A DNA stretch of 62,178 bases, the filler included. It is 7 parts of 7 records of this genome, joined end to end, with 100 filler letters (N's around TTAATTAATTAA, not from the genome) between each part and the next. Parts side by side here need not be neighbours in the genome. Positions count along the whole stretch, not along the records: positions 1 to 12,448 come from SRR31156797_43096; 6 more parts are not named here. One strand, written 5' to 3'. A model generated the notes under the pieces. The model had not been told where the DNA came from. It ran no database searches and saw only the letters and a program-made list of their open reading frames with translations. The position numbers and the translations under genes are program-made. Positions 1-62,178 of the stretch are shown piece after piece. The number at the start of each line of letters is the position of its first letter. Positions within the stretch are counted from its first letter, which is position 1.

Positions 1-129
1 AAGATGGATTGCGACCTGCCGGGTACTGACTGGGTGAAGGATCATCATGCTTGCGCGCCCATATATTATGGATGGGAATCCGCCGAGCTTGGCGTGGACG
101 AATTGGCAAAAAAACTGGGCGTCGGATGA
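1..129 (+). CDS. C-terminal fragment of a probable DegT/DnrJ-type sugar aminotransferase (5' truncated)
   Basis: Frame +1 open from window start: KMDCDLPGTDWVKDHHACAPIYYGW...GVG*. Resembles the 'LPxTE...LPxY' tail of DegT proteins; sugar-operon context. Confidence 0.45.
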   Translation, partial: KMDCDLPGTDWVKDHHACAPIYYGWESAELGVDELAKKLGVG

Positions 130-237
130 AATGGCGGACATGAGACAGCCCCAAAAGCTGATCGGGCTCGTCATAAAATGGTATGGAAGCCACTTTGATG
201 GAAAAAGAAAAGTTCTTATTTAGAGGGAAATAAAGGA

Positions 238-1212
238 ATGAACGGTATTGAAAAGAATGTTCTGGTAATCGGCGGGGCGGGTTATATCGGTTCGATGCTC
301 ACAGGCATGCTGTTGAAGAATGGCTATCGGGCCACGGTGTACGACAGTCTTCTTTTTGGCGAAGAGTCGCTGTCGGGATTTGAGGATCATCCGAATTTCG
401 AGCTTATAAAGGGAGATATAAGGGATATAACAGGAGTTAATTCAGCGATCCGGGGTAAGGACGCGGTCATACTTCTGGCGGCCCTGGTCGGAGAGCCGGC
501 ATGCGACCGTGATACAAGTGAGACACTGGACATAAACTTGTTCGCGAACCTCAATATAGTTGAAACATGCCGATATTACGGCATAAATAGATTCTTGTTC
601 GCCTCAACCGATTCTTGTTACGGCATCCAGGAAGGCATTCTGTACGAGGATTCGCCTCTGAACCCGATTTCCCTATATGCTGAATTAAAATGCGAAATGG
701 AAAAAAGGATCCTGGCGGCGGCGTCCAGTGAATTTCATCCGACCATCTTGCGGTTGGCCACGGTTTACGGGCTTTCTCCACGCATGAGATTTGACCTGAT
801 CATAAATATTCTGACCATGCATGCGGTGGTTAACAACAGAATAAAGATTTTCGGAGGCAAGCAGTGGCGACCCCTGGTTCACGTGGCGGACGTGGCCCGG
901 GCTTTTGTCCATACTCTGGAAATGCCTTTGGACTCTGTCTCCAGTGAAATATTCAACATCGGGTCCAACGAACAGAACTATCAGATCGGAACACTGGGCG
1001 ACCTGGTAGTGCAGACGCTGCCCGGCATAGAAGTGGATACAATCGAGCAGCCGCCCGACCTGAGGGACTATCACGTTAATTTTGACAAAGCCGAAAATCG
1101 GATGGGATTTACATCCCAATGGTCGGTGGAAGGCGGAATTCTGGAAATTGAAAAAGCGCTCAGGACCGGGGCCATATCCGATCCGGGCAGCCAGATTTAC
1201 AGGAACGCATAA
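238..1212 (+). CDS. NAD-dependent nucleotide-sugar epimerase/dehydratase (extended SDR)
   Basis: GGAGYIG Rossmann motif, YAELK catalytic YxxxK, RPLVHVADVA; RBS AAGGA upstream. Confidence 0.9.
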   Translation: MNGIEKNVLVIGGAGYIGSMLTGMLLKNGYRATVYDSLLFGEESLSGFEDHPNFELIKGDIRDITGVNSAIRGKDAVILLAALVGEPACDRDTSETLDINLFANLNIVETCRYYGINRFLFASTDSCYGIQEGILYEDSPLNPISLYAELKCEMEKRILAAASSEFHPTILRLATVYGLSPRMRFDLIINILTMHAVVNNRIKIFGGKQWRPLVHVADVARAFVHTLEMPLDSVSSEIFNIGSNEQNYQIGTLGDLVVQTLPGIEVDTIEQPPDLRDYHVNFDKAENRMGFTSQWSVEGGILEIEKALRTGAISDPGSQIYRNA

Positions 1213-1228
1213 CTATCCGGGTATAAAA

Positions 1229-2488
1229 ATGAGCAACTTATGTCTTCAAGAACAGCCGGCTTTTGTTCAGCCTCTTGAGAGGTTTGTTTCTTTTTCCCCG
1301 CCCTTGATCGGGGAAGAGGAAATCAAGGAAGTTGTGGACACGCTGAGGTCAGGCTGGCTGACCACGGGGCCGAAAACGGAAAGGTTTGAAAACGAAATCA
1401 AGAAATATGCGGGGGCCGGCCATGGCGTGGCCGTGAATTCCTGTACTGCGGCCTTGCATTTGTCCTTGAAGGTTTTGGACATCGGGCCAGGAGATGGAGT
1501 TATAACTTCTCCTTTTACATTCGCATCCACCGGGCATGTGATCATGTATGAGCAGGCCCGCCCGTTTCTGGCGGATATAGAGCGGGACACGTTCAACATT
1601 AATCCGGATGCGGTCAGGTATTTCCTGGAAACCCGCTGCACGCCTAGAGGTCCGGAGGGGCGGCCCAGACATATTGAAACAGGCGCCATAATAAAAGCAA
1701 TAATGCCTGTCCATTACGGGGGCCATCCCTGCCGCATGGACGAACTGATGGAACTGGCCCGGGAATACAATCTTTGGATTGTTGAAGACGCGGCCCATGC
1801 CCTGGGATCGACATATAAGGGGAGAAAAATCGGTTCGATAGGGGACATAACCTGTTTTTCATTTTATGCAACCAAGAACCTGACTACGGGCGAAGGAGGC
1901 CTGGCGGCCACGGATAATAAACAACTCGCCGAGCGTATGCGGATATTGAGCATGTACGGCATTTCCGATTCAAGGCGGATATGGGACAGGTACGCACCCA
2001 AGGGCAACTGGGTTTATGACGTGGTCGAGTTGGGCTGCAAGTATAACATGATGGATATCCAGGCGTGTCTGGGTTTGCACCAACTAAAAAAACTGGACGA
2101 TTTTATCGCGCGCAGGAACGAAAACGCAGCCGTTTACGATGCGGTTTTTGATGGCCTGGAAGGGATTTCCCGGCCCGTGGTCAAGGATTATGCCGGCCAT
2201 GCCCGGCATCTTTACCCCATATTGCTGGACGGAGAAAGACTGGGCATTGACCGGGATTCGTTTATTGAAGTTTTAAAGGAAAAAAACATCGGCACAAGCG
2301 TGCTGTTCATTCCCCTGCACTTTCATTCCTTTTACAGGAATTCACTGCCCTACTCCATCGGCGATTTTCCGATAACAGAATCCGTGTTTAAGGGCGTGGT
2401 CAATCTGCCTGTTTCCCCGGCTATTTCTTCAAAAACGATTGAAAGGGTTGCGGAAACAATCGCAGCCATTGTGCGGATCTACCAATGA
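1229..2488 (+). CDS. DegT/DnrJ/EryC1/StrS PLP-dependent sugar aminotransferase
   Basis: NSCTAALHL, IVEDAAHALG, FSFYATKNLTTGEGG (PLP lysine). Start moved to in-frame ATG 1229. Confidence 0.92.
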   Translation: MSNLCLQEQPAFVQPLERFVSFSPPLIGEEEIKEVVDTLRSGWLTTGPKTERFENEIKKYAGAGHGVAVNSCTAALHLSLKVLDIGPGDGVITSPFTFASTGHVIMYEQARPFLADIERDTFNINPDAVRYFLETRCTPRGPEGRPRHIETGAIIKAIMPVHYGGHPCRMDELMELAREYNLWIVEDAAHALGSTYKGRKIGSIGDITCFSFYATKNLTTGEGGLAATDNKQLAERMRILSMYGISDSRRIWDRYAPKGNWVYDVVELGCKYNMMDIQACLGLHQLKKLDDFIARRNENAAVYDAVFDGLEGISRPVVKDYAGHARHLYPILLDGERLGIDRDSFIEVLKEKNIGTSVLFIPLHFHSFYRNSLPYSIGDFPITESVFKGVVNLPVSPAISSKTIERVAETIAAIVRIYQ

Positions 2489-3159
2489 TTCCTAATACGG
2501 ATTTCAATATTTGGGAACATTCTGAAAATGTACTCCGATTATATGCCTCAAGAGCCAGGGGCGAGCAGTCCATGGATTCGGCGGAGCAGGCGGCCGAAAT
2601 ACTGGCGCCCTTATTGACTCCGGGCATGAGCCTGCTGGATGCCGGCTGCGGGAGCGGATATTACTATTGGTCTTTTAAAAACCGGGGATTGGAGATCGAG
2701 TATTATGGAATTGATTATTCCCCCAGCCTGATCGAGATCGGCAGGCGCAATATAGGGGAATCGGGCTTGCCGCCGGAGCGGCTTAAGGTCGGGGCGATTG
2801 AAGATTTGGACGAAACCTTTGACGCGGTCATCTGTTTTAATACGCTTTCGTGGTGTCCCGATTTTCGCAGGCCCGTTGAAATGCTTTGCCGGGCCGCGAA
2901 AAATTACATCCTGATCAGGACAAACCTGGGTAAAAAGACCATGTACCGCTGGGAGGCGGACGGTTATCTGGATGAAGGCTATAATCACCTCAAGGCTTAC
3001 TGGAACATGTATTCGGAAAAGGAAGTTACGGATTTTATGTCCGAAATGGGCTTTGAAGTTGAGCCCATTGTCGACGCCAGGACCGGCGGCGTGATGGAAG
3101 AAGTCGTAGGAAAGCCATATTTTTGGAAACTGCTGCTGGGCTGGCGAAGGGAAGGTTAA
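2485..3159 (+). CDS. Class I SAM-dependent methyltransferase
   Basis: LLDAGCGSG motif I, GIDYS motif II, FDAVIC; ATGA overlap with upstream gene. Confidence 0.88.
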   Translation: MIPNTDFNIWEHSENVLRLYASRARGEQSMDSAEQAAEILAPLLTPGMSLLDAGCGSGYYYWSFKNRGLEIEYYGIDYSPSLIEIGRRNIGESGLPPERLKVGAIEDLDETFDAVICFNTLSWCPDFRRPVEMLCRAAKNYILIRTNLGKKTMYRWEADGYLDEGYNHLKAYWNMYSEKEVTDFMSEMGFEVEPIVDARTGGVMEEVVGKPYFWKLLLGWRREG

Positions 3160-4118
3160 TGGAAACCAGGGCCTTAGGATCAACCGGACTTGAAGTGTCG
3201 GTTATCGGCCTGGGGGGACATCTGTTTCCGGAAAAGCCGGTGGATTATTACCCAGGTTTTTACGGCCGCCGTTTTTTGGAAGGCGAGTTTTATGGAAAAA
3301 GGCTCGGGATTATAGAAGAGGCTCTTCGCGGCGGAGTCAATCTTTTTGCGGCTGATTTTGAATATGAATGCCGCGCCTTGGGCCGGGCTCTCAAGGAGAC
3401 CGGGGCGCGGGACAGGGTGCTTTTATCCGCGGTGGTTGAATTCAGACCGGAGCCGGGTTCCCCTATAAAATGGGGCGAACTTGAAAAAGAGATAGACAGG
3501 CTCCTTGCTCTTTTGAATACCGACAGGATCGACCTGCCCCAGATAAGAACGGCTGACTGGCACGTGGAAGAAAATATTCTGGCGGATATGGCAGGCCTGC
3601 TGGCCGGACTGGCGGAAAAAGGCAAGATCGGGGTCCCGGCGTTTTACAGTTCTGACAATGATGTGAATGTTTTAATTACGGGTTTGAGACAAGGCCTTTT
3701 TAAAGTGGTTTTACGGGCCATGGGGCTGCTTAACCCGACTGCATATTTAAAGGTGTTACCCGAAGTTGTAAGGGCGGACGCAGGGTTCATCGGTTTTGTG
3801 CCTTTTCAGAAAGGGAGGCTTTTCGACTGCGGGTTTGAAGCTGGATTAAACGCCGATTCAATAGCCGGGGCCGGGATTAGCTGGGTGATGAACCAGGAGG
3901 GCTTATCCGGATTAATGTGCGGCGCATCGAACCCGGAAGAAGTGGCCATGAATATCGATCGCGTCAACAACCCGCTGCCGGAGATGGAATTAAAGAATAT
4001 TCTGGCCGGCATCATTGAAACAAATGCGTATGACGCACATATTAGCGAGTTGCAAAAGGAGGCCGGTCATTTGGTTCTGGATTGGAGAAAGTCCGATCCG
4101 GAAGGTCCGGGCTGTTGA
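3159..4118 (+). CDS. Aldo/keto reductase-fold protein (catalytic residues apparently degenerate)
   Basis: METRALGSTGLEVSVIGLGG N-terminus, LNTDRIDL, GKIG, GASNPEEV; TAATG overlap with upstream stop. Confidence 0.75.
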   Translation: METRALGSTGLEVSVIGLGGHLFPEKPVDYYPGFYGRRFLEGEFYGKRLGIIEEALRGGVNLFAADFEYECRALGRALKETGARDRVLLSAVVEFRPEPGSPIKWGELEKEIDRLLALLNTDRIDLPQIRTADWHVEENILADMAGLLAGLAEKGKIGVPAFYSSDNDVNVLITGLRQGLFKVVLRAMGLLNPTAYLKVLPEVVRADAGFIGFVPFQKGRLFDCGFEAGLNADSIAGAGISWVMNQEGLSGLMCGASNPEEVAMNIDRVNNPLPEMELKNILAGIIETNAYDAHISELQKEAGHLVLDWRKSDPEGPGC

Positions 4119-5104
4119 GTCAAATGCTGCATTATCGACATGGAGAACAGAGTGACCCTTTCCTTTATATTTATTCCGATCCCGGATGGCTCAGGGATTA
4201 CGACCCGGTTCGGGAATTTCCGTTTTGGGTGAATATAGAATCCACGAACCTGTGCAATTTGGATTGCATATTTTGCACCCGCCAGCTTTGCCGGGGATCC
4301 CGGGGATGCATGCCCGACAGTGTGCTGGACAGGATTATTGAGGAAGTTGCCGCCTATCCGGGTGCGGCCATACGAATAGCGGGCTGGGGGGAGCCGCTCA
4401 TGCATCCTGAATTTACCGAACATGTAAAGAGAATAAAACATTCCGGGATTCCCCTAAAGATATATACAAATGGAACGCTTTTGAATGACGAAATGATGGA
4501 AGCGTTCGTGGAAGCCGGGGTGGACGAGATTCAGTTCAGCATGCAGGGTTTGAATCCGACCCAGTATGAATTCAACCGCCGAAAATCAAATTATGACCTG
4601 TTCAGATCCAAGGTGGAAATAGCAGGCGGGGTGCGTGAGAGGACGGGGAGCGGGAAGCCTTTTTTGAGTCTTCTTACTTCAGCTCTTTTAAGCGAATTGA
4701 ACGAGGCGTCGCCAAAAGCCTTTATTAATGAATGGTCGCCCCTGGTGGACAAGGCGGCCGTGGACTTGACCAATCTAAATTTTGTCAGGGAATGCGAGCG
4801 GATTAAGCATTTGCTGGACGACCAGGCTTTGAGCATGGCGCACAGGCCTTGCGTGGACGTATTTCTGGCCATTGAAGTTAATTACGACGGGGCGATTCAA
4901 TTTTGCGGACAGGATGCCTGCCGGACCCCTGAGCATACCATAGGGAACATACAGGACATGACCATTTATGAAGCCTGGCATAGTGAAAAGATGGAAAAGC
5001 ACAGGCAGGCGGTGGGGCGTGAAATCCGGCATGATGAAATGATCATCTGCCGCAACTGTTACCACAACACGAATAAATATGACCTTTTCAAGGAAAAATA
5101 TTAA
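4115..5104 (+). CDS. Radical SAM enzyme with C-terminal SPASM/Twitch domain
   Basis: CNLDCIFC (CxxxCxxC), GWGEPLMHP, YTNGTLL; C-terminal PC...FC...IGNI...CRNC. Start TTG 4115 or ATG 4124. Confidence 0.9.
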   Translation: MSQMLHYRHGEQSDPFLYIYSDPGWLRDYDPVREFPFWVNIESTNLCNLDCIFCTRQLCRGSRGCMPDSVLDRIIEEVAAYPGAAIRIAGWGEPLMHPEFTEHVKRIKHSGIPLKIYTNGTLLNDEMMEAFVEAGVDEIQFSMQGLNPTQYEFNRRKSNYDLFRSKVEIAGGVRERTGSGKPFLSLLTSALLSELNEASPKAFINEWSPLVDKAAVDLTNLNFVRECERIKHLLDDQALSMAHRPCVDVFLAIEVNYDGAIQFCGQDACRTPEHTIGNIQDMTIYEAWHSEKMEKHRQAVGREIRHDEMIICRNCYHNTNKYDLFKEKY

Positions 5105-6041
5105 CGGCCTTTTAAATTTGGCCAAAGCTCATTCGGCCTGGCCTCTACAGCCGGGAAAGGCGGAGGCGCCGGGCGATGAGGCCCGTGAACTGGTCCGTGA
5201 CCTGGAAAGTCATTTTGAGCGCAAAGACGCCTGCGTAATAACTACCGGGGGAGCGGATTATTCCAATGCGGCCGGTTGGGCAAGGCTTTTGGAATGGGAT
5301 ACTGAATTTTTCGGATATCCCTGCGCCAGGATAGAAGGATTGATGGCAGCCGGCGACAATGAAACAAGACGAAGGTCAGCCGGGGAAGTTGTTCAAGGAA
5401 TTCTTGACTGGTGTGTGAAAAAGGAAGTTCGTTTCATAAACGTCAAGGTTCCGGGGCCGGACCCGGCTATTGTCCAGGCCTTGATGGAAAAAGGATTTTA
5501 TTTCGCGGACAGCATCATGGAGCTGGACCGGGGTAATGATGCCCCGATTCCTCAACCGGTCGTTCCCAAGGAATTAACGATACATTCCAATGCCAGGGAT
5601 ATTGAACTTGCGGCCGGCAAATTTTCTTCATTGTTTTATGACGGCAGGTTCCACAACGATCCGCACATTTCAAAAAAAAAGGCGGACAGTTTATGGGAAG
5701 CGGCATTAAGAAGCCAATTGCAAGAGCGAGCAAGACATTTCTTTTTTCTGGGAAATGAAAAGGAAGATATTGGATTGGCAACCTTCCAAACCATTGACGG
5801 CCTGAAAGGGAAAGATAACGGACTTATAGGCAGCCTGTTTTTTTTCGGCATTTTAAGGGAATTCCAGGGCCGGGGCTTGGGCCGGGCGCTGTTGGCCGAA
5901 AGTCTAAGCAAGGTAGAGGCTGATTACAAACGGATCAAGGTTGAGACTTCAACCTACAATTTTCCGGCCCTAAGACTTTATCAGGCCTTTGGGTTTAAAC
6001 CCGGGCGGGTGAAGATGAGCATGCATTTGAGGTTTGATTGA
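5079..6041 (+). CDS. GNAT acetyltransferase, WecD/RffC-like (amino-sugar N-acyltransferase)
   Basis: LEWDTEFFG, GRFHNDP, FQGRGLGRAL acetyl-CoA loop, NFPALRLYQAFGF. Confidence 0.85.
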   Translation: MTFSRKNINGLLNLAKAHSAWPLQPGKAEAPGDEARELVRDLESHFERKDACVITTGGADYSNAAGWARLLEWDTEFFGYPCARIEGLMAAGDNETRRRSAGEVVQGILDWCVKKEVRFINVKVPGPDPAIVQALMEKGFYFADSIMELDRGNDAPIPQPVVPKELTIHSNARDIELAAGKFSSLFYDGRFHNDPHISKKKADSLWEAALRSQLQERARHFFFLGNEKEDIGLATFQTIDGLKGKDNGLIGSLFFFGILREFQGRGLGRALLAESLSKVEADYKRIKVETSTYNFPALRLYQAFGFKPGRVKMSMHLRFD

Positions 6042-6047
6042 CAAGAA

Positions 6048-7076
6048 ATGGATATGAACAGGGATTTAAAAACTCATTTTGAAATCGGCGGAATTCGGGT
6101 CGGGCCCGGCGAACCAGCCTTGGTTGTGGCCGAAATCGGCGGCAATCACGGGGGCGACGTCGACCTGGCTTTAAAGATGATAGACGCGGCATTGGATGCC
6201 GGTTGCATGGCGGTCAAATTCCAGGCGTACAAGACCGGTTCTTTTCTGGCCGGGACCAGCGAATATTTTGATGAACTGGCGGCTGAAGAACTTGGTTTTG
6301 AAGAGATGGCCAGGCTGGCGGATTACTGCGACCGAAAAGGAATGCTATTTCTGGCTTCCGTGTTTGATTTTGAAAGTCTTATTTTGATGGTGCGGTCGGG
6401 AGCGCCGGCCATTAAGATTTCTTCCGGGGATTTAAACAATTTTCCATTGCTTGAAGCTGCGGCCGGAACCTGCAAACCGATTATACTTTCGACAGGGGCG
6501 TCCAATCAGGAAGAAGTTGCGCGCAGCCTGGATTTTTTACATCAATCCGGGGCTGAGGATGTGCTCCTGCTCCAGTGCACATCCATGTATCCCTGCCCGG
6601 ATGACGAGGTCAACCTGTCCGTAATACCATTCTGGCAATCCCAAACAACAGCTCCGATTGGATTTTCAGACCATTCGATCGGCGTGACCATACCCATCGG
6701 GGCCATGGCTCTGGGGGCCTGCCTGGTGGAAAAACATTTCACTATCGACCAGGGGCTTCCGGGCGGAGATAACGAGATATCCTGCCTGCCCCATGAACTG
6801 GCTCAATTGGTCGAAGCTTCAAGTCGCTTATATAAGGCCATGGGCGGTGCGGAAAAAGAGCCAACCAGGGGAGAATTAAACCTTCGAACGGCCATCCGTC
6901 GTTCCGTGGTTGCCATAAAGGATATAAAAGCCGGGGAAAAGTTCGGCCTGCACAACCTGGGTTTTAAAAGGCCCGGGGATTATGCCGAACCGGTTGAGTA
7001 TTATCACCTGGCCGGGAAAGAGGCAAAAAGGGATGTGGCCGAGGGCCGGCCTGTAACCAGGGAGGCGGTGGAGTGA
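6048..7076 (+). CDS. neuB: Nonulosonic acid synthase (NeuB/PseI/LegI family) with SAF domain
   Basis: VAEIGGNHGGD, AVKFQ, KISSGDLNN, ILSTG, QCTSMYP, GFSDHS, EKHFT, RRSVVA...KRPG. Confidence 0.92.
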   Translation: MDMNRDLKTHFEIGGIRVGPGEPALVVAEIGGNHGGDVDLALKMIDAALDAGCMAVKFQAYKTGSFLAGTSEYFDELAAEELGFEEMARLADYCDRKGMLFLASVFDFESLILMVRSGAPAIKISSGDLNNFPLLEAAAGTCKPIILSTGASNQEEVARSLDFLHQSGAEDVLLLQCTSMYPCPDDEVNLSVIPFWQSQTTAPIGFSDHSIGVTIPIGAMALGACLVEKHFTIDQGLPGGDNEISCLPHELAQLVEASSRLYKAMGGAEKEPTRGELNLRTAIRRSVVAIKDIKAGEKFGLHNLGFKRPGDYAEPVEYYHLAGKEAKRDVAEGRPVTREAVE

Positions 7077-7867
7077 CTTTTCAGGTGTGCCTGCCCATAT
7101 CGGACCTGATTACGGCTGATATTGCATCGACCAAGGCATTACTGGATGCCGCCGATGTGCTGGAGCTTAGAAAGCCTGTATTGCCGGCGGATTTGCCTGA
7201 CAAAACCATGATTTATCACTGGAGCCTGGGAACCGTTCAGGAAGGCTTTATTGAAACATTTGAAAAAGAAAACCTGGGTGAGTTTTTATCCGGCCATAAT
7301 ATTGAAATGTTCAGTTTTGACATGGGGCCGGCCTGCAGGAAGAACGATTATGTTCTGCCTATGTCTCGAACCTTGAAACCTGAAGAGATTATGGAAATTT
7401 CTTCCAGGTCCCTGGAACATGTGCGAGGGCGATACCAGGGTCGTTTGGCAGTGGAAAATTACAATTATTATCCGACGGGGCTGTACGAACATATCTGCCG
7501 TCCTGATTTTATGGCGGAGTTTTTGTTCAGATTTGATCTTGGACTGGTGCTTGACCTGGCTCACGCCTGGATAAGCGCGGCAAACCTGGGCCTGGATGTA
7601 AAGGAGTATTTAATGGAATTGCCGCTGGATAAAGTGGTTGAAGTCCATGTAACCAGGCCTCTTTTTTTAGACCGTCTGGCGGTTGACGCCCATTTGGCGC
7701 CGGGAGACGAAGATTTTGAACTGCTTGTTTTTTTGTTGAAGCGCCTGCCGAACGGCAGCAGGCCGACGCCGGTTGAAATAGAGTACTATAAGGATTTGGA
7801 AGGTCTTGAGGCCGGATACAAAAGGCTTGGGAATATATTGGATGAAATCAACAATGAACGGAAATAA
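7073..7867 (+). CDS. DUF692 family multinuclear non-heme iron oxidative enzyme (MNIO)-like protein
   Basis: Ordered motifs IYHWSLG, LAVEN, LVLDLAHAWISAANLG, LPLDKVVEVHV, VDAH, VEIEY match the DUF692 TIM-barrel ligand pattern; GTGA overlap with neuB. Confidence 0.75.
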   Translation: MTFQVCLPISDLITADIASTKALLDAADVLELRKPVLPADLPDKTMIYHWSLGTVQEGFIETFEKENLGEFLSGHNIEMFSFDMGPACRKNDYVLPMSRTLKPEEIMEISSRSLEHVRGRYQGRLAVENYNYYPTGLYEHICRPDFMAEFLFRFDLGLVLDLAHAWISAANLGLDVKEYLMELPLDKVVEVHVTRPLFLDRLAVDAHLAPGDEDFELLVFLLKRLPNGSRPTPVEIEYYKDLEGLEAGYKRLGNILDEINNERK

Positions 7868-8909
7868 AAGCGTAAAAGTAAATCCGCGGCCCGAAAGAAT
7901 GAATGCGGAAGAAAAGCTGAGCAGGAAAAACGCTTTTGACGGCAGCCTGGTCATGGGCGCGGAAAATTTTAACCGGGCCACGGGCCGGGATCGTCATTTT
8001 AATGACGGGCTGGATTCGTTGATAGATGAAAGAACAAACCTGATTAAAAGCCGGTATACCAAGGATCGCTTCTGTCCTGTTTGCGGCTGCCAAAACCCGG
8101 AATTGTTATTTGTCAAAAGGGGATTTCAGCATGTGCGTTGCCCGGAATGCGCGCTTATTTACGTGAATCCCGTTTTGATGGATGAAGCGGTATTGGAGCA
8201 TTACACCAATGAGACATCCTGGGTCCAGGTTTTGGAAAGCGGTCCACAGGTACAACTTGATAGCCTGAAGTATGAATACGGCCTGGATACTGTTGCACCG
8301 TATTTAACCGGAAACAACCTGCTGGACGTGGGAACGGGCACGGGACTTTTCTTAAAGGTCGCCGCCGGGCGGGGCATGGATCCAACAGGATTGGAGTTGA
8401 ACGGACATAACGTATCCCGTTTACGGCAGGATGGCTTTGATATTGTTGATCAACCCCTGGAACAGGCTGATTTTGGCGTTAGAAAATTTGACATGGTTAC
8501 GTTTTGGGAAGTGTTGGAGCATCTGGTCGAGCCAGGATCGCCGCTTGAGCAGGCCGGCCGTGTTTTGAAGCATGACGGTTTGCTGCTTATACTGGTTCCA
8601 AACGCGGATTCCCTGGCCACAAGGATATTGCATGAAAAAAGCGGGACATTCGGCGGGCACTCACATGTTAATCATTTCAATATAAACAACCTGACCCGTC
8701 TGCTGGATAAATGCGGGTTTGAGATGATGGAAGCCGAGACCATTATTACCGAATTGGGAGCGATTAATAATTATCTGAATTTTGAAGATCCGTATTTCGG
8801 CCGGGCGCCTGCTCAACTTGATTTGCTGAGTCCCGGATTCATCCATGAAAACATGCTGGGCAGCAAGTTGTTAATTTTGGCCAGACACAAGAATAAAGGG
8901 AGCAGATGA
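7854..8909 (+). CDS. SAM-dependent methyltransferase with N-terminal zinc ribbon
   Basis: CPVC...CPEC ribbon, LLDVGTGTG, FWEVLEHL, VPN. Start ATG 7854 or 7899. Confidence 0.85.
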   Translation: MNGNKSVKVNPRPERMNAEEKLSRKNAFDGSLVMGAENFNRATGRDRHFNDGLDSLIDERTNLIKSRYTKDRFCPVCGCQNPELLFVKRGFQHVRCPECALIYVNPVLMDEAVLEHYTNETSWVQVLESGPQVQLDSLKYEYGLDTVAPYLTGNNLLDVGTGTGLFLKVAAGRGMDPTGLELNGHNVSRLRQDGFDIVDQPLEQADFGVRKFDMVTFWEVLEHLVEPGSPLEQAGRVLKHDGLLLILVPNADSLATRILHEKSGTFGGHSHVNHFNINNLTRLLDKCGFEMMEAETIITELGAINNYLNFEDPYFGRAPAQLDLLSPGFIHENMLGSKLLILARHKNKGSR

Positions 8910-8910
8910 A

Positions 8911-9594
8911 ATGATCCTGGGTATAATACCGGCCCGCGGCGGCAGCAAGGGCATTCCAAGAAAGAATATTAAATTGATCAACGGGCGTCCGTTGATTGCC
9001 TGGTCCATATTTGCCGCAAGGGAATCAAAACTATTGGACAGGTTTGTGGTGTCCACGGAAGACGACGAGATCGCGGCGGTCGCGGAGCAATACGGGGCCG
9101 AAGTGCTAGAGCGGCCTGCTGCGTTAGCCGGAGATGCATCCAGCAGCCGTGATGTAATTCAACACGCCCTGGAAGCGCTTGACGCCGATGTATCCGTGCT
9201 CCTGCAGCCTACTTCGCCGGTAAGGGACCACGATCTGATCGACCGGGCGATAAAGGCGTTTATTGACGGCGGTTATGATTCAATGGCCACGGGATATATG
9301 AATCCGGTTTATCCGCCTCATGGTGAAGAGCACCGAAGACAGGATATAAGCGAAGTGTTCGTCAATGACGGAAGCATTGTAATATCTACAAGGGATACTA
9401 TAAAGGCCAGGAATCTTTTTGGGAAAAAACGGGGAATAATGGTCACTGACAAGGAACAGAATGTGGACATTGATGATGAATTTGATTTTTGGCTGGCAGA
9501 GCAGGTGCTGATTAAGCGGTTTGGGGATGGGGTTTTGATTTTACCGGAAGAAAGGGATGTGCGTTTGCTGCGTTCCGCGGCCGGGGGAAATTAA
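8911..9594 (+). CDS. neuA: Acylneuraminate cytidylyltransferase (CMP-nonulosonate synthetase)
   Basis: IIPARGGSKGIPRKNI, VVSTED, LLQPTSPVR, VDIDDEFDF. Confidence 0.93.
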   Translation: MILGIIPARGGSKGIPRKNIKLINGRPLIAWSIFAARESKLLDRFVVSTEDDEIAAVAEQYGAEVLERPAALAGDASSSRDVIQHALEALDADVSVLLQPTSPVRDHDLIDRAIKAFIDGGYDSMATGYMNPVYPPHGEEHRRQDISEVFVNDGSIVISTRDTIKARNLFGKKRGIMVTDKEQNVDIDDEFDFWLAEQVLIKRFGDGVLILPEERDVRLLRSAAGGN

Positions 9595-9655
9595 GAGTTT
9601 TCACCACAGAGAGCACAGAGAAGAGAACATAACTATAAACAAGAGTAATTGTAGC

Positions 9656-9683
9656 GGCGCCCACTAAGGGCGCCTTTTCTTTT
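9656..9683 (+). terminator. Rho-independent terminator ending the glycan operon
   Basis: GGCGCCC-ACTAA-GGGCGCC followed by TTTTCTTTT. Confidence 0.8.
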
Positions 9684-9872
9684 GCATGGCCATGGGATGA
9701 TTTCATGTCGCCGTTTCGAGTAGGTTCAGGTCGGCGGATAATGGAAAAATCACACTGATGATGTACAATTCAGAATAATGGCTCCAACTCGGGCGGCCTT
9801 TTGAAAGATTATGTTTTGAAAGGCGGAAAATCGTCCGGGCCTGGTTACAAGGAGAAAAAGACGGAGAAGAAT

Positions 9873-10247
9873 ATGTCATTGTCCATATGCTTGATTGATG
9901 ATTCCAAGGTGGTTCGATCAGTGGTAAGACGCCTGCTGAAAAGCCTGATCAAGGATCGGGATTTGAATTTTTCGGAAGCTAACTGCGGGACCGCCGGATT
10001 GGAATTGCTGCGCAACAATCCATTTGACCTCGCCTTTCTTGATCTGACCATGCCGGATATGACCGGTTATGAAGTATTGGAAGCGTTGCAATCGGAAAAC
10101 GTTCCGGGGAAGATTTTTGTTTTAACCGCGGATATCCAGCCGGAATCGGAAAAGAGAGTTCGAGGGCTCGGCGCAACCGGTTACCTGACCAAGCCCTTGA
10201 AGGATGTTGATTTGAGAGCTGCGTTAAAGGAGAACGGCATCCTATGA
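9873..10247 (+). CDS. Single-domain response regulator (CheY-like)
   Basis: LIDDS, FLDLTMPDMTG, LTAD, YLTKP; start moved to ATG 9873 after GGAG. Confidence 0.9.
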   Translation: MSLSICLIDDSKVVRSVVRRLLKSLIKDRDLNFSEANCGTAGLELLRNNPFDLAFLDLTMPDMTGYEVLEALQSENVPGKIFVLTADIQPESEKRVRGLGATGYLTKPLKDVDLRAALKENGIL

Positions 10248-10891
10248 CCGCCATAATTTTTACAGAAGACGAATACGATCAGCTCAAGGAAATATTCAAC
10301 GTGGCCATGGGGCGCGCCGGATCCGACCTGGCTGTTTTGTTGAAATCGTTTGTGGATCTGTCAGTGCCCGACCTGGAAATAGTCACGGCTGAAAAAATCG
10401 CTGAAACCATATTGGTTAAAAGCGTATTCAAGGAAGAAGAACCAATCGTCGCCTTTCGGCAGAGTTTTGACGGCGGCGCGTTACTGGCCGGCGAAGCCAT
10501 GGTTTTTTTCGACATGGACACCAAAAACCGCGTAGCATCCATTTTGGGGCTGCCGTCGCAAATGGAATCAGTGGAAGAAATTGCGTTCATGTTTGATATG
10601 TGCAATCTCCTGGTAGGCGCCTGCCTGAACAGCGTCTCCGATCAATTGTTTCAACAAACCGCTTCATTTTCCCAGCCGGAAATGATCGCTGAAAACCGCA
10701 TGCTGAAGAAAATGGTATATGAAACTTTCATGAGGACCAATTTGAAATGGGACTACACTCTATTGGTGAAAATTTCCTTTCAGCTTAAAGAAAAAATGCT
10801 TAAAAGCGAGCTTATGATGTTTTTGGCCGAACCGGTCATCAGTTCGGTAAAGAAAGCTGTTTCGGAAATGCTGGTAGAGGATGAGGAATGA
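10244..10891 (+). CDS. CheC-like phosphatase
   Basis: LKEIFNVAMGRA (ExxN motif), V-x-LSVP, second motif DMCNLLVGACL. Confidence 0.8.
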   Translation: MTAIIFTEDEYDQLKEIFNVAMGRAGSDLAVLLKSFVDLSVPDLEIVTAEKIAETILVKSVFKEEEPIVAFRQSFDGGALLAGEAMVFFDMDTKNRVASILGLPSQMESVEEIAFMFDMCNLLVGACLNSVSDQLFQQTASFSQPEMIAENRMLKKMVYETFMRTNLKWDYTLLVKISFQLKEKMLKSELMMFLAEPVISSVKKAVSEMLVEDEE

Positions 10892-11865
10892 GCTTTTCAA
10901 ACATTGAAATCCTTGACAGCATAATCAATGGAGTGGAATTGGGAGTAGTTGTCCTGGATTCCGGGAAAAACGTTACTTACTGGAATCAATTCATGACCAG
11001 GCACAGCGGAATAAAACCGGATGAAATTATTGGCAGGAACATCTTTGAAGTCTTTAATTATATTCCCCGGCCATGGCTGGAACTGAAGATAGACAGCGTC
11101 AGGCTGATACGGAATTTTTCATTTTTATCATGGAAACAAAAGCCGCACCTTTTTAAATTTCACCACAATCGGCCGATCACCGGAGACGCTTTGGAATATA
11201 TGTACCAGGATTGCACTTTACTGCCCGTCAAATCTGAGGAGTCTTCCGAAATTCATGTATGCATTACCATTCAGGATGTGACAGACCTGGCCCTGGCCCG
11301 GAAAAAAATGGAAGAAGTGGTAGAATTAAATAAAAAATTGGAAGAATTGACCAATTTTGACGGATTGACCGCGGTTTACAATCGCCGATATGTTGAACAG
11401 CAGATAGAACAGGAATTCAATAAGGCCAAGCAGAATGGAAACGTGTTTTCCATTGTTTTGATCGATATCGACCATTTCAAAAAGGTGAATGACTTATACG
11501 GGCATTTGGCCGGGGATGAGGTTTTAAAAGAATTTGCAAAAATAATAAAGAGCAATCTGAGGGCTTCGGATGTTTTCGGCCGTTACGGGGGAGAGGAATT
11601 TTTCGCTTTGCTGCCGGATACAAATGAAGAAGAAGCCGCGAAACTGGGATTGAGCTTGAAAAACGCCGTGGAAGACGCTGTAGTGGAAACCCGGGGAAAA
11701 AAGATAAAAGTAACTTTTTCCGGGGGTGTGGTTCAATACCGGGAGGATGAAACAGACTACGTGCAAATGATACATGAAGCTGACCAGGCCCTGTATCATT
11801 CCAAGGAAAGCGGGCGCAACCGGATATCAAAATTTGGTACAGGCGGTTGTTGTGTAGAGTATTAG
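10888..11865 (+). CDS. PAS-domain diguanylate cyclase
   Basis: N-terminal PAS (YWNQFM..HSG), DGLTAVYNRR, IDIDHFKKVNDLYGH, RASD I-site, GGEEF. Confidence 0.92.
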   Translation: MSFSNIEILDSIINGVELGVVVLDSGKNVTYWNQFMTRHSGIKPDEIIGRNIFEVFNYIPRPWLELKIDSVRLIRNFSFLSWKQKPHLFKFHHNRPITGDALEYMYQDCTLLPVKSEESSEIHVCITIQDVTDLALARKKMEEVVELNKKLEELTNFDGLTAVYNRRYVEQQIEQEFNKAKQNGNVFSIVLIDIDHFKKVNDLYGHLAGDEVLKEFAKIIKSNLRASDVFGRYGGEEFFALLPDTNEEEAAKLGLSLKNAVEDAVVETRGKKIKVTFSGGVVQYREDETDYVQMIHEADQALYHSKESGRNRISKFGTGGCCVEY

Positions 11866-11911
11866 CCGGAAATTACACTATTCAAAAAGCGGCTCTGACT
11901 TCCTTCAGCTA

Positions 11912-12301
11912 TTAGTTCATTTGCAGCTTTTTCATGTTGACGCCCAAAAAACCAACCTTTATACCCGCGTTTTTTAATCTTTTGGTTGCCTTGTTCGACA
12001 GAAGCATCACGACAATTATATTGACCAATGGCACAAACATTAATACAGCAACGAGAATAGGAGATTGTCCCAGCGCCGCAGCCAGTTTGTAAGTTAGAAA
12101 AATGAAAACCAGTGCAAAGACAATATATATTATCGTGTTTCCAACCAGCAAGTAAACTGGCGGCCTGGATGATGAGATTATAATGGGCACGAGAATCATC
12201 AGGGACAGAAAATAAACCAGGAGATAAACCAAAAGTAATATTATAATTCTTTTTTGGCCTTCCGCCACGGCCATAAGATTTGACTTTTCCGTGCTTTCCA
12301 T
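11912..12301 (-). CDS. Hypothetical membrane protein (about 3 TM segments)
   Basis: Hydrophobic 129-aa ORF with strong RBS AGGAGG; ends LKNAGIKVGFLG. Confidence 0.7.
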   Translation of the reverse strand: MESTEKSNLMAVAEGQKRIIILLLVYLLVYFLSLMILVPIIISSSRPPVYLLVGNTIIYIVFALVFIFLTYKLAAALGQSPILVAVLMFVPLVNIIVVMLLSNKATKRLKNAGIKVGFLGVNMKKLQMN

Positions 12302-12448
12302 GGATTCCTCCTTTTGTTTTTCTTCAGGATAAGCATAAATAGAATGCGAGCCGCGCCAAACGATTCAAGGCCCATAAGGAGCCATGTGTTTTGCGAGTCC
12401 CCCACCGGGGATGTCCCCGGTAATTTTGTAAAGGACAAATGATGGCAA

Positions 12449-12548
12449 NNNNNNNNNNNNNNNNNNNNNNNNNNNNNNNNNNNNNNNNNNNNTTAATTAA
12501 TTAANNNNNNNNNNNNNNNNNNNNNNNNNNNNNNNNNNNNNNNNNNNN
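12449..12548. other. Artificial contig spacer
   Basis: 44 N + TTAATTAATTAA + 44 N. Confidence 0.99.
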
Positions 12549-12938
12549 GCCGGTCAGATCTGCTTCTCTCAGGTCCGCCCATCGCAGGTCCGCGCCTTCC
12601 AGATCGGCGTACGCAAAGCATGCCTGTTGAGCGTTCACTCCTTCCAGATTGGCGTTTTTCAATCTGGAGTTCGACATGTCAGCCCCCGTCAGGTCGCAGT
12701 CTTTCAACACGGCCCCTCTGAGATCCGCTTCCCTGGCCCGGACTCGGCGCAATACAGCTGTATTCAGGTTTGCGTTTCTCAGGTCGCAATCCGTCAGGTC
12801 TGTCTGAAAAAGGACGGCTCCCCACAGGTTCGTTCCCGCCGCCCTCGCCAATCGAAGTGAAGCGCCGGACAGGTCGGCGCCTAGTAAATTTACTCCAAGC
12901 AGGTTTAACGCATCCAGACGGCATCCGGAAAAATCCAG
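12549..12938 (-). repeat. Pentapeptide repeat (right-handed beta-helix) coding region
   Basis: GADLSGASLRLA...ADLRGAVLKDCDLTGADMSNSRLKNANLEG...ADLEGADLRWADLREADLTG; runs into the contig end. Confidence 0.9.
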
Positions 12939-15263
12939 GTAACACAGGCAATCCGGGACCGGCCGGCTTCCGGATTTGAAATGCTGTTTTTGCAGCGTGC
13001 GAATCCAGTCTCCGGCGCTGGTTTCTGTAGGCCAGGCGATACTGCTTCGTGTATCCGTAATTGTTGCACAGGCCGCATGCAGTATGAAAAGAGCTGTTTC
13101 AGCGTTCCATGCCCAAAGCGTCATTTCCCGGAACTGCATGGGTCTTATGGTGCGATGTAGAGGAAGCCCGTTAAGCGCCGCACGTTCCATGAAGCGAGCC
13201 AGCATATCTCGCCAGTCTGATACCTCCTCGCGGTCCTCCATGCGGATCTGTCCCGTCAGTAGCCTTGACAGGTCCATGTGAATAGGGGCCGGACCGAAAA
13301 ATTCAGTCCATCGAAGCAGGGCGGTTTCAACGATCAAGCCTCCTGAGCCGGATTCCCTTCGCCGGTCCAGTTCGGATTTCAGCGTTCTCAGTTCGTCGAT
13401 TATTTTCCTTACAACAAGCAGTTCACGGAAACTGTCATGCGAGAACCTGATCGCGGCCGGCCGTCCCCGGTCGTCGCGCTTCAATTTAAACAGCCCTAAA
13501 ACGCCCATATCAACCTGTTCCATCATGGCTTCCAGTTGAGAGACCAGGCCAAGCCTGTCAAACCTTGCACGCAGGTCAACCATGCCGATTTCAGGCTGCC
13601 GCAAGCGCCAGCACATAACGGCTATTTCTTCCAGAATCGTCATAAAGGATTTTCGGTCCAGGGGATACAGCCAGCGGTATGGTCTGCGATCGTCATAGGT
13701 CCGGTCGTAAATTGTTTCAAAAAACGATTCTGTTATCAATCTGAAGCTGTTTGAATCCTCCCAACCGCATTGCCCTCTTCGGACGGCCAAAACCGACAGG
13801 TACTGCATCATAGGAGACGCTGCTGCGACCTGGAATTCACGGGAAGCGCCGTCAAATGCGTTGCGGATTTCGGAAGCGGGAAATCCCGTGGCGTCCTCGA
13901 ATTTATTCCACCAGGCGATCCTTTGATCTTCAACGAGGAGGCCGTCCGGATCGTCATACTTATGGCGTTCTTCCTCGGGGATGTACAGGGGCAGAAGCTC
14001 ATAAGTCAACGTTTCCGGCGGCAGCATATCGGCCAGGTCTTCGACGAAAACAGGCCACGCTGTCGCCAGGGCCGCCGCTCGACGCCCGTCCCGGTTCCAT
14101 TTGTCAAGAAATCCAAGCAAGGATTTCAGAAAACCGCGGCTTCTTTCCATGTAAAAAGGGGCCGTCATTCTCAGATCGTTCAAATGGCTGAATATCAAAA
14201 GCAGCGGTTTTTCCGAGGGCGCCTCGTTCATCGGACTTTCGTTGAATAGATCTTTTTCCCGAATAAACGAGTAGATTGCGTCATCCAGGTCATCCACGAA
14301 TTCGAAATCGGATACAGGAATAAAAAGGACTCGACTCCCGGTTTTTTCCAGGAAACGTCGGGTCAGGTTAAGGCCGAACGTCAAAACCCCGCTCCCCGGC
14401 GCCCCGGTCAGGAACCGCAGCGCATCATCTTTATTTCCTGATTCATACCAATTTATCAGTTCGGTTTCCGGGTCGACGACCTTTTTTCGACTCTTTGGGG
14501 ATGCAGCCTCAAGTTCGTTGAATTCATTCAAAATTCCGGATTGAGCCAGGCGGCCGGCCCGGAGCGGAACATACATCTGATCCAGGTTGAACGTTTCGAC
14601 TCCGTACACGGGCCGGGCCATACGGAAATGAGCTTCATAGCGGCGGGAAAGCCAGGAACGTTCAAGGCTCGGGCCGGCGGTAAACGGTGTAGACCACGCA
14701 TCGGACAATGGCGCATATACAGCGGGATTCGAACGTATTTCGCAATCCATGAACCAGGTAAAATAATCCGGCAGCCTTTTGACTATTGTCTCCGGTTTTA
14801 ACGGCTTGTAATCATGCCGAAGCAGCCAGTCCACAAAGACGCTGCTTATATTACTTATTATCGTCATTGTCTCCGGCTTGAGAAAAGACTCGGAGTTCAA
14901 CTCGAAGACCATATCGTCAAGCGGCGATGTCAGGTCTTCCAGTAATTCATCCAGGGATTCAGGATCGCATCTTTCCAGCAGTTGCTCGATCTCGCGCAGG
15001 ATTTCGCACAGCGATCGCGTAAGCCCTCTCCAGACCAGAACGAAGGCCAGGCTGTCAGGGTCGCGGTCCGCCTTTATCGGAGATATTGCGTCCATGGCTT
15101 CCCGGACTCGATCATCCCATTCGCGCGTGGAACGGCTTGTCAGTATCAGGGATAATGATTTGAAAAGAAAAACAGGAGACAGGCCGAAAGGCTCCAACCT
15201 CTCTTTCAGACTGAGATCCGCTGAATATGTGTGCTCTTCCGTCATCAAGAAGCCCTTTCCCAT
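12549..15263 (-). CDS. NACHT/STAND-like protein with C-terminal pentapeptide repeats (3' truncated)
   Basis: LDQMYVPLR pre-NACHT motif, FLTGAPGSGVLT (Walker A-like), LLLIFSHLNDL (Walker B-like), FSHDSFRELL, then A(D/N)Lxx repeats. Confidence 0.8.
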
Positions 15264-15716
15264 GTTTGAAAATTCTATTTAGATACCATGAAAGGCTGCA
15301 TTCTATTTACTTTTCGTAGTTGTAGTCAATAGACCGGATGCCGTCAACACATATATAATTCGCAAAGATCAATAGTCGCTTGACATAAACATCGTGGTAA
15401 GCGAGAATTAAGCCCATTTGTATACATGTGATTATTAAAAATATAATACAGGATGAAACATAATTGTTCAGTTGGCCGGCAACGGTTTTCATAACTTTTA
15501 GCCCCAACTGATCAGACCGAATACACTATTAAATAAGCATCTGGCCATAAATGGTTTACCGGCCCAATCTCATTGTCGGATGAAACAATTAATCCTCGAA
15601 ATATAGCAATATTCCTGTGGTTATCTTGTTTTCTCTTCTTTGATATTGAACAAAACCCCTTATTTCCGGACAGACGCTGATAATAAAATGCAGCAACTAG
15701 ATGTGGCTCAGCCACT

Positions 15717-18050
15717 ATGGAGCGCCCTATGGAGTACCTGAACGAGAAGAAATATTCGTTTGTTTCCCATGAACTGTCGGAGGAAACCTTTGGAGTAGTG
15801 AGTTTTCGGGGAGTAGAGGGCCTGAGCCGATGCTACGAGTTCGAGATTGACCTGGTTTCGGCTGGTGAGAAAATCAACCTGGACGCGGTGCTGCAGGGGA
15901 CGGCGACGTTCACGATTCATCGTTCCATAGGCGACGACGTTGTATTTCACGGCATTCTGGACCACATAGAACAACGACACGCGTATAATGAATATGTCTT
16001 TTACCGGGCTCGGCTGGTTCCTAAACTCTGGTGGCTGAACCTGATTCATCACAATCAGATATTCCTTGAGCAGTCGTTGCCGGATATTATAGATGCGGTG
16101 CTCAGGGACGGCGGGATCTCACACGAAGATTTCGAATTACGCCTGCAAAAGAACTACCCGGTAATGGAGTACGTCTGCCAGTATCGTGAAAGCCACTTTG
16201 ATTTCCTGTCGCGTTGGATGGAAAAGAACGGGTTATACTACTTTTTCGAACAGGGCGACACGGCTGAAAAACTTGTCATAACCGATAGCACGCTCGCGCA
16301 TGGGGTTATGCCCCAGGGACGGAGTGTAACTTACTCCCCTCCGTCCGGTTTGGATTTTGACCACTTCGACGAGGTCCTTCAAACTTTCACCTGCCGCCAG
16401 CAGATGCTGCCAAGCGAGGTTCTGCTCAAAGATTACAATTACCGCAAACCTTCCCTGGAAATAAGCGGATCGGCCGCTGTTCTACCTCAGGGACGAGGAC
16501 AGTTCTATTACTATGGCGACCATTTCAGCACTCCGGATGAGGGAGATGCACTGGCAGAGGTCCGGGCCGAGAGTTTCCTTTGCCGCCGACGCATGTTTAC
16601 GTCACACAGCTCAGTACCCTATATCCGGGCGGGATATTGCTTTGATCTGGAAGATCATTACCAGAACGACTTTAATCTAAAATATCTGACCATAGAAGCG
16701 ACTCACGAAGGCAGTCAAGCCGGGTACCTCATCGACGGGCTCAGCCAGTCCATACCGGAGGAAAAGCGCCGTGCCTATTATCGCAATCATTTCAAGGCTA
16801 TCCCTACAGACGTACAGTTCCGGCCTGAGCAGGTCACGGAAAAGGCTCGTATCTACGGCGCCATGAATGCATGGATTGACGGTGAGGGTTCCGGACAGTT
16901 CGCGGAACTTGATGACGAGGGAAGGTACAAAGTGGTTCTGCCCTTTGATCAGTCCGGCCGCAAGAACGGAAAAGCATCCGCCTTCGTTCGTATGATACAA
17001 CCCTACGGCGGCGCCGGGCACGGCATGCATTTCCCGCTGCATAAAGGGACGGAAGTCATCCTTACTTTTATAGACGGCGACCCTGATCGACCGATCATCG
17101 CCGGCGCCGCTCCCAATCCCACGCACCCAAGCGTGGTCAACAGCGCCGAGGGAACCAAGAACGTAATCACCACGGCCAGCGGAAATCATTTTCATATGGA
17201 GGATCTACCGGGCAAGGAGCGTATTCTGATGCATGTGCCCAACCGGCAATCCTTCATCCGTATCGGCGCTCCCAATGACCCGAGCGTCGATGATCCACCG
17301 GATTCCGAAAAGAAGAATGACGACGGTGAAGCGGTAAAAAATACCGATTCAATCGTTGATAAGGATGAAAAGGAAGATAAGGAAGATAAAAAAGGCGGGG
17401 TGGTCAAGGAGGCGGCTATTATCGGCGCCGGCGCGGCTATTGCCGCCGTGGGCGAGGCGGTCAGCGGTTCCGCATCGGTTGACGCCGGTTCGGGACATCA
17501 TCCTCCTCATCCTCCAAGGCCAAAGCCTCCAGGACCTCCGGGCCCCCCGGGACCTCCGGGACCGCCAGGCCCACAGGGGCCTCCAGGAGATAAAGGACCG
17601 GATGGAGATCAGGGGCCCGACGGCGAACCGGGGCGCCAGGGTGAAGAAGGTCCCCAGGGCGAGCCCGGCGAGCAGGGGCCGCAAGGCGAGGCAGGTCAAA
17701 AGGGCGCACCAGGCGACAAGGGGCCGCAGGGAGAGCAAGGCGCTGCGGGAACTCCGGGCGTACCGGGCGCACCCGGTCCACAGGGTGAACCCGGCCCGCA
17801 GGGTGAACCAGGAGATAAGGGCCCGCAGGGCGAATCCGGAGAAAAAGGCGCGGACGGGGATAAAGGCGAAACAGGCGACAAGGGTCAGGCAGGCGACAAA
17901 GGCGAAACCGGCGATAAAGGACCGCAAGGCGAGGCAGGTCAAAACGGAGAACCAGGAGACAAGGGCCCCGAGGGTGAACGCGGTGCAACAGGCGCGCCGG
18001 GCGTACCAGGCGCTCCAGGGCCGCAGGGTGAAGCAGGATCAAAAGGCGAA
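15717..18050 (+). CDS. vgrG: Type VI secretion spike protein VgrG with collagen-like C-terminal extension (3' truncated)
   Basis: EGLSRCYEFEIDL, YVCQYRESHFDFLSRWMEKNGLYYFF, DYNYRKP, FRP, DDEGRYKV, GMHFPLHKGTEVILTFIDGDPDRPIIAGA (gp27/gp5 OB fold). Confidence 0.92.
17532..18050 (+). repeat. Collagen triple-helix repeat, 57 uninterrupted Gly-X-Y triplets plus a partial one
   Basis: GPPGPPGPPGPPGPQGPPGDK...GEAGSKGE in frame with vgrG. Confidence 0.97.
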
Positions 18051-18150
18051 NNNNNNNNNNNNNNNNNNNNNNNNNNNNNNNNNNNNNNNNNNNNTTAATT
18101 AATTAANNNNNNNNNNNNNNNNNNNNNNNNNNNNNNNNNNNNNNNNNNNN
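18051..18150. other. Artificial contig spacer
   Basis: N-run with TTAATTAATTAA. Confidence 0.99.
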
Positions 18151-18151
18151 G

Positions 18152-18895
18152 GCCCATGAGATCAACAACCCCCTGGCCGGCATCCTCCAGAACACCCAGG
18201 TGATGAGAAACCGGATCTCCAACGGCATCCCCAAAAACCGGCAGGCGGCCGAAGCCTGCGGCACCACCATTGAGACCATCATGGCCTACATGGAGGCCCG
18301 GGGGATCTTCCCTATGATCGAGTCGATCATGGAAGCCGGAAAAAGGGCGGCCGCCATTGTTGATAACATGCTCTCCTTCAGCCGCAGGAGCGAATCCCGG
18401 TTTGACCTCCATGACCTGGCCGGTCTCCTCGATACCAGCCTCAAGCTCCTGGAGACCGATTACGACCTCAGGCAGAGTTACGATTTCAAGAATATCGAGA
18501 TCCGGCGGGAGTACGATGATGCCGTGCCCAAGGTTCCCTGTGAGGCCAGCAAGGTCCAGCAGGTTTTTCTCAACATCCTCAAGAACGGCGCACAGGCCAT
18601 GTGGAAAGCCCAGGAGACGGGCACCCGGCCCTGTTTTGTCCTGCGGCTCAAGCTGGAAGGCCGGATGGCCCGCATTGAGATCGGGGATAATGGGCCGGGA
18701 ATGGATGAAGCAACGAAAAAGCGGGTGTTTGAGCCGTTCTTCACCACAAAGGCGGTGGGGGCAGGCACCGGACTGGGCCTCTCGGTTTCTTATTTCATCA
18801 TTACGGAAAACCAGGGCGGTACCCTTTCCGTGGAGTCCATCCCGGGCAAGGGCACTACATTCATCATTCACCTGCCCCTGGAACAGCAAGTTTAA
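18152..18895 (+). CDS. Sensor histidine kinase, HisKA + HATPase (5' truncated)
   Basis: AHEINNPL H-box at contig start, QVFLNILKNG N-box, DNGPGM, FEPFFTTK, GTGLGL. Confidence 0.93.
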   Translation, partial: AHEINNPLAGILQNTQVMRNRISNGIPKNRQAAEACGTTIETIMAYMEARGIFPMIESIMEAGKRAAAIVDNMLSFSRRSESRFDLHDLAGLLDTSLKLLETDYDLRQSYDFKNIEIRREYDDAVPKVPCEASKVQQVFLNILKNGAQAMWKAQETGTRPCFVLRLKLEGRMARIEIGDNGPGMDEATKKRVFEPFFTTKAVGAGTGLGLSVSYFIITENQGGTLSVESIPGKGTTFIIHLPLEQQV

Positions 18896-19292
18896 TCATC
18901 ATACCTCACTGATAGTTGCGGAAGATCTTCTCCTGTACCTTCTTTAATGCGCCGTTTTTCCGCATCTCATTCGCAGCCGCTGAACCGGACAGCAGACAAA
19001 AAATCAACAACAGTAAATTTGCGGATCGGATCCTTGTCAGGATACGTCTCCTGTTCAATTGATGTGTTTTTTCTATATAACAACTGGAAACAAGCAAGTC
19101 CCAAAATGAATCTTGAACCGCATATTATCTCGATAGATCCTTAAAATCAAATCCTAATCAATGTGGTACGGTCGGCATCCGTTCTGTTGTTGAAATATAT
19201 ATTCGGTGGTATGTTGACGACTCAACCTTTAACCGAACCGGGGGCCGTCCATAACAGCTTGGGAGGGCACCGGCAGCGGAGGAAAAACGTCA

Positions 19293-20780
19293 GTGATTAT
19301 TGTCAACAACCACGCTTCCATGGATCTGGGCTCCCTTGACTTCACCGATATCCTGGAAAATTTCGATGATGGGGTGGTCATCACCGATGCCAGGGGAGGG
19401 ATCGTTTTTTACAACCATGCCCAGGCGAAGATAGACGGGCTGGTTCCTGGGGATGTGATCGGAAAAAACATTCCCGAGGTTTACCATGTGACGGCGGAGA
19501 GCAGCCCGACCATGCAGTGCCTCAATTCCCAAAAGCCGTACATGAAGTATACCTGGCACTACCGTACCCGCCAGGGGCGACAGGTCAGTGCCGTGCAGAA
19601 TGTGTTTCCCCTGTTCAGGAATAAACGGCTGATGGGGGCGATCTGTTTTGTCCGGGAGTACAGCAGGATCTCAAAGGATTTTGAACGGGCCCCCCGTTCC
19701 CAGCCCCAACGGAAGATTGCCAAGGGCACTCGGGTTCGCTTTGTCGACATCATCGGCAGTAATCCCGGTTTCAGGGATGCCGTTAACCGGGCCACCATGG
19801 CCGCCGGCTCTCCCTCGTCCATTATGCTTTACGGGGAGAGCGGAACCGGCAAGGAGCTGTTTGCCCAGTCCATCCACAACCACGGCAAGTGGAAACAGCA
19901 GCCCTTTGTCGCCATCAACTGTTCCGCCATACCCGAGAACCTTCTTGAGGGGATCTTGTTCGGCACCTCCAAGGGCGCGTTCACCGATGCCATGGACAAG
20001 GCCGGGCTGTTTGAGCAGGCCAACGGGGGCACCCTCTTCCTTGACGAAGTCAACTCCATGCCCGTGGGGCTTCAGGCAAAGCTGCTGAGGGTGCTTCAGG
20101 AGAAAAAGATCCGCAGGGTCGGATCCATGGGGGAGATCGATATTGATCTTAAGATCATCAGTTCGGTGAACGTGGATCCTGAAGAGGCCATCCGGGATAA
20201 TTGCCTCAGGCGGGATATCTATTACCGGCTGGCCGTGGTGTTTGTCAATATCCCTCCCCTCCGGTACAGGTCTGAGGATATTGAAGAGCTGACCCGTCAT
20301 TTTATCGATAAGTGTAACCGGAAACTAGATAAGGCGGTCAGGGGTGTTTCCGCTGAGGTGATGCGGTTTTTCAAAAGTTATGCATGGCCCGGCAACGTCA
20401 GGGAGCTTGAGCATGTTATTGAAGGGGCAATGAATCTGATTAGAGGGGAAGCCGTTCTCACCATGGAAAAGATGCCGGCCCATTTTATTTCCCTTGCAGG
20501 GGCGGAGGAGAGAAACGGTGTCGATGACAGCGTGCAATCCCAAGGGGGGAGGCCTCCAGATCTCCCTTCAGCCCCGGGCGTGGCCGATCCGGAAGCGGCG
20601 GATCTTTTTGATAAAACACTTTTTGAGTTCCAGGCCGAGCAGGAGCGGGCCATTCTTTGCCACTGGCTTGAAATCTATGGCGGTAATGCCGCAAGGGCGG
20701 CTCGGAAACTTGGGATTTCAAGACAACTCATCTACCATAAATTAAAAAAGCACAACATCCGTGGGGATCGTTTCGATTGA
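19293..20780 (+). CDS. PAS-domain sigma-54-dependent transcriptional activator (RocR-like)
   Basis: PAS, GESGTGKE, GAFTDA, LFLDE, WPGNVREL, C-terminal Fis HTH (AARKLGISRQLIYHKL). Confidence 0.93.
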   Translation: MIIVNNHASMDLGSLDFTDILENFDDGVVITDARGGIVFYNHAQAKIDGLVPGDVIGKNIPEVYHVTAESSPTMQCLNSQKPYMKYTWHYRTRQGRQVSAVQNVFPLFRNKRLMGAICFVREYSRISKDFERAPRSQPQRKIAKGTRVRFVDIIGSNPGFRDAVNRATMAAGSPSSIMLYGESGTGKELFAQSIHNHGKWKQQPFVAINCSAIPENLLEGILFGTSKGAFTDAMDKAGLFEQANGGTLFLDEVNSMPVGLQAKLLRVLQEKKIRRVGSMGEIDIDLKIISSVNVDPEEAIRDNCLRRDIYYRLAVVFVNIPPLRYRSEDIEELTRHFIDKCNRKLDKAVRGVSAEVMRFFKSYAWPGNVRELEHVIEGAMNLIRGEAVLTMEKMPAHFISLAGAEERNGVDDSVQSQGGRPPDLPSAPGVADPEAADLFDKTLFEFQAEQERAILCHWLEIYGGNAARAARKLGISRQLIYHKLKKHNIRGDRFD

Positions 20781-20806
20781 TTCCGTTTAACCCCTTTTGC
20801 ATTTAA

Positions 20807-20822
20807 GACAAATATTTTTGTC
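20807..20822. promoter_or_regulatory. Candidate upstream activator site (inverted repeat)
   Basis: GACAAA-TATT-TTTGTC about 135 bp upstream of the sigma-54 promoter. Confidence 0.35.
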
Positions 20823-20955
20823 AGTCCTTTGTCCCGCCTGAATCCGTGTCACAAATAAAAATCAAATAATATTATCCATCCCAAGTCCTTTGCCATCCAT
20901 GATTTCAAAAGGAGATGCGGGTATTTGTCCGTTGATTTGAATCAGGGGATTATGA

Positions 20956-20972
20956 TCGGCATGCAAGTTGCT
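20956..20972 (+). promoter_or_regulatory. Sigma-54 (-24/-12) promoter
   Basis: TCGGCATGCAAGTTGCT has GG-N10-GC spacing, near TGGCAC-N5-TTGCW; lies between the activator gene and the operon. Confidence 0.8.
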
Positions 20973-21032
20973 ATGTCGCCTTTTGTAAACGTTTATACTT
21001 GCTTAATATCGTAACCAAAAGGAGTTGTTAAA

Positions 21033-22217
21033 ATGAAGATAACAGCCATTCGTGCAACAGCCGTCAGCATTCCATTTGACGCCCCCTATATCTGGTCCGT
21101 GGGGGAGTACACCGGAATTACAAGGGTGGTGGTGGAGGTCGAAACGGATCAGGGGATCACAGGATATGGTGAGGCGCCCTCATGGGAATGTGAAGCTGAT
21201 ATCAATGATTTCATGGCCCCCAGACTTGTTGGGGCGGATCCCTTTGACATCGAATCCTGTGAGCTTTTGTGCGTGCCCGAGACCAAGGTGCTTGCCAACA
21301 CGGACGGAAACACGAGTCTTAAATCCTTTGGGGGGATCGAGATGGCCCTTTGGGATATCCGTGGAAAGGCTTGGGATATGCCTTTGTATAAGATCCTGGG
21401 AGGGGCTGTTCGAAAAGAGATTCCAATGACGGAATACTTTTCCCTTCGTCCCAGAAGGGGAGATGCCGGTGGGCAAAAGACCCCTGTTGATATCGCGGCC
21501 TATTGTGCCAGGATGCGTGAACTCCACGGGTCTACCTATTTTGAAGGAAAATGTTCCACGGGTGATCCCAAATTTGACATCCAGGTGATAAAGGAAGTTC
21601 GGAGTGCCGTCGGCGATGATGCCATGATTCGTCTGGACGGAAACATGGCATGGTCCTTAAGCTCGGCACGGGAGCTGGTTAAAGGGCTTGAACCCTACAA
21701 TATTCGTAACTTTGAAGATCCTGTGGCAACCTTCTGGGAAATGGAAAAATTGAGAAAACACACGGATATTCCCTTTTCGACCCATACTCCCAACCTGCCC
21801 CTGGCGGTTCGCCTCGGGGTGCCGGATTCGTTTGTTTTAAATCTGACCGCCATTGGGGGGATCTCCCGGACCATGAAGTTCATTGGTGCATGTGAGGCCA
21901 TGGGAGTTGATTTCTGGCTTTACAGCGGTGATACAGGGGTGGCGACCTCTGCCTATCTTCACGTATCCGCTGCCTGCAGGCATCTCCATGAACCAAGCCA
22001 GGCCCTGTTCCGGTTTCAGCCGGAAGATGTGATCGAGGGGGGGCCTTATTCCATTAAAAATAATACCATCAAAGTGCCGGAAGGTCCGGGATTGGGAATC
22101 TCCCTGGACAGGGCCGCCATGAAAATTTGCCATGAGCGCTTCCTGTCAGAGGGACCCATGGATCAGTATTATAATGCTAAAAAGCCTGGAACCTATGTTC
22201 GTCTTCCCCTCAGCTGA
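21033..22217 (+). CDS. Enolase-superfamily enzyme (mandelate racemase/MLE fold, glucarate-dehydratase-like)
   Basis: VVVEVETDQGITGYGE, GIEMALWDIRGKA, IRLDGNMAWS, FEDP, VPEGPGLGI. Confidence 0.88.
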   Translation: MKITAIRATAVSIPFDAPYIWSVGEYTGITRVVVEVETDQGITGYGEAPSWECEADINDFMAPRLVGADPFDIESCELLCVPETKVLANTDGNTSLKSFGGIEMALWDIRGKAWDMPLYKILGGAVRKEIPMTEYFSLRPRRGDAGGQKTPVDIAAYCARMRELHGSTYFEGKCSTGDPKFDIQVIKEVRSAVGDDAMIRLDGNMAWSLSSARELVKGLEPYNIRNFEDPVATFWEMEKLRKHTDIPFSTHTPNLPLAVRLGVPDSFVLNLTAIGGISRTMKFIGACEAMGVDFWLYSGDTGVATSAYLHVSAACRHLHEPSQALFRFQPEDVIEGGPYSIKNNTIKVPEGPGLGISLDRAAMKICHERFLSEGPMDQYYNAKKPGTYVRLPLS

Positions 22218-22301
22218 ACCGAGGAATTTTATGCAAATGGCCCCATGGCCGAACCTGCTTTCGACCATGGGCCATCAACAGGTGATGATTAGAAAAAGGA
22301 G

Positions 22302-23732
22302 ATGCAAGCTGTGTACGATCGAATGCAAACATTAACCATGGAAGAGATGACCCGTGTCCATGAAGCTTCAATGGATATTTTGAAAAATACAGGGATCATT
22401 TTCAACGATCAGGAAGCCTTGGAGATATTCGCTGAAAATGGTTTTAGGGTTGATGATAAGACCGTATTCTTTCAGGAAAAAGATATTTCAATGGCCCTTG
22501 AAACCTGTCCTTCCCGATTTAAGATCACCGCCAGGAATCCTGCCCAAAGCGTATGGGTGGGTGAGGACGATTTTGTTTTTCTACCCTCATCCGGTGCACC
22601 GTTCATTGCGACAGAAACAGGCGAGCAACGCCAGGCCACCATTGAGGATTATGAGAATTTTTGCAAGCTGGTTCAAACTTCCAAACATGTCGATATGATT
22701 GCCAGCACAATGGTGGGCCCGACCGACATCCCTACGGATAAGGCGCACCTGGATATGCTTCTTGCAAATATTTTATTGTGCGATAAACCCTTCATGGGCA
22801 GCTCTTTTTCCAGGCAGGGATGCCGGGATACCATGGAAATGGCTTCCATTGTCTGGGGAGGGAAGGAAAAATTAAAAGAGATGCCGGTGACGGTTAATCT
22901 TATCAATCCCCTTTCTCCGCTTGCATATTCAGAGGAAATGACCGGTTCCATCATTGAGTGTTCAAGATTGAGGCAACCGCTTTTGATTGCCAACATGGTG
23001 ATGGCGGGCTCCTCGGGTCCGATCCGGCTGGCAGGCGTACTGGCAATGCAGACGGCTGAAGTCCTGGCCGGTCTGGTACTTGCCCAGCTGGTTGGTCCGG
23101 GTACGCCGATCATCATTGGTGCCACATCGACACCCCTGGATATGAAATCCGGTGCCGCTCCCATCGGGGCTCCGGAAGTTCCGGTTCTGGTCTCAATGAC
23201 GGCCCAGATGGCCCGTTTTTATAAACTGCCCAGCCGCAGTGGCGGTGGTTTGACAGATGCCCATTCCCCCGATGCCCAGGCGGGTATGGAATCGGCGCTT
23301 ACATTGTTGACCGCAGTCCGTAACGGCGTAAATTTTATCCTTCAGGGCTGCGGCACCATGGGCGGGTACATGACCATCAGTTATGAGAAATTTATTATGG
23401 ACGAAGAAATGTGCGGCATGATTCGTACCATGCTCTCGCCCGTCGAAATTACAGATGAGAGTATCGACGTTGAAACCATCAAAAAGGTGGGGGCCGGCGG
23501 ACAATACTTGACGCAGCCAGCCACATTGAAACGGTGCCGGTCTGAATTCTTCATGCCGGAATTGAACAATCGGAAGAATTATTCCGCATGGACCAGTGCC
23601 GGCAGCAAGTCCATCAATGTCCTGGCCACGGAAAAAGTGGCGGCAAGACTTGAACATTACCAAAAACCGGAAATCGATGCTGGGGTGGAAAAGGCGTTGC
23701 ATGACTATGTGAACCTGCGCAAGCAAAAATGA
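22302..23732 (+). CDS. MttB-superfamily (trimethylamine methyltransferase family) corrinoid methyltransferase, non-pyrrolysine
   Basis: VHEASMDIL, INPLSPL, GAPE, PSRSGGGLTDAHSPDAQAGMES, SYEKFIMDEE; no in-frame TAG. Confidence 0.9.
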   Translation: MQAVYDRMQTLTMEEMTRVHEASMDILKNTGIIFNDQEALEIFAENGFRVDDKTVFFQEKDISMALETCPSRFKITARNPAQSVWVGEDDFVFLPSSGAPFIATETGEQRQATIEDYENFCKLVQTSKHVDMIASTMVGPTDIPTDKAHLDMLLANILLCDKPFMGSSFSRQGCRDTMEMASIVWGGKEKLKEMPVTVNLINPLSPLAYSEEMTGSIIECSRLRQPLLIANMVMAGSSGPIRLAGVLAMQTAEVLAGLVLAQLVGPGTPIIIGATSTPLDMKSGAAPIGAPEVPVLVSMTAQMARFYKLPSRSGGGLTDAHSPDAQAGMESALTLLTAVRNGVNFILQGCGTMGGYMTISYEKFIMDEEMCGMIRTMLSPVEITDESIDVETIKKVGAGGQYLTQPATLKRCRSEFFMPELNNRKNYSAWTSAGSKSINVLATEKVAARLEHYQKPEIDAGVEKALHDYVNLRKQK

Positions 23733-23804
23733 CGGGCCCATGCGGATCTTCCGCAATCGGCTTGTAGGCATTTTACAATCAAATTACCCTGAAAGGAGAA
23801 TTAG

Positions 23805-25478
23805 ATGAACCAGAAAAATGAAAATGGGAAATGGTCTATGCGATGGGGGGTTATCATTCCGCCTCTGATGATATTCGGTTTCATTATTGTCATGGGGCTT
23901 GTCAATGAAAAGGTTTTTGTTGATACCCTGTGGAAGCTGTTTAAATGGTTGATGACGAACTTCGGGTGGGCTTTGGATTTAGGGTGTCTGGCATTTGTGC
24001 TCTTTTCGATCGTTTTGTTGATTCATCCCATAGGGCATATAAAGTTTGGAGGCAAGGACGCCAAACCGGAATTCAGCACCTTTACATGGTGGTGCATCTC
24101 CCTGTGTGCCGGTATGGGAACAGGTATTGTTTTTTGGCCACCGGAAGCGTTGACCCATGCATTGAAACCTGCAAGGGGGATGTTTCTGGAACCGGGCAGT
24201 CATCAGGCCATTATTTGGGGGATGAGTCAAACTTTTTTACACTGGACATTTACGCCATATGCAATCTACGTGGTCTGTGGTGTCTTGATCGCTTTTTCAT
24301 ATTATAATTTAAAAAAACCGTTTGCGGTGAGTTCCGCCCTTTATCCCCTTGTTGGCGATAAAGTCTTTGGAAAGCCTGCAACATTCATTGATTCCTTAAT
24401 GCTTTTCGCCATTACCGGCGGGGTCGCAGGGTCCCTGGGGGTGGGGCTTATGCAGCTTGGACGGGGGCTTGAATTCTTCGATATCGGTATAAAATCAGGT
24501 CCTGTTGTATGGACGATCATTTGCGTTCTGATTGTTGCCTGCTATACCACATCGAGCGCTACAGGCCTGCACAGGGGCATTCAATGGCTCAGTAATAAAA
24601 ATGCGTGGCTTTTCATTATTATGCTGACCTTTGCGTTTGTTTTCGGTCCCAAGGCCTTTACCCTTAATCTGTCAACCCAGACCGCTGGTTATTATGTGAC
24701 CCATTTTTTTCAGTCAATGACTTTTACCGATCCCTTTCCCGGTGGTGATATGTGGCCCCAATGGTGGGATATGTTCTTTTTTTGCGATTGGCTTTCATTT
24801 GCACCCATCACTGGAATGTTTTTGGCCCGACTGTGTTATGGAAGAACCATTCGCGAATTTTTAGCCATTAATCTGGTGCTGCCCGCATTGTTCTGCATGG
24901 TTTGGATGGGTGTGTTCGGCTCTCTCACCATCCATGCTCAGTTTGTTCAGGGGGTTGACTTGGGCGCTTTGATGGAATCCAAAGGCTTGGAAGTCCTTAT
25001 GCTCAAAATCTTTGATTTCCTTCCCCTGGCCAGTCTCTTAAGACCGTTGATGATGCTGACCATTTTTATCTCTTTTGTGACCCTGGCCGATTCCATGACC
25101 AGTACCGTATCCTGGCTGAGCATTACCAAAGGGGAAGGATATACAAGCCAGGAAGCTCCCTTGAGCTTGAAACTATTCTGGGGAATCCTGATGGGAGCCA
25201 CGTCGTTGATTTTTATCTTCTGTGGCGGCCTGGACGGGGTTAAGGTCGTAAAGACCATGACCGGTGTACCCATTCTGATCACGGAAATATGTATGATGGT
25301 CGGATTCATACTGTACTCCGTAAAACACAAACTCGGACTTCAGGGAAGAGAAGAATTGATGGCGCGTGCTTTTGCTGAAAAAAAGAAGCGTAACCCGGAG
25401 AACTCGAAAATTTTCGAACCGTCCCTTTGTGCCAGTGAGTCCATCACTGAACAGGTGAAAGCGGAAACTCAATGGTAA
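23805..25478 (+). CDS. BCCT family (betaine/carnitine/choline) transporter
   Basis: IKFGGKDAKPEFSTFTW, AGMGTGIVFW, FLHWTFTPYAIY, WLSNKN, GRTIREF, FVTLADS. Confidence 0.93.
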   Translation: MNQKNENGKWSMRWGVIIPPLMIFGFIIVMGLVNEKVFVDTLWKLFKWLMTNFGWALDLGCLAFVLFSIVLLIHPIGHIKFGGKDAKPEFSTFTWWCISLCAGMGTGIVFWPPEALTHALKPARGMFLEPGSHQAIIWGMSQTFLHWTFTPYAIYVVCGVLIAFSYYNLKKPFAVSSALYPLVGDKVFGKPATFIDSLMLFAITGGVAGSLGVGLMQLGRGLEFFDIGIKSGPVVWTIICVLIVACYTTSSATGLHRGIQWLSNKNAWLFIIMLTFAFVFGPKAFTLNLSTQTAGYYVTHFFQSMTFTDPFPGGDMWPQWWDMFFFCDWLSFAPITGMFLARLCYGRTIREFLAINLVLPALFCMVWMGVFGSLTIHAQFVQGVDLGALMESKGLEVLMLKIFDFLPLASLLRPLMMLTIFISFVTLADSMTSTVSWLSITKGEGYTSQEAPLSLKLFWGILMGATSLIFIFCGGLDGVKVVKTMTGVPILITEICMMVGFILYSVKHKLGLQGREELMARAFAEKKKRNPENSKIFEPSLCASESITEQVKAETQW

Positions 25479-25535
25479 AAAAGTCCAAGAACGACCCAAC
25501 ATCAAACTAAACCATTTGATTCAAAAAGGATAAAA

Positions 25536-25554
25536 ATGAAAACAATTATTGCAA
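25536..25554 (+). CDS. Start of next operon gene (MKTIIA...), truncated by contig end
   Basis: AAGGA RBS then ATG; only 6 codons visible. Confidence 0.4.
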
Positions 25555-25654
25555 NNNNNNNNNNNNNNNNNNNNNNNNNNNNNNNNNNNNNNNNNNNNTT
25601 AATTAATTAANNNNNNNNNNNNNNNNNNNNNNNNNNNNNNNNNNNNNNNNNNNN
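25555..25654. other. Artificial contig spacer
   Basis: N-run with TTAATTAATTAA. Confidence 0.99.
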
Positions 25655-25813
25655 AGCTATGAACGCCACGCAAAACACAGATCGGTATCTGTTTTTAAAT
25701 GCTTGTAAACGTTTAATAACGGTTTTGTTGTTGGTTTTGTGGGTGTTAAGGTTATTCATAAAAGAGAATTATAGCTACCAGTAAGCATACACATACGTTG
25801 TTGTACAATTCTA

Positions 25814-26368
25814 ATGAAAGAAACACCATCAATAGAAGAACAAAAAAACGCTCAATACTTAGCAATTGGAAAATTTGTAGTTGAGTTTGAGCATCTATTT
25901 TTTGCGATGAAAGTGAAATTTAAGATGCTTTGCGGAATGCACGAAGAAGTGGCTTTAATTTTAGAAAAATTAACTGTAAAGCAATCTATAGAAGCGTTGA
26001 ATGATATAGTTTTTGATAGAATGGGAAAACAAAAGTCTCAAAGTGATGACATCTTGCTATTGAAAAACTTAATTAAAGATTTAAGATACATTGCAGAATA
26101 TAGAAATTCTATCGTTCATACAATGTGGTTAATTGGCTGGAGAAGCCAAGATCAAAAAGATATTTCACAATTTTCAGGGTATAAATTTAGTGGAACAAAA
26201 AATTTTAAAGTAAAAAGTAAAAATGTAGAGGATTTAGAATATCACACTGAAATAGTTAGGTCTCTCTACAAAGTTTTCTTTACAGCATGGCTAATAGATA
26301 GACTTAATACTCCAAGTCTTTCAGACTTGTATAAGAGAAGTAAAGATAGAATTTGGACAAGAAAATAA
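25814..26368 (+). CDS. Hypothetical protein with HEPN-like RNxxxH motif
   Basis: AT-rich 184-aa helical ORF; AIGKFVVEFEHL...YRNSIVH. Confidence 0.6.
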   Translation: MKETPSIEEQKNAQYLAIGKFVVEFEHLFFAMKVKFKMLCGMHEEVALILEKLTVKQSIEALNDIVFDRMGKQKSQSDDILLLKNLIKDLRYIAEYRNSIVHTMWLIGWRSQDQKDISQFSGYKFSGTKNFKVKSKNVEDLEYHTEIVRSLYKVFFTAWLIDRLNTPSLSDLYKRSKDRIWTRK

Positions 26369-26564
26369 CTGTACACAATAAATAGGGCTTCTTGCAGCAC
26401 GTAGCGCCCAGCAATCCCGGAAGGAACGCTTCGAGACCGGTTGAACGCTTATCCCTCATATGAAAATCCCTCTATGGAGTTCTCATCCCGGAAAAGTATT
26501 TCTGACTTGCTTTTTTATCGGGATTTTATTTCCCGGTGGCATCGGTGAGGCTTTCATTCCCCGA

Positions 26565-27473
26565 TCAAAACCCCACCTCCACATAATTCTCCCAACTCCG
26601 GCAAACGGCAGCGCTGAAGCGGATGCCTGATTGAATGATCGCGTGCCATTGTTTTTCATTGAGCGCGTTTAGTTTACCTTTTTGATGGTTGTTTTTAACA
26701 ATTTGGTAAATCATACCCGCATTGAAATTATCTCCGGCACCGATGGTGCTTACCACATCGATTTTGGGTACATCATACTTTTCCTGAAAATCATCTGTGG
26801 CAACAAAAACAAACTCCGAGGAATGCGTGTAAATCAGGCTGGCACCGGAATTTTCCCGGACCAGCCGAATTGCCGCTGCGGGATCATCAACATCAAAAAG
26901 GCTTTGAAAATCTTCATGCGAAGCCCGGATGATATCTGCATAAGCGAAATTCTCCAAAACTGCCGGAATGATCTTTTCCATCCCATGATCTTTGGGGTGG
27001 CGGATGTTGGGATCGTAAATGATGATGGCGCCGGCGTCTCTGGCCGTTTTCACAAATGTTTTTACCTGGTTTCTGACTTCAGGATTCACTCCGAAAAATG
27101 AGCCAAACAACACAATGTCATTTTTTTGGATTTCCGGAAGCGCTCGTGTCAGCCGCTGCTCAGGATATTGTTTGTAGAAAGTATAGTTGGCGTTTTTGTT
27201 TTCATCGAGAAAAGCAAGGGCAACGGGGGTTTTACCGTTATCAAAGCGGTTAACAAATGAAGTATCCACGCGGTTTACAGCCAGGAATTTTATGATGTTT
27301 TTCCCCAGGTCATCGTTGCCCAGTTCGGTGATAAATGCCACATCACAACCCACCCGCCCCAGGCTTACGGCCGCATTCAGCATGGAGCCGCCGGCCTTTC
27401 CGGCAACGATTTCTCCGTTTTCGAAAATAATGTCGTAAACGGTTTCCCCGATGGTGTATATTTTTCTGGTCAT
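26565..27473 (-). CDS. PfkB/ribokinase-family carbohydrate kinase (fructokinase-like)
   Basis: IGETVYD, AGGSMLNAAV, YDPNIR, STIGAGDNFNAG. Confidence 0.92.
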   Translation of the reverse strand: MTRKIYTIGETVYDIIFENGEIVAGKAGGSMLNAAVSLGRVGCDVAFITELGNDDLGKNIIKFLAVNRVDTSFVNRFDNGKTPVALAFLDENKNANYTFYKQYPEQRLTRALPEIQKNDIVLFGSFFGVNPEVRNQVKTFVKTARDAGAIIIYDPNIRHPKDHGMEKIIPAVLENFAYADIIRASHEDFQSLFDVDDPAAAIRLVRENSGASLIYTHSSEFVFVATDDFQEKYDVPKIDVVSTIGAGDNFNAGMIYQIVKNNHQKGKLNALNEKQWHAIIQSGIRFSAAVCRSWENYVEVGF

Positions 27474-27492
27474 GTTAGTCTGGAATTCAAAG

Positions 27493-27500
27493 CAAAAATA
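27493..27500 (-). promoter_or_regulatory. Bacteroidota sigma-A -7 element upstream of the PfkB gene
   Basis: TATTTTTG on minus strand matches TAnnTTTG, about 20 nt before ATG. Confidence 0.55.
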
Positions 27501-27640
27501 AACAATCATGATTCAGGTAATCGCCAACAGGAATGAAAGTGCCTAAAAAACCAGCATCAGGATTGCTATCCCCTTCGGGGCTGCAATACCATTGGCGGGT
27601 TCGCAGCCCTGATTTAAAAGGAAGGGATTGAAACTCTGGA

Positions 27641-27680
27641 ATAAAAAAACCGGAGCTATTGCTAACTCCGGTTTTTTATA
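27641..27680 (-). terminator. Rho-independent terminator (bidirectional form) after the S9 peptidase gene
   Basis: AAAAAAACCGGAG-CTATTGCTAA-CTCCGGTTTTTT. Confidence 0.85.
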
Positions 27681-27696
27681 TAAATATTTTGAACTT

Positions 27697-29607
27697 TTAA
27701 TTCATCAAATGTCCTTTGAGGAATTTTTCCATGGCACGATAGAAATCGAAGCGGTTTTCCTCGTTGCGGAAACCGTGGCCTTCGTTATCTTTCACCATAT
27801 ATTCCACTTCAATACCACGCTTCTCCAGCGCTTCAACAATCTGGTCCGACTCAGCAATGTTTACACGCGGGTCTTTGGCACCCTGGGCAACAAACAGCGG
27901 AGTCATGATTTTATCGGCGTTCAACGCGGGTGATGTAGCTTCGAACTGCGCTTTATTATCTTCCGGATTTCCTACCATTTCGTACATCATATCCAGCATC
28001 GGCTTCCAGTACGGAGGGATGGTTTGCATAAACGTGAAGAGGTTTGAAACACCTACATAATCCACAGCCGCAGCATAAAGCGTTGGGTTTACAACAATAC
28101 CCTGGAGTGTGGCATATCCGCCATAGCTGGCACCGTAAATAGCAATGCGGTCCTTGTCTGCAATGCCTTCGAGGATCAGCCAGTTTACACCATCAGTAAT
28201 GTCGTTTTGCATATCAAGGCCCCACTCTTTGAAAGACATTTCCCAGAACTCACGTCCATAACCGGTTGATCCGCGGAAATTCATTTGCAGCACTGCAAAA
28301 CCACGGTTGGCCAGGAATTGTACTTCCGGGTTGAAACCCCAGTTGTCGCGTGCCCATGGGCCACCGTGCGGGTTAACAACTACGGGAAGATCTTTGGCTG
28401 TTTTCATGGTCAGGCCTTTAGGAAGGGTGATATATCCGGGAATTACAACGCCATCGCGAGCCGTATATTCAATCGGGAATACGCTGGCCATCTCATTTTC
28501 ATCAATCCAGGGGCTTACCTCGTGGATTTTTGTGATCTCATCTTTTTCTTTATCGTAGAGATAATAAGCGCCTAACGAACGATCGGAGTAGGTGCGAACA
28601 ATGTACATGGTTTCGTCGTCATTCATGCCTGAAATGCCCAGTTCATAATCGCCCAGGTCTTTTTCAAGCCTTTCGAAAAGCTGTTTGGTCTGGTCGTCAA
28701 AGAAGTGGCGTTCACGTTTCCATGACACAAAGGATGCAGAACTTAAAACTTTGCGCTTGCGTGAGTAATAAATGCCGGAAACATCATACTTATCATTTTC
28801 ATAAAGCACCTCCAGTTCTTTTCCGTTTTTCACATCAAAAACCACAACTGCTGATTTATCACGGCCAAGGTTTGAAACGGCATATACATTTTTATTGTCG
28901 AAATCGAAAAATGAAGGGCTTACTGATTCCTTGAAATTTGTGGTGAGTGTAGGTGTGAATTCTTCTTCTTCAGTATCGCGATAGAGAATTTGTGTATTTA
29001 CACCGTCAACGATGGCTACGGCAATACGGAGCTTGCCTTCGTGGTCTGTCATCCAGCCCTGGATATTTCCCGGGTTTTCGGCCAGCATTTCCATTTCGCC
29101 GGAGTTGATATCGAGGCGGTAGGGATCAAAAACCTGTGGGTTGCGTTTGTTCAACCCGATGATCATTTCATCCGGAAGGTCTTTCAGGTCATCAATGATC
29201 TGGGTTCTCACATCATCGATTTTTGTGAGCGCCTTGAGGTTTTTACCGTTTTTATCTACACCATAAAGTGCAAAGTTTTCGTCACCACCATCATCTTTCA
29301 GGTATAGGATTCGATCTTTGTTTGCCCAGTAATAACCTGCGATGTCGCGATCGGTTTCACTGGTCAAACGGGTTGCCTTGTCTTTACCAACCTTTTGAAC
29401 GAAGATGTTCATACGGCTTTCGTATGGGGCCATGTAGGAAAAATATTTTCCGTCTGGCGAAATCTGGTAGCCTGATTTTTCAGGGTTTTTAAAGAAATCT
29501 TCTAATGGAATTTGTTTTTGTGCCATTGCGTTATTGCTTGAAAAGAGGTCAAACAAGATGGTCAGGAAAAATGTTCCCGCCAGGATTAAAATTGTAATTC
29601 GTTTCAT
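27697..29607 (-). CDS. S9 family serine peptidase (dipeptidyl/acylaminoacyl peptidase), secreted
   Basis: Signal peptide, beta-propeller, PHGGPW, NFRGSTGYG, GASYGG nucleophile, DPRV, EGHGF. Confidence 0.93.
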   Translation of the reverse strand: MKRITILILAGTFFLTILFDLFSSNNAMAQKQIPLEDFFKNPEKSGYQISPDGKYFSYMAPYESRMNIFVQKVGKDKATRLTSETDRDIAGYYWANKDRILYLKDDGGDENFALYGVDKNGKNLKALTKIDDVRTQIIDDLKDLPDEMIIGLNKRNPQVFDPYRLDINSGEMEMLAENPGNIQGWMTDHEGKLRIAVAIVDGVNTQILYRDTEEEEFTPTLTTNFKESVSPSFFDFDNKNVYAVSNLGRDKSAVVVFDVKNGKELEVLYENDKYDVSGIYYSRKRKVLSSASFVSWKRERHFFDDQTKQLFERLEKDLGDYELGISGMNDDETMYIVRTYSDRSLGAYYLYDKEKDEITKIHEVSPWIDENEMASVFPIEYTARDGVVIPGYITLPKGLTMKTAKDLPVVVNPHGGPWARDNWGFNPEVQFLANRGFAVLQMNFRGSTGYGREFWEMSFKEWGLDMQNDITDGVNWLILEGIADKDRIAIYGASYGGYATLQGIVVNPTLYAAAVDYVGVSNLFTFMQTIPPYWKPMLDMMYEMVGNPEDNKAQFEATSPALNADKIMTPLFVAQGAKDPRVNIAESDQIVEALEKRGIEVEYMVKDNEGHGFRNEENRFDFYRAMEKFLKGHLMN

Positions 29608-29637
29608 TGACTGTATTAATTTTATAGTTAATGCGCG

Positions 29638-29645
29638 CAAAGATA
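29638..29645 (-). promoter_or_regulatory. Bacteroidota sigma-A -7 element upstream of the S9 peptidase gene
   Basis: TATCTTTG on minus strand matches TAnnTTTG, about 30 nt before ATG. Confidence 0.6.
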
Positions 29646-29764
29646 GAATTAGTTTAATATCAGGGTTGTTTCAATTTGTGGATTAACAGGTTTTGTAAAT
29701 AATGTGTAAGTTTCACCGTACCTGATGAAATATTCTTGAAGTGATCCGATATTTTTTAAAGCTT

Positions 29765-29798
29765 AAAAAAAGCCCCTGGCAGAAACCAGAGGCTTTTT
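29765..29798 (-). terminator. Rho-independent terminator
   Basis: AAAAAAAGCCCCTGG-CAGAAA-CCAGAGGCTTTTT downstream of the T9SS cargo gene. Confidence 0.75.
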
Positions 29799-29831
29799 GT
29801 TATTCAACTCGCAAAAGTGTGAAATATCCTT

Positions 29832-32800
29832 TTATTGAACAACCACTTTACGAATAATCGTTTGTTGTTTTCCGGTGAATTTAATAAAGAAAACACCTTT
29901 TGACTTATTGCTTAGGTCAACCTGGAAGCCGGTAGTATTGTTGCCGATTTCTTCCGAAAGGATAATCTGTCCTGACATATTCATCACTTCCATGGTGATG
30001 TTCTCATCCGTTACCGGAATGTCAATATTGAAAAGGCCATTACCCGGGTTGGGGTGGATGCTGATTTCGTTGAGTGCAGTTTCGTTGATTGAGGTTGCTG
30101 ATTCAGTCACCTTTAGTATCATCGACTGTCCATTTTCAGCAAAAATCCCGGCATTCGGAAGATCAAAGTCAAACCTTACGGTTGCTTCAACTTCAGTTTG
30201 ACCGGCTGAGCGATACACCCTAAAGCGCATTTGCTCTGCATCAAGCATACCCTCAGAGGCTTTGGTGGTAAGGTCATCACCATAAACCACAAGCAATTGA
30301 TTTTGCTGATTCCCGTCGTATTTTACAAATCCGGCACATTCATTATTTTCGTTAAACACACCCAGGAAATCACCTTTTTGCATGTTTTCGAAAGCAGAAT
30401 TCTGAACCGAAATGAGATGAACCGAACCAGATTTATTCACAGTCCACGGGGCATTTATGATTGGCGCCGGGATAATATTGGCCTGGGTTTCTCCGGCTTT
30501 GCCACAATCGTAGCTTGCCATGCCTTCTGCTGTCATCGTTACAAGATAACCTACACCAGGTTCAAGTGTGTTCAGTGTAAACAGTCCTCCTTCAGGCCAG
30601 TAAACCAACTGGTTGTAAATATCAAATGCATAAAGGAAATCTTCGCCCAACTGTGAGAAAATATCAATAGCTGCCACAGGTTCTGAACAAAGTACCGGAA
30701 CAAAGCTTGCGCCTGCCATTGCTGTGAAGCTCTTATCTTCAGGCATTTCACCAACGATTCCAAGACAGCCTTCCTCATTCATCTTGATTTTGTAGCCTTT
30801 CTTCACATCCCAACCTTCATCAAAGAGGTTGATGTTTTGTGAAGGCCAGTATATACCGTCCTGGTTCACAACGAACTCAACTTTACCTTCAGCCACCAGT
30901 CCTGCAAAGATGTCTTCCATGGCAGGGTTTGCCGGATCGTTGTATGAGGAAATAGCACTCCATCCCTCAGGAATACAAATCACCTGGCCGGCCAGTGGAT
31001 CATAAACTGTGATATTAAATAAAACTGTTGTCGATTCAACAGGTTCTCCATCATCAGTGGCAACAAACTCGATGGTATGTGTGCCAAGGTTATCATTTTG
31101 TGCGATGAGTTCTATTTCTACGCTGGCAACATTACCCGGTGTAACTACATAGCTAAAACCGGCGAGTCCGCCATCATTAACAACAACATCCGTTGTCTGG
31201 CCTTCTTCGGGTGATTCAAATTGAACGGTAAGGCTGTAAGTTTCGCCGTTTGCAACTTGTGGTGTAGCTCCCGGGAACCCGACAGGAACCGGAGGTATGT
31301 TGGACATACTGCCCGCTTCAATCAGGAAAGGATCATCTGCGGTTCCATATGTACAGCTAACGCCAAAGTTATCAGTGGCTTTAATGTAGTATTCGAGTCC
31401 CTGTTCGGTCATCGCTGATCCGGGGATTGTGCCTTCCCAGGAGTCGCCACCAACATTTCCCATTGCCATTACGGTATAGATTGGCGTTCCGCCGGGAACA
31501 CGATAGAATATTTCTACTGACGCAACACTCTCGGTGTCGTCAAATACTTCAGCTTCAAGTAAAATATCCACACCAGGTTCTGACAACATTACCGGCATGT
31601 GTGTAATTTCCGGAGGAACATTTTCGATGCCTACAGAATATGGGTTGTTAATCGGGTCGGTTGAGGGGCTGGTATTTGTTACCTGTCCGTCACTGGCTGA
31701 AATATAAAACTCGATGCCCGGATATTCGGTTTCTGTTGATGAGATGGTTGCTGACCAGTTGTCACCACCATCGTCCGACATAGCCACAGAAGTGAAAGCA
31801 CCTTCTCCAATTGTTCTCCAGAAAACGGTAGCACTCTGTACAAATGGTTCTTCAGGATCTGTGATCAGGGCTGTAATTTCAAGATCAACACCTGATTCGT
31901 TAGAAACACAAAACAGATCAACAACTGCTGATCCGAGTTCAATTTCGGGGCCACTACCCAGGTTGATGGTAATCAGGGATAATCCGCCCGGATAACCATA
32001 TGAATCATCAGCATTAAAACCATATACATACAGGCCCGATGTATATCCATTTGTGTTTGTCAGGTTGTAGGTACTGTTGATGTCAATTGGGAAAGCACCT
32101 GCTGAGAATGAAGTTGTTGAAACAGGCGCATAACTAGCCTGGTTGAGTGGCGAACCGTCCAGCGTCATACCTGAAATGCCATCATCTTCAACTGAGGAGG
32201 TGAAATAATTGGCAACAAACCCATCTGCAGGTGTTGCAAATGTATAACCATCCAAAAACTGCTGATATGGAGGTATGATCATCATGAATGGGTCCCCGGG
32301 GAATGCTCCGCCATCCCAGGTATTACCGTTAGAAAATTGGGTGGCAAGAATTGGGTTACTTGATTCGATATAAGAAGCAACGGCCAAATTTGTTTCGTAA
32401 TAATCAGCGAAGTTTAGTGTGGCTACAACAACACCATTAATGGTAACATCAGTGTTGTCCTGTGCGGCCAAAAACCTCCAGGTGTCACCATTGGATCTGC
32501 CTTCAAGCGGGCGGGTAACAAATGTTTCTCCCCATGATGAAACGGGTGGTATTTGTTGTACGATGTGATCACAATATCCAAAACCCGGGGGGATGTTCGT
32601 ACAGGTAGCTCCGCTGAAAACGGATATCGGTAATGATGATTCAATGATTGATCCCGTTAGATCTGTTCCGAACACAAGGTATGTTTCGCCCTGGTTAAGT
32701 GTTACATCAAAAGGTACTCCTGCGGGGTTACCTGCATTGGTTGACGATGAAGGTGTAATCGTTACCACATTATTATTATAAGGACTAACAATTCCAAATT

Positions 32801-33392
32801 CTGATGAACTCGAATAGGTAACGGTAAGATATTGGGTTCCGAGAATGCTGACCGGCAATCCTAAAAATGAGTCAGTTGTATACTGGATCTGATTTGTTCC
32901 GTAAACGCTCACAGGATCATCAGAAACAACACGAATACCTAATTGTTGTGGGGTTTGATTACCGCCAACAACTGCATTTGCCGGAAGATTGACACGGGTA
33001 ATGGTGTTGGCAGTAACAGAAAAGTTCTGCGAGAAACCAATTCCATCAAGTGTAACTGTACCAGTTGTGTTCACATCACTGGTAATATCCAGGAAGAGGT
33101 TGATATCGGAGTTGTTATAGTTCGTCATAAACATCAACCAAAAATCAGTACCCTGGTTACTTAAATCCTGACGTCCATTGTATTGCTCCATGTTTTTGAA
33201 GCTCTCAGGCATCCGTTGACCACTTACCTCAACATAAGGTTCGTAGGCATCCCGCATGGCCTGTAATTGTTCTTCGGTGTAAACCTGGCACCCATCGCAT
33301 TGATGCGTGGGAACCTGTTCCTGTGCAATTGTTTGCATGCTAAGTGGCAATAAAAAGATTGCCGCAATTAAAAAGCGTAATTGTTTAAACAT
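29832..33392 (-). CDS. T9SS-secreted protein with IgGFc-binding N-terminal domain and Ig-like repeats
   Basis: Signal peptide; GTDFWLMF, TDSFLGLP..LGTQY, CDHIVQQIPPVSSWG, GDPFM, SYGYPGG; C-terminal IHPNP...GVFFIK...KVVVQ sorting domain. Confidence 0.85.
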   Translation of the reverse strand: MFKQLRFLIAAIFLLPLSMQTIAQEQVPTHQCDGCQVYTEEQLQAMRDAYEPYVEVSGQRMPESFKNMEQYNGRQDLSNQGTDFWLMFMTNYNNSDINLFLDITSDVNTTGTVTLDGIGFSQNFSVTANTITRVNLPANAVVGGNQTPQQLGIRVVSDDPVSVYGTNQIQYTTDSFLGLPVSILGTQYLTVTYSSSSEFGIVSPYNNNVVTITPSSSTNAGNPAGVPFDVTLNQGETYLVFGTDLTGSIIESSLPISVFSGATCTNIPPGFGYCDHIVQQIPPVSSWGETFVTRPLEGRSNGDTWRFLAAQDNTDVTINGVVVATLNFADYYETNLAVASYIESSNPILATQFSNGNTWDGGAFPGDPFMMIIPPYQQFLDGYTFATPADGFVANYFTSSVEDDGISGMTLDGSPLNQASYAPVSTTSFSAGAFPIDINSTYNLTNTNGYTSGLYVYGFNADDSYGYPGGLSLITINLGSGPEIELGSAVVDLFCVSNESGVDLEITALITDPEEPFVQSATVFWRTIGEGAFTSVAMSDDGGDNWSATISSTETEYPGIEFYISASDGQVTNTSPSTDPINNPYSVGIENVPPEITHMPVMLSEPGVDILLEAEVFDDTESVASVEIFYRVPGGTPIYTVMAMGNVGGDSWEGTIPGSAMTEQGLEYYIKATDNFGVSCTYGTADDPFLIEAGSMSNIPPVPVGFPGATPQVANGETYSLTVQFESPEEGQTTDVVVNDGGLAGFSYVVTPGNVASVEIELIAQNDNLGTHTIEFVATDDGEPVESTTVLFNITVYDPLAGQVICIPEGWSAISSYNDPANPAMEDIFAGLVAEGKVEFVVNQDGIYWPSQNINLFDEGWDVKKGYKIKMNEEGCLGIVGEMPEDKSFTAMAGASFVPVLCSEPVAAIDIFSQLGEDFLYAFDIYNQLVYWPEGGLFTLNTLEPGVGYLVTMTAEGMASYDCGKAGETQANIIPAPIINAPWTVNKSGSVHLISVQNSAFENMQKGDFLGVFNENNECAGFVKYDGNQQNQLLVVYGDDLTTKASEGMLDAEQMRFRVYRSAGQTEVEATVRFDFDLPNAGIFAENGQSMILKVTESATSINETALNEISIHPNPGNGLFNIDIPVTDENITMEVMNMSGQIILSEEIGNNTTGFQVDLSNKSKGVFFIKFTGKQQTIIRKVVVQ

Positions 33393-33746
33393 AATAAATG
33401 TAAGATTTAGGTTTTAAATAATGTCTTTTTTGCTATTAAGAATCATTACAAATAAAAGAGGCATTTGTAAGGTCTCAATAGTTTTTTTTGATAAAATTTG
33501 TTAAGAAATTTCTTATACATTCTTATCTTTCTGGGATTAAGGAGTGTATGTATATCGACTGGGCTGCGTGGGATATACGATAAAATGTGAAGTTTATATG
33601 GATTTATAAATTGTTCATCTCGTTTTTTACAAAGTATGTTAAATTATAAGGCGAATTTTAATGGGTCTCACGTTTAAAATGAAGTAGGTGATCGGGAATT
33701 AATGCTGGCTATTCGATAATTAGTTGGTGAAAATGGTAATGAAAAG

Positions 33747-35018
33747 CTATTTTTCAGGTGGCCCAAAATCCGGATTGTTTAAAAACGAATCATCACGGAG
33801 GGTTTTGATGAAGGCCAAGAGATCAGCTTTTTCTGGTGGTGTAAGCTGAATTCCACCATTGGCAATATGATGCATTAACGGATCGATCTGCGGTGTGTTT
33901 ATTAAATCGTGCGAATAAAAATCAATTACTTCATCAAGTGTGGCGAACCGGCCATCGTGCATGTAAGGCCCGGTGAGTTCGATGTTGCGCAGGGTGGTGG
34001 CTTTGTACGCACCTTTGTCCATCGGGTCGTCAGTAATGGCATACCGATCCCGGGGATCAGTAAAAAGGGAATCTTTGCCGTTGTTGTAAAATTTGTTGGT
34101 CGTGAAAAGCGGGTTGCCGAATCCGCCGTGGCAGTGGAAGCAGTCGGCGCCTTCTTCGGTTGTAAACAGCACAAAGCCGCGCAGCTCTTCCGGCGAAAGC
34201 TGCACCTCGCCGCGCATGTATTTGTCAAATTTTGAATTGGATGAAATGAGTGTCCGTACATACTGGGCTATGGCTTTTGCAATCCGGTCAGCAGTTACTT
34301 CATCTGTTCCAAATGCTTTTCTGAAAAGCTCAGGGTAGCCTTCAATATTTTTAATGGTATTCTCAACTTTTTCGGGTGAAGAATCAAATTCTGATGGATC
34401 GGAAATTACCCCTAAAACATCTGCCTCGATGGAGGGCACGCTGCCGTTCCAGCCGTATTCGCCCATATTCCAAATCAGATTGATCATGGGTAGCATGGTG
34501 TGATGGGTTGGTTTTCCGGTAACGCCAACAGGGCGATTTACTCCGGCTTCAAAGCTGTTTTCCTGGCGGTGGCAGGTGCTGCAACTCATCAATGAATCGG
34601 GGTGGGTGCGGCCCGACAGCCGACCATCGTAAAACAGGGTGCGGCCAAGTTCAATACCTTCTACCGTCATGGGGTTATCTTTTGGGATGTTGAGTAGGGT
34701 GGGGAAGCCGTAAGGAATGTCAATTTCGTAGGGAGTTGGTGTGTAAGGTTCGGGTTGGGGCGTGGGTTCGTTTGTGGAACATGAGAAGAGGATGAGGAGC
34801 GCAGCGCATAGCGCAAGAGATGAAACAATCTTGGATATTCTAATAATTCCCGGATTTTTGAGTTTGGCACTATGCGCTATGCGCTCTGCGCTATGCAAAT
34901 ATTGGGTAGTGCGTAGCGCAAGAGATGAAACAATTGTGGATATTCTTACAACTCCCGAATTATTATGTTTGGCGCTATGCGCTAAGCGCCTGGCTCTATG
35001 CGGATTTTCATTCCTCAT
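33747..35018 (-). CDS. mbnH: Di-heme cytochrome c peroxidase/MauG family lipoprotein (MbnH-like)
   Basis: LGRTLFYDGRLS, CSTCH, CFHCH, TLRNIELTGPYMHDGRF; lipobox LFSC; ATG 35018 overlaps the mbnP stop (ATGA). Confidence 0.85.
   Translation of the reverse strand: MRNENPHRARRLAHSAKHNNSGVVRISTIVSSLALRTTQYLHSAERIAHSAKLKNPGIIRISKIVSSLALCAALLILFSCSTNEPTPQPEPYTPTPYEIDIPYGFPTLLNIPKDNPMTVEGIELGRTLFYDGRLSGRTHPDSLMSCSTCHRQENSFEAGVNRPVGVTGKPTHHTMLPMINLIWNMGEYGWNGSVPSIEADVLGVISDPSEFDSSPEKVENTIKNIEGYPELFRKAFGTDEVTADRIAKAIAQYVRTLISSNSKFDKYMRGEVQLSPEELRGFVLFTTEEGADCFHCHGGFGNPLFTTNKFYNNGKDSLFTDPRDRYAITDDPMDKGAYKATTLRNIELTGPYMHDGRFATLDEVIDFYSHDLINTPQIDPLMHHIANGGIQLTPPEKADLLAFIKTLRDDSFLNNPDFGPPEK
34804..35002. 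repeat. Imperfect tandem duplication, 105-bp period, with GCGCATA/TATGCGC heptamers
   Basis: TAGCGCAAGAGATGAAACAAT at 34809 and 34914; GCGCATAGCGC (34804) is inverted to GCGCTATGCGC (34874). Confidence 0.85.
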
Positions 35019-35836
35019 TTCTCCTGAATCTGATAAAAACCAAATACATCCTGCTTTCCGTTTTCGCAACCCAGATGCATGGCGGCCTGCTGCTGCATGA
35101 TGTCGCCACCCCAGTCGTCGTGGTTGTAGGTATTCGGGTTTTGAAACCAGTTTTCCACGTTCATGCGGATTTCAAAATCGAGGATGTCGCCTTCTGTAAC
35201 TGTAAATGATGAATTGGGCAGATTCACCTCGAAATTATTATGTATAAACCCGGTAATGGAGTCTACATGTATAACCCCTCCGGCATATGTCTGCCCTATG
35301 CCAAGGTGGAAATCGAAGGGTTTTATAACGCCGTCATCAGCCAGCCACTTGCCATTGAGTTTCATGTAATGGTAGCCGCCGCCCAGAAATTCCGGCCAGA
35401 ACATATCCCGCTCCGGCGGATTCAGGAACATTAGTGATTGGTTTTTTGCTTCGGATATACCAAAAGTAAAACTCACCTTATCAACTGTTCCGGTTTTGAT
35501 ATCATCAAAAACCTGCCAGGTGTGGGTTTCGGGCAGGTCGGTGTCCACATAATGAATGTCTTTCCAACCATCGAGCAGTTGAGTGGTCCCATCGTCATAA
35601 TGCAGGGTCACATGCGAAACAAAATACTGGATTTCGTTTACCAGGTAATGGTTGCCCGCGGCATTTACATATTGCATGGTGTCGAACTGCTGCGGAACCC
35701 CATCATTGTATTGCGTAAAATGGAAATTAATTTTAGCCGGTAAATAAGGTGCCGGATCATTTCCGCTGCAGGAAGTAAAAAGCAGCGCAACAATACCAAA
35801 AGCAATTAGTGTGTGTGATTTTAATTTATTCAACAT
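35015..35836 (-). CDS. mbnP: MbnP-family copper-binding lipoprotein
   Basis: Lipobox FTSC, YVNAAGN..YFVS, MFWP..GGGYHYMKLNG, FHLG; directly upstream of the MbnH-like gene. Confidence 0.75.
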   Translation of the reverse strand: MLNKLKSHTLIAFGIVALLFTSCSGNDPAPYLPAKINFHFTQYNDGVPQQFDTMQYVNAAGNHYLVNEIQYFVSHVTLHYDDGTTQLLDGWKDIHYVDTDLPETHTWQVFDDIKTGTVDKVSFTFGISEAKNQSLMFLNPPERDMFWPEFLGGGYHYMKLNGKWLADDGVIKPFDFHLGIGQTYAGGVIHVDSITGFIHNNFEVNLPNSSFTVTEGDILDFEIRMNVENWFQNPNTYNHDDWGGDIMQQQAAMHLGCENGKQDVFGFYQIQEK

Positions 35837-35897
35837 ATCATTTTAATTTTTCAGATTAACCATGTTGTGACGTTTCAATGTGCTTCGCACGATTGAA

Positions 35898-35997
35898 NNN
35901 NNNNNNNNNNNNNNNNNNNNNNNNNNNNNNNNNNNNNNNNNTTAATTAATTAANNNNNNNNNNNNNNNNNNNNNNNNNNNNNNNNNNNNNNNNNNNN
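35898..35997. other. Artificial contig spacer
   Basis: N-run with TTAATTAATTAA. Confidence 0.99.
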
Positions 35998-36322
35998 ACC
36001 GGTTTTTTTTTGCGTTGTCCTCAAACATGCCCAGGCCGGTCTCTTCCAGTTCCATGGCGGCATATTCTTCAGCGTTGACCAATCCCACATCCCGTATGGA
36101 CTGAATGATATTCTTGCGGATGGAGAGAGGAAGGGCCACGAGATCTCTCTGGGCCGTCTTTGCAGCCTCAACGGCACGGCCCATTTCTTGAAAGACGCCG
36201 TCATTGATATGGGGTTCCGATGATGGGACATCTTCTTCCGCAGCCATTTCCATCCCATTCTCGGACAGCCTTTTTACAACAGTTTCAACTATTTGACTTA
36301 TTGTCTTTTCGTCGAGACCCAT
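35998..36322 (-). CDS. BMC acylating aldehyde dehydrogenase (EutE/PduP-like), N-terminal part with encapsulation peptide (3' truncated)
   Basis: DEKTISQIVETVVKRL helix, linker, GVFQEMGRAVEAAKTAQ, RKNIIQSIR, EETGLG...KKN. Confidence 0.85.
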
Positions 36323-36324
36323 GT

Positions 36325-37275
36325 TTACTCTCTCTCCTTCTGTGGCCAAAGTGAAGTAACGTATGAACCGTTGAATTTATATTCCAATCTCTCATCAACG
36401 TTTTCTTCGGTAAAGAACTCATTGGTGGCTTTTACGCCTTCGTCAAACTTCCTGAGACACTCCATGGCTTTCGCATTATCAAGAAAAGTAACTTCATGAA
36501 CCAGGGCCCCTAAAAAAGCGATAATATGGGCAAAAGGATCTACAAAGGAAACAGACTCGATATCAATAATAATATACTGATCCGCAAGAGAGATGATGGG
36601 AGACCTGGGGTTGTCGCTGATGCAGAGGACCTCCATGTTGCACTTCCTGGCATATTCCACGGCTGCGATGGTTCTTCGGGGATATCTGGGGAAGGCGATG
36701 GCGACCATGAGGCTGGACTTTCCCTTTCCGGCCAGGGAACTCATGGAATCCATCAGTTCCCAGGACAGATTCGTGTCGATAATGACATTTTCCCGTATCC
36801 TCTTAAGAAGATACCCAAAATGGTACGCCGGCGTGGCAGAGGCCCTGTACCCCACCACATAAACTGTTTCGGCCTTGTATATGGTTGTGGCGATCTTTTT
36901 GAATTCCTTTTCAGAGACGGAATTCATGAGATTTTCAAGATTTCGTATGGCATTTTGACAATATCTTTGAACGGTCGTCCCTTTATCCTGTTGACGGCTT
37001 GCCTTTGTGAGCCTCTCCACGCTGGTCAACTCCGCATGAAACAGCCCTTTCATGTACTGGAGGAATTCCGCATATCCGGAAAATCCGAGATCGACCGCAA
37101 ACCGTATGATCGTCGGTTCGCTGACCTGGCATTCCTGGGCAATCTCTTTGCCCGTCATGAGAAATATCTTTTTGTAGTCCTTCATAATCAGCTCCGCCAC
37201 GCGTTTCTTTTTGGGAGACAACGTGGGATAAACACTGATGATTTTGTCAAAAAGATCTTTTCGAGCCGAATTCAT
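36325..37275 (-). CDS. RpiR/MurR-family regulator (HTH + SIS)
   Basis: LSPKKKRVAE, VSEPTIIRFAVDLGFSGY, VVGYRAS, IAFPRYP, ISDNPRSPI. Confidence 0.9.
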   Translation of the reverse strand: MNSARKDLFDKIISVYPTLSPKKKRVAELIMKDYKKIFLMTGKEIAQECQVSEPTIIRFAVDLGFSGYAEFLQYMKGLFHAELTSVERLTKASRQQDKGTTVQRYCQNAIRNLENLMNSVSEKEFKKIATTIYKAETVYVVGYRASATPAYHFGYLLKRIRENVIIDTNLSWELMDSMSSLAGKGKSSLMVAIAFPRYPRRTIAAVEYARKCNMEVLCISDNPRSPIISLADQYIIIDIESVSFVDPFAHIIAFLGALVHEVTFLDNAKAMECLRKFDEGVKATNEFFTEENVDERLEYKFNGSYVTSLWPQKERE

Positions 37276-37306
37276 GGGGTCCGCCTTTCCTGGTTCAACT
37301 GATGAA

Positions 37307-37924
37307 TCAGAGATCCCTTCCGTCAAGGGCCGCCAGAGATGCCTCGGCAGCTTCCCTTGCGGCTTTCACATCGGAAGATGTGCCGGAAAGATAGAGCCTG
37401 CCGCTGGCGCCGAATACGGTCACATGATTGAGGGTCATATTGGCCGCTTTCTCCGCTTCATTTGCCGCCAGTCCGGCATAACCGGCGGGCACGACTTCCA
37501 TGGTGTATAGCGTATCGTCCGATGAACACATGCTTGCATTGCGGAACCGGTTGACGATCTGAGACATGAAAGGGTCGGTCCGTTCGATGGTTTCAGAGGC
37601 TAATATCTTGGGTTTCATCCGATCCGAAGCCTTCATCTTCAGGTAATCCATCAGTACCTCGCCCGCTTCCAGGACATCGGCCGGCGAATCGGCATGAACC
37701 TCGAGCATACCGAAAGTCCTTTCCACAACCATGGCCCCCGGTCTCACATTGGCCTTTTTCATCACTGTATCCATGAGGGTATTAATCTCGATACCCGGGG
37801 CGATTTCGAGGAATAGCGCTGATTGTCCGGCAACCGGATAATACCCCATTGCGGTAGAGCCGATAAAGCCGACAAACTGTTCCTGTAAACGATCGATAAA
37901 AGAGAACGCTCTAAGGTCAATCAT
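37307..37924 (-). CDS. BMC shell trimer, BMC-T(dp) (CcmP/CsoS1D-like)
   Basis: LRAFSFIDRLQ, EIAPG, VERTFGMLEVH, PAGYAGLAANEAEK, GASGRL. Confidence 0.9.
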   Translation of the reverse strand: MIDLRAFSFIDRLQEQFVGFIGSTAMGYYPVAGQSALFLEIAPGIEINTLMDTVMKKANVRPGAMVVERTFGMLEVHADSPADVLEAGEVLMDYLKMKASDRMKPKILASETIERTDPFMSQIVNRFRNASMCSSDDTLYTMEVVPAGYAGLAANEAEKAANMTLNHVTVFGASGRLYLSGTSSDVKAAREAAEASLAALDGRDL

Positions 37925-37936
37925 GGGGGATTCCTT

Positions 37937-39124
37937 TCAGATGCTTTCCAGCCATCTCCTTTTGTATGGACAAACAGCGGTTTCCACTGTGCATGCGCAA
38001 TCCTTTTCAGCCCCGCGGCCGAACCGGCCGTAACAGAAATCGTTGAGAGGTATGGTGGTTTCACAGTCCATGATTACTTCAGAGATGAGACGGCCGATGA
38101 CCGGCGCAAGTCCGAAACCGTGCCCGCTGAATCCGGTGGCAAAAACGAAGCCCGGAACCTCCGGGGTGAGACCGATCACCGGGATTCCGTCGGACATCAT
38201 GGCGATAAGACCCGACCACATTCGGATCACATGGAGATCCTTCAGTGCGGGGAAAAAATCAAGAACGCTCCTGGATATGGCCGGCCCGATATTATTGAAG
38301 AGCGGTTTTCCATCTCGATAGAGGTATTCCTCGGTACCGATGAATCCGCCCCAGAAAAAGGATCCATGTACCGTTTGACGGCCGTAAAAGAGGCCCTTGG
38401 CGTGTCCGACCATCTGTTGGAACAGGGGGGGGTACGGTTCGGTGATGAGGGCTTCGGAGAAGACGGGTTTCATGGGTAGATCCAACCCCACCATGTTGGC
38501 AATTTTCCGGCCGGCGATGCCTGCCGCATTTACCGCCAGGTCGGTTTCAATCACCTGCTTGTCGGTGGTGACGGCAAAAACCCTCCCTTTCTGCAATTTT
38601 ATATCGATAACCGTCTCATGGGTACAGAACCTTGCACCAAGGGCCCTGGCCTTCCTGTAAAATGCGTAGGTCACTAAAAAAGGATTGGCATGTCCGTCTG
38701 TTGGACAGTAGCTGGCGCCGACAACCCTTTCGCCGATATAGGGGTTTATTTCCAGGATCTGACCACGGTCGAGCATCTCAAGGTCAAGGCCGATCCCTTT
38801 CTGGTCATCGACCGCCTTGCCCATGAGTGTCACTTCTTCTTCATTGGTGCAAAGCCGAAGGTTCCCCTCCCGGACATACTCCACATCCATTCCCAATTCT
38901 TCGCTGAGCCGGCCGTACATCCGGATGCTCTCCATGGCGAGAGGCATCTCTTTCAGGTTCCTTGCCGACTGGCGTACCCCGCCCCCATTGCTGCCCGATG
39001 CCTCACCTCCAATATCCGACTTTTCAATGACGACCGGTTTGAGACCCTCTCTGGCAAGGTTATAGGCGATGGCACATCCCATGACGCCACCGCCGATAAT
39101 GACAACATCTGCTGTGTTTGGCAT
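37937..39124 (-). CDS. FAD-dependent amine/D-amino-acid oxidoreductase (DAO family; sarcosine oxidase beta/OoxB/proline dehydrogenase-like)
   Basis: VVIIGGGVMG, ASGSNGGGVR, DGHANP, VNAAG, RMWSG, DGIPVIG, ATGFSGHGFGLAP. Confidence 0.92.
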   Translation of the reverse strand: MPNTADVVIIGGGVMGCAIAYNLAREGLKPVVIEKSDIGGEASGSNGGGVRQSARNLKEMPLAMESIRMYGRLSEELGMDVEYVREGNLRLCTNEEEVTLMGKAVDDQKGIGLDLEMLDRGQILEINPYIGERVVGASYCPTDGHANPFLVTYAFYRKARALGARFCTHETVIDIKLQKGRVFAVTTDKQVIETDLAVNAAGIAGRKIANMVGLDLPMKPVFSEALITEPYPPLFQQMVGHAKGLFYGRQTVHGSFFWGGFIGTEEYLYRDGKPLFNNIGPAISRSVLDFFPALKDLHVIRMWSGLIAMMSDGIPVIGLTPEVPGFVFATGFSGHGFGLAPVIGRLISEVIMDCETTIPLNDFCYGRFGRGAEKDCACTVETAVCPYKRRWLESI

Positions 39125-39142
39125 ACTATCTTCCTTATATTA

Positions 39143-39805
39143 TCAGCCTGTGGCAAGTACCGAAAGGCGAACCGGCCTGACCGGCGCCCTGGCGGTGGTC
39201 GGATCCACATGGGCGGGACTGACGCCGAGTTCGCCCGCAAGAATCCGGGTCACCAATCTCTGACATGTCTGGCCCTGACACAGGCCCATACCGGCCCTTG
39301 TAATCCGCTTAACGCCGTTCAGGGTTGCGATTCCGTTTCCGACAGCCTCTTTGATTTCCCCTTTTGTGATCTCCTCACATCGACAGATGATCACATCATC
39401 GTCGGAAATCTCTTCGTCGACCGATTCACCGGGCCGGGTCGGTTTTAAACCCTTGATTTCCTTGAAGCGCGCAATAACCCTCTCGGTTATTTCCTCAATC
39501 TCTTCTTCGGATATCTCCATGCCGGACCGGGCCCGGTCGGATCTTTCCCGGACAGGTCCCGGATCATCAAGATGGTTCTGCTCCACATGCGGGTCAGGGC
39601 CTTCCATTTCAGGCTCCTTCTCTCCCGGCAATCCCCTCCCGCGCCCATCCGAGCGCCCGGCAACATAAGTTACCTTGATCCGGTTATCTTTGATCAGGTC
39701 CTGGGCGGCAGAAGTGATCCGTGCACCTTCAGGGATCTCAATCTCTCTTCCGCCCTCCTGTAAAATCGCTTCTATATCACTGCCGAATACAAAAACAGCT
39801 GTCAT
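39143..39805 (-). CDS. BFD-like [2Fe-2S] subunit (OoxA/HcnB C-terminal type) with N-terminal extension and predicted encapsulation peptide
   Basis: ICRCEEIT, KRITRAGMGLCQGQTC, RAPVRPV; internal EEEIEEITERVIARFKEI helix; RBS GGGAG before ATG 39805. Confidence 0.85.
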   Translation of the reverse strand: MTAVFVFGSDIEAILQEGGREIEIPEGARITSAAQDLIKDNRIKVTYVAGRSDGRGRGLPGEKEPEMEGPDPHVEQNHLDDPGPVRERSDRARSGMEISEEEIEEITERVIARFKEIKGLKPTRPGESVDEEISDDDVIICRCEEITKGEIKEAVGNGIATLNGVKRITRAGMGLCQGQTCQRLVTRILAGELGVSPAHVDPTTARAPVRPVRLSVLATG

Positions 39806-39901
39806 CTGATGCTCCCGCACTCAAACCCGCGTCCCACTTCGTGACGGAGGTCATTTGCCATCTCCATAAGCCCGCAACACCGCATGCCCGGTTTCCTCCC
39901 G

Positions 39902-40519
39902 CTATTGTTCTCTTCCTTTAAGATCTTTTAAGGTTTCCACCACTATTTTCGCTGCAGTCTGGACTTCCGATTCCGGGCCGGCCAAATAGATACGGCCCGC
40001 TGCGCCGAAAAATCTGATATCCACCAGCCGGACATTGCAATGCTTCTCCGCCTCGTTTGCCGCAATGGAGGCGTAAGCAGCCGGGGTAACCTCCAGGAGA
40101 TAGACGTCATCGCCGCCAAGGATCAGCATCCCCTTGCTGTTGCGGTTGATGATCACGGCCTGATACGGGTCTACCTTATTGACAATGGATGTAGACAGTA
40201 TCTTTGGCGACAGCCGGTCCTCTTCCCGCGCCCCGATCTCATCAAGCACCATCTTACCGGCATGCAATACCTCTTCCTGATCAAAGGAGTGGATCTCCAG
40301 CATACCGTATCGTCTTTCCACGATCATTTCGCCCGGTTTGGCGTTGGTGCTCTTGAGTGCGATATCGGTCAACCGGTTAATCTCAATTCCCGGCACCACC
40401 TCCACAAAGAGTGAGGCCATCCCCTCCACCGGGAGAAACCCCCTGCAGGAGCTGGCGAACAGAGAGGCAAACTGCGGTTGCAACCTATCGAGATGGCAAA
40501 AAACTCTTAAATCGGCCAT
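39902..40519 (-). CDS. BMC shell trimer, BMC-T(dp)
   Basis: LRVFCHLDRLQPQ, EVVPG, VERRYGMLEIH, PAAYASIAANEAEK, GAAGR. Confidence 0.9.
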   Translation of the reverse strand: MADLRVFCHLDRLQPQFASLFASSCRGFLPVEGMASLFVEVVPGIEINRLTDIALKSTNAKPGEMIVERRYGMLEIHSFDQEEVLHAGKMVLDEIGAREEDRLSPKILSTSIVNKVDPYQAVIINRNSKGMLILGGDDVYLLEVTPAAYASIAANEAEKHCNVRLVDIRFFGAAGRIYLAGPESEVQTAAKIVVETLKDLKGREQ

Positions 40520-40606
40520 TGGTTTATCTCCTTAAAAATCGGGATTTTTCCCTGTAGAATCCCTGTGAACACACATATTGCGCACGTCATTAGCAGGCCT
40601 GAAACC

Positions 40607-41419
40607 TCAGGCATCCAGGATGATTATGGAATTCTCTTTTGCCAGGTCTTTAGCCAGAGGCGTCACTTTTCCTCCCCGTGCGAGTCTTACGGATTTTTCT
40701 CTGTTTTCAACCGCCTTATTAATATCCTTGGCCGCGACAAGGCTTAAAGCGGGCTTCTTATGGGTTTGCAATTCCGATCCGGCCATTCCACCTTCCCCTT
40801 TACCGGGAGATACTATTTTTTGGAAGGTTGCGCTCAGGTTCTCAGTCCTGGAAAAGACCATTCCGAAGGTTTCCAGCTTTTTCAATATCCGTTCCATTTC
40901 TCCGCGTATTGCTGCATTTGTAAGTGTTTTCAAGAGCATGAAGCCGTCACGTGCAGCCAGTACCTTTTTACCCCTTAAAAGCGCGGAGAGCACAATGCCT
41001 GATCCCTGGTCATCGCAGGCAAGGCGAGCCACTTTGGAGGCCACCTGCATACAGAAAGTGGGCAGGACAAGGATATCCGCTTTTTCCAGGACTTTTTCCA
41101 GTCCGTCCGGTTTTACGGAGTCAAGGATGCACCGGGATCCTGTCTTCATTTTCACATCATCCCCGCACCCGCATATGGAGGCCCGGGCTGCATCTGTTTG
41201 AAAAACTCCTGTTTTTCCGGCAATCGATTCAATGAGACGCACCTGCCTGAGGGCCTCGTCCACCTTGAGCACCCCCGGATGGAAGACAAACAGAGTCATG
41301 GGACCGGTTACAGACCGGTTCGGTCTGGCCGGTCGTGTTGATACCGCCGCATCTGACTGCATCTCTCTGATCACTTCTCTGACGATGCTTTTAATATTTT
41401 CCGAATTCAAATTCACCAT
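40607..41419 (-). CDS. BMC-associated flavoprotein-like protein (PduM-like) with N-terminal encapsulation peptide
   Basis: SENIKSIVREVIREM, ADILVLPT..SKVA..ACDD, ALLRGKKV, C-terminal VTPLAKDLAKE. Confidence 0.75.
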   Translation of the reverse strand: MVNLNSENIKSIVREVIREMQSDAAVSTRPARPNRSVTGPMTLFVFHPGVLKVDEALRQVRLIESIAGKTGVFQTDAARASICGCGDDVKMKTGSRCILDSVKPDGLEKVLEKADILVLPTFCMQVASKVARLACDDQGSGIVLSALLRGKKVLAARDGFMLLKTLTNAAIRGEMERILKKLETFGMVFSRTENLSATFQKIVSPGKGEGGMAGSELQTHKKPALSLVAAKDINKAVENREKSVRLARGGKVTPLAKDLAKENSIIILDA

Positions 41420-41452
41420 TTTGATTCCAGACTTAATGGGCAGAAGCCATTT

Positions 41453-42292
41453 TCACAAGCCCCGGGATCCCTTCCCGTTCCCTTGAAGACAGGAAAGGGC
41501 GATTCCAAAGGGAGTAATTACCCCGGGGGCATGGGGACGAAACGCCTTCAACCCCAGGTTCTTGCCGACCACCTCCGTAAATCCCTCCAGTTCACAGCTT
41601 CCCCCTACCATGCAGATCCTATCGATGTTTTTGTAGGGCTTCAAAAAAGCGCCGGTGATTGAAGAAACCTTGTCAATAACCGGTCTTATGATAGGGAGGA
41701 TCTCCTTGCTTTCCCTGCTGACCTTGATCTCTTCAGCCTCTTCATAACTGACTTTCAGTGCCCCGGCCAGCACCAGGGTCAGATGCACGCCGCCCGTGGG
41801 CTCGTCATTGCTGTAAACAACTCTGCCCCCCTCCATTACGGCGACGCCGGTGGTGCCTCCCCCCACATCCACAATGGCGCCATCCATCATGTTTAAAACC
41901 AGGTTGGCGGCCGTCGGTTCGTCAAGCACATTTTTGACCTCCAAACCGACCGCTTCAAGGATATATCTTGTTGTGTTGATGTTCCCGGACTCGGTCTGCG
42001 GCGGATATGATGTGGCCCCTTTTTCCAAGGGGATCGGACATTTTCCTCTAATCTCCTCCAACAGCTCCCGCACGACATCCACGGCTCCCATGTAATTTAC
42101 GATCATGCCGCTTTTGACCACTTCGGCCCGCTTCATGGCGGCGGCCCTTGGTCGCCCTTTTTCATCAACAACAATGATAAAAATCTTGTAGGTCCCCACG
42201 TCAACGCCCACATAAAGATCTTTTGCCCCGGAAAAGTCCCACTGTTCAGGACGATTCAGGATTCTATTGATCTTTTCCACCGCATCTTTCAT
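41453..42292 (-). CDS. eutJ: EutJ (actin/Hsp70-like BMC protein)
   Basis: VGVDVGT, ATSYPP, DEPTAA, VDVGGGTTG, DEPTGGVH, TPFGIA. Confidence 0.92.
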   Translation of the reverse strand: MKDAVEKINRILNRPEQWDFSGAKDLYVGVDVGTYKIFIIVVDEKGRPRAAAMKRAEVVKSGMIVNYMGAVDVVRELLEEIRGKCPIPLEKGATSYPPQTESGNINTTRYILEAVGLEVKNVLDEPTAANLVLNMMDGAIVDVGGGTTGVAVMEGGRVVYSNDEPTGGVHLTLVLAGALKVSYEEAEEIKVSRESKEILPIIRPVIDKVSSITGAFLKPYKNIDRICMVGGSCELEGFTEVVGKNLGLKAFRPHAPGVITPFGIALSCLQGNGKGSRGL

Positions 42293-42840
42293 GATAATGA
42301 ACCCATAAGCTCCCTGCTGAGTGAGGGGATGACCACATGGCTTAAGATCCCCCCATCTTCTTGAACGGAGGCAACGCCGGCATCAACAGCGGCCTTGACC
42401 GAACCCACATCTCCCGTAAGGGTGACGAAAGATTTCCCTGCGAGGCCCGTGGCGCACCGGATCTCAATAAGGTCGATATCGGCTGCTTTTGCCGCGCCAT
42501 CGGCGGCATTGATGCAGGATGCAACGGAATAGGTTTCAATGATACCCATGGCATCGATCTGGCGGATATGGGTTGTGCAATGGAGTGCGGGAAACACGGC
42601 AGGTGAAATGTTGGGGATGACAAACCTGTCCACCAGAAACTCACCGGCGGTTTCCAACCCCGCATCCACCGAATTCTGAACCGAACCCACATCTCCGGCT
42701 ATCATGACAAGATATCGACCCGGACAGGAAGGACGCGCCATAACGATCTCAACATTTGCCGTTTTAATCATATGATCAGCGCATTCAATCCCCTTTGCGA
42801 CGCTGTTCAACTCAACCATGCCGATTGCACTGTATTTCAT
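42289..42840 (-). CDS. pduT: BMC shell trimer PduT-like (Fe-S-binding Cys retained)
   Basis: AIGMVELNSVAKG, PSCPGRY, GDVGSV twice, GLAGK; two tandem BMC domains. Confidence 0.88.
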   Translation of the reverse strand: MKYSAIGMVELNSVAKGIECADHMIKTANVEIVMARPSCPGRYLVMIAGDVGSVQNSVDAGLETAGEFLVDRFVIPNISPAVFPALHCTTHIRQIDAMGIIETYSVASCINAADGAAKAADIDLIEIRCATGLAGKSFVTLTGDVGSVKAAVDAGVASVQEDGGILSHVVIPSLSRELMGSLS

Positions 42841-42856
42841 GCCACCCACCTTTTCA

Positions 42857-44206
42857 TTAGCGTCTGATCACCACGGAATCACCCACCGAGGACACCTTGC
42901 CGGATATGCTTGCGTGTACCCTGGCGCCCAGTGCCTTTTCCGGTATTTCACCGATGACATCTCCCTTTTCTATGGGGTCCCCCTCCTTAACAACGGCCAC
43001 GGCAGGGGCGCCCAAATGCTGCTTCAACGGTATGGTGACCTCTTTGACCGGAATTTCACCGGTAAAATATTCCGGATGCCCATCATACCGGCCGATCTGA
43101 AGACGTTCCATGAGCCTCTTTGTGGGTATCTTCCGCACACCCCTGAACAGGGACGGACTGTACCCGGTTTTCCGGGCAGGTCTCTTCACCCCGCCTGCCA
43201 GCAATTCCCGTTTGATCCGTGCATTGACTTCCCTTGGAGAAATCATCATGGGGCATGCATATTTTTCACAAATACCACACTCGGAACAGATGAGCGCATC
43301 CTTCAAAGATTCATCCGCCAGGCCCGTCTGCCAACTTAACCGGCGCATAATCTTGTGCGGTTCGAGCTGATGCCCCAACAGGTTCCTCGGGCACAGATCC
43401 GTGCAGCGGGAACAGTGGCAACAGATGGTACGTGCAATCTTTTGTATGCGCTCAGGGTCCTCTGTCTTGCCTGTAATCACATTGTGGTCGCCCGGCAGCA
43501 CAATGACCCCGCTGGTGGTTTTGGTGACGGGTGTGGACATATGGGAGATCACCTGCCCCATCATCGGTCCACCCGTGACAACCTTGCAGTCGACAGTGGT
43601 TCCGCCCGCCAGGTCCAGAATTTTTCCCACTGAAATGCCGATGGGAACTTTCATGATCATGGGCCGTTCCACTTCACCGGTGACCGTAAGATATCTCTCC
43701 GTCACAGGGATCCCCTCATCAACGGCCCGCATGATATTGAGCAGGGTTTCGACATTGCTCACCACACAGCCCACCTGCAGCGGTATGCCCCCCTCGGGCA
43801 CCACACGGTTCATAACTTCATATACAAGGACCTGTTCATCTCCCGCAGGATAAAAGTCCTTAAGCTGGAATATCTCAATGTCCTCAAATCCGCCGTTCCC
43901 CGCGGTCTTTTTCAAGGCGGCCATGGCCTGATGGTGCTTCCCCTTCAGGCATATATCCCCCCTGACCGCGCCGGTGCATTTCATGGCCAGATTGAGACCT
44001 CGAAGTATCGGTTCGGGGTGTTGCCCCATGATATAAGGATCACTATCCAGAAGCGGTTCACAGGATGCCCCGTTTCCCAGAACCCTGTTCACATGGGCGT
44101 CGAGCTTTACGTGGGTGGGGAACCCGGCGCCACCTGCGCCCACCACTCCCGCGGCCCGGACACTGTTTATGATATCTTCTCTCGTTTCCAATGCTCTTCT
44201 GCCCAA
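42857..44206 (-). CDS. pduS: PduS/RnfC-like flavin, SLBB and 4Fe-4S oxidoreductase
   Basis: GVVGAGGAGFPTHVK, CEPLL, YPAGDE, GGPMMG, CCHCSRCTDLCP, CSECGICEKYACP, QHLGAPA, HASISG. TTG start 44206 or 44191. Confidence 0.9.
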   Translation of the reverse strand: MGRRALETREDIINSVRAAGVVGAGGAGFPTHVKLDAHVNRVLGNGASCEPLLDSDPYIMGQHPEPILRGLNLAMKCTGAVRGDICLKGKHHQAMAALKKTAGNGGFEDIEIFQLKDFYPAGDEQVLVYEVMNRVVPEGGIPLQVGCVVSNVETLLNIMRAVDEGIPVTERYLTVTGEVERPMIMKVPIGISVGKILDLAGGTTVDCKVVTGGPMMGQVISHMSTPVTKTTSGVIVLPGDHNVITGKTEDPERIQKIARTICCHCSRCTDLCPRNLLGHQLEPHKIMRRLSWQTGLADESLKDALICSECGICEKYACPMMISPREVNARIKRELLAGGVKRPARKTGYSPSLFRGVRKIPTKRLMERLQIGRYDGHPEYFTGEIPVKEVTIPLKQHLGAPAVAVVKEGDPIEKGDVIGEIPEKALGARVHASISGKVSSVGDSVVIRR

Positions 44207-44209
44207 ATC

Positions 44210-44479
44210 CTAAGCCATCTCCATGCTGTCGACGATACCTACCACCACGGCATCCACCGGAATCGGTCTATCCCCATTAAACGCCTGCATGGCCGGCGCA
44301 CCCTGAGTGACAATAACCATCTCATCAACCCCGGCCCCTATCTCGTCAACGGCAATCAGGACATTGCCGGCAGGCGTCATATCCTTCCCTAAGGGCTCTA
44401 CGAACAGGAGTCTCAGAGCGTGAATCTCCTCTTTTTTCTTGGTGGACCAGACATTTCCGACAACTTTGCCTATCAGCAT
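44210..44479 (-). CDS. eutN: BMC pentamer (EutN/CcmL)
   Basis: GKVVGNVWSTKK, AVDEIGAG, VDAVVVGIVD. Confidence 0.92.
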   Translation of the reverse strand: MLIGKVVGNVWSTKKKEEIHALRLLFVEPLGKDMTPAGNVLIAVDEIGAGVDEMVIVTQGAPAMQAFNGDRPIPVDAVVVGIVDSMEMA

Positions 44480-44557
44480 AATATTAACCCCCGGTATTGT
44501 CCGGCCCGGACAAATACCGCCTGTTTCCATAGGAATAAGTAATCCAGGGCGTCTTAA

Positions 44558-44860
44558 TCACAACCCTTCGCCACCGCGAACGGCATCCAGGCTGGCCTGA
44601 ACCGCGGCAATATCGCCGAAAACACCGATCATGGTCAGATGTTGAGGGCATGTGCCCTTAAGGTCGTAGACGTGGACATCCGCCGCCTTTTCCGCAATGT
44701 CCGCCGCGTAGATCATATCCACCACTTTGCCCTGGATCAGTCCCACCGCACTGAAGTCGATTTCCCGGATCGTTTTCTTGGCCCCGGGGCCCATCCTTGT
44801 TGTCAGGATATCGATAACGCCCGGCCCGGGTTGTGTTATGAACTGAATATTTAATGCCAT
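44558..44860 (-). CDS. Circularly permuted BMC hexamer, GrpU-like (GxCPQ motif)
   Basis: AVGLIQG, AADIAEKAA, GTCPQH, FGDIAAV. Confidence 0.8.
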   Translation of the reverse strand: MALNIQFITQPGPGVIDILTTRMGPGAKKTIREIDFSAVGLIQGKVVDMIYAADIAEKAADVHVYDLKGTCPQHLTMIGVFGDIAAVQASLDAVRGGEGL

Positions 44861-44909
44861 GCTACTTTTTTAAAGGCTTTGGGATTATAAACTCAACGTC
44901 GCTGTGAGG

Positions 44910-45009
44910 NNNNNNNNNNNNNNNNNNNNNNNNNNNNNNNNNNNNNNNNNNNNTTAATTAATTAANNNNNNNNNNNNNNNNNNNNNNNNNNNNNNNNNNN
45001 NNNNNNNNN
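44910..45009. other. Artificial contig spacer
   Basis: N-run with TTAATTAATTAA. Confidence 0.99.
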
Positions 45010-45069
45010 CCTTTCCGCTTTGAGTTTAATCCTTATTTTGTGAAATCGCGCTACGAGATTGTGCGGTCG

Positions 45070-45735
45070 TTAATCAAACAAAGACGGCATCCAGGTATAT
45101 GCATAATAATAAATGATTTTTATATATTCCATCACGACCATCCTTCTCTGGCGTTTGTTGCTCAGCCAGGAATAACCTCTCACCTTAAAATGGTTTGATG
45201 GAACAAAGCTCAGCTTGTAACCAGTTCCTTCAAAAACACTGTCCGACATGATTTTAATTCTGCGCATGTGAAGTGGAGAACTCATCAATATAGCTGATTT
45301 AAAACCCATTTTTTGCATAATGAACCTGACGTGAAATACTTCATTGTGCGTGTTTTCCATCTTGTTATAGGGGAAATTACTATCCTTTATCATTTTGCTG
45401 ATCTGGTCATCTATGTTAATCCTGCGCATTTGAATAGGCTTTATTTCACCGATTGACGGTAAAATATCGGCAAATAAATACTGCCTGCCAAGGCCTGCAT
45501 CTATTATGCGCCTGCTGTAATCGGTTTTTATTAGTTCTCTGCCCAATTTTTCCTTTTCCTGCTGGCCCTTACCAGGGAAAATAAAGATTGCATCTGACTT
45601 GGCGGGGAAAGTTGAATATACGAGTAAAGCAGGAGCATAGTAGATGGCAATTACAATGGAAACGGCCACGGCAACAAACAGAATAAGAGCGATTTTCCGG
45701 CAAGATCCGGGCCGTTTTGATTTTTTCTTAAACAT
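45070..45735 (-). CDS. YdcF/DUF218 (ElyC-like) protein
   Basis: N-terminal TM, KSDAIFIFPG, ENTHNE, LMSSPLHMRR, EYIK. Confidence 0.8.
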   Translation of the reverse strand: MFKKKSKRPGSCRKIALILFVAVAVSIVIAIYYAPALLVYSTFPAKSDAIFIFPGKGQQEKEKLGRELIKTDYSRRIIDAGLGRQYLFADILPSIGEIKPIQMRRINIDDQISKMIKDSNFPYNKMENTHNEVFHVRFIMQKMGFKSAILMSSPLHMRRIKIMSDSVFEGTGYKLSFVPSNHFKVRGYSWLSNKRQRRMVVMEYIKIIYYYAYTWMPSLFD

Positions 45736-46019
45736 ACATTGTTAATCGCCGCCTCGCATATGCGGTCAGCACTCCTTTATAGGCATTTCAGCCTTGGTGA
45801 GATTGGCTGATAATGCCATATTCTTTAAAATTGGTCACTTAATAAACTAAATGAATCTTGAACGTGGAAATCCCGGGCCTTATCCTCCGGCACGTTATAA
45901 CTCTCCTGACAACGGCTTGGACCAGGCAAGAGCCGGCCTTGTTGCCATTTGCTTTAAATATGTTAAAATACCGAGCAAAAATCCGGCCTTTGATATTGCG
46001 GACATCCGGTGGTGGAAAA

Positions 46020-47174
46020 TTGGCCTTAAAAAAAATCAGTTTCATTATGCCTTTTCATATCCTTGAAGGCCGGGGAGGCGGCGCCGAAGTGCAAGCCTGG
46101 CTTTTGGCCAAGGAACTCGCCAAACGAGGATATGAAGTAACCTATATTGCTCAGAGCGTTGCCAAGAGAGAAAATACTATTGACCATTGGGACGGCGTAA
46201 GCATTAGGTGGTTGCCCCATGCCAAAAGATTTGCATGGCTTTCCACTGGAGACTATTACCGTGCTTTAAAAGAATCCGACCCTGATCTGGTGATTCAGCG
46301 AATGACTTCGTACCATACAGGCGTGGCCGGTTTCTATTGCAGAAAGTATAATAAAAAATTTGCCTGGATTTGCACGGATAACGGCTCTCCAATCAAATGG
46401 TTTTTCTTTAAAAAACAATTACAGGTAAATCGAGAAGTAAGGCCAGGATTATTAAAACGCGCCGTTTTTACAGCCGATGCAATAATAAGTGATCTTTACC
46501 GCCATTATGGTGTAAAAAAAATAAATTATCCATTCACCCAAAATGAACAGCAGAGACTTATGCTGCTTGATGCGTTCAACCTTGAATCGGCCCGCATGGT
46601 TTCAGGGCATGAGCAGCCAAAAACCCTAACATCCCATGAAAAACGTTGTTCCGATAAATACATCTTGTGGGTCGCAAACCTCGCGCCTCGTAAAAGACCT
46701 GAAATATTTTGTGAATTGGCAAGGTTGGCGGACAGTTCCGACTTTCGTTTCATTATGGTTGGAGGTCGTTCCGATCAGGATTATATTGAAAGGCTATTTG
46801 AAAATAAACCGGCCAACCTGGAATGGGTCGGCAAGCTGACATTTGATGAAGCGCTTTCGTGGTTCGACCGTGCTCTTTTTTTTGTCAATACTTCAACCAA
46901 GGACGGTGAGGGATTCCCTAATACATTTATTCAAGCCTGGCTGCGCGGAGTGCCTGTATTGAGCTCCTGCGTGGACCCTGATGACGTAATACAAAAAAAC
47001 AGACTTGGCTGTGTTGAGGAAAATCCGGAGAGATTAATGGAGTTCATGAGCAAACTATCAGACAGCCCTGGTGAATATCGTGAAATGTCGAGAAATATAA
47101 TTGATTATGCTAATCGAAATCATTCCGTGAGGGCCATGACAGATAATTTTCTTAAAGCTGTCGGAGACTCTTAA
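46020..47174 (+). CDS. Glycosyltransferase family 4
   Basis: GGGAEVQ, LWVANL..RKRPE, NTS..EGFPNTFIQAW; TTG start after GGTGG. Confidence 0.88.
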   Translation: MALKKISFIMPFHILEGRGGGAEVQAWLLAKELAKRGYEVTYIAQSVAKRENTIDHWDGVSIRWLPHAKRFAWLSTGDYYRALKESDPDLVIQRMTSYHTGVAGFYCRKYNKKFAWICTDNGSPIKWFFFKKQLQVNREVRPGLLKRAVFTADAIISDLYRHYGVKKINYPFTQNEQQRLMLLDAFNLESARMVSGHEQPKTLTSHEKRCSDKYILWVANLAPRKRPEIFCELARLADSSDFRFIMVGGRSDQDYIERLFENKPANLEWVGKLTFDEALSWFDRALFFVNTSTKDGEGFPNTFIQAWLRGVPVLSSCVDPDDVIQKNRLGCVEENPERLMEFMSKLSDSPGEYREMSRNIIDYANRNHSVRAMTDNFLKAVGDS

Positions 47175-48244
47175 TGGTTAAAGTAATACACGTCTGTCAT
47201 AGCCTCGATATGGGTGGTATCACCAACTTTGTAAAATCACTAATCAACTTGAATGATGAATTTTCGATAAAGCATGATCTCCTGTTGATTCAGAACACGG
47301 ATCACGATTTGTCAGACCTCCAAAACGCGTCGGTGTTTGTTTTGGGATATGGAGAAAAAAGCATTGGCGCCACATTTAGAGAGTCATATGGGTTATTTTC
47401 GGAGTATGACGTCGTCTTGTTCCATGCTGCCCGGCCTTTAATCGTATTGGCCGCCTTATTACAGGGCAAACGCATCTTTTATTTTCAGCATGGCATGACA
47501 GTAGCTCACGGCGGCCGGTTAAGCCGGATGATAAAAAGATACTGGTATACTTTAGCCCCTAGAATTGGCGGGGCCGGAGTGATTTGCTCAACTGAATTTG
47601 CCAGAAACAAAATGCGGAGACTAGGCATTTATCTTCCCGATTCAATAATAAAAATAATACCTTTTGGGATAGGGATGGAGGACTTGAGACACAAAGCGGT
47701 TTATAATCCTGAAAAGGGAAGATTAAGAATTGGAACGGCGGGCAACCTGGTCGGCCAAAAAAGATTTGATCGGATTCTGGAAGCGTTCAAAGGCTATGAC
47801 CATCGGATGCAATATTTAATTAAAATAGCCGGAGGCGGGCCTGAAGAGGAAAGATTGAAGAAGTTGGCTACAGGCTTGGATAAAAATAAAGTAGAAACCG
47901 TGTTTCTCGGCAGAGTGGATGATATGCCTGGTTTTTATTCGGGCATTGACCTGTTTGTATTACCCAGCGAGGGGGAATCATTCGGTTTGGTCATCCTGGA
48001 GGCTTTGTTAAACGGTACTCCGGTAGCCGGTTTTTCAGATCTGGGCGGGGCTCTGTCTTTGATCAAGAATGGTCGAAATGGGTATGTGCTGGAAACAGTC
48101 GATGACATGAGAGAATTATGGGGGAAGCTATCTAATAATCCGGATGAGTTGATATACATGCGCCAAAATATAACTTGCATGGATTTTAGCTACTATGATA
48201 TTAAAAATACACGAAAAATTATCGATAAACTGTTTGAAGGGTAA
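47174..48244 (+). CDS. Glycosyltransferase family 4
   Basis: MGGI, GNL..QKRFD, FVLPSEGESFGLVILEA. Confidence 0.9.
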   Translation: MVKVIHVCHSLDMGGITNFVKSLINLNDEFSIKHDLLLIQNTDHDLSDLQNASVFVLGYGEKSIGATFRESYGLFSEYDVVLFHAARPLIVLAALLQGKRIFYFQHGMTVAHGGRLSRMIKRYWYTLAPRIGGAGVICSTEFARNKMRRLGIYLPDSIIKIIPFGIGMEDLRHKAVYNPEKGRLRIGTAGNLVGQKRFDRILEAFKGYDHRMQYLIKIAGGGPEEERLKKLATGLDKNKVETVFLGRVDDMPGFYSGIDLFVLPSEGESFGLVILEALLNGTPVAGFSDLGGALSLIKNGRNGYVLETVDDMRELWGKLSNNPDELIYMRQNITCMDFSYYDIKNTRKIIDKLFEG

Positions 48245-48251
48245 CTGAATT

Positions 48252-50018
48252 ATGAATCCGCTGAATTATCCTCCCATTATATTCGGTACAGTATCCCTGG
48301 ACGGGAGAGCCGGCCTTGAGATTTCACCGGATATTGGAGTAAAAAGGCTGCATTCGTTTAACGATGTGCTTCAGGTATATCAGCTTGGAGAATCCACTGA
48401 TATCCATACCTGGAATGATAATGAAAAGTGGATATCTCTTTATGGTAGAACATATGAGCCCCTGAAAGTCGCCCCAAATGATACGGATCCGGAAAAAATT
48501 AATAATATAGGCAAGATGGAGATTGCAGAATTGGCGGGCGCCTTTATATTGATCAAGGCGGCGCAAACCGGGGCGGGAATCAAGCTGGAGCTTTCAACAG
48601 ACAAATACGGCTTCAGAAGGCTTTTATATTTCCATGATGAAAATGCATTATATTTTTCGACGCATTTATTTGGTATAAAAATACTTTTAAACGGCAAGCT
48701 GCCAGGAATATCAAAGCAGTCTCTCCTGCATTACTACAACTTCGGTTTTACTCCGAACCATATAAGCATCCTGGAAGGCGTCCAAAAGATGCCGCCGGCT
48801 TCGACATTGACGGTAGAAAACGGTTCAATATCCTTAAATCGATATTTTTCCATCAGCAGTTTATATATTCCCGACCAATTAGCCGGTCTTTCCGAAGAAG
48901 CAATTTGCCGTAAAGTTGATGAATCGTTCAAGAAAGCAATTGAAAAAAGAATCCCCGAATATGCTCGGAGCGGGGTTGCCCTTAGCGGGGGGGTGGATTC
49001 CGGTTACATCGCCCAAAAGCTGTCGCAATTGGGCGCTGATGTGATTGGATACAATCTGTCCTACAAAGGAAGTTATGATGAGTATGGGCGCGTCGATTTT
49101 TTGGCGGAAGCACTTGGAATAAAGGTGAAGAAGATTGAGGTCGCCGCGGATCAGATCATAGAAAACTTTATCAATTCCTCATCCATTTGCAGCGAGCCGG
49201 TGGGATTCAACAATGCAACCATGCGGTTTGTAGCTCTGGAAGCTCAAAAAGACGATGTAGGCGGACTGTTTGACGGCGACGGAGCGGACCGGATTTTTCT
49301 TGGTATGAGCCGGTATCTTAAGCTGCAGAAAGTCATACGTTTATATGGCGCTCTCGAAAAGATGAGCCTGGGTTCGATTCTGGGCAGAGTCGCGGCCATG
49401 ATACCCAATAGTGAATTTTTAAAACTGTCCATACAGCTTCAAAATTGGGGCAAAGGCCTGCTGCCCTACCCGGAAAGAGATATGTCCGGAGTGCAGGAAT
49501 ACAATAGTGAATATGAACAGGAATTATACAACCTGGCTGTCGGGAAATTCAGGGAGCAATTCGATAAAGAAATAGGCCAGGGCGACTTCGGCGCCTATTT
49601 CACTTATCAGGCAGTACAGATGGTGCCGGAAATGTTTTTTTACGATCCCGCCGAAATACAGGGCGCTTTGAATCTTTTCCCGGTTCCCGGTTTCTGGGAT
49701 GACGAACTTGTGTCGCTGGCATTCAGTCTGCCGACTTCCATGAAGCTCAGGCAGGGTAAAACCAAGTATATACTCAGGGCGGCCGCCTCTCTCAATATAG
49801 ATAAGAAATATTGGATGCTGCCCAAAATAGGGCTCCAGAATTCATATGCCTTTGTATTGGAATCCGAAGAAGGAAGGGCTTGGCGAAATACACAGATGGA
49901 AAAGGTCGAATCCTCTCCCGAATACAAATTTTTACAGGGAGTGATCCCATCCGGCAGGGTGGTTGCGGAAAAGCTGATCCCCTTGCTGGTCTGGAAAGAA
50001 GAAAATGGCCTCTCCTGA
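48252..50018 (+). CDS. Asparagine synthetase-like amidotransferase
   Basis: DKYGFRRLLY, LSGGVDSG PP-loop, GDGADRIF, KYILR, PKIG; no N-terminal Cys. Confidence 0.82.
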   Translation: MNPLNYPPIIFGTVSLDGRAGLEISPDIGVKRLHSFNDVLQVYQLGESTDIHTWNDNEKWISLYGRTYEPLKVAPNDTDPEKINNIGKMEIAELAGAFILIKAAQTGAGIKLELSTDKYGFRRLLYFHDENALYFSTHLFGIKILLNGKLPGISKQSLLHYYNFGFTPNHISILEGVQKMPPASTLTVENGSISLNRYFSISSLYIPDQLAGLSEEAICRKVDESFKKAIEKRIPEYARSGVALSGGVDSGYIAQKLSQLGADVIGYNLSYKGSYDEYGRVDFLAEALGIKVKKIEVAADQIIENFINSSSICSEPVGFNNATMRFVALEAQKDDVGGLFDGDGADRIFLGMSRYLKLQKVIRLYGALEKMSLGSILGRVAAMIPNSEFLKLSIQLQNWGKGLLPYPERDMSGVQEYNSEYEQELYNLAVGKFREQFDKEIGQGDFGAYFTYQAVQMVPEMFFYDPAEIQGALNLFPVPGFWDDELVSLAFSLPTSMKLRQGKTKYILRAAASLNIDKKYWMLPKIGLQNSYAFVLESEEGRAWRNTQMEKVESSPEYKFLQGVIPSGRVVAEKLIPLLVWKEENGLS

Positions 50019-51150
50019 TTGGTCCGGTTTTTTAAAAAGAAGCACTAATTCCAATGAGGCCAGGGTTCTGTGGATAGCTCCCAATCTTAATCATTACAGA
50101 ATACCTCTATTAAATAAACTGGCTGAAGAACCGGGTTTGGAGTTGAGCGTTCTGGCCGGTAAGGAATTAAAGAATCTTGGTCATAAACTCGGAAATAGGG
50201 AGGAGAAATACACGAAATACAGTGTTAATGCATCCAAGTCCTTTTTTCAGATTCATCCGGCCGTGTATTTCAGGATGCTGCGCCTTTTATGGGCCGGCGA
50301 CTTCAATGTCGTCTTGATGCCTATGGAAAAGAAGCTAGTATTACTAATAATTTACTTTTTTATCTTGAAGTTTATTTTTCGGTTTAAACTGGTGAGTTAT
50401 AATCATCAAGCGACCCGCGGCAGTTCATTTGGGCCGCAATTTGACTTCTGGCTGACTAAATCACTTTTCAAACTATATGACAAAATTATTTTTTATACAC
50501 GGGACGCAAAATCCTGGGCTCTGAGAAATTCACTTCTCCGTCCTGACAAGGCATATGTTGCCAACAATACGATTGATACTGAGGAAATATTTCAACAAAA
50601 AGCATTTAAAGTTAATTCATCGGAGAAAAAGGTCATACTTTTCATCGGCCGTCTCGTTGCTTATAAAAGGCTAGATCTTTTACTCGAATATTATAGTAAA
50701 ATTAGATCATTATTGCCTGGCGTGACTTTGAATGTCATAGGCGACGGTCCGGATGCCGAAACTATAGCCAAAGCCGCCCGGAACTGTGATTTCATAACGT
50801 GGCAGGGCGTATTGGTTGAGGAAAATGAAATTGCGGAGCATATGGAGTCATCTCACTTGGTATTTATTCCTGGTCACTCGGGCTTGTCCATCGTGCATGC
50901 TTTTTGTTATGGTAAACCATATGCAACCATTAATTCAGACGATCAACCCCCGGAAGTAGCCTATCTCATAAATAATGAAAACGGGCTTATGTTAACCGGG
51001 GATATGGACCAGGACTGCCTGAGGATAGTTGCTTTATTATCGGATCAACAGCTCTACGAAGAAACCTGTCGCGCGGCTTATACCATGGGGCGCGAACTAT
51101 CTAAAGAAAACTGGTCAATGCAGATGACGCGCGCATTGAAGGCGGTCTAA
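50005..51150 (+). CDS. Glycosyltransferase family 4
   Basis: HYRIPL, LFIGRL..YKRLD, IGDGP, PGHSGLSIVHAFCYGKP. Confidence 0.88.
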   Translation: MASPDWSGFLKRSTNSNEARVLWIAPNLNHYRIPLLNKLAEEPGLELSVLAGKELKNLGHKLGNREEKYTKYSVNASKSFFQIHPAVYFRMLRLLWAGDFNVVLMPMEKKLVLLIIYFFILKFIFRFKLVSYNHQATRGSSFGPQFDFWLTKSLFKLYDKIIFYTRDAKSWALRNSLLRPDKAYVANNTIDTEEIFQQKAFKVNSSEKKVILFIGRLVAYKRLDLLLEYYSKIRSLLPGVTLNVIGDGPDAETIAKAARNCDFITWQGVLVEENEIAEHMESSHLVFIPGHSGLSIVHAFCYGKPYATINSDDQPPEVAYLINNENGLMLTGDMDQDCLRIVALLSDQQLYEETCRAAYTMGRELSKENWSMQMTRALKAV

Positions 51151-51269
51151 AGACAAAAAAACTGTATCTTGTTTGAGTAAAAACACTGCTGATACAAAAT
51201 CGATAATCTTGGCGGACTGCCTTTTGAAAAAACAATATATGCAGATCTTTTGATTGGCAAAGGACGCAA

Positions 51270-52559
51270 ATGATTTTAGCCGGTGCTTTATTTCTTGGGT
51301 TTTTTACCTTATTTATGGTAACCATCAAACCGAGAATCGGTATTCTTATTTTAATAGTTGTCAAGCCGATAATCGACGCTACATGGGATCATGGGATGTT
51401 GGGCGTCAATGCACTTCGTGTTGTCGGCGCCGGCATTCCCCTGATTATCATTCTACGGTTCATGGTGACAAATGACTTAAAGGAAAGAGGAATGCCGATG
51501 GCGCTCCTCTGGATGTCATATGTATTTGTAAATTTTATCAGTTTCGGGATGATTATTATTTCCGGCAAGCTGATTGGCTCTATAGATTTTATACTTAGAA
51601 TCCTTAACGGATTTGTCGGTTTTTATATGTTTCAGGTCTATTTCCCGGATAAAATATGGTTCCGTAGATTATTAATAGCCTTTATCCTGGCGGGATTTTT
51701 CCCCATGCTAATGGGTGTATACCAGGCTGCAACCGGTCAGATTTGGCAAATGCGGAAGGCAGTGGGCCTTGTTAGAAACGTCGGCGTTTACCATGACGCT
51801 TTCTCTTTCCGCTCGTATGCCTATATGACTATTACGGCAATACTTCTTTACTGGTCTTATTTCACTGAACGAAGTCCGCTAAAGAAGTTGTTATTAATTG
51901 GATATGGATTAATCTGCTCGGTTGTTATTTTCAAGATCTACTCAAAGGCCGGGTACGTGGTTTATGCCATTTGGACTACAATCTGGACTTTACTGAATAA
52001 AAAAATTATATCCCTTATTGTAATAGTAGTAGCGGTATTGGGCTTTAACTTTGCTATGGGCAATAAGATTTTTGACGATATTTCGACTACTTTTTTGAAG
52101 GAAACTTCCGCAATTGAAGGAACAAGCGATTCAAAGTATATCCTGGGCGGCCGTATGACCGTTTGGGAGGACTATTGGATCAAGTATAAAAACGCGGACG
52201 CCTTTGGAAAGATTTTCGGGCTTGGCGTTTCCGCAGGCAGTGCTCACAACGACTATTTAAGGGTGCTTGTCGGCGGCGGGATTGTTGGGCTGTTCATATA
52301 TGTAATGCTTCTCTGCGTTATCGGATTGAGGGTTTTGGGTAATCTGATTTCTGACTTCAGTCCGTTCAGTATAATGGCCTTTATGATTTTTATGATGTGG
52401 ATGATGGATACAATCGGGTTGTCGCCCGGGTTGTATCCTGCGTACCAGTGGTATGTCTGGGGCTTTATCGGCCTGTCCTTAAGGGGTGTGGAAGGTCTTT
52501 CGGAAGCGGAGGTCGAACCAATTCGAGATCCCTTGAACAATTATGTATATGATCGGTGA
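51270..52559 (+). CDS. Wzy polymerase / O-antigen ligase family membrane protein
   Basis: Multi-TM; GR..VW, FGLG, AHNDYL..L..GG.VG periplasmic motif. Confidence 0.8.
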   Translation: MILAGALFLGFFTLFMVTIKPRIGILILIVVKPIIDATWDHGMLGVNALRVVGAGIPLIIILRFMVTNDLKERGMPMALLWMSYVFVNFISFGMIIISGKLIGSIDFILRILNGFVGFYMFQVYFPDKIWFRRLLIAFILAGFFPMLMGVYQAATGQIWQMRKAVGLVRNVGVYHDAFSFRSYAYMTITAILLYWSYFTERSPLKKLLLIGYGLICSVVIFKIYSKAGYVVYAIWTTIWTLLNKKIISLIVIVVAVLGFNFAMGNKIFDDISTTFLKETSAIEGTSDSKYILGGRMTVWEDYWIKYKNADAFGKIFGLGVSAGSAHNDYLRVLVGGGIVGLFIYVMLLCVIGLRVLGNLISDFSPFSIMAFMIFMMWMMDTIGLSPGLYPAYQWYVWGFIGLSLRGVEGLSEAEVEPIRDPLNNYVYDR

Positions 52560-52612
52560 ATATTGATAAAATTTATTACGATAAAATTCAAGTTAATCAG
52601 GTTATTTAATTA

Positions 52613-53764
52613 ATGAAAATTGCAATTATTGCAGATTCATTTCTGCCGGATGAGACCACTGGCGTCAATGGCACTCAAGTGCAGTTATATAATCTATCCA
52701 AGGCGTTTCGTTCCAGAGGGATGGAAATCCATTACCTGGCTATGACAGGTAAATTTGAAAAAACCGAGGAAAATATTGAGGGTATTAATATTCATTGGAT
52801 GGAAAACAAGCCTTCCCTCTTGGCTTGGTTGAGGAATTTTATTAATTATTCCAAGCTGCTGGATGAAATTGAACCTGATGTTTTATATCAACGGGGAAGG
52901 GCTTCCCTGACCTATGCCGCGGCAAATTGGGCCAAAAGGCACGGTAAACGTTTTGTTTGGGGGAGTAATGGAGAGGATTCCCTGGAATTTTGGAAAAGAT
53001 TGGACCGCTTGAATAAATCTGATAGATCAATAATAAAAAAAATCATTCTATTTCCCCAATCAGTTTTACAGGATATCCTTATCCATAAAGGGATCAGAGG
53101 GGCTTCCAGGGTTATTAATCAAACTGAACACCAAAAACAGCGGCTCGAAGATAATTACGGGAAGCAAGGCACAGTTCTGCCGAATTACTTCCTCCCCCCA
53201 TCGCCTGATAAAATGCGGAAAAAGGAAAATATTGTCCTGTGGGTTGGCAATCTTGGCCCGAACAAGCAACCGGAAGTCTTTATACAATTGGCTGAATACT
53301 GCCGTGAATGCTCTAATACAAAGTTTATTTTGGCAGGTGGAACTTCCGACAGCAATTATCAGCAAAGTATAATCAATAAGGCGGCAAACCTGGAAAATTT
53401 GGAATTTATTGGAGCAATACCTTTTAAAGACACCAACGATTATTTTTCCCGGGCCAGGATTTTTGTTAATACAAGTCGGAAAGATGCTGATGGATTGCCT
53501 AATACATTTATTCAGGCCTGGCTTAATAGAACACCCGTGCTTTCACTGAATCATGATCCCAACAACTGGATGAAGACCCACGGCATCGGGTATTGCGCCG
53601 GCGGAAATCTGGAGAAATTTCTTCAAGAGGGCGCTCAAATGATTAGTGAAATTGAGAGACTGGATGATAGGGGTGACATTATTGCTTCTTTTGCGAGAAA
53701 TACGTTTGCCGCCGAGGAAACGATTGATACATATTTACGGATTTTTGAAGGAAATAAAAAATAG
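52613..53764 (+). CDS. Glycosyltransferase family 4 (paralogue of 46020-47174)
   Basis: NGTQVQ, LWVGNL..NKQPE, NTS..DGLPNTFIQAW. Confidence 0.88.
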   Translation: MKIAIIADSFLPDETTGVNGTQVQLYNLSKAFRSRGMEIHYLAMTGKFEKTEENIEGINIHWMENKPSLLAWLRNFINYSKLLDEIEPDVLYQRGRASLTYAAANWAKRHGKRFVWGSNGEDSLEFWKRLDRLNKSDRSIIKKIILFPQSVLQDILIHKGIRGASRVINQTEHQKQRLEDNYGKQGTVLPNYFLPPSPDKMRKKENIVLWVGNLGPNKQPEVFIQLAEYCRECSNTKFILAGGTSDSNYQQSIINKAANLENLEFIGAIPFKDTNDYFSRARIFVNTSRKDADGLPNTFIQAWLNRTPVLSLNHDPNNWMKTHGIGYCAGGNLEKFLQEGAQMISEIERLDDRGDIIASFARNTFAAEETIDTYLRIFEGNKK

Positions 53765-53839
53765 CAGTAGTCCGGGTATATCATTGAGTTCATTTTTATT
53801 GTCATAATCAAATGAAGGTGCAGAGAGTTGAAATAACTT

Positions 53840-54805
53840 ATGGAAAAGATTCCCTATGAATTATCTGTGCTCATTCCCTGTTATAACGAGGAAGTGACAA
53901 TCGGCAATGTTGTCAAAAGCTTCTCGGCCGCGCTTCCGGATGCTAAAATTTATGTTTATGATAATAATTCAACGGATAAAACTGCGGAAACGGCCGCGGC
54001 GGCCGGCGCTATTGTCCGGAAGGAGCACCTCCAAGGTAAAGGCAATGTCGTCAGGCGCATGTTTGCTGATATCGAGGCTGATGTTTACGTTCTTGTGGAT
54101 GGCGACGACACTTATGACGCCGCCAGCGCACCCATGCTTGTGGATACACTAGTCAGAGAACAGTTTGACATGGTCAATGCGTCACGAAGTGAAACAGGTT
54201 CCAGGGCCTACCGTAAGGGGCACAGGTTTGGAAACAAGTTTTTTACTTCACTTGTCTGCTCGTTATTCGGAGACAGGTTTAATGATATTCTATCCGGATA
54301 TCGTGTGTTCTCCAGGCGTTTTGTAAAATCATTTCCCGCGTTATCCTCGGGTTTTGAAATCGAGACGGAGTTGACCATACATGCCCTGGAATTAAGAATG
54401 CCTGTCAAGGAGATAGAAACACCGTATAGTGAGCGATTGGAAGGATCCATTAGCAAATTGAGTACGTTTAGAGATGGATTCCGAATATTGCGCACAATAT
54501 TCTGGATGATCAAGGAAGAAAAACCCTTGTTTTTCTTTTCAATTATAGGCGCTTTTATGGCTCTGATTTCTTTAATGCTCGCTATTCCCATTTTTTTAAC
54601 CTATCTTGAAACAGGCTTAGTGCCGCGATTCCCGACTGCAATACTGTGCACCGGTTTAATGATAACAGCCTTTTTATGCTTTTTTGCCGGCCTGATACTG
54701 GACGGTGTGGCACATGCTAGACGGGAACAGAAAAGAATGGCCTATTTACAGATTAGTTCAATTGCTCAGGCTTGGCGGAACGAAAGTAATAGCATTCCGA
54801 ATTAG
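53840..54805 (+). CDS. GT2 polyprenol-phosphate glycosyltransferase (DPM1/GtrB-like) with two C-terminal TM segments
   Basis: LIPCYNEE, YDNNSTD, QGKG, VDGDDTY, SGYRVF, FEIETE. Confidence 0.92.
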   Translation: MEKIPYELSVLIPCYNEEVTIGNVVKSFSAALPDAKIYVYDNNSTDKTAETAAAAGAIVRKEHLQGKGNVVRRMFADIEADVYVLVDGDDTYDAASAPMLVDTLVREQFDMVNASRSETGSRAYRKGHRFGNKFFTSLVCSLFGDRFNDILSGYRVFSRRFVKSFPALSSGFEIETELTIHALELRMPVKEIETPYSERLEGSISKLSTFRDGFRILRTIFWMIKEEKPLFFFSIIGAFMALISLMLAIPIFLTYLETGLVPRFPTAILCTGLMITAFLCFFAGLILDGVAHARREQKRMAYLQISSIAQAWRNESNSIPN

Positions 54806-55117
54806 GATTTTTTGACGGCTGCATTGGGGGTATTGACATTAAATGCCGGTTCGATTTTCGGATTGGCAGCTATCTTCTAAAAAAATCATTACTTAAGTAT
54901 CGTCTGTTTTGGAATTAAGGAATTTATCCAATGTCGATGGGTGAGAAAATAAACCTGGCTGGATTCATGATTGGTTTTGGTGAAGCGAATACCAATAACA
55001 AGGCCATCTGCCGATTGATAAATTAACGTACTGTTAGAGAATCAAGAATTGAGTTCGACAAAAAGTTTGGGATATGGAATCATGTATACACAAGCGGTAG
55101 TTGGGGGCCTATAAGTT

Positions 55118-56514
55118 ATGACGATGGCTGATTACGAGCATCTCTCCGGCAGGGATTCACAGGATATGAACGGCTTAGTGAAAAAGTATGGCGGAATATT
55201 TTTTCTTTTTCTTTTTATATCCTTATTAATGCAATATTTTCATGAGCCTTGGCGGGATGAAGCCCAGGCATGGCTCATTGCCAGAGACAACGACTTTTTT
55301 TCCATTTTTAAAATAACCGCCTATAACGGCGCACCATGTCTGTGGTATACAATTCTGCATGTAGTGTCAGAGCTTGGGCTTCCATATTCAACCATGGGCC
55401 TTATTCATGTTGCAATTGTTTCCGCGATAATACTTCTGATATTGATCAAATCGCCTTTTTCCTGGCCAGTCAAGGCCGTGCTCCCCTTTTCTTATTACTT
55501 CATATATGAATACAATGTGATAGCAAGAAACTATTCGTTGAGCGTTTTAATAATTTTCATTATCGCTTCAATATATCACAAAAGGCGTCAGAAAGGGGTT
55601 GCGTATTCTGTTCTTTTATTTCTCTTGATGCAAACGAACGTCCATGGTCTGATCATCGCGCTTTCTCTGCTGTTTTTTGATGTGATTGAATTAGTATTTC
55701 AACGGGATAAATATCCGGATGAATCAAAATGGTTTATCATTATACCTGTGATTGGATTGATATTTGTTGTCTACCAATTATACCCACCGGACGATTTGAT
55801 GCATAAAACAAAATTATGGATGCCCCTAACAAAACAAAGCCTGGCTTCCTGGTCTGTTGTGGTCAATAACGCCTTCTTTCCATACACTTTTAAAAAATTG
55901 AATTTTTGGAATAGGAACAGTTTATATGAAGTCAGACATTTTGCTTATGCACTAGCAGTGCTTATTTTTCCAGTAACCATATTCTTATTGTATCGCATAA
56001 AAAACGCTTCAAAGGCAACTTTTATATATATATTATCCTGTATAGGTCTCTTTTCAATATTCCTTTTTAAATATATGGGATTTATGCGCCATCATGGATT
56101 TGTGTTGATAATGTTTGTGTTTTCAATATGGATCATCAAGAGCCGCGACCTCGAAAAGGATGAGAAGAGAATCCGTACGGCCGAAATCTTTTTGGGAGTT
56201 ATTGTTGCGGCCCAAATATTGTCGGGCGGTTGGGCGATTTATACTGATATCCGACATCCTTTTTCGCAAACAAAGAATGCTGCCAAATATTTGTTAAAGG
56301 AAGATATGGTGAATAATGATGCGTTTATTGCTATATATGATCCCTGGAAAATGATGCCGATTCTTCCATATCTGCCTCCAGAAATATCTTTTTATAGATT
56401 AACAACCCGTGATTATGGGACATATATTTCCGATACTAGAGAATATGAACTTAACCGAATATTATCAACAGATGAAATAATAAAACGTTTCGAAACGGAA
56501 ATAAAAAGAAGGAA
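55118..56514 (+). CDS. GT-C-type polytopic membrane glycosyltransferase-like protein (3' truncated)
   Basis: HEPWRDEAQAWLIARD after TM1 (DE motif), IARNYSL, many TM segments. Confidence 0.65.
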
Positions 56515-56614
56515 NNNNNNNNNNNNNNNNNNNNNNNNNNNNNNNNNNNNNNNNNNNNTTAATTAATTAANNNNNNNNNNNNNNNNNNNNNNNNNNNNNN
56601 NNNNNNNNNNNNNN
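56515..56614. other. Artificial contig spacer
   Basis: N-run with TTAATTAATTAA. Confidence 0.99.
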
Positions 56615-56917
56615 TTTGAATAAATGACCTTGTTTACGATGTTCTTTTAAAATATAAGCATGGAGGTCATCTAACCTGTCCATAATTAAAACAGCTCCTA
56701 TATAAAATTCATCCTCATTTTTGATAAAATAAAAACGATCTCTTCTTTCTCTGTAATATCTTCCTTTGAACGGATGAAATTGTTCAACCTTATGCCAAAC
56801 AATTCCATATTCAATATTTTCAGAGAGTTTCTGAAGAAAGATATCCTCTTTATTTCCATTATTTAGTTTGTTGATTATCTCTTTTATTGATTTATCACTC
56901 ATTGACATACTGTACAA
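56615..56917 (-). CDS. Probable GNAT acetyltransferase (3' truncated)
   Basis: YFIKNE..YIGAV, LHAYILKEHRKQG acetyl-CoA motif. Confidence 0.6.
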
Positions 56918-57420
56918 ATTCTATTTCATGTAAAGTTAAAAATTAATGTACCGTTCCCATGCCCCGGCATTTCTCAAATCGAATTTTCAACCACACCGCT
57001 GCTCATGATTCGCAGTTTACCTGTGGGTTGAAACTGCTCAATCGAAAAGCCTTTGGCAATGCCCTGCAAAAGAATCCCCTGCATTTTATTCCGGGGATAC
57101 ATTTGCATTTCCCACCCGATTAAAATTCAGATTATTGTTCCTGTGCCTACGGTATCTTCATTCCGGGAAGTTTTTCCGGCCACACCCGGAACACTTCCTG
57201 CATTCAGAAACCTACGGCACCACACACAAGAGTAAGGCTTTCATTTCCTTTCAATCACCCTGTTTCCACAGACCTCACCCCAGTACATTCAAGCCCTACA
57301 CTTGTTTTTGCCTCCCTCTATTTTAGCATTGAATTTTAATGACTTTTCAAAAAAGTGCTTTTATCATTTTAGTTAATTTATAGATTCTTCTTTCCCGTAT
57401 TCCAATTTAAGTATGTGCCT

Positions 57421-57609
57421 TTCCGTGCGGCCCTTGTTGTTTCGTCGGCAAAATAAAAGCTGTGTTTTGGAGCCTGCAAGTTCAAGCCTTCGGTTTTGCA
57501 GAAAATCTCCAACCTCCTGACGTCGAATAGTATTTCCTGCAAAAAACTTGCAGGTCCAACACTCTTTTTTAACCGGGCCACAAAACAACAACGACCGACC
57601 CGATGGAAA
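57421..57609. promoter_or_regulatory. Long branched inverted repeat A (candidate ssDNA promoter or structured RNA)
   Basis: Nested stems TTGTTGTTT/AAACAACAA, CCTGCAAGTT/AACTTGCAGG, TTTGCAGAAAAT/ATTTCCTGCAAA. Confidence 0.6.
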
Positions 57610-57635
57610 GACGCATAATCTTAAACGAACGTATT

Positions 57636-57773
57636 ATGGAAAAGAAGAATAGAAATAAATATTTTGAAAATGTAAGTAAAGAAAAACAAAACTCACTCCC
57701 CTCCGGAATCCGCATAGGTGAGTTTGGAATTGTTTTTGTATTGCTAACATTATCTCAATTAGTAACCCTTTAA
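57636..57773 (+). CDS. Possible small protein (45 aa, hydrophobic C-terminus)
   Basis: MEKKNRNK...GIVFVLLTLSQLVTL*; directly after hairpin A and 10 nt before the next ORF. Confidence 0.3.
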   Translation: MEKKNRNKYFENVSKEKQNSLPSGIRIGEFGIVFVLLTLSQLVTL

Positions 57774-57783
57774 AACTGCCCGA

Positions 57784-58008
57784 ATGAGAGAAAAAGTTAA
57801 TAAATTACCCTTTAGATGGATTTTTAGAATCATCGTTATTGTACTGGCTACTTATATTACCGGATTAAGTTTTTGGGGGTGTTTATTGGCTTATATCGGA
57901 ATACTATTCCTGATTGAATTTGCCAAAAATATGCTGGTCGTAATCTTTGGAATTGCCATTGTTATTGCCGTAAGCCTTGCCATGTTTTTTGGCTTAATAG
58001 CGCTTTAA
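57784..58008 (+). CDS. Small hydrophobic membrane protein
   Basis: 74 aa, almost entirely hydrophobic. Confidence 0.6.
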   Translation: MREKVNKLPFRWIFRIIVIVLATYITGLSFWGCLLAYIGILFLIEFAKNMLVVIFGIAIVIAVSLAMFFGLIAL

Positions 58009-58142
58009 TTATTCAGGTAGATAGTTGTTAATACATCATAATGCAGAGCCGTGTAGCCCTGCTTCTTTTTTCATGAGCCTGTGCGGTTAAAAAGAAGCAA
58101 AAAACCTACTTTAATAGATTCCGGCAATAATGATTGATCACT

Positions 58143-58309
58143 TAATTTTAATAGCAAAAGTACAGGAGTACCATGGACAAACAGCAAGGTTAAATCCGCT
58201 GGATTTGATTCAGAATCTTCCTTTTAGTTTCTGATAACTAAAAGCGTATTCCGAATCAAAACCTTGCATGAAGTCCCTGTTACCCTGTGAATGGTAAGCA
58301 ATAAAATTA
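58143..58309. promoter_or_regulatory. Long branched inverted repeat B upstream of radC (candidate ssDNA promoter)
   Basis: Nested stems TAATTTTA/TAAAATTA, ACAGG/CCTGT, GCAAGGTT/AACCTTGC, TTGATTC/GAATCAA, CTTTTAGTT/AACTAAAAG. Confidence 0.6.
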
Positions 58310-58336
58310 TTGTTAAACAATTTAAAGCTTACTGTT

Positions 58337-58789
58337 ATGAAAATTGATTATTTCAAAGTTTCCGAGATTAAAGTGTCGTATACCGACAAAGTAAAAGCAT
58401 CAGAAAGACCTCAAATTAGCGCATCAAAAGATGCGGCTCATATTTTCAAACATATTTTTAAAGATTGTATTCAGCACCATGAAGAATTTTATGTAATGCT
58501 GCTAAACCGTGGCAACAAAGTTCTTGGAGTATCCTGTATATCAAAAGGTGGAATTTCCGGGACTATCGTCGATGTAAAAATTATTCTGCAACTGGCTTTA
58601 AAAGCAAATGCCTCTTCATTGATTGTTTCTCATAATCACCCGAGTGGTAACCTCACCGCCAGTGCGGCTGATGTAAAAATTACTGAAAAACTTAAAAACG
58701 CATGTCAGTTGATTGATCTAAGCCTTCTGGACCATCTGATCGTTACTGATGAAAGCTATCTGAGTTTTGCTGATGATGGATTGTTCTAA
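58337..58789 (+). CDS. radC: RadC-like JAB domain protein of a mobile element
   Basis: EEFYVMLLN, GGISGTIVD, HNHPSG...S..D, LLDHLIV. Confidence 0.92.
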   Translation: MKIDYFKVSEIKVSYTDKVKASERPQISASKDAAHIFKHIFKDCIQHHEEFYVMLLNRGNKVLGVSCISKGGISGTIVDVKIILQLALKANASSLIVSHNHPSGNLTASAADVKITEKLKNACQLIDLSLLDHLIVTDESYLSFADDGLF

Positions 58790-58806
58790 ATCCATTTCAT
58801 GAAATG

Positions 58807-58845
58807 AAAACAAGGGCTACCCGATGCGGGTAGCCCTTGTTTTTT
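58807..58845. terminator. Bidirectional rho-independent terminator between radC and traN
   Basis: AAAACAAGGGCTACCCG-ATG-CGGGTAGCCCTTGTTTT perfect stem. Confidence 0.9.
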
Positions 58846-58861
58846 GTGTTCTATTTCTAAC

Positions 58862-59743
58862 TTATATTCTCCCGACATTTATCGCTTTTACCAGGTCTTT
58901 GTTTTTTACGATAAAACGTTGATGCCGCCCCCCGTTCTTTTCAAATAGCTCAATGATCAATTGTTTCTTGTCAGGGATAGTAAATGATTCGAAAACAAAA
59001 ACAGTTGCTTCAGTAGAACTGCCATCAATAGTAGTAACGTTATTAAAAGCACAAATCGGTTTTATAACCGTCTCCTGAATGGCTGTTCTTTTGGCCACTT
59101 TCTTGTCCACTATTTTAAAGTTTAGAAAATCAACTTCGAATGGAATATCAGTAGTGTTTTCCAGCTCCGTGCGAAAGTAGATCAATCCATTCTGACTGTA
59201 CAGGCCGGTTAAAGAGTATTCAATTCCGAACTGTTTGCTATTGATGTTTTTAACGTGCTTTTTCCTGACGTTATAAATTTTCTCCATAGCCAACCGGATG
59301 TCCTGTGGTGTTTTGTTTCCGAGTTCGGAAAGCTGAATCTCCACCGAGTTGTTCGGCTGGTTGCCCAATTTGTATTCATGCAAAAAATCTTTCATTTCGA
59401 TATTCAACTTCGCAGGATTTTCGGCATAGTTGACAATGAATGAATAAAAACTGCCCTCGTCGGTTATCACGGAAAAATTAGTTTCGTCTGAAAAATCTTT
59501 CACAGAAGCTTTTACCCGGACCACATTTTCAGCGCCGTCGGCCTTGCCGGCAATAATATTCGATGAGCCAAGATCGATATAGGATATGGCTGCCGGGAAT
59601 AGAATATGGACAGTTTTATTGTAGGTAACCTCGATGTGGTAGGATGAAATCACCCGGTCTTTGGAAATGACTTTGGTGTATTGATTTTGAGCAAAAAGTG
59701 AAAGGCTGCTCATTAGTAATATGGTTATTAATAATTGTTTCAT
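58862..59743 (-). CDS. traN: Conjugative transposon TraN
   Basis: KTVHILFP, YIDLGS, ENVVRVKA, ETNFSVIT, DKKVAKRTAIQE, EKNGGRHQ. Confidence 0.93.
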   Translation of the reverse strand: MKQLLITILLMSSLSLFAQNQYTKVISKDRVISSYHIEVTYNKTVHILFPAAISYIDLGSSNIIAGKADGAENVVRVKASVKDFSDETNFSVITDEGSFYSFIVNYAENPAKLNIEMKDFLHEYKLGNQPNNSVEIQLSELGNKTPQDIRLAMEKIYNVRKKHVKNINSKQFGIEYSLTGLYSQNGLIYFRTELENTTDIPFEVDFLNFKIVDKKVAKRTAIQETVIKPICAFNNVTTIDGSSTEATVFVFESFTIPDKKQLIIELFEKNGGRHQRFIVKNKDLVKAINVGRI

Positions 59744-59772
59744 GATGATCTTTTTAAATGATGAATTGTATT

Positions 59773-61056
59773 TTATTTGATGGGCATCAGCAATATCCGG
59801 TGCCCTGCTTTTAAGGTAACTTTTGTGGTTCTGAGTTTCTTGGAAACATACTGCGATGTACCTTGTATAAAACTTCGTCCCACATCGGCTGCCAGTTGTT
59901 CGCCTGCGGTAGTTCCCTGATTGATGCTAATACTCGTTCCGGCATCGCGTCCCATGGTGGCAGTAATTTCCTTAAAAGCACTTACCTCAACCGAACCGGG
60001 AATAAACAAACCAGGTTGTCCGTCGGTGTCATAAGCTGTGAGTTGCACCGGGGTGATATTTCCGTTTTGTTCCAGCGAATTGATAAAAATATGTAAGCGT
60101 TCTCCCTGGAGCCGGGCAATACCCGTGATCAAAGCATTCTTTTGAAAGTGGAGCCCACCGGTTTCGATGGCTTCAAGTAATCGTAGCTGCACATTTTGTC
60201 CGTTAACCAGTTTTTGAGTGCTGTTTACACAGGCATTAATAGTGTTCCGTTCCGTGGTTTCCGGCTTGTCTTCTGCTGATATAAATGAATAGTTCCGGGG
60301 ATGTGAAACCTGCTTCAATAACAATGAATCGGAAACCGTTTGATGTAATGCCGTCGTTGTATTTTTTGTTGAAACGACTACCGGCTTGACGATCTCCTCG
60401 TCTTCATGCGACCTTACTGACTGACTGGTTTCAGCAACCGACAGATTTGGTTGTACTGGCGCATTCTTTGGCATATATTTAGCCGCCATCTGGTACGATT
60501 TTTCCATTAACAGCAGTTGCTCGTCAATACTGTTGTCTTGCTCCTTTTCAGCCAGTTGCTGCTTCAAAGCTTCAAGCTCTGCTTTTAGCTTTTCGTTTTC
60601 AGGATTCGCTTTTGGTTTTTCGTAAAAGCTGCCCAAGGTGTTATTAATATTGTTATAAGCCGAAGCAGAACTTTGTATCGCCCGTTTGGGCTGCTGGCTT
60701 CCCGAATATTTTTCCGACAAACTATTTTCTGCTTTTGCAGAAGAAAGTAAATCAAACTTTTCCGGTTCGTCCTTTTTAATCATTGACGAAAACTCATCCA
60801 GCGAACGCACAGGTTTTTGCTGAAAAAGTGCTGCCTGGTCGAAGGCGTTGATTTTATCCTTCAGCAGATCCTCTTCCTGCGGTAATGGAATTTCTGTATT
60901 TAATCCATTAACTGTCTTGTTATCCTCTTTGTCCGATGGCTTAAAAATCAGCCACATACTTGCCCCAAAAACAAGGGACATCAAAGCAAATACGGCGTAC
61001 TTTTTAAGTACCTGCTTTTGCCCCGGTTTCAGGAGTGTTTTATTGTTTTTGTCCAT
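59773..61056 (-). CDS. traM: Conjugative transposon TraM (VirB10-like)
   Basis: WLIFKP, LMEKSYQMAAKYMP, LRLLE, YDTDGQPGLFIPGS, KVTLKAG. Confidence 0.92.
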   Translation of the reverse strand: MDKNNKTLLKPGQKQVLKKYAVFALMSLVFGASMWLIFKPSDKEDNKTVNGLNTEIPLPQEEDLLKDKINAFDQAALFQQKPVRSLDEFSSMIKKDEPEKFDLLSSAKAENSLSEKYSGSQQPKRAIQSSASAYNNINNTLGSFYEKPKANPENEKLKAELEALKQQLAEKEQDNSIDEQLLLMEKSYQMAAKYMPKNAPVQPNLSVAETSQSVRSHEDEEIVKPVVVSTKNTTTALHQTVSDSLLLKQVSHPRNYSFISAEDKPETTERNTINACVNSTQKLVNGQNVQLRLLEAIETGGLHFQKNALITGIARLQGERLHIFINSLEQNGNITPVQLTAYDTDGQPGLFIPGSVEVSAFKEITATMGRDAGTSISINQGTTAGEQLAADVGRSFIQGTSQYVSKKLRTTKVTLKAGHRILLMPIK

Positions 61057-61306
61057 CTGTTAAATCTTTTAAATGATAATTGATACTGTCTTGTGGGAAG
61101 TCAAGTGGAGTGATGTGTTCAATCTGAAACAGGCCTTTTACTTCCTGATCACGGAACGAATCCCAAAGAACAAGAGCAAAAAGAAGTGTAAACAAAAAGC
61201 ACATCCCCAGAACCACCATTCTTCGTTTTTTCTCAGGAATGCTGTCACAACTCCCTTTGAGTTTTTCACGGCTAAGCCGTTTGAACTCCGAAAATCCATT
61301 TCTCAT
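61040..61306 (-). CDS. TraL-like small membrane protein
   Basis: Between traK and traM; one TM segment, IEHI motif. Confidence 0.7.
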   Translation of the reverse strand: MRNGFSEFKRLSREKLKGSCDSIPEKKRRMVVLGMCFLFTLLFALVLWDSFRDQEVKGLFQIEHITPLDFPQDSINYHLKDLTDGQKQ

Positions 61307-61310
61307 GGCT

Positions 61311-61934
61311 CTACCTTGTTACCGTTTGAATATCGTTGTTCTGTACTACCTCAAAGTTCTCCACGGTAAAACCATGTGGATTATTATCGCTGCGAACTGA
61401 GTTGATAAGCGTGCATCTTGTCACAAGGTTCCGCTCCGTGATATTGCTTTCGCGGATAATCAGCTGACGGGCGTAAGTTGATGCAGTATAAGGATAGTTC
61501 ATAAAGTCAACCACTACACTATCCACTTGCAACGTTTGGTTGATATTTGCTGATATGATCCGGTTGAAATAGCCTTTCTCCAACAGGTCTTTGTAATAGG
61601 TGTACACGCTTTTATCAGCCAGAAACATGGCCCGGTCAATGTTGGATTCAATGGCATTTTTATCGGGCGAAAGCGTAAAAAACAACTCATGAAAACGCCG
61701 GATATGTTCCCGCGCCTCTACTGGACGGTTTTGTGCCAAATCCTGGGAAAGGGCAAGAATCAGGGATTTTCCTTTGTCCAGGACATAAATCTTTTGTCGT
61801 TGCTTTTCAGCATAACTGTAGGCACTAAACACCGAATATCCGCTAATACCAGCGCAAAGGACAATAAACACGATCCCAAAGAAACGGATCTGCCTGAAGC
61901 TTGTTTCAATATTTTTTAATGATTTAAATTCCAT
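61311..61934 (-). CDS. traK: Conjugative transposon TraK
   Basis: MEFKSLKNIETSF, NRPVEAREH, FHELFFTLSPD, RSDNNPHGF. Confidence 0.95.
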   Translation of the reverse strand: MEFKSLKNIETSFRQIRFFGIVFIVLCAGISGYSVFSAYSYAEKQRQKIYVLDKGKSLILALSQDLAQNRPVEAREHIRRFHELFFTLSPDKNAIESNIDRAMFLADKSVYTYYKDLLEKGYFNRIISANINQTLQVDSVVVDFMNYPYTASTYARQLIIRESNITERNLVTRCTLINSVRSDNNPHGFTVENFEVVQNNDIQTVTR

Positions 61935-61945
61935 AATTTTTTGAT

Positions 61946-62176
61946 TTACTTTTTTAATAGTTTTCCGGTCATATTGCCTGCTGATGCACCGGCAACACCT
62001 GCTGCCATCGAAGCTGTTTTCCCGGCTGACGATGTCACATTCTTTCCATAGTTACCCATACCACCTGCCATGATGATCCATCCGGCAACAGTTGGGATAG
62101 TGAAATACCCGATAATGCCAATAATCATAAATACAATGTAAACGCCGTTGGATGCTTCGACCGAATAGTTCGCATC
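61946..62176 (-). CDS. traJ: Conjugative transposon TraJ (VirB6-like), C-terminal fragment
   Basis: VYIVFMIIGIIGYFTIPTVAGWII..GG; open to window end; directly upstream of traK. Confidence 0.88.
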   Translation of the reverse strand, partial: DANYSVEASNGVYIVFMIIGIIGYFTIPTVAGWIIMAGGMGNYGKNVTSSAGKTASMAAGVAGASAGNMTGKLLKK

Positions 62177-62178
62177 GG

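Follow-up and report, generated by a model that had tools for sequence, protein, structure and literature searches.

The DUF692 gene described here lies in an operon for nonulosonic acids (NulO), in a stretch of 62,178 nucleotides which we call the window. With a probability of about one half its protein is a non-oxidative metal hydrolase which releases the hexose used by NeuB in NulO biosynthesis. It would be a metal-dependent TIM-barrel enzyme of MNIO/DUF692 descent, with a metal site like that of endonuclease IV. It would carry out the step which usually belongs to NeuC/LegG or PseG, in which the sugar is cleaved from the nucleotide. The substrate would be an NDP-2,4-diacylamido-2,4,6-trideoxyhexose, or UDP-ManNAc/UDP-GlcNAc in the minimal clusters mentioned below. 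The enzyme may also epimerise C2 of the freed aldose, and the free hexose would then pass to the co-translated NeuB synthase. Operons of this kind have no NeuC or PseG and contain the DUF692 gene as a fixed part, so that its protein probably does the missing release step. The preliminary description of this DNA had proposed an MNIO branch acting on a sugar, which perhaps fills the NeuC/PseG step. A sugar-acting role is supported by the linkage with neuB in two subclades, the absence of NeuC and PseG, the fusions and the endonuclease-IV-type ligands; the function itself, with its substrate, its hydrolytic chemistry, its metal and its independence of O2, is what we infer.

The predicted genes of the operon are given in Table 1. 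The DUF692 gene codes for 264 aa. It had been described as overlapping neuB and lying two genes ahead of neuA, and both statements are correct: its GTG start (7073–7075) overlaps the TGA stop of neuB (7074–7076), and the order is neuB, DUF692 gene, MT2 and neuA. The SDR has weak NCBIfam matches with GalE and LegB, well under their cut-offs. The aminotransferase matches PseC (337 bits) and LegC (264 bits), the synthase matches NeuB_NnaB (298 bits) and PseI (228 bits) and the cytidylyltransferase matches PseF (127 bits), in all cases under the cut-off. The PF01041 match of the aminotransferase starts at residue 76; its real start is probably downstream of the TTG at 1082 and that of MT2 is probably near or after 7867. 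The GNAT is also matched by PRK10975 (WecD) in residues 70–306. Related loci contain copies of MT1 (58–71% identity in L002, L003 and L005), of the aldo/keto reductase, which is kept in the same three loci, and of the radical SAM/SPASM enzyme (60–74% identity in L001, L002, L003 and L005). The latter brings oxygen-sensitive chemistry into the window operon.

Table 1 Predicted genes of the nonulosonic acid operon, with their positions in the window
Predicted product	Position	Strand	Evidence
SDR (NAD-dependent sugar epimerase/dehydratase); probable NDP-hexose dehydratase or epimerase of the pathway	238..1212	+	PF01370, E 4.3e-43
DegT/PseC/LegC-type NDP-4-keto-sugar aminotransferase	1082..2488	+	PF01041, E 1.7e-118
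MT1, class I SAM methyltransferase	2485..3159	+	Methyltransf_11, _31, _25
Aldo/keto reductase, divergent	3123..4118	+	PF00248, E 1.5e-11
Radical SAM/SPASM enzyme	4082..5104	+	PF04055 and PF13186
WecD-like two-domain GNAT; probable N-acetyltransferase of NDP-4-amino sugar (step 'H')	5079..6041	+	PF00583, residues 210–306
NeuB-family nonulosonic acid synthase with SAF domain (step 'I')	6048..7076	+	PF03102, E 3.7e-66; PF08666
DUF692/MNIO-fold TIM barrel, NulO-linked clade; proposed hexose-releasing metal hydrolase	7073..7867	+	PF05114
MT2, methyltransferase with N-terminal domain of about 160 aa of no known family	7806..8909	+	Methyltransf_23, E 1.8e-22, residues 167–308
NeuA/PseF-type CMP-nonulosonate cytidylyltransferase (step 'F')	8911..9594	+	PF02348, E 5.8e-26

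The DUF692 protein matches PF05114 (MbnB/TglH/ChrH) with 52.8 bits for a cut-off of 25 (E 4.4e-14). Only part of the protein, residues 94–225, is matched, and PF05114 is the sole Pfam family found at E ≤ 0.01. The preliminary description had suggested this search and had considered that the best match might turn out to be the AP endonuclease/xylose isomerase family. This did not occur: PF01261 (AP_endonuc_2) gives no match with the window protein at E ≤ 0.01 in the Pfam scan, and weak matches with it are found in some members of the clade. Among the NCBIfam equivalogs for MNIOs the scores are 63.4 bits for ApyH, 45.3 for HvfB, 44.9 for BufB and 18.1 for ChrH, with cut-offs of 400, 360, 310 and 600 bits respectively. 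The window protein lies outside these four characterised subfamilies and is not a typical MNIO. Neither TIGR03568 nor TIGR03590 is among its NCBIfam matches, and the HvfB model is found in none of the 95 genomes of the class which we studied at E ≤ 1e-15.

The structure predicted for the protein has a pLDDT of 95.3. The nearest solved structures are MbnB (Z 20.8, rmsd 3.1, 241 residues) and TglH (Z 20.0). Together with 3BWW they have Z values of 19.1–20.8, and the identity with solved members of the MNIO family is 14–22%. The next families have Z 16–18. They include endonuclease IV (17.7 for the Mtb enzyme, 17.0 for E. coli Nfo) and also ketose 3-epimerases, L-xylulose-5-P 3-epimerase and YcjR (16–18 over about 230 residues). 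It counts against a hydrolase that the closest structures are oxidative peptide enzymes, which stand above endonuclease IV in Z.

The NulO-linked clade of DUF692 proteins is formed by at least 268 clusters (50% identity, E ≤ 1e-30). Its members come from NulO clusters of Desulfobacterota-like MAGs, Scalindua, Nitrospirae, marine metagenomes and one archaeon. We find neuB directly 5' of the DUF692 gene in 31 of the 37 genome loci, and three further loci begin at a contig edge. On the 3' side neuA, with copies 56–78% identical, is present in 27 of these loci and MT2 in 25. The 95 genomes of a single class, which overlap partly with the 37 loci, have the DUF692 gene in 39 cases, with neuB directly upstream in 34. 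The marine metagenomes contain a subclade with 24–31% identity, in which the clusters are ordered DegT-DUF692-SDR-NeuB-GNAT-NeuA; when marine loci of at least 5 kb are considered, neuB is found in 36/37 and DegT in 34/37. One marine locus carries a PhyH dioxygenase. Minimal clusters are also found, neuB-DUF692-neuA, which lack a dehydratase, an aminotransferase and an SDR in the vicinity. The neighbourhood analysis recommended in the preliminary description shows in this way that the linkage with neuB and neuA is conserved, in the case of neuB in two divergent subclades. The window NeuB falls within the DUF692-linked NeuBs in a quick tree, which has SH-aLRT support only and frames checked by tblastn. 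There are two groups of such NeuBs; each one is monophyletic (98 and 97) and they are not joined to each other.

No NeuC/PseG-type hydrolase had been seen on the contig, and this held in three tests. NeuC (PF02350) and PseG (PF04101, TIGR03590) are absent from the 15 ORFs scanned in positions 1–15.3 kb of the window and from 34 further window ORFs of at least 150 aa; when the complete window was searched by tblastn, with one NeuC, one PseG and one WecB as queries, neither NeuC nor PseG appeared. They are not found either among 93 ORFs of 9 loci, among 63 ORFs of 7 marine loci or among 14 unassigned neighbours at E ≤ 0.1. When NeuC and PseG were compared by tblastn with 119 loci and the window, matches appeared only in L090 and L125; many of the metagenome loci are short. 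In L090 a NeuC gene is found 7 kb upstream on the same strand, which counts against the hydrolase.

Whole genomes show the same tendency. Among 72 neuB-bearing genomes of one class, NeuC and PseG above the cut-off are lacking in 32 of the 36 which have the DUF692 gene and in 14 of the 36 which do not have it. The Fisher test gives p = 1.7e-5; it ignores phylogeny and overstates independence, because the genomes carrying the gene are close relatives. Since 14 of the 36 genomes without the gene also have no NeuC or PseG above the cut-off, incomplete MAGs or divergent genes account for part of this absence. In the four genomes which have the DUF692 gene and also NeuC or PseG, the NeuC or PseG gene adjoins another neuB paralogue on a different contig. 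In G001, a complete genome, there is a single good neuB; WecB (411 bits) is the sole Epimerase_2 present, and no NeuC, PseG, NanE or GlcNAc 2-epimerase was found. G050, the genome of locus L002, has a PseG-like gene (100.7 bits for a cut-off of 153.55). It adjoins the single neuB of this genome and is separated by 29 kb from the DUF692 gene, whose cluster contains no neuB. This PseG-like gene also counts against the hydrolase.

The DUF692 gene takes the place of NeuC/LegG or PseG in the cluster: neuB-X-neuA mirrors the known order neuB-neuC-neuA, and the distribution is complementary. The proteins are not homologous. NeuC/LegG and PseG have GT-B-type folds, whereas the DUF692 protein is a metal TIM barrel, and the likeness is only one of proposed analogous function. 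Its chemistry would be the cleavage of a phosphoester activated by metal, in place of elimination/addition or the hydrolysis of a glycosidic bond. We know of no nucleotide-sugar hydrolase with the DUF692 fold, which counts against the hydrolase.

Fusions are found among the best 150 representatives: six DUF692-GNAT, one of them recorded as coming from an archaeon, two NeuB-DUF692 and one DUF692-methyltransferase (P0162). The GNAT fused to DUF692 is the WecD-like acetyltransferase of the clusters themselves (E 1e-8 and 4e-26), and along 250 residues the window GNAT shows homology with the GNAT portion of the fusion P0220 (E 1e-8). Since DUF692 is fused both to a WecD-like GNAT and to NeuB, it is joined to the enzyme which precedes hexose release and to the one which follows it. 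Part of these fusions could be gene-calling read-throughs. PseG-GNAT fusions would be a parallel, on which we do not rely: the two long PseG frames considered, of G071 and G048, carry no GNAT; their extra region has no confident Pfam match, and in one of the two a weak nucleotidyltransferase-like match (E 1.6e-4).

The same neighbourhood could also house a sugar epimerase or isomerase, which we consider rather unlikely. In such an enzyme inversion would take place through a metal-bound enediolate, at a centre adjacent to a carbonyl, and the nucleotide would not be cleaved. The candidates would be C3 or C5 in the NDP-4-keto-6-deoxyhexose, ahead of the DegT step, C2 in the free aldose, or a centre in an oxidised NulO. 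Epimerisation or isomerisation is the usual activity in the xylose-isomerase-like TIM-barrel superfamily, the ketose 3-epimerases and YcjR which resemble our model act on sugars, the chemistry needs no O2 and the window operon has an aldo/keto reductase. Six of the seven annotated marine loci have both DegT and SDR, with the DUF692 gene between them in all six, so that it adjoins an oxidoreductase, a further likeness to these epimerases; in L032 and L035 the gene adjoins DegT or an SDR dehydratase. The marine position suits an epimerase equally well and for this reason counts against the hydrolase. However, if it were an epimerase, no enzyme could be assigned to the release step in the clusters or in 32 of the 36 genomes, including the complete G001. 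The minimal clusters also argue against it, and fusions with NeuB and with the acetyltransferase would be less expected if it acted before DegT. Ketose 3-epimerases and YcjR have one metal with four ligands; they are not known to require the nine ligand positions which are conserved in the DUF692 clade, and they give no significant sequence match with it.

A hydrolase is consistent with the metal site. Most of the iron-ligand motifs of MNIOs had been reported in the DUF692 protein, together with FSFD, and they are indeed there: H49, E128-N129, D161xxH164, H192, D205xH207 and E237, with FSFD in residues 80–83. E128, D161, H164, H192, D205, H207 and E237 are invariant in the 114 aligned relatives and H49 is found in 113. 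Position 11, the presumed equivalent of MbnB His54, is His in 92 of the 114 relatives and Asp in the window protein, which counts against the hydrolase; the two N-terminal His (positions 11 and 49) are mapped by alignment within the clade and by strand position, not by superposition. From the MbnB ligand set (H54, H90, E133, D163, N166, H192, D208, H210 and E239) the window protein has seven of the nine positions and most relatives have eight. The set is not complete, as the position of Asn166 is His in all 114 relatives. All of them have D-x-x-H, and the three solved MNIO-family proteins which we aligned (MbnB, TglH and 3BWW) carry Asn in place of this His. A passage of the MbnB paper terms this Fe3-ligating Asn 'highly conserved'. 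The change from Asn to His at a single metal ligand would provide a simple marker for changed chemistry.

D-x-x-H is also present in endonuclease IV. The corresponding residues of E. coli Nfo (MG1655 gene) are H69, H109, E145, D179, H182, H216, D229, H231 and E261, all of which we take to be metal ligands, partly from passages of the literature. Nfo and the clade have the TIM-barrel superfold in common and seem to share the nine-position order H, H, E, D-x-x-H, H, D-x-H, E, with the exception of the Asp which the window protein has at the first position. Two spacings, 13 and 30, are identical in Nfo and the DUF692 protein, and the local motifs E-N, D-x-x-H-A and D-x-H appear in both. D-x-x-H are Zn ligands in the class II AP endonuclease of ASFV, according to a paper which aligns that enzyme with endonucleases IV such as Nfo of E. 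coli, and enzymes of the endonuclease IV family act as phosphodiesterases and 3'-phosphatases. The DUF692 protein differs from them by its context, which is a sugar pathway and not DNA repair, and has no significant sequence relation with them: the profile alignment of the clade with E. coli Nfo gives an hhalign probability of 0.3 (E 0.21, 35 columns), which is not significant and counts against the hydrolase. We tentatively suggest that a branch of MNIO/DUF692 has retained, or acquired again, a trinuclear site like that of endonuclease IV, and may represent a third solution for freeing the hexose, beside NeuC/LegG and PseG.

It is improbable that the protein is a true MNIO oxidase acting on a sugar, which would introduce an O2-dependent, iron-catalysed change (hydroxylation, C-C or C-N) in the NulO or its precursor. 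MNIOs are its best matches in sequence and fold, it has the ligand positions Glu, Asp, His, Asp-x-His and Glu in common with MNIOs (MbnB, TglH, ChrH, ApyH, HvfB, BufB), and the number of MbnB ligand positions which it retains also favours an oxidase. The marine subclade comes from ocean metagenomes, probably oxic according to the contig names, and includes the locus with PhyH. However the clade differs from those MNIOs by the His which replaces the Fe3 Asn in all relatives, by a variable first His, by its sugar operon and by having no precursor or DUF2063/RRE partner that we could find. As far as is known, characterised MNIOs use O2, and many hosts of the clade are strict anaerobes; among them are Adiutrix, Desulfarculales and Scalindua, all anaerobes. 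Radical SAM enzymes are encoded in the same clusters, both in the window and in annotated loci. A decoration of the sugar would also leave the absence of NeuC and PseG in the clusters unexplained. For MbnBC a dependence on oxygen has been demonstrated. The anaerobic hosts, the radical SAM enzymes and the lack of HvfB matches in the 95 genomes of one class also speak for a hydrolase which works without O2.

A phosphatase is quite improbable. It would act on a phosphorylated intermediate, for example NulO-9-phosphate produced by a NeuB which uses hexose-6-phosphate, a route found in animal Neu5Ac and Bacteroides KDN. The endonuclease-IV-like ligands would suit it, given the 3'-phosphatase activity of that family, and so would the position between neuB and neuA in minimal clusters and the NeuB-DUF692 fusions. 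However, clusters with DegT and a WecD-like GNAT handle NDP-sugars and not 6-phosphates, G001 has no NanE for making ManNAc-6-P, and the GNAT fusion would have no explanation.

The preliminary description saw no peptide precursor and no DUF2063/RRE partner, and we agree for the window and the annotated loci. DUF2063 is absent from the window ORFs scanned and from these loci. An ORF of 36 aa with four Cys overlaps the end of neuA in positions 9557–9667; nothing corresponding to it turned up in 37 related loci, where the best match (E 0.057) is not syntenic. The 218 small ORFs which flank the DUF692 gene in the 37 loci form no family present in more than three loci, and the few families found overlap gene ends or are antisense. 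A modified precursor upstream of the gene, the other outcome that had been envisaged, does not appear in the form of a conserved small-ORF family in these 37 loci. An ordinary RiPP maturase with its precursor and partner genes elsewhere is hardly credible: PF05114 membership, the four-Cys ORF and the dispensable partner in MovX (PMC12452194) would favour it, and against it stand the absence of DUF2063, of a conserved counterpart of that ORF and of a small-ORF family flanking the gene, the sugar-pathway neighbourhood in two subclades and several phyla, and scores of 18–63 bits with NCBIfam MNIO equivalogs which have cut-offs of 310–600. A partner is not universal in MNIOs, as MovX needs none according to a table in that survey; in its main text sialic, NeuB, sugar and polysaccharide are absent. 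Our literature search found no paper which ties DUF692/MNIO to nonulosonic or sialic acids, and nothing relevant on nonulosonic or pseudaminic acids with xylose isomerase or sugar phosphate isomerase.

In the parts of the literature available to us the MNIOs described have a ribosomal peptide as substrate throughout, and for this reason PF05114 is taken as a RiPP marker in genome mining. A large clade devoted to sugar metabolism, if true, would change the use of PF05114 as such a marker and remove false RiPP calls. The hydrolase proposed here would be the first member of the family with a sugar nucleotide as its substrate and with no need of O2 or a peptide. A survey of NulO synthases (PMC8208679) does not mention NeuC, PseG, LegG or hydrolase. 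In glycobiology the enzyme would fill a gap in NulO pathways: NeuC, LegG and PseG cannot be recognised in many genomes which carry neuB, and these are hence scored incomplete by pathway prediction. Anaerobic Desulfobacterota-like bacteria would rely on this release enzyme, as would anammox bacteria, marine plankton and archaea.

The gene under study codes for a DUF692/MNIO-like protein of 264 residues and is number eight in a run of ten tightly packed genes, which are presented in the table. The preliminary description placed it in a nonulosonic acid (NulO) operon, overlapping neuB (the synthase gene) and two genes before neuA (the cytidylyltransferase gene). We confirm this arrangement: its GTG start shares four bases with the TGA of neuB, and a single methyltransferase gene separates it from neuA. 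All the iron-ligand motifs which had been read in the protein are found in its sequence. Neither a hexose-releasing enzyme (NeuC or PseG) nor a DUF2063 partner had been seen nearby, and there is none among the 15 ORFs of the first 15 kb and 34 further ORFs of at least 150 aa; single NeuC, PseG and WecB queries have no tblastn match in the whole window. At its 3' end neuA is overlapped by a 36-aa ORF with four Cys, which starts with MCVCC. None of 37 related loci contains a counterpart, so this ORF is probably fortuitous.

Features of the window and of related loci, with their coordinates
Feature	Coordinates	Strand
Operon gene 1, SDR epimerase/dehydratase		+
Operon gene 2, DegT aminotransferase		+
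Operon gene 3, methyltransferase		+
Operon gene 4, aldo/keto reductase		+
Operon gene 5, radical SAM/SPASM enzyme		+
Operon gene 6, WecD-like GNAT		+
Operon gene 7, NeuB		+
Operon gene 8, DUF692 gene	7073-7867	+
Operon gene 9, second methyltransferase		+
Operon gene 10, NeuA		+
36-aa ORF	9557-9667	+
920-aa protein, NACHT N-terminal helical domain and C-terminal pentapeptide repeats	12501-15263	-
VgrG-like baseplate hub (Phage_GPD, Phage_base_V), C-terminal collagen triple-helix repeats	15717-18098	+
MttB-family methyltransferase adjoining BCCT transporter; beyond these, tandem-BMC shell protein and RnfC/Nuo51-like flavoprotein	22302-25478; 42289-44206	+; -
Three proteins: type IX secretion C-terminal sorting domain; TraM; DUF4138	29832-33392; 58862-61056	-; -
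Di-haem MauG/MbnH-like peroxidase	33747-35069	-
MbnP-family gene	35015-35836	-
Second glycan cluster: four GT4-type glycosyltransferases, one GT2, asparagine-synthase-like gene	45858-54805	+
Locus L002, tandem radical SAM/SPASM paralogues	12501-16844	
Locus L003, same	13573-16896	
Locus L005, same	14722-18909	
Locus L018, neuB and DUF692 in one open frame (609-620 aa)	2182-3984	
Locus L033, neuB and DUF692 in one open frame (820-822 aa)	8378-10846	

Sequence and fold rankings place the protein in the MNIO lineage, but as a distant member. The HMM search suggested earlier gives 52.8 bits for PF05114 (MbnB_TglH_ChrH; cut-off 25) over residues 94-225, and this is its sole Pfam family at E <= 0.01. 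It falls far under all cut-offs of the NCBIfam MNIO equivalogs: 63 bits for ApyH (cut-off 400), 45 for HvfB (360), 45 for BufB (310) and 18 for ChrH (600). The nearest solved structure by sequence is TglH chain 8HCI_D, with E 1e-5, or 2.8e-12 with the clade profile. The AlphaFold model, for which 25 relatives were used, is an eight-stranded barrel (pLDDT 95.3, pTM 0.93). Foldseek puts TglH and MbnB at the top (TM 0.70-0.72), and re-ranking by VIA-align gives Z 20.8 for MbnB and 20.0 for both TglH and 3BWW. After the MNIOs there is a continuum of xylose-isomerase-like barrels: a putative isomerase (18.1), the endonucleases IV of Mtb (17.7) and E. coli (17.0), ketose 3-epimerases (about 17) and YcjR (16.2).

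The passages on the MbnB metal site in PMC9060507 give His54, His90 and Glu133 as ligands of Fe1, Glu133, Asp163, His192 and Glu239 of Fe2, and Asn166, Asp208 and His210 of Fe3, Asn166 being termed 'highly conserved'. Our profile alignments have Asn at this last position in TglH, 3BWW and an MbnB. In the DUF692 protein E128, D161, H164, H192, D205, H207 and E237 are unchanged across 114 aligned relatives and H49 is conserved in 113. At position 11, 92 of the 114 have His and the window protein has Asp. Since H164 is invariant, the Asn of MNIOs is replaced by His164 throughout the clade. E. coli endonuclease IV (Nfo, MG1655 gene) has H69, H109, E145, D179, H182, H216, D229, H231 and E261, which we take to be its zinc ligands. 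The motifs D-x-x-H-A and D-x-H are common to both proteins, and spacings of 13 and 30 residues in Nfo equal H192-D205 and H207-E237. Literature passages on zinc ligands name His69, His109, His216 and Asp229 of Nfo, and Asp179 and His182 are among the ligands listed for the ASFV homologue. Aligning the profile with Nfo gives a non-significant result (probability 0.3), in which only the D-x-x-H segment is matched, so the likeness, as judged from sequence, is one of residue pattern, homology past the shared superfold not being demonstrated.

Word-indexed searching returned 133 relatives, of which some 90 have 36-92% identity; the named ones among these are labelled DUF692 or UPF0276. When 1.84 billion representatives are searched with a profile, the clade comprises 268 clusters at E <= 1e-30, rising to 750 at E <= 1e-10. 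We compared 37 loci from species genomes with the operon proteins of the window by tblastn, and the proposed linkage to neuB and neuA is borne out: neuB is directly upstream of the DUF692 gene in 31 of the 37; 27 have neuA after it and 25 the second methyltransferase. Three more loci start at a contig edge, one (L035) has neuB 3 kb downstream, and two (L002 and L032) have none within the locus. In nine of these loci (93 ORFs, Pfam) the neighbours are all sugar-pathway or housekeeping, with no NeuC, PseG or DUF2063; at E <= 0.1 there is no NeuC or PseG among 14 neighbours left unassigned either. In the closest related clusters (L002, L003 and L005) neuA is followed by radical SAM/SPASM paralogues, three or four in tandem, which are missing from the window; these clusters also have two inserted asparagine-synthase-like amidotransferases.

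A second, marine subclade is found in 80 metagenome loci. It has 24-31% identity and the motifs ENxNYYPT, DLAHA and IEYYK in common. Its loci of at least 5 kb have neuB in 36 of 37 cases and DegT upstream in 34 of 37, in the usual order DegT, DUF692, SDR, short NeuB, GNAT or formyltransferase, class III aminotransferase, NeuA. The NeuB of six of these loci (L042, L045, L061, L082, L085, L113) has 266-280 aa and no SAF domain by Pfam at E <= 1e-8.

Ten of the 150 best representatives are clearly longer than the typical length of roughly 260 aa. By Pfam, six are DUF692-GNAT fusions, two NeuB-DUF692 and one DUF692-methyltransferase; in the other no second domain was detected. One DUF692-GNAT fusion is archaeal by name. 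Two sources call each NeuB fusion a single gene; these fusions lie on the L018 and L033 contigs. The fused GNAT matches the separate WecD-like GNAT over about 250 residues (E 1e-8 for the window, 4e-26 for L082). The DUF692 protein is thus joined to enzymes of the steps before and after hexose release.

Pathways with DegT and an N-acetyltransferase, such as those of Pse and Leg, use nucleotide-linked sugars, and the hexose must be freed before NeuB acts. We searched 119 loci and the window by tblastn with NeuC and PseG from genomes of the same class. Only two loci match. In L090 a NeuC is encoded 7 kb upstream, next to a second neuA and a gene for a PtmE-like nucleotidyltransferase; L125 comes from another part of the genome that contains L002. 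Among 95 genomes of one class, 39 have the DUF692 gene, 72 neuB, 24 NeuC and 10 PseG, the last two counted over their cut-offs. NeuC or PseG is present in 4 of 36 neuB genomes with the DUF692 gene, and in 22 of the 36 that lack it (Fisher test, p = 1.7e-5, kinship ignored and many genomes being incomplete MAGs). In the four overlap genomes (G008, G035, G086, G087) it is no farther than about 1.5 kb from another neuB paralogue, and not on the contig of the DUF692 gene. The complete genome G001 has one good neuB, with four DegT genes located elsewhere; its sole Epimerase_2 is WecB (411 bits; 91 with the NeuC model, cut-off 236), and PseG, NanE and an AGE-type GlcNAc 2-epimerase are absent. In a quick tree the 16 DUF692-linked NeuBs all lie to the same side of a branch with SH-aLRT 98 and the seven marine NeuBs form one clade (SH-aLRT 97), both groups apart from most NeuBs of the class that are linked to NeuC or PseG. 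The genome of L002, G050, has a NeuB that clusters weakly with PseG-linked ones.

Other features of the window deserve mention. The MbnP gene adjoins the peroxidase gene, a pair known from methanobactin operons; it looks unrelated to the DUF692 gene, being 26 kb off, on the other strand and without MbnB. The TraM and DUF4138 proteins are of conjugative transposon type, and these domains, with the type IX sorting domain, are known mainly from Bacteroidota. The GC content around them is 35-42%, whereas the NulO operon has about 50% and is most closely related to those of MAGs labelled Desulfobacterota or Pseudomonadota. The contig is either a mosaic through gene transfer or possibly chimeric. 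Beyond the MttB/BCCT pair there are a tandem-BMC shell protein and an RnfC/Nuo51-like flavoprotein, a hint of quaternary-amine metabolism in a microcompartment. The second glycan cluster may use the CMP-NulO from the first operon.

The literature searched, with about 1.7 million PMC articles outside its coverage, has no paper on DUF692 together with nonulosonic or sialic, none on nonulosonic with xylose isomerase, and only unrelated papers on MNIO with sialic. The main text of a 2025 MNIO survey (PMC12452194) does not mention sugars or NeuB.

Family, fold, residue pattern, linkage, complementary distribution and fusions are observed, and their most economical reading is that this clade would carry out the hexose release step, with a probability of about 0.5. 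The protein would hydrolyse a phosphoester at a two- or three-metal site. Against this stand the exceptions L090 and G050, and 14 neuB genomes without the DUF692 gene and also without NeuC or PseG. We know of no enzyme of this fold with nucleotide-sugar release chemistry. An epimerase acting on a keto-sugar or aldose is a rather unlikely alternative, in favour of which stands the match of the model to ketose 3-epimerases. Epimerisation at C2 of the open-chain aldose, which the superfold readily does, might also be the step following release. An oxidative tailoring enzyme is improbable; that the nearest structures are oxidases favours it and speaks against release, but His164 takes the place of the Fe3 ligand Asn of MNIOs. 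A phosphatase for a phosphorylated intermediate, with the residue pattern of Nfo in its favour and the use of nucleotide-linked sugars by clusters with DegT and GNAT against it, is quite improbable. A RiPP maturase, in spite of the PF05114 match, can practically be dismissed with sugar-pathway and housekeeping neighbours. Hexose release by the DUF692 protein would be independent of O2, which fits the lack of a canonical HvfB-type MNIO in the 95 genomes, the radical SAM genes within the operons, and hosts which by their record titles include the anaerobic Adiutrix, Desulfarculales and Scalindua.

Follow-up and report, generated by a model that had tools for sequence, protein, structure and literature searches.

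A VgrG-type protein with a collagen-like C-terminal tail, probably an evolved T6SS spike of an uncultured Thermodesulfobacteriota relative

Evolved VgrGs are the textbook route by which the T6SS diversifies the cargo that it delivers, and to our knowledge the C-terminal extensions of the known examples are enzymes, adaptor-binding segments or longer beta-prisms. For Serratia VgrG1 a beta-prism of 186 angstrom is predicted, and a set of genes encoding DUF2169, pentapeptide, DUF3540 and DUF4150 (PAAR-like) proteins is given as the accessory genes of VgrG-PIPY spikes and Tvp complexes (PMC11883445; PMC13373197). Collagen on a gp27-like hub has been described for a siphophage protein, Tal of Streptococcus thermophilus and lactococcal phages, in which, as set out in excerpts of the two sources, a trimeric hub is followed by 100–500 residues of collagen-like helix and the extension bears carbohydrate-binding modules for host adhesion (PMC7533335; PMC9437275). 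With its combination of gp27-like hub and collagen, Tal as portrayed in those excerpts is the closest described analogue of the protein reported here, which we call VgrG-collagen.

Contig, reading frame and domain map

The window (i.e., the whole stretch of DNA that was analysed, 62,178 bases) consists of seven contigs joined by six N44-TTAATTAATTAA-N44 spacers, with a GC content of 0.40–0.53, and the genes on these contigs suggest different organisms (e.g., a T9SS sorting domain on one contig and conjugative-transposon genes on another). The contig of the VgrG-collagen gene covers only positions 12549–18050 (5,502 bases, two genes; N spacers begin at 18051), and on its + strand the 778 codons of 15717–18050 form one open frame, whose 3' end is cut by the end of the contig. 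An earlier note on this DNA had described the frame as a VgrG spike fused to a long collagen helix, and the open codons, the Pfam core and Collagen families and the 57 triplets given below bear this out; its frame of 15717–18050 stands as well, except that translation probably starts at the second ATG, 15729, because relatives begin there and a GGAG lies at 15719–15722. The upstream neighbour was assigned by Pfam as a NACHT/pentapeptide gene, not a phage gene. The earlier remark that the contig holds no other T6SS genes was correct and can be extended to the window, since Pfam found T6SS families neither on this contig nor on the other six (51 other ORFs); for this reason a T6SS use of VgrG-collagen would have to be deduced from its relatives only.

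All features of the protein are on the + strand. Residues 34–334 (15816..16718) form the gp27-like hub (Pfam Phage_GPD, E 2.7e-77, profile positions 2–303 of 305), and residues 403–464 (16923..17108) the gp5-like OB fold (Pfam Phage_base_V, E 3.4e-08, above the curated cut-off), which is the most conserved stretch in a ten-member family alignment. There follows a short proximal beta-prism stub of ~58 residues (465–522; 17109..17282), which ends where the relatives lose similarity; the short beta segment up to an NDP motif, read from the letters earlier, thus coincides with the end of the conserved core at residue 522. The N-terminus is charged, with neither an extension nor a hydrophobic leader, and is collinear with those of cytoplasmic VgrGs (by reading); no signal peptide was found there, by reading and by alignment to relatives.

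Beyond the stub lies an acidic/Lys-rich, low-complexity linker of Asp, Lys and Glu (37 residues, 523–559; 17283..17393), which contains a 9-base repeat at 17358–17389 and at whose position the aligned relatives carry charged or Pro-rich linkers. The next 34 residues (560–593; 17394..17495) are a hydrophobic segment of small residues (Gly/Ala/Val/Ile/Ser), with a Kyte-Doolittle 19-residue mean of 1.6 at 566–584 that is the maximum for the whole protein. A transmembrane helix was considered for this segment and rejected, because its uncharged stretch, bounded by Glu565 and Glu580, is just 14 residues long and its mean hydropathy on the Kyte-Doolittle scale is borderline. A His/Pro-rich spacer of 12 residues (594–605; 17496..17531) then leads into the collagen-like region, residues 606–778 (17532..18050), two stretches of which match Pfam Collagen PF01391 (E 3.3e-29) and which is truncated where the contig stops. 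A six-frame scan gave 57 unbroken Gly-X-Y triplets at 17532–18044 and a 58th that breaks off after two residues; apart from an artefact of 7 triplets, read from this same DNA on the other strand, the window has no further Gly-X-Y run of at least 6 triplets. The X and Y positions are 30% Pro and 38% charged residues, and a Pro- and charge-rich composition of this kind is usual in bacterial collagens whose stability does not depend on hydroxyproline. The DNA of this region is made up of internal 9-, 18-, 27- and 36-base repeats and is slippage-prone. At 0.286 nm per residue, the 171 residues seen would span 48.9 nm, a lower bound because the frame is cut by the contig end, and in good agreement with the stalk of roughly 50 nm or more that had been proposed earlier.

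Sequence across the junction

The junction was compared with Logan contigs (not raw reads) from two runs: X1, the probable source run of the window, and X2, which belongs to another study. One X1 contig of 5189 bases is the same as positions 15000–17737, with 0 differences, and reaches 23 triplets into the collagen, so that the core, the linker, the hydrophobic segment, the Pro spacer and the first 23 triplets were joined by an independent assembler. The part of the junction where a misassembly had been thought conceivable, 17280–17540, is thereby bridged without mismatch, albeit by an assembled contig rather than by raw reads. Within the collagen, X1 is broken up into unitigs of 68–142 bases with an exact-match word depth of 50–90 vs 44.6 for the unique part, and variant unitigs occur at the same places; this raised depth and these variants suggest that Gly-X-Y repeats probably continue past the contig end or recur elsewhere.

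An X2 contig of 8385 bases matches 15691–17462 with 134 differences in 1772 bases (~92% identical) and also matches part of the gene upstream of VgrG-collagen. It ends at 17462 (residue ~582), having covered the core, the linker and most of the hydrophobic segment; thus a diverged copy of the VgrG with the same neighbour and the same linker exists elsewhere. Short X2 contigs that are 90–95% like 17727–17764 and 17867–17965 have a word depth of 38–88, vs 49.6 for the X2 VgrG contig, and this similar depth of collagen-like contigs is suggestive of the fusion being present in X2 as well. The last step into the collagen, bases 17463–17531, was seen in one sample only (X1, probably the window's own sample); run X3, from the sample of X1, gave no contig that matched. 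The stretch from core to collagen, 17283–17531, is unique sequence apart from one 9-base repeat; GC3 is 0.61 in the core vs 0.53 in the collagen, and the choice of Gly, Gln, Lys and Asp codons is similar in the two.

Relatives, exchangeable tails and the search for other fusions

Judged by its sequence, VgrG-collagen is a member of a Thermodesulfobacteriota-related VgrG clade. The best 120 of 1284 matches to residues 1–600 are VgrGs that are 53–62% identical over residues 1–~520 and mostly 740–780 or ~945 residues long, and where their sources are named these are mostly Thermodesulfobacteriota/Deltaproteobacteria MAGs. A core match at E <= 1e-100 was present in 14 of 401 sampled Thermodesulfobacteriota genomes (19 matches, 43–57% identity). 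Four of the relatives' loci were fetched, and the Pfam scan, made on locus L058 alone, gave the gene order TssC, Hcp, TssE, TssF, TssG, ClpV, VgrG, DUF2169+pentapeptide, pentapeptide, DUF3540 and Tox-PAAR-like; locus L060 resembles L058, accessory genes included, by reading only.

The family alignment of ten members has high identity to residue 522, after which identity vanishes, and the core BLAST match ends at query residue 510–522 in 247 of 269 relatives. Clustering of the tails of 259 relatives (>=40 residues) gave 51 clusters, with 149, 18, 14, 8, 6, 5 and 4 members, then smaller ones, 37 being singletons. The main tail type combines a charged linker and a short conserved segment with repeats matching the beta-roll family PF21300, and some of the other types have hydrophobic, membrane-like stretches; the tail of VgrG-collagen matched none of the 259 (best E 0.001, in Pro-rich low complexity). 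Alignment to solved VgrGs stops at residue 515 of 643 (4mtk) and 534 of 645 (7q5p), ~110–130 residues before their ends, and hence the collagen stands where the distal prism normally is. The suggestion that collagen replaces the needle fits both this early stop and the beta-roll-like tails that relatives carry at the same position. With its fixed swap point and the 51 types of tail carried by 259 relatives, this family offers a natural scaffold on which to study how cargo is exchanged on spikes.

One relative, P0448 (785 residues, core 52% identical, a single-member cluster from one Logan contig), has the same swap point and, directly after the core, a linker of a Pro-rich spacer and 7 Gly-X-Y triplets, which is followed by an ordinary beta-roll tail. 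It is like VgrG-collagen in swap point, Pro-rich spacer and triplets, but differs in having only 7 triplets and an ordinary tail, and it is a possible intermediate toward VgrG-collagen. Because its triplets precede a normal tail, an expanded linker with an ordinary distal tip beyond it is a live alternative for the collagen of VgrG-collagen.

Apart from VgrG-collagen, a long Gly-X-Y run occurs in none of the 308 VgrG-like proteins retrieved. Searches for other proteins of this architecture (Phage_GPD/Gp5_OB plus Collagen) gave no other long fusion among the matches listed or the genomes sampled. The word-index and library searches were designed so that a close fused relative would rank at the top; they returned the best 120 to 150 matches among about 8000 scored candidates, at which depth distant fusions were possibly missed. 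PF01391 was found in 0 of the best 120 of 1284 matches when residues 1–600 were searched by word index at near lengths; at longer lengths the matches listed were 3 long VgrGs without collagen and otherwise collagens, nearly all animal; and with residues 400–778 at near lengths the matches listed were VgrGs at up to 205 bits and collagens at up to 230 bits, none having both parts. The best 150 matches of the whole protein in a representative library were all core-only, and the ESM Atlas gave plain VgrG clusters only (best score 0.85), with no usable match to residues 380–778.

Scans of DNA gave a similar result. A metagenome scan with the junction peptide (residues 482–641) yielded 14 loci, all matching the Pro-rich/collagen end (query residues 89 onward), one of which, L001, is a phage tail region, and 0 of 14 had a VgrG core; a genome-contig scan with the whole protein yielded 24 loci, of which 23 were collagen-only and 1 was a distant VgrG. 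PF01391 occurs in 21 of the 401 Thermodesulfobacteriota genomes, where five frames of at least 590 residues were read: none of the five has a VgrG core, and all five have signal-peptide-like N-termini. It also occurs in 3 of 42 genomes of the class of genome G075, and by tblastn these 3 loci match from residue 592 onward only. Taken over the 46 loci fetched, there was no VgrG core within the flanks of any of the 45 that bear collagen, the other locus being VgrG-only. No description of a VgrG-collagen fusion was found among the main texts of the open-access literature that were searched, and where papers mentioned both VgrG and collagen, the two stood apart in those that were read.

Interpretation and comparison with known systems

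We consider it reasonably probable (about 60%) that VgrG-collagen is a genuine "evolved" VgrG, i.e., a T6SS-i spike, of an uncultured Thermodesulfobacteriota relative, whose exchangeable tail forms a trimeric collagen stalk, at least 49 nm long, that leads to a distal module. It would be a trimer because it is homologous to solved VgrGs that are trimeric, and its export would depend on a T6SS. The conserved core (gp27-like hub, gp5 OB fold and the first turns of the beta-prism) would end at the fixed swap point and be followed by the linker and an exchangeable tail, the usual beta-roll-like tail being replaced by the collagen-like sequence. Leaving the trimeric stub side by side, the three chains would be in register and at high local concentration, and the Gly-X-Y repeats would zip up from the N- to the C-terminal end, giving a homotrimeric triple helix with a length of at least 49 nm and a thickness of ~1.5 nm. 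Bacterial collagen helices are nucleated by N-terminal trimerisation domains, that of Scl2 being an example. About 83 residues (linker, hydrophobic segment and Pro-rich spacer), probably flexible, separate the stub from the collagen in VgrG-collagen, so that nucleation would be by proximity or via the hydrophobic segment. As a stalk or spacer, the helix may hold the spike core apart from a distal module beyond the contig; candidates for that module are the family's beta-roll tip with a PAAR-like cap, or a cargo or binding domain. By analogy with P0448, the collagen may be a linker that has been lengthened and is still followed by the ordinary tip with its PAAR-like cap, whereas the precedent of phage Tal suggests distal binding modules instead.

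A thin rod at the leading tip is hard to reconcile with the sharp, PAAR-capped point normally required of a T6SS spike, and a rod of 49 nm exceeds the space from baseplate to outer membrane; at the leading end of a T6SS spike it would be hard to house. In a bolder version of the proposal, to which we give little credence, the collagen rod is itself a working part of the weapon, a spike-tip filament 1.5 nm thin and at least 50 nm long that acts as a contact-sensing whisker or, along the lines of the harpoon or tether imagined earlier, as a harpoon line. Such a rod would be long enough to start at the baseplate, pass through the membrane complex and arrive at the cell surface; as a whisker it would sense contact there, as the T6SS counterpart of the phage central tail fibre, and as a harpoon line it would tether a distal adhesin or toxin to the spike after firing. 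Each of these functions, if true, would be a way of targeting or triggering the T6SS of which no description was found.

Other origins of the frame have to be weighed against an evolved VgrG. That an assembler joined a VgrG gene to a collagen-like gene from another organism or locus is very improbable; such a chimera could account for a contig end that falls within a repeat, for the broken-up collagen part of X1 with its variants and raised depth, and for the presence of the contig in a bin of mixed contigs, but the same path over 15000–17737 came from two assemblers with 0 differences (X1 being probably the window's own sample), the unique stretch between core and collagen offers only one 9-base repeat, core, linker and hydrophobic segment were independently confirmed by X2 to base 17462, and GC3 and codon choice are alike on the two sides. 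The fusion could be real and yet represent a recent, possibly non-functional recombinant, in which a collagen-like gene was captured, or a linker was expanded by slippage, at the swap point without producing a working spike. The rarity of VgrG-collagen is what such an event would leave (a singleton, with no long fusion among 308 other VgrG-like proteins, among the best 120 or 150 matches of four database searches or at 45 collagen-bearing loci), as are the slippage-prone 9-, 18-, 27- and 36-base repeats and the orphan locus beside an unrelated NACHT-type gene. Yet the frame is intact over 778 codons, codon use is homogeneous across core and collagen, and in X2 there is a copy, ~92% identical, that shares its linker and its neighbour gene, along with collagen-like unitigs at matching depth; because this copy comes from a second study, the gene has persisted through some divergence, and we regard a recent recombinant as unlikely.

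It is more doubtful still that the protein is a surface fibre independent of any T6SS, which would have reused the VgrG head only as a block for trimerising or anchoring an exported collagen fibre. The signal-peptide-like starts of all five long collagen frames in the sampled Thermodesulfobacteriota genomes, and the lack of T6SS context in the window, are in keeping with a fibre of this kind. Against it, the N-terminus of VgrG-collagen is residue-for-residue collinear with those of VgrGs from T6SS clusters, with no extension and no hydrophobic leader by reading; the core is 51–57% identical to VgrGs of the sampled genomes, of which the one at the scanned locus L058 has a complete T6SS cluster around it; and the gp27-like domain, by which a VgrG docks on Hcp, falls within the match.

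VgrG-collagen, probably a real and unusual evolved VgrG, is best compared with three groups of proteins, and a collagen on a VgrG was not found described elsewhere. Its putative Gly-X-Y helix, unhydroxylated and rich in charge and Pro beside a globular trimerisation domain, is like those of streptococcal Scl1/Scl2 and Bacillus BclA, and the trimerisation domain of Scl2 is N-terminal, as is the head of VgrG-collagen. The Scl and BclA proteins are Sec-exported and surface-anchored, whereas VgrG-collagen has no leader and its head is that of a contractile-injection spike; in a comparison with solved structures, BclA 1wck was a weak match. With evolved VgrGs, including the long-prism VgrG1 of Serratia marcescens, which works with Tvp accessory proteins (PMC13373197; PMC11883445), it shares the hub, the OB fold, the start of the prism and a variable C-terminal extension, and its relative at L058 has DUF2169, pentapeptide, DUF3540 and PAAR-like genes downstream. 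In VgrG-collagen a PAAR-binding tip and accessory genes would lie past the end of the contig. The extension itself differs, being a Gly-X-Y repeat and not the beta-prism, enzyme or adaptor-binding domain of evolved VgrGs. If a collagen triple helix is indeed carried on the spike, it would add a third type of trimeric fibre to the beta-helix and coiled coil that contractile injection systems use, and the housing and firing of a 50-nm rod would pose a structural puzzle.

The likeness to Tal lies in the gp27-like hub, which is homologous to the VgrG N-terminus, and in collagen stretches that bear distal modules, as proposed here for VgrG-collagen. In the excerpts of PMC7533335 and PMC9437275, Tal is given neither a gp5 OB fold nor a beta-prism, whereas VgrG-collagen has the OB fold; Tal belongs to a non-contractile phage tail and is extracellular, and VgrG-collagen is ~50–60% identical to T6SS VgrGs, not to Tal. 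That VgrG-collagen is itself a siphophage Tal was rejected, given the OB fold, the T6SS VgrGs that are its nearest relatives among the matches listed and the non-phage gene upstream. A collagen-bearing T6SS spike, if true, would be the secretion-system counterpart of the central fibres with collagen that Tal forms in siphophages, and would argue for a shared hub-plus-fibre toolkit.

Collagen-like and hydrophobic tails

P0448, a VgrG relative of 785 aa, carries a Pro-rich spacer and seven Gly-X-Y triplets directly after the conserved core, and the triplets sit between this core and an ordinary beta-roll tail; the long collagen insert of the window protein may have arisen from a short, seven-triplet linker of this kind. 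Among the 51 tail types into which the VgrG clade was sorted, several (e.g., the P0141, P0156 and P0039 types) contain long hydrophobic, membrane-like stretches, which, judged from sequence, suggests that the Thermodesulfobacteriota have membrane-active evolved VgrGs.

Collagen-like matches over about 5 kb were present at L063, one of the collagen-bearing loci fetched from sampled genomes (G405:C18:19000-35000, ~4260-9130, minus strand). The collagen-like stretch is split there among many short open frames and represents either small collagen genes in a cluster or a single very long frameshifted gene; no VgrG core was found near these matches.

Composition and other gene groups of the window

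The seven contigs of the window, with GC from 0.40 to 0.53 and gene content of different lineages, are joined by N44-TTAATTAATTAA-N44 spacers (12449-12548, 18051-18150, 25555-25654, 35898-35997, 44910-45009 and 56515-56614), and no inference is possible across these. A sugar-modification cluster (1082-9591, plus strand) encodes a DegT aminotransferase, NeuB, a cytidylyltransferase, a radical SAM/SPASM protein and methyltransferases, and includes an MbnB/TglH/ChrH-like protein (7073-7864). An MttB-family methyltransferase is found with a BCCT transporter (21033-25475, plus strand); a separate contig carries genes for microcompartment shell proteins (BMC, EutN), accompanied by those for an RnfC-like flavoprotein and a DAO oxidoreductase (37940-44860, minus strand). 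A low-GC contig holds an MbnP-like protein adjoining a di-haem cytochrome c peroxidase (MauG-like; 33750-35836, minus strand), with a neighbouring IgGFc_binding protein of 1186 residues bearing a T9SS sorting domain (29835-33392, minus strand).

The gene divergent from vgrG

Divergent from vgrG lies a gene (12549-15263, minus strand), truncated by the contig start, for a protein with NACHT N-terminal helical domain 3 (NNH3) and pentapeptide repeats at its C-terminal end. Part of this gene also adjoins the VgrG copy in X2, a metagenome run of a second study. Pentapeptide repeats are common to the NNH3 protein and the Tvp accessory proteins of VgrG relatives.

Follow-up and report, generated by a model that had tools for sequence, protein, structure and literature searches.

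The N-methylglutamate pathway of aerobic methylotrophs comprises GmaS, MgsABC and MgdABCD, and glycyl-radical-enzyme microcompartments (BMCs) that contain GrpU, PduS and PduT are regarded as 'redox-replete' shells. According to the main text of PMC8217296 (2021), MIC2-7 loci combine BMC-H/T/P shell genes with a pfam00171 aldehyde dehydrogenase that carries an encapsulation peptide, and have no obvious signature enzyme and no known function. The same text also reports that some MIC, HO and SPU loci encode CcmP-like T(dp) proteins.

We analyzed a window of 62,178 nucleotides that consists of seven contigs joined by N44-TTAATTAATTAA-N44 linkers. One separate contig within it, SRR31156797_43183 (35998-44909, 8.9 kb), is cut at both ends and carries 12 annotated genes, all co-oriented on the minus strand. 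The first-pass annotation had read this contig as one co-oriented BMC gene set truncated on both sides, and every gene that it named was found. The contig forms the central part of a conserved Desulfobacterota metabolosome locus, and complete related loci were found in Desulfobacterales-type metagenome-assembled genomes (MAGs) of uncultured sulfate-reducer relatives. The initial suggestion of an uncharacterized BMC chemistry is partly supported; the locus type is, going by the text of PMC8217296, probably already catalogued as a function-unknown MIC metabolosome. Our best explanation, which could as readily prove right as wrong, is that an amine is glutamyl-tagged and the product turned into an N-alkylglutamate, which is oxidized within the shell to glutamate and an aldehyde that is then converted to acyl-CoA. 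Amine oxidation to a toxic aldehyde within a shell would represent chemistry so far undescribed for these organelles.

The shell and electron-transfer genes begin with a GrpU-like BMC-H protein (44558..44860; PF00936, E 3e-9) that matches PDB entries 4OLO (E 3e-23) and 4OLP ('GrpU') and aligns with their G-x-C-P-Q pore motif, here G-T-C-P-Q. Its pore cysteine, kept in 33/33 orthologues, is likely an Fe-S site. The following genes encode a BMC-P vertex protein of the EutN/CcmL type (44210..44530; PF03319, E 1e-26), a PduS/RnfC-like FMN and 4Fe-4S electron-transfer protein (42857..44206; Complex1_51K, SLBB, Fer4_17 and RnfC_N; TIGR01945, 256 bits), a PduT-like tandem BMC-T(s) protein (42289..42849; two BMC domains, E 7e-49; TIGR02526 E 5e-40, below cut-off) whose pore cysteine (x-C-[PA]-G-[KR]) is kept in 35/35 orthologues, and an EutJ-type actin/Hsp70-fold ATPase (41453..42292; NF011660, 308 bits against a cut-off of 182). 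Two CcmP-like BMC-T(dp) proteins (number 1, 39902..40519, NF053796 E 4e-71; number 2, 37307..37924, E 6e-66) are 43% identical to each other and score 239 and 222 bits, both under the 340-bit cut-off of that model. Contig 35998-44909 contains no canonical BMC-H gene; relatives have one, placed either immediately ahead of the GrpU-like gene or in the interval that separates T(dp)-1 from BFD. An RpiR-family regulator (HTH_6, PF01418; SIS, PF01380) is annotated at 36325..37326, though the orthologue alignment starts at 37275 and the true start is probably near that position. RpiR/SIS regulators usually sense sugar phosphates, an observation that we counted against the tagging of an amine.

Downstream of the ATPase gene lies an accessory tether protein (40607..41419; TIGR02536, E 8e-13) with no Pfam match. 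Its structural model (pLDDT 82) contains an N-terminal amphipathic helix (residues 6-22) that is conserved in 36 sequences, a main domain (41-203) and a small C-terminal domain (225-269). A Foldseek match to UbiX/PPC decarboxylase/EpiD (E 1.7e-6) suggests that the main domain adopts the UbiX/PPC-decarboxylase 'Flavoprotein' fold. The initial label of 'PduM-like flavoprotein' is corrected accordingly, as PduM itself is a weak lead only.

The contig ends within an acylating aldehyde dehydrogenase (AldDH; 35998..36322, identified from its translation), of which the first ~108 residues are encoded. This stretch is 57.5% identical to residues 1-106 of the full-length AldDH (482 aa) from a related locus (L001), which scores 524 bits with the EutE-like model NF011927 and just E 8e-10 with the PuuC model. 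An N-terminal amphipathic helix of the encapsulation type is conserved in 34 sequences, in agreement with the encapsulation peptide proposed at first, as far as the ~108 residues on the contig extend. The combination of an acylating AldDH with no PduL and no alcohol dehydrogenase makes the locus an 'incomplete core', PduL being found in 0/4 genomes. Without PduL, the proposed scheme leaves CoA and NAD+ recycling unaccounted for, which was counted against it.

The candidate signature enzyme is a DAO-family FAD dehydrogenase (beta subunit; 37937..39124; PF01266, E 8e-75) encoded next to a BFD [2Fe-2S] plus SoxA-A3 piece of a split alpha subunit (BFD/A3; 39143..39820; PF04324 and PF17806) that has four invariant cysteines. 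The D-amino-acid dehydrogenase affinity first attributed to the DAO protein was not upheld, as its best solved relative is the L-proline dehydrogenase beta subunit of P. horikoshii (1Y56_B, E 5e-53, full length), compared with E 3.5e-35 for glycine oxidase and about 1e-25 for SoxB. A cysteine-rich C-terminal tail on the DAO protein is missing from shell-less homologues. BFD/A3 matches 1Y56_A 407-491 and SoxA 488-563, while in relatives a Fer2_4 protein matches SoxA 12-100 and a Pyr_redox_2 protein matches SoxA 172-486 and also 2GAG_A 130-458. No folate-binding GCV_T domain was found among the annotated genes of the relatives' locus. These three proteins thus appear to be colinear pieces of a SoxA/PDH1-alpha-type subunit without the folate-binding domain. 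Together with DAO and a 2x[4Fe-4S] ferredoxin-like protein, they would make up a five-piece flavoenzyme of the SoxAB type that, on sequence grounds, is nearest archaeal L-proline dehydrogenase; the contig itself encodes DAO and BFD/A3 only, and the other three pieces are taken from relatives at 53-84% identity. The core of the original idea, that DAO and BFD form the aldehyde-making signature enzyme, fits all of the comparative evidence, but with five pieces rather than two.

BFD/A3 measures 197-251 aa in 42 shell-linked loci, whereas two loci without a shell encode versions of 112 and 115 aa, and the longer form includes an internal amphipathic helix that is conserved in 42 sequences. A model of a relative's protein has a domain at 10-53 (pLDDT 95-97), a disordered segment at 57-86 and a helix at 92-112. 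This small N-terminal domain, linker and internal helix presumably constitute a targeting-type extension confined to shell-linked forms. Such an extension, along with the placement of the DAO gene between two shell genes in the loci mapped, argues against an alternative in which the flavoenzyme has a redox or accessory function and the aldehyde comes from a signature enzyme encoded elsewhere, for example a glycyl radical enzyme homologue. Proteins of the GrpU, PduS and PduT types are characteristic of glycyl-radical BMCs (PMC8217296 cites Ferlez 2019), and PFL-like homologues occur elsewhere in 4/4 genomes, both of which favor this alternative. Precedent comes from core enzymes encoded in satellites, such as the ACI AldDh described in the text of PMC8217296. 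However, every PFL-like match is either on a different contig from the sole BMC locus (one per genome in G001, G002, G004 and G005) or separated from it by 0.9 Mb or more, and there is no activase in the locus or its flanks. As the first-pass annotation had found for the contig, no B12 enzyme, aldolase or glycyl radical enzyme is present in the relatives' complete loci or their 14-16 kb flanks. We therefore consider a distant signature enzyme very unlikely.

Relatives of DAO were identified in 44 loci, with 71-79% identity in 43 and 67% in one. A reverse search anchored on T(dp)-1 (73-87% identity among the relatives recovered) yielded 49 loci, 7 of which were too short for scoring. Pairing of DAO and BFD genes with shell genes was observed in 39 of the 42 loci whose downstream sequence extends for 3 kb or more, and the other three have both genes elsewhere in the same genome. 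GluSyn, Pyr_redox_2 and Fer2_4 genes accompany T(dp)-1 in 28/28 loci with at least 8.5 kb upstream.

In relatives, the locus is always accompanied by a glutamine synthetase (GS)-like ligase. Its other companions are RidA and a trio resembling N-methylglutamate synthase, in most cases together with a TRAP transporter; ligase and trio are absent from the contig and are assigned to it through relatives at 53-84% identity. A Desulfovibrionales MAG (L107) encodes GS-like, GATase, GXGXG, GluSyn, Fer2_4, Pyr_redox_2, Fer4, BFD/A3, DAO and RidA proteins in one packed operon without shell genes, which suggests that these ten enzyme genes act as one functional unit. In a rearranged Desulfobacula locus (L036), the GS-like gene adjoins AldDH. 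The amidotransferase of the trio keeps Cys1 (MCGIAG) and the FMN subunit keeps C-x5-C-x4-C. This Fe-S motif is of the GOGAT type, which was counted against an N-methylglutamate-type scheme. At least 15 loci contain a class-I amidotransferase/peptidase-C26-like gene, which in each of the three that were checked (L004, L012 and L013) separates AldDH from RidA. A pure N-methylglutamate scheme leaves this gene without a function, and its presence was counted against such a scheme. The TRAP binding protein keeps a conserved Arg that presumably binds a carboxylate. That residue fits a simple alkylamine poorly and was likewise counted against our best explanation.

From gene content, conservation, domain homologies and shell-specific targeting add-ons, we infer the reactions, the type of amine and the shell contents as follows. 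The GS-like ligase would join the amine to glutamate at the expense of ATP, and the three-subunit N-methylglutamate-synthase-like enzyme (a class-II amidotransferase with Cys1, GXGXG and FMN/Fe-S subunits) would make the N-alkylglutamate, which would enter the shell, perhaps via the two gated T(dp) proteins. The flavoenzyme would then oxidize the N-alkyl carbon and RidA would speed imine hydrolysis. Because there is no folate domain to capture the product, free aldehyde would be released, confined by the shell and turned into acyl-CoA by the shell-targeted AldDH. Electrons from the flavoenzyme and NADH would exit via the PduS-like, PduT-like and GrpU-like Fe-S proteins. The amine-type oxidation proposed at the outset fits this route, but the coupling of the flavoenzyme to the ligase and trio makes an N-alkylglutamate a likelier substrate than a free amine.

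A less probable alternative is that the proline-dehydrogenase-like complex acts in the shell directly on an imported amino acid, cyclic or secondary (proline-, pipecolate-, sarcosine- or opine-like), with an imine that equilibrates with a semialdehyde (e.g., glutamate semialdehyde) passing to AldDH and the GS-like and GltB-like genes only handling released nitrogen or glutamate. The 1Y56_B match, the TRAP Arg and a glutamate dehydrogenase gene downstream of the locus in one genome are consistent with this possibility. Further support comes from 18 Firmicutes loci with DAOs 44-47% identical to ours, which lack GS and the trio and mostly (14/18) have an ornithine-cyclodeaminase-family (OCD/mu-crystallin) gene beside DAO, making a cyclic amino acid substrate possible. 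No OCD gene is found, however, in the annotated L001 locus and flanks, and conversion of glutamate semialdehyde by an acylating AldDH would yield unstable gamma-glutamyl-CoA. The GS-like gene sits directly upstream of the locus in 4/4 genomes, each of which has, at other positions, a canonical GS with a higher score as well as additional GltB homologues; the product of the GS-like gene has neither the GFDGSS motif nor the GYF segment nor the PGYEAP Glu, all kept in the canonical GS, so ammonia assimilation is unlikely. Ligase, trio, flavoenzyme and RidA also stay together in the L107 operon and through rearrangements.

The GS-like protein scores 225 bits with glutamate-methylamine ligase (9QUR) versus 248 with archaeal GS; this lack of preference was counted against the tagging of an amine. 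A score of 258 bits with gamma-glutamylputrescine synthetase, below cut-off, is consistent with a Puu-like route, in which one nitrogen of a diamine or omega-amino compound receives a gamma-glutamyl group, DAO (like PuuB) oxidizes the free terminal amine to a gamma-glutamyl aminoaldehyde in the shell, AldDH oxidizes this product and the class-I amidotransferase/C26-like hydrolase removes the tag. The Puu enzyme set likewise pairs a DAO-family enzyme with an AldDH, and the C26-like gene would gain a role. This route nonetheless leaves the conserved amidotransferase/GXGXG/FMN trio and the split SoxA-like alpha pieces without one, the AldDH is of the CoA-acylating EutE type rather than PuuC-like, and DAO is nearer to secondary-amine oxidizers (proline dehydrogenase, DMGDH, SoxB). 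We deem it improbable, more so than direct amino acid oxidation, and retain oxidation of an N-alkylglutamate as the preferred reading.

With MIC2-7, the present locus type shares BMC-H/T/P shell genes and a pfam00171-family AldDh bearing an encapsulation peptide. The MIC main text (PMC8217296) names no flavoenzyme, ligase or trio, whereas the present locus type has all three. As in the N-methylglutamate pathway, the gene for a GS-like ATP ligase clusters with those for a three-subunit class-II amidotransferase/GXGXG/FMN enzyme and for a dehydrogenase of the sarcosine oxidase type, but here the alpha subunit is split in three without the folate-binding domain, SoxD and SoxG homologues are absent, extra Fe-S proteins and a GOGAT-type Cys motif in the FMN subunit are present, and the hosts are anaerobes in which the locus is linked with a shell as well as with RidA and an acylating AldDH. 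Pyr_redox_2 and BFD/A3 match successive parts of 1Y56_A and SoxA, a layout shared with PDH1 (1Y56) and heterotetrameric sarcosine oxidase (2GAG, 1X31), from which the present enzyme differs in having alpha as three genes plus a ferredoxin-like gene, the Cys-rich DAO tail and a 115-residue targeting extension on BFD/A3. The GrpU-like C-P-Q pore motif, PduT-like pore Cys and PduS-like FMN/Fe-S protein are shared with glycyl-radical BMCs, although the locus has no glycyl radical enzyme or activase. The E. coli Puu pathway (PuuA-D) similarly brings together a GS-like ligase, a DAO-family oxidase, an aldehyde dehydrogenase and a C26-type hydrolase, whereas the present locus has a CoA-acylating AldDH, adds an Mgs-like trio and a multi-piece Fe-S dehydrogenase, and associates the enzyme with a shell.

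The six linkers of the form N44-TTAATTAATTAA-N44 (window 12449-12548, 18051-18150, 25555-25654, 35898-35997, 44910-45009 and 56515-56614) split the 62-kb window into seven contigs, and both junctions of the contig that carries the bacterial microcompartment (BMC) genes were read. All genes on this contig (35998-44909) lie on the minus strand, in the order GrpU-like BMC-H, EutN, a PduS/RnfC-like protein of the FMN/4Fe-4S type, a tandem-BMC PduT-like protein, EutJ, a TIGR02536 accessory protein (270 aa), the CcmP-like shell protein T(dp)-1, a BFD + SoxA-A3 protein (BFD/A3; 225 aa; 39143-39820), a DAO-family flavoenzyme (DAO; 395 aa; 37937-39124), the CcmP-like T(dp)-2, an RpiR regulator and, at the contig end, a stub of an aldehyde dehydrogenase (AldDH). 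Pfam and family models and PDB matches thus bear out the co-oriented shell/flavoenzyme operon of the first-pass annotation with small corrections, as well as its truncation at both ends; the window carries the truncated middle part of the locus. As expected of a metabolosome, shell genes of both folds are present, five of PF00936 type and one of PF03319. The GrpU-like BMC-H matches PDB 4OLO (E 3e-23) and also 4OLP with an aligned C-P-Q pore motif, and the pore cysteine is invariant in 33/33 GrpU-like and 35/35 PduT-like orthologues.

Two labels needed qualification. The 270-aa protein, initially called a PduM-like flavoprotein, has no Pfam match and is modelled with a UbiX/PPC-decarboxylase 'Flavoprotein' fold (pLDDT 82; Foldseek E 1.7e-6); its Atlas matches are flavoprotein clusters, with PduM appearing only at rank 30, so the fold supports the flavoprotein part of the label, whereas Pfam lends no support to the PduM part. 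The acylating AldDH with an encapsulation peptide was read from an N-terminal piece of ~108 aa, which is 57.5% identical to residues 1-106 of a relative's full-length EutE-type AldDH. Its identity is upheld by that full-length orthologue, which scores 524 bits to NF011927 (cut-off 403), and by an encapsulation-type N-terminal helix conserved in 34 sequences, the catalytic part being seen in relatives only.

Searches of species-representative genomes with DAO recovered 44 loci, of which one shows 67% identity and the other 43 show 71-79%; nearly all lie in MAGs labelled Desulfobacterales, Desulfatiglandales, Desulfarculia or Syntrophobacteraceae. The BMC contig is therefore of Desulfobacterota type. 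Its G+C content is ~0.49-0.55 (about 0.52) versus 0.41-0.46 for neighbouring contigs, which encode, for example, a 1186-aa protein with a type-IX-secretion sorting domain, and because of these differences the bin may mix organisms. Genes missing from the locus were not found on the window's other six contigs. Among sequencing runs, the contig turned up in its probable source sample alone, with no RNA run listed as containing it. On the adjacent contig, an MbnP-family protein adjoins a MauG/MbnH-like di-haem cytochrome c peroxidase (window 33747-35836), a known partner pair of methanobactin-type operons.

A complete shell-linked relative, L001, reveals what the contig ends remove. Its upstream block encodes, in order, a GS-like ligase, a class-II amidotransferase, a GXGXG protein, a GltB-type FMN protein, Fer2_4, Pyr_redox_2 and a 2x[4Fe-4S] protein. 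A BMC-H and then the window's twelve genes follow, with an extra BMC-H between T(dp)-1 and BFD. Downstream lie the full-length AldDH, an outer-membrane channel, RidA, a NifX-like protein, TRAP DctPQM, a receiver protein, Amidohydro_3, a class-I amidotransferase/C26-like protein and glutamate dehydrogenase. In synteny tables this core recurs across all loci, and many of them have a canonical BMC-H immediately upstream of the GrpU-like gene, the very spot at which the window's contig breaks. In essentially all loci the operon also contains an RpiR/SIS regulator, placed between T(dp)-2 and AldDH, although no sugar-phosphate enzyme is present (window 36325-37326; L001:11840-12787). An Rfam scan of 8 loci found tRNAs only and no riboswitch.

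To avoid ascertainment bias, T(dp)-1 was used as a second search anchor, giving 49 loci, of which seven were too short to score. The pairing of DAO and BFD genes with shell genes, which the first-pass annotation had read from this one contig, recurs in other genomes: both are present in 39/42 T(dp)-1-anchored loci with at least 3 kb downstream, and the genomes of the three exceptions (L052, L055 and L073) keep DAO, a T(dp) and RpiR elsewhere (at L036, L020 and L026). GluSyn, Pyr_redox_2 and Fer2_4 accompany T(dp)-1 in 28/28 loci with at least 8.5 kb upstream. A profile search of species-representative genomes returned 210 stretches with DAO relatives, shell-less Firmicutes forms included. Uncultured Desulfobacterales-type MAGs commonly carry the locus, which may therefore play a part in the nitrogen and carbon turnover of anoxic sediments.

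Each of four related genomes has a single BMC locus. The glycyl radical, B12 or aldolase enzyme that might have lain in the missing flanks did not turn up: L001 and its 14-16 kb flanks contain none of these, nor the glycyl radical enzyme with activase that characterizes glycyl radical enzyme BMCs. PFL-like genes do occur in 4/4 of the related genomes, always remote from the BMC locus, either on a different contig or 0.9 Mb or more away. PduL (PF06130) is found in 0/4 of them and the annotation of L001 with its flanks includes no alcohol dehydrogenase, hence the system is an 'incomplete core' metabolosome. The locus is genuine and conserved: a metabolosome whose signature enzyme would belong to a class not yet described, with the DAO complex probably filling that role in some form.

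Consistent with a beta subunit of the PDH1-type L-proline dehydrogenase, the best solved relative of DAO is 1Y56 chain B (E 5e-53), which we take to be from the Pyrococcus horikoshii enzyme; glycine oxidases (3.5e-35), dimethylglycine dehydrogenase (1e-30) and SoxB (2e-25) fall well behind. Fer2_4 aligns to SoxA 12-100, Pyr_redox_2 to SoxA 172-486 and 2GAG_A 130-458, and BFD/A3 to 1Y56_A 407-491 and SoxA 488-563, so that the three are, as judged from these alignments, colinear pieces of one alpha subunit. BFD/A3 and Fer2_4 each have four invariant cysteines. The split alpha ends at about SoxA residue 596, and the locus has no counterpart of SoxA's C-terminal folate-binding half. GCV_T, SoxD and SoxG genes are likewise absent from the locus, which thus lacks the four-subunit SoxBDAG-like dehydrogenase of the N-methylglutamate pathway.

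The upstream genes suggest what this dehydrogenase acts on. The N-methylglutamate pathway combines a GS-like ligase, a three-subunit synthase and a sarcosine-oxidase-type dehydrogenase. Relatives of the window's locus encode both a GS-like ligase distinct from housekeeping GS and a three-subunit synthase (amidotransferase, GXGXG and FMN subunits; hereafter the trio). In 4/4 genomes the GS-like gene is directly upstream of the locus, and a canonical GS with a better score and further GltB homologues are encoded elsewhere in each genome; the rearranged L036 has its GS-like gene next to AldDH. Compared with the canonical GS of the same genomes, the locus-linked proteins have GFDGSS replaced together with a 12-residue insertion, a deleted GYF segment and S-F-A-P in place of the Glu-containing PGYEAP, whereas their motifs for metal, ATP and glutamate are retained. 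The lost residues presumably form the ammonium site of GS, and their loss points to a gamma-glutamyl-amine ligase. Of the solved structures, archaeal GS and glutamate-methylamine ligase match the GS-like protein about equally well. The amidotransferase keeps Cys1, and the FMN subunit keeps C-x5-C-x4-C, the GOGAT-type Cys motif, which to our knowledge is not expected of MgsC. Paralogues of GS can act as mono- or polyamine glutamylases (PMC13740247), and a search of PMC9397018 and PMC13740247 gave no residue rule for the ammonium site of GS-like amine ligases.

A shell-less operon ties these genes together. L107, from a Desulfovibrionales MAG (DAO 50% identical), has ten genes head to tail without a shell gene (L107:1507-9910), namely GS-like, amidotransferase, GXGXG, FMN subunit, Fer2_4, Pyr_redox_2, Fer4, BFD/A3, DAO and RidA; no aldehyde dehydrogenase is found on its 12-kb contig. 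The Desulfobacterales loci resemble this operon interrupted by genes for shell proteins, PduS/T, EutJ and AldDH. A housekeeping GS-GOGAT that happens to lie beside the locus was rejected on the basis of the extra GS/GltB paralogues, the lost GS motifs and the L107 operon.

Several features track the shell. Alignments of 42 BFD/A3, 34 AldDH and 36 accessory-protein sequences reveal conserved amphipathic helices beside variable linkers, N-terminal in AldDH and the accessory protein and internal in BFD/A3. The BFD/A3 model comprises a small domain (residues 10-53; pLDDT 95-97), a disordered segment (57-86), a helix (92-112) and then the BFD/A3 fold. This small domain is homologous to the accessory protein's C-terminal domain (28% over 39 residues; pairwise E 1e-6) and recurs at the N-terminus of the L001 NifX-like protein. 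The resulting ~45-residue alpha/beta domain, confidently modelled (window 39656-39820 in BFD/A3 and 40610-40756 in the accessory protein; L001:15677-16330 in the NifX-like protein), is a candidate shell-docking module. These putative targeting elements are missing from shell-less homologues: BFD/A3 measures 197-251 aa in 42 shell-linked loci, but 112 aa in the shell-less form of an Acetobacterium MAG and 115 aa in that of L107. DAO in turn has a ~30-residue Cys-rich C-terminal tail ending C-P-x-K-R-x-W-L (window 37937-38030; L001:11100-11206), which a strict pattern finds in 41/45 shell-linked sequences (of the remaining four, two have a variant tail, one is truncated by its contig end and one was left out of the check) and which is absent from both shell-less homologues examined. 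The tail may bind a metal or an Fe-S cluster, or else contact the shell.

Taken as a whole, the route we favor has about an even chance of being correct, with every step inferred from the genes. A GS-like ligase would join an amine to glutamate at the expense of ATP, and the trio would convert the amide to an N-alkylglutamate that passes into the shell. The flavoenzyme would then oxidize the N-alkyl carbon, with regiochemistry as in the conversion of proline to P5C, and RidA may aid hydrolysis of the imine. The products would be glutamate and free aldehyde, which AldDH would convert to acyl-CoA. Electrons would exit through the BFD, Fer2_4 and Fer4 clusters and through the PduS-, PduT- and GrpU-like proteins.

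This N-alkylglutamate route is weakened because the RpiR/SIS regulator lacks an explanation under it and because recycling of CoA and NAD+ without PduL is not accounted for. The TRAP binding protein also counts against it, as it keeps the arginine in K-[IFVM]-R-[VMA] that we take to be the carboxylate clamp. Solved relatives of this protein are too distant to name a ligand (the lactate-binding 2ZZV is best, at E 3e-22, and others are weaker). The class-I amidotransferase/C26-like gene, seen in at least 15 loci, would fit a Puu-like route better. Direct oxidation of a cyclic or secondary amino acid draws on 18 Firmicutes loci (L109-L126, e.g., L118:6360-11549; DAO 44-47% identical), in cultured Clostridium, Blautia and Desulfosporosinus strains among others, that encode the flavoenzyme pieces, often with RidA, and have Pyr_redox_2 fused to Fer4 (e.g., L118). 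GS and the trio are absent from all 18, and an ornithine-cyclodeaminase-family gene adjoins 14 of them. The Firmicutes form is thus a candidate anaerobic proline/cyclic-imino-acid dehydrogenase on sequence grounds, and this context suggests that the wider family may act on proline-like compounds.

A narrower and rather improbable version of the N-alkylglutamate route is a one-carbon metabolosome, in which sulfate reducers and their relatives would oxidize methylamine anaerobically by an iron-sulfur N-methylglutamate pathway and AldDH would turn formaldehyde into formyl-CoA. Because the dehydrogenase lacks a folate domain, formaldehyde would be released free and confined by the shell. If so, this would be the first microcompartment to handle formaldehyde and would supply the genes behind a non-methanogenic turnover of methylamine in anoxic sediments.

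Searches of full texts turned up no paper that connects microcompartments with the N-methylglutamate pathway or gamma-glutamyl amine routes, none on microcompartments with FAD-dependent oxidoreductase signature enzymes or methylamine/formaldehyde handling, and none on Desulfobacterales BMC loci of this composition. The available text of the BMC catalogue (Sutter et al., 2021; PMC8217296) includes MIC2-7 as loci with an AldDH but no obvious signature enzyme, and MIC4-7 are not individually described in its main text or preprint. If correct, the N-alkylglutamate route would bring a new signature chemistry and assign a function to a BMC type that is probably catalogued already, though unexplained. 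It would also indicate a way for strict anaerobes to break down small amines in the absence of oxygen and offer a natural case of electron export via Fe-S shell proteins.

The locus can be compared with three known systems. PDH1-type proline dehydrogenase has a single Pyr_redox-type alpha subunit, whereas the homologous alpha here is split. The N-methylglutamate pathway relies on the same gene set, of which this locus would be an iron-sulfur, folate-free form. Finally, well-studied metabolosomes obtain their aldehyde from B12 enzymes, glycyl radical enzymes or aldolases, whereas here a flavin/iron-sulfur amine dehydrogenase, fed by ATP-driven glutamyl tagging, would serve this role.

Follow-up and report, generated by a model that had tools for sequence, protein, structure and literature searches.

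Paired DNA hairpins beside radC as candidate single-stranded DNA promoters of Bacteroidota mobile elements

The radC locus and its two hairpins

The window analysed here, 62,178 nt in all, consists of seven contigs joined by linkers, and the two hairpins under study, A and B, lie on the last of these (56615-62178). Along this contig follow one another a partial gene on the minus strand, hairpin A, two ORFs encoding 45 and 74 aa, a stem, hairpin B, radC, a further hairpin and a block of tra genes. The first gene past A is small ORF 1 (57636..57773, plus strand), whose start is most likely 57636, a position common to all six aligned relatives; its 45-aa product belongs to no family, and searches of Pfam (with a 56-aa form) and PADLOC gave no match. 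Small ORF 2 (57784..58008, plus strand) encodes a hydrophobic 74-aa protein, likewise of no family, that is kept in the related loci L001 and L003. A stem-loop at 58060..58099 on the plus strand, 79-91% identical across seven related loci, separates the ORFs that A would drive from B and is a putative terminator by its predicted fold. Beyond B lies a stand-alone RadC/JAB-domain gene of 150 aa (58337..58789, plus strand; PF04002, E 5.8e-39), separated by a predicted two-way terminator-like hairpin (58801..58851) from a convergent block of CTnDOT-type transfer genes, traN (DUF4138), traM, traL, a traK-like gene and traJ, the last cut by the window end (58862..62178, minus strand). Loci with 97-98% identical RadC have the identical gene order, within a CTnDOT-type element. 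The relaxase gene of the window's own element lies beyond the window edges, and a divergent gene is found to the left of A.

An original prediction, made from the letters alone, had described two related long hairpins here; both are present where it placed them, with every feature that it listed, side hairpins included. Hairpin A (57421..57609) was delimited by DNA folding and by a family model. Its minus strand, the folding strand, reaches -43.2 kcal/mol as DNA (z -5.7, equalled by 0 of 200 shuffles), against -32.2 kcal/mol for the plus strand (z -3.1, equalled by 1 of 200). The covariance model R1, introduced below, scores 100 bits at 57435-57590, A being part of its training set, and in a strand-neutral alignment the arms of A contain seven G·T and one A·C opposition. 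At the three-way junction a side hairpin (57484..57496, minus strand) carries a GAA loop closed by a C-G pair, with two Watson-Crick pairs beside the loop.

The left arm had been said to hold, on the minus strand, a Bacteroidota promoter, and this reading held for both hairpins. In A the order is TTG(57479-57477)-N20-TTATTTTG(57456-57449): the -33 element TTG (57477..57479, minus strand) stands 20 nt upstream of the -7 box and pairs with CAA of the other arm, and the box TTATTTTG (57449..57456, minus strand) has one mismatch to the consensus, at the A that is present in 46 of the 48 family copies. At this position L004, L005 and L007, which are close relatives, have TACCTTTG, and in light of this and of the mismatch at the conserved A, hairpin A may be a weakened copy. 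Its box is partly open in the predicted fold (unpaired probability 0.27-0.92). Start spacing in Bacteroides thetaiotaomicron, combined with the pairing, predicts a transcription start on the plus strand at 57578..57583 (57582-57583 in the family's pairing register).

Hairpin B (58143..58309, minus strand folding), delimited by DNA folding and an R1 match, is a divergent family member kept in seven related loci. Its minus strand folds as DNA at -32.0 kcal/mol (z -7.6) and its plus strand at -26.8 kcal/mol (z -5.6), values equalled in each case by 0 of 200 shuffles. Here the boxes read TTG(58187-58185)-N22-TACTTTTG(58162-58155). The -33 element TTG (58185..58187, minus strand) is separated from the box by 22 nt on this arm and 21 nt on the template arm, and the -7 box TACTTTTG (58155..58162, minus strand) lies within a 6x9-nt internal loop with its first T paired; unpaired probabilities are 0.73-0.93 from the A to the last T, 0.06 for the first T and 0.25 for the last G. 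TA.TTTTG is kept in seven of eight aligned copies, L004 having a 1-nt deletion. The side hairpin (58192..58206, minus strand) has the loop AGC on the minus strand, which is not a GNA loop, and the wobble bias described below is also absent (1:1). The predicted start, 58303..58304 on the plus strand, precedes the radC ATG by 33-34 nt. Of the two hairpins, A would probably be the weaker promoter.

A family of stem-loops of one DNA strand

The two hairpins had been proposed to share a design, and they are two copies of one family: R1, trained without B, finds B over its full length at 55.5 bits (E 4.5e-8). Copies were collected with a core search pattern that contains neither promoter box and that selects A-type copies, so that the family statistics under-represent the B type; R1 was built from 39 A-type copies. 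The pattern occurs at 49 viral loci and at least 121 genome loci, and the 80 titles among the matches listed are Bacteroidota of several classes except for five Clostridia-titled assemblies. R1 has matches in 34 of 41 genomes of a genus sample and in 7 of 121 of a phylum sample, the centre genome being counted in each, with up to 17 matches per genome. A blastn search with A returned eight Bacteroidales plasmid records, and in the three inspected it lies upstream of a PcfK-PcfJ operon converging on tra. For the statistics that follow, 140 copies were reduced to 61 non-redundant ones, of which 60 have a TTG partner and 48 a confident box pairing, while 54 could be used for bubble classes. Rfam 15 gave no match at gathering score in the window or in 16 homologous loci; such a match had been named in the original prediction as refuting it. 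Eleven sub-threshold Rfam matches were set aside as chance, none of them spanning a whole hairpin.

What is conserved is a rod with a three-way junction and an apex of AATACTACC/GGAGATT. Covariation of the stem, named at the outset as a check, was found: 94.9% of cells at the core pairs are paired, and two-sided changes number 96 against 30.7 in shuffled alignments, a count reached in 0 of 500 shuffles, with the qualification that related copies are not independent. Slid controls gave far lower values. The spacer stem, when anchored by motifs rather than by folding, lies above the shuffled mean at eight of eight positions. The family is thus a stem-loop under selection for pairing, and it is the stem-loop of one strand. 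In the strand-neutral alignment of the 61 copies, G·T oppositions number 259 and A·C 113; copy by copy, G·T exceeds A·C in 47, the reverse holds in 7 and 7 are tied, and the outer arms alone, which lie outside the search pattern, give 178 against 96. The folding strand is the more stable one in 56 of 61 copies.

GNA triloops are DNA-specific stabilisers. Triloops of the form cGNAg on stems of at least 3 bp occur 31 times on the folding strand and never on the other, and their middle base is free (T11/C10/A8/G2). An RNA UNCG loop on the complementary strand would contain the same letters, and the two registers were therefore compared: the triloop register gives the longer stem at 46 of 56 sites and the shorter at 6. 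The folded form is therefore probably DNA rather than RNA. A structured RNA transcribed from either strand, whether a 6S-like sigma decoy or a leader, would account for a long rod with an internal loop, and covariation is blind to the difference between RNA and DNA; GNRA tetraloops are present, 17 on each strand, and one RNA-library contig with a related half-hairpin has a depth of 544 (unstranded, ends unmapped). Such an RNA is nevertheless very improbable: besides the empty Rfam search and the triloops confined to one strand, the favoured strand runs antisense to the neighbouring gene, and an exact DNA promoter consensus sits on the non-template arm.

Promoter boxes, transferred strand and genes behind the hairpins

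According to PMC7366714, Bacteroides promoters have the consensus TAnnTTTG at -7 with TTTG at -33; supplement file 3 of that paper lists mapped B. thetaiotaomicron promoters that include TACCTTTGC and TTG-N20-TATTTTTG, with starts 5-6 nt past the G of the box. Of 60 copies, 50 have a perfect TAnnTTTG in the far arm of the folding strand, searched 14-61 nt past the TTG, and none has one in the sense arm, searched 14-29 nt past it. Among the 48 copies with confident pairing the box positions are T47 A46 T47 T48 T43 G48, and the arm facing them matches only at the ends (T34 A7 T10 T14 T18 G47), so that it is the non-template arm whose sequence is kept, its partner being free to vary. The TTG at -33 reads TTT in 14 of 60 copies. 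A sense-strand box occurs within 300 nt of only 1 of 25 genes behind a hairpin, compared with 116 of 326 other genes, and in the window the sole plus-strand TAnnTTTG within 56901-58340 is at 57098, 540 nt ahead of the first ORF and kept in two of six aligned relatives, the window counted. In sum, host promoter boxes lie in the stem, are aimed at the adjacent gene and are missing from its duplex sense strand.

The distance from TTG to the G of the box is 24-46 nt on the box arm and 22-30 nt on the template arm. In most copies the linear spacer from TTG to box is 17-24 nt, and TTG-N17-24-TAnnTTTG is a good linear promoter that matches mapped ones; most copies might therefore also be active in duplex form, transcribing outward from the gene. 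An ordinary duplex promoter in the far arm whose antisense or divergent transcript leads away from the adjacent gene, with the inverted repeat as a regulator-binding site, could draw on this, on the divergent gene left of A and on the suggestion in PMC11005914 that two dyad motifs lying ahead of five CTn operons bind a regulator. As the sole explanation it is unlikely all the same. Eleven copies have a linear spacer of 30-40 nt and so are no promoters in linear form; on folding, the extra bases are looped out and the spacer becomes 19-20 nt in seven, and in four it could not be assigned. Pairing of the whole rod covaries while sequence varies, and strand-specific wobbles and triloops would be meaningless in a duplex. 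The long-spacer copies, representing a promoter that cannot exist in duplex DNA, are the most compelling single reason to think that function depends on the fold.

These features are most readily read together as an ssDNA device: A, B and their family are probably Frpo-like ssDNA promoters with Bacteroidota boxes, serving the primary sigma factor, a judgement made from sequence. As the element enters the recipient as ssDNA, the folding strand would form the rod with its three-way junction, and host RNA polymerase would bind the -33 and -7 boxes of the far arm, the non-template, with the -7 box unpaired or easily unslipped. The near arm is the template, and transcription would run along it into radC from B and into the two small ORFs from A. 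Second-strand synthesis would then destroy the fold and the genes would fall silent; they are expected to be quiet in the duplex because the sense strand has no box. The same RNA might prime second-strand synthesis, as reported for Frpo. The pre-melted bubble that had been proposed is not universal: in the predicted folds the box of B is open and that of A only partly so, and in 54 predicted family folds the box is mostly open in 17, slip-paired with a bulge just upstream in 30 and paired without a bulge in 7.

Expression data weigh neither for nor against promoter activity. In one unstranded RNA contig set, depth over the first genes is 2-7; three raw-read RNA runs yielded a single low-identity read over the hairpin and operon, the element not being in those samples. 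The rows consulted in the B. thetaiotaomicron start table (PMC7366714 file 3; 15 of 15 GACCTTG and 39 of 51 GAACTTG rows) contain no start recognised as hairpin-type, which is evidence neither way. Eleven of the 20 supplementary files of PMC10994844 gave 0 matches.

The strand that folds can be related to the direction of transfer. Among copies with tra genes in view, the nearest one is encoded by the folding strand, on its 5' side, in 18 of 21. In a first sample, 50 genomes drawn from pattern-matched loci with 129 matches, 45 copies lie within 50 kb of a MOBP relaxase gene, and 42 of them (30 of 33 loci) occupy the strand that is its template. The three exceptions fit nested elements, two being in nested mobilisable elements and agreeing with the MobC gene there and one agreeing with its tra genes. 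A second, genus sample was picked without the pattern and comprises 139 listed matches, apart from the 11 of the centre genome and 25 further ones; here the copies near MobB all lie on the strand that is its template, 50 of 50 by copy and 36 of 36 by locus. The nominal p values for strand agreement, 1.4e-6 and 2.9e-11, are too strong because related elements are not independent. The relaxase gene is absent from the contig for 80 of the 129 and 54 of the 139 matches, and more than 50 kb off for 4 and 35 more. Neighbouring copies are co-oriented in 23 of 23 cases, and the compact element L135, which likewise has the layout traG-traN followed by the operon, obeys the rule of the relaxase template strand.

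PMC3809561 places oriT between mob and tra, and PMC11541004 has the relaxase gene entering last in conjugation. From these two points the folding strand is probably the transferred strand, provided that the relaxase does enter last, and the minus-strand transfer proposed originally would be in keeping with this. An RP4-like nick (CATCTTGC after an inverted repeat), first read in L227, was dropped as a marker because beside the inverted repeats of 22 oriT regions it occurs once on the expected strand and four times on the other; the call of the transferred strand rests on the relaxase-last rule for the same reason. The hairpins had been expected in the leading region. They are on the leading side in 37 of 42 copies of the first sample and 36 of 50 of the genus sample, but they are found on the far side of the entire tra operon, some 13-42 kb away from the relaxase gene (15-38 kb from mobB, median 21 kb, in the genus sample), and the other 14 of the 50 are lagging.

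The oriT regions bear on another reading, in which each hairpin is a secondary relaxosome site, its CAAG/CTTG stem resembling the oriT hairpin GGCAAG...CTTGC. The conserved loop motif CGACTTCGGAG is present in 16 of 22 oriT regions, and these carry a GCAAG...CTTGC hairpin on the same strand. R1, however, found nothing better than E 0.5 on the oriT regions of 20 loci, a C follows TT(G/T) in only 24 of 60 copies, and CGACTTCGGAG is outside the family alignment, all of which makes a relaxosome site extremely improbable.

Genes templated by the hairpin strand include those for ArdA, SSB, RadC, PcfK/PcfJ, DUF932, LPD11, DUF1281_C, DUF4120, DUF4121, DUF4326 and DUF6943, and the folding strand is the template for 15 of 15 nearby radC genes, 26 of 26 PcfK and 23 of 23 PcfJ genes. 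In PMC5512222 a role of RadC in nucleic-acid processing is given as a hypothesis and LPD domains are proposed as facilitators of early invasion. The term arrival genes is a fair one for this set. The original prediction went further and cast radC and the small ORFs as anti-defence genes, a role that the data do not bear out: PADLOC gave no match for 12 of 12 proteins tested and the function of RadC is hypothetical in the above source, yet other copies do precede ArdA and SSB.

The presence of these genes also bears on whether the hairpins are single-strand origins only, recruiting RNA polymerase or primase for a second-strand primer and making no mRNA. Strand and direction would be the same as for a promoter, Frpo is reported, as cited in PMC12672017, to do both, and phage copies could serve replication. 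This is nonetheless doubtful, since in one element eight matches (L252/L253) and five more (L251) each precede, by no more than a few hundred bases, a gene for which that strand is the template, the genes behind the hairpins have no sense-strand box in all but 1 of 25 cases, and each unit in the window ends in a terminator-like hairpin.

Known devices and copies beyond conjugation

Frpo1 and Frpo2 of plasmid F and ssi1-3 of ColIb-P9/pESBL are class 1 ssDNA promoters (Masai and Arai 1997, as cited by later work; PMC9849209; PMC12672017). Like them, members of the Bacteroidota family are long stem-loops between genes in which ssDNA re-forms the boxes of a host promoter, and they lie upstream of ssb, ardA and other genes on a conjugative element, often in several copies. 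The family differs in having -33/-7 boxes (TTG, TAnnTTTG) rather than the sigma70 -35/-10, in its three-way junction, its AATACTACC/GGAGATT apex and its spacer inserts that loop out, and in its placement beyond the tra operon, sometimes lagging, and in ICEs, nested mobilisable elements, tailed phages and relaxase-less islands. With A as query there was no blastn match at E<=1 in 20,395 E. coli records, and PLSDB gave Bacteroidales records only (8 of 8 and 14 of 14); judged by these searches, the members appear not to be Frpo homologues.

A further comparison is with the class 2/3 ssDNA promoters of pESBL/F (PMC12672017) and the candidates Frpo'/Frpo* (Samuel et al. 2024, PMC11541004), which are hairpins unrelated in sequence to Frpo with the same assigned role, so that the device arose more than once. 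They were found through the sigma70 consensus TTGACA/TATAAT, unlike the present boxes, and the class 2/3 promoters have mapped starts, whereas starts in the Bacteroidota family are predicted. The term 'Bacteroid' is absent from the main text of PMC11541004. The motifs ahead of five PvCTn operons in PMC11005914 are likewise conserved imperfect dyads and hairpins upstream of operons of Bacteroidales conjugative transposons; they are read there as duplex regulator sites or terminators and, being compared by description only, may include part of this family.

Strand-specific folded DNA read by host RNA polymerase is also familiar from the RNA-polymerase-primed sso of rolling-circle plasmids and ICEBs1. 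The likeness to sso is in that property; the difference is that each Bacteroidota copy is directly before an ORF, carries a full promoter consensus and is one of many per element.

The absence of an earlier account of an ssDNA promoter with TAnnTTTG, as originally surmised, agrees with the literature searched, in which no Bacteroidota ssDNA promoter is described (a body largely outside subscription papers, with PMC11541004, PMC12672017, PMC9849209 and PMC12282955 covered in their accessible parts); the fold-back device was found described only for E. coli-type boxes. Experimental proof of such promoters comes from enterobacterial plasmids, and the screens in the literature sought sigma70 boxes. 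If the present reading is right, evolution has produced the device anew in the phylum from which conjugative transposons carry tetQ across the gut. The model points to the strand that is probably transferred and to a set of genes switched on as the element arrives, many of them without a known function, and this set is a short list for new anti-defence proteins.

The hairpins had been assigned to a conjugative element, and the family does not stay within that limit. In 19 of the 50 genomes with copies there is no PF03432 relaxase, and among those 19 a coupling-protein match occurs in two and a MOBV match in two; of 44 viral records with copies, a tape-measure protein is encoded by 14 and a relaxase by 3. 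Even allowing for incomplete assemblies, the family clearly extends past self-transmissible elements. For dsDNA phages a single-stranded entry is not obvious, which counts against a reading by conjugative entry.

These same copies lend some weight to a fold-dependent promoter that is triggered in a resident element or phage by supercoil-driven extrusion, replication, recombination or repair. In 12 of 14 tailed-phage records they occupy the strand that serves as template for the tape-measure gene, the hairpin is upstream of radC in two phage regions, and other copies are in genomes where neither relaxase nor coupling protein is detectable. Where a relaxase is near, however, agreement with its template strand is nearly perfect, the many arm mismatches would make extrusion from a duplex costly, and the wobble and triloop biases favour one strand only, so that a trigger of this sort has little probability.

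A broader extension of the promoter reading is offered tentatively, as a possibility appreciably less likely than the promoter role itself: the hairpin may be a portable ssDNA-sensor promoter across Bacteroidota mobile DNA, phages and relaxase-less islands passing through an ssDNA state by an unrecognised route and a dedicated host or element factor reading the invariant apex and three-way junction. Two island proteins matched only unnamed Bacteroidota clusters in the ESM Atlas. Integrase-bearing DUF6943/DUF5675 islands with no detectable relaxase carry copies whose spacer fits only when folded, and one of the two MOBV matches noted above lies 10 kb from two copies, these again in template orientation.

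Islands carrying DUF6943 genes

A hairpin-bearing island recurs in Flavobacteriia and Cytophagia, and lies around position 10000 in seven of the loci compared (L105, L120, L136, L148, L158, L168 and L179) and around 2300 in L175. Its layout begins with the hairpin, which is followed by a DUF6943 gene and then by a convergent DUF5675 gene and an uncharacterised gene of about 250 amino acids; a DUF5675 match is present in six of the eight listed islands, and others have DUF6266. These islands house the long-spacer hairpin copies, whose linear TTG-to-box spacer is 30-40 nt. Most of the genomes that bear these eight islands gave no match to PF03432 (the MOBP relaxase family), to a coupling protein or to MOBV relaxases.

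Nested elements, record G055 and Clostridia-titled assemblies

Copies of the candidate promoter family also occur within small mobilisable elements that themselves lie inside larger elements (L248:2630-2830, L249:2799-2999 and L053:17244-17404), where their orientation follows the element's own mobilisation genes and not the host element. Record G055 (L060; L257:13783-19981) has direct terminal repeats. On one side of its hairpin stands a reverse-transcriptase gene, accompanied by a small adjacent gene and by a large one upstream, a cluster that looks like a diversity-generating retroelement, and on the other lie three small genes preceding the tape-measure gene.

Among the matches listed, five copies (L110, L121, L130, L138 and L153) come from assemblies titled Clostridia or Oscillospiraceae. 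Because Bacteroides-type PcfK or tra genes adjoin the copies in L110, L130 and L153, mis-binning of these assemblies is likely; cross-phylum transfer is a conceivable alternative source.

The oriT cassette and other related sequences

An oriT cassette upstream of the mobilisation gene mobA is conserved among CTnDOT-type elements (L227:26400-26700 and L228-L247). Its first component is a stem-loop with CGACTTCGGAG, found in 16 of 22 oriT loci and separated from mobA by about 30-110 nt. A GCAAG...CTTGC hairpin comes next, together with a pair of small hairpins; the hairpin in the middle is similar to the CAAG/CTTG stem seen in the candidate promoter family.

In supplement file 3 of PMC7366714, the bases upstream of a mapped chromosomal promoter (start 2797295, BT_2229) resemble the far arm of the L150 copy, a likeness that may be due to chance. 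At L122:9206-9508, to the left of that locus's hairpin at a distance of about 420 nt, one RNA library yielded a 307-nt contig of depth 1063, possibly a small RNA.

Surroundings of hairpin A and the remaining contigs

To the left of hairpin A (57421-57609), the stretch at 56950-57340 looks non-coding, is 67-86% identical across eight related loci, folds better as the minus strand (-60.8 vs -49.2) and has no match in Rfam. The contig concerned (56615-62178) has a G+C content of 39.6%, the lowest of the seven linker-joined contigs that make up the window (others 41.9-53.4%), and a Bacteroidota host should therefore not be assumed for the other contigs. Elsewhere in the window, a pair of repeats of about 101 nt at 34803-35008, 80% alike and with palindromic ends of the GCGCTATGCGC type, is REP- or MITE-like, and a repeat family with a period of 18 nt at 17604-18050 probably encodes a repetitive protein.
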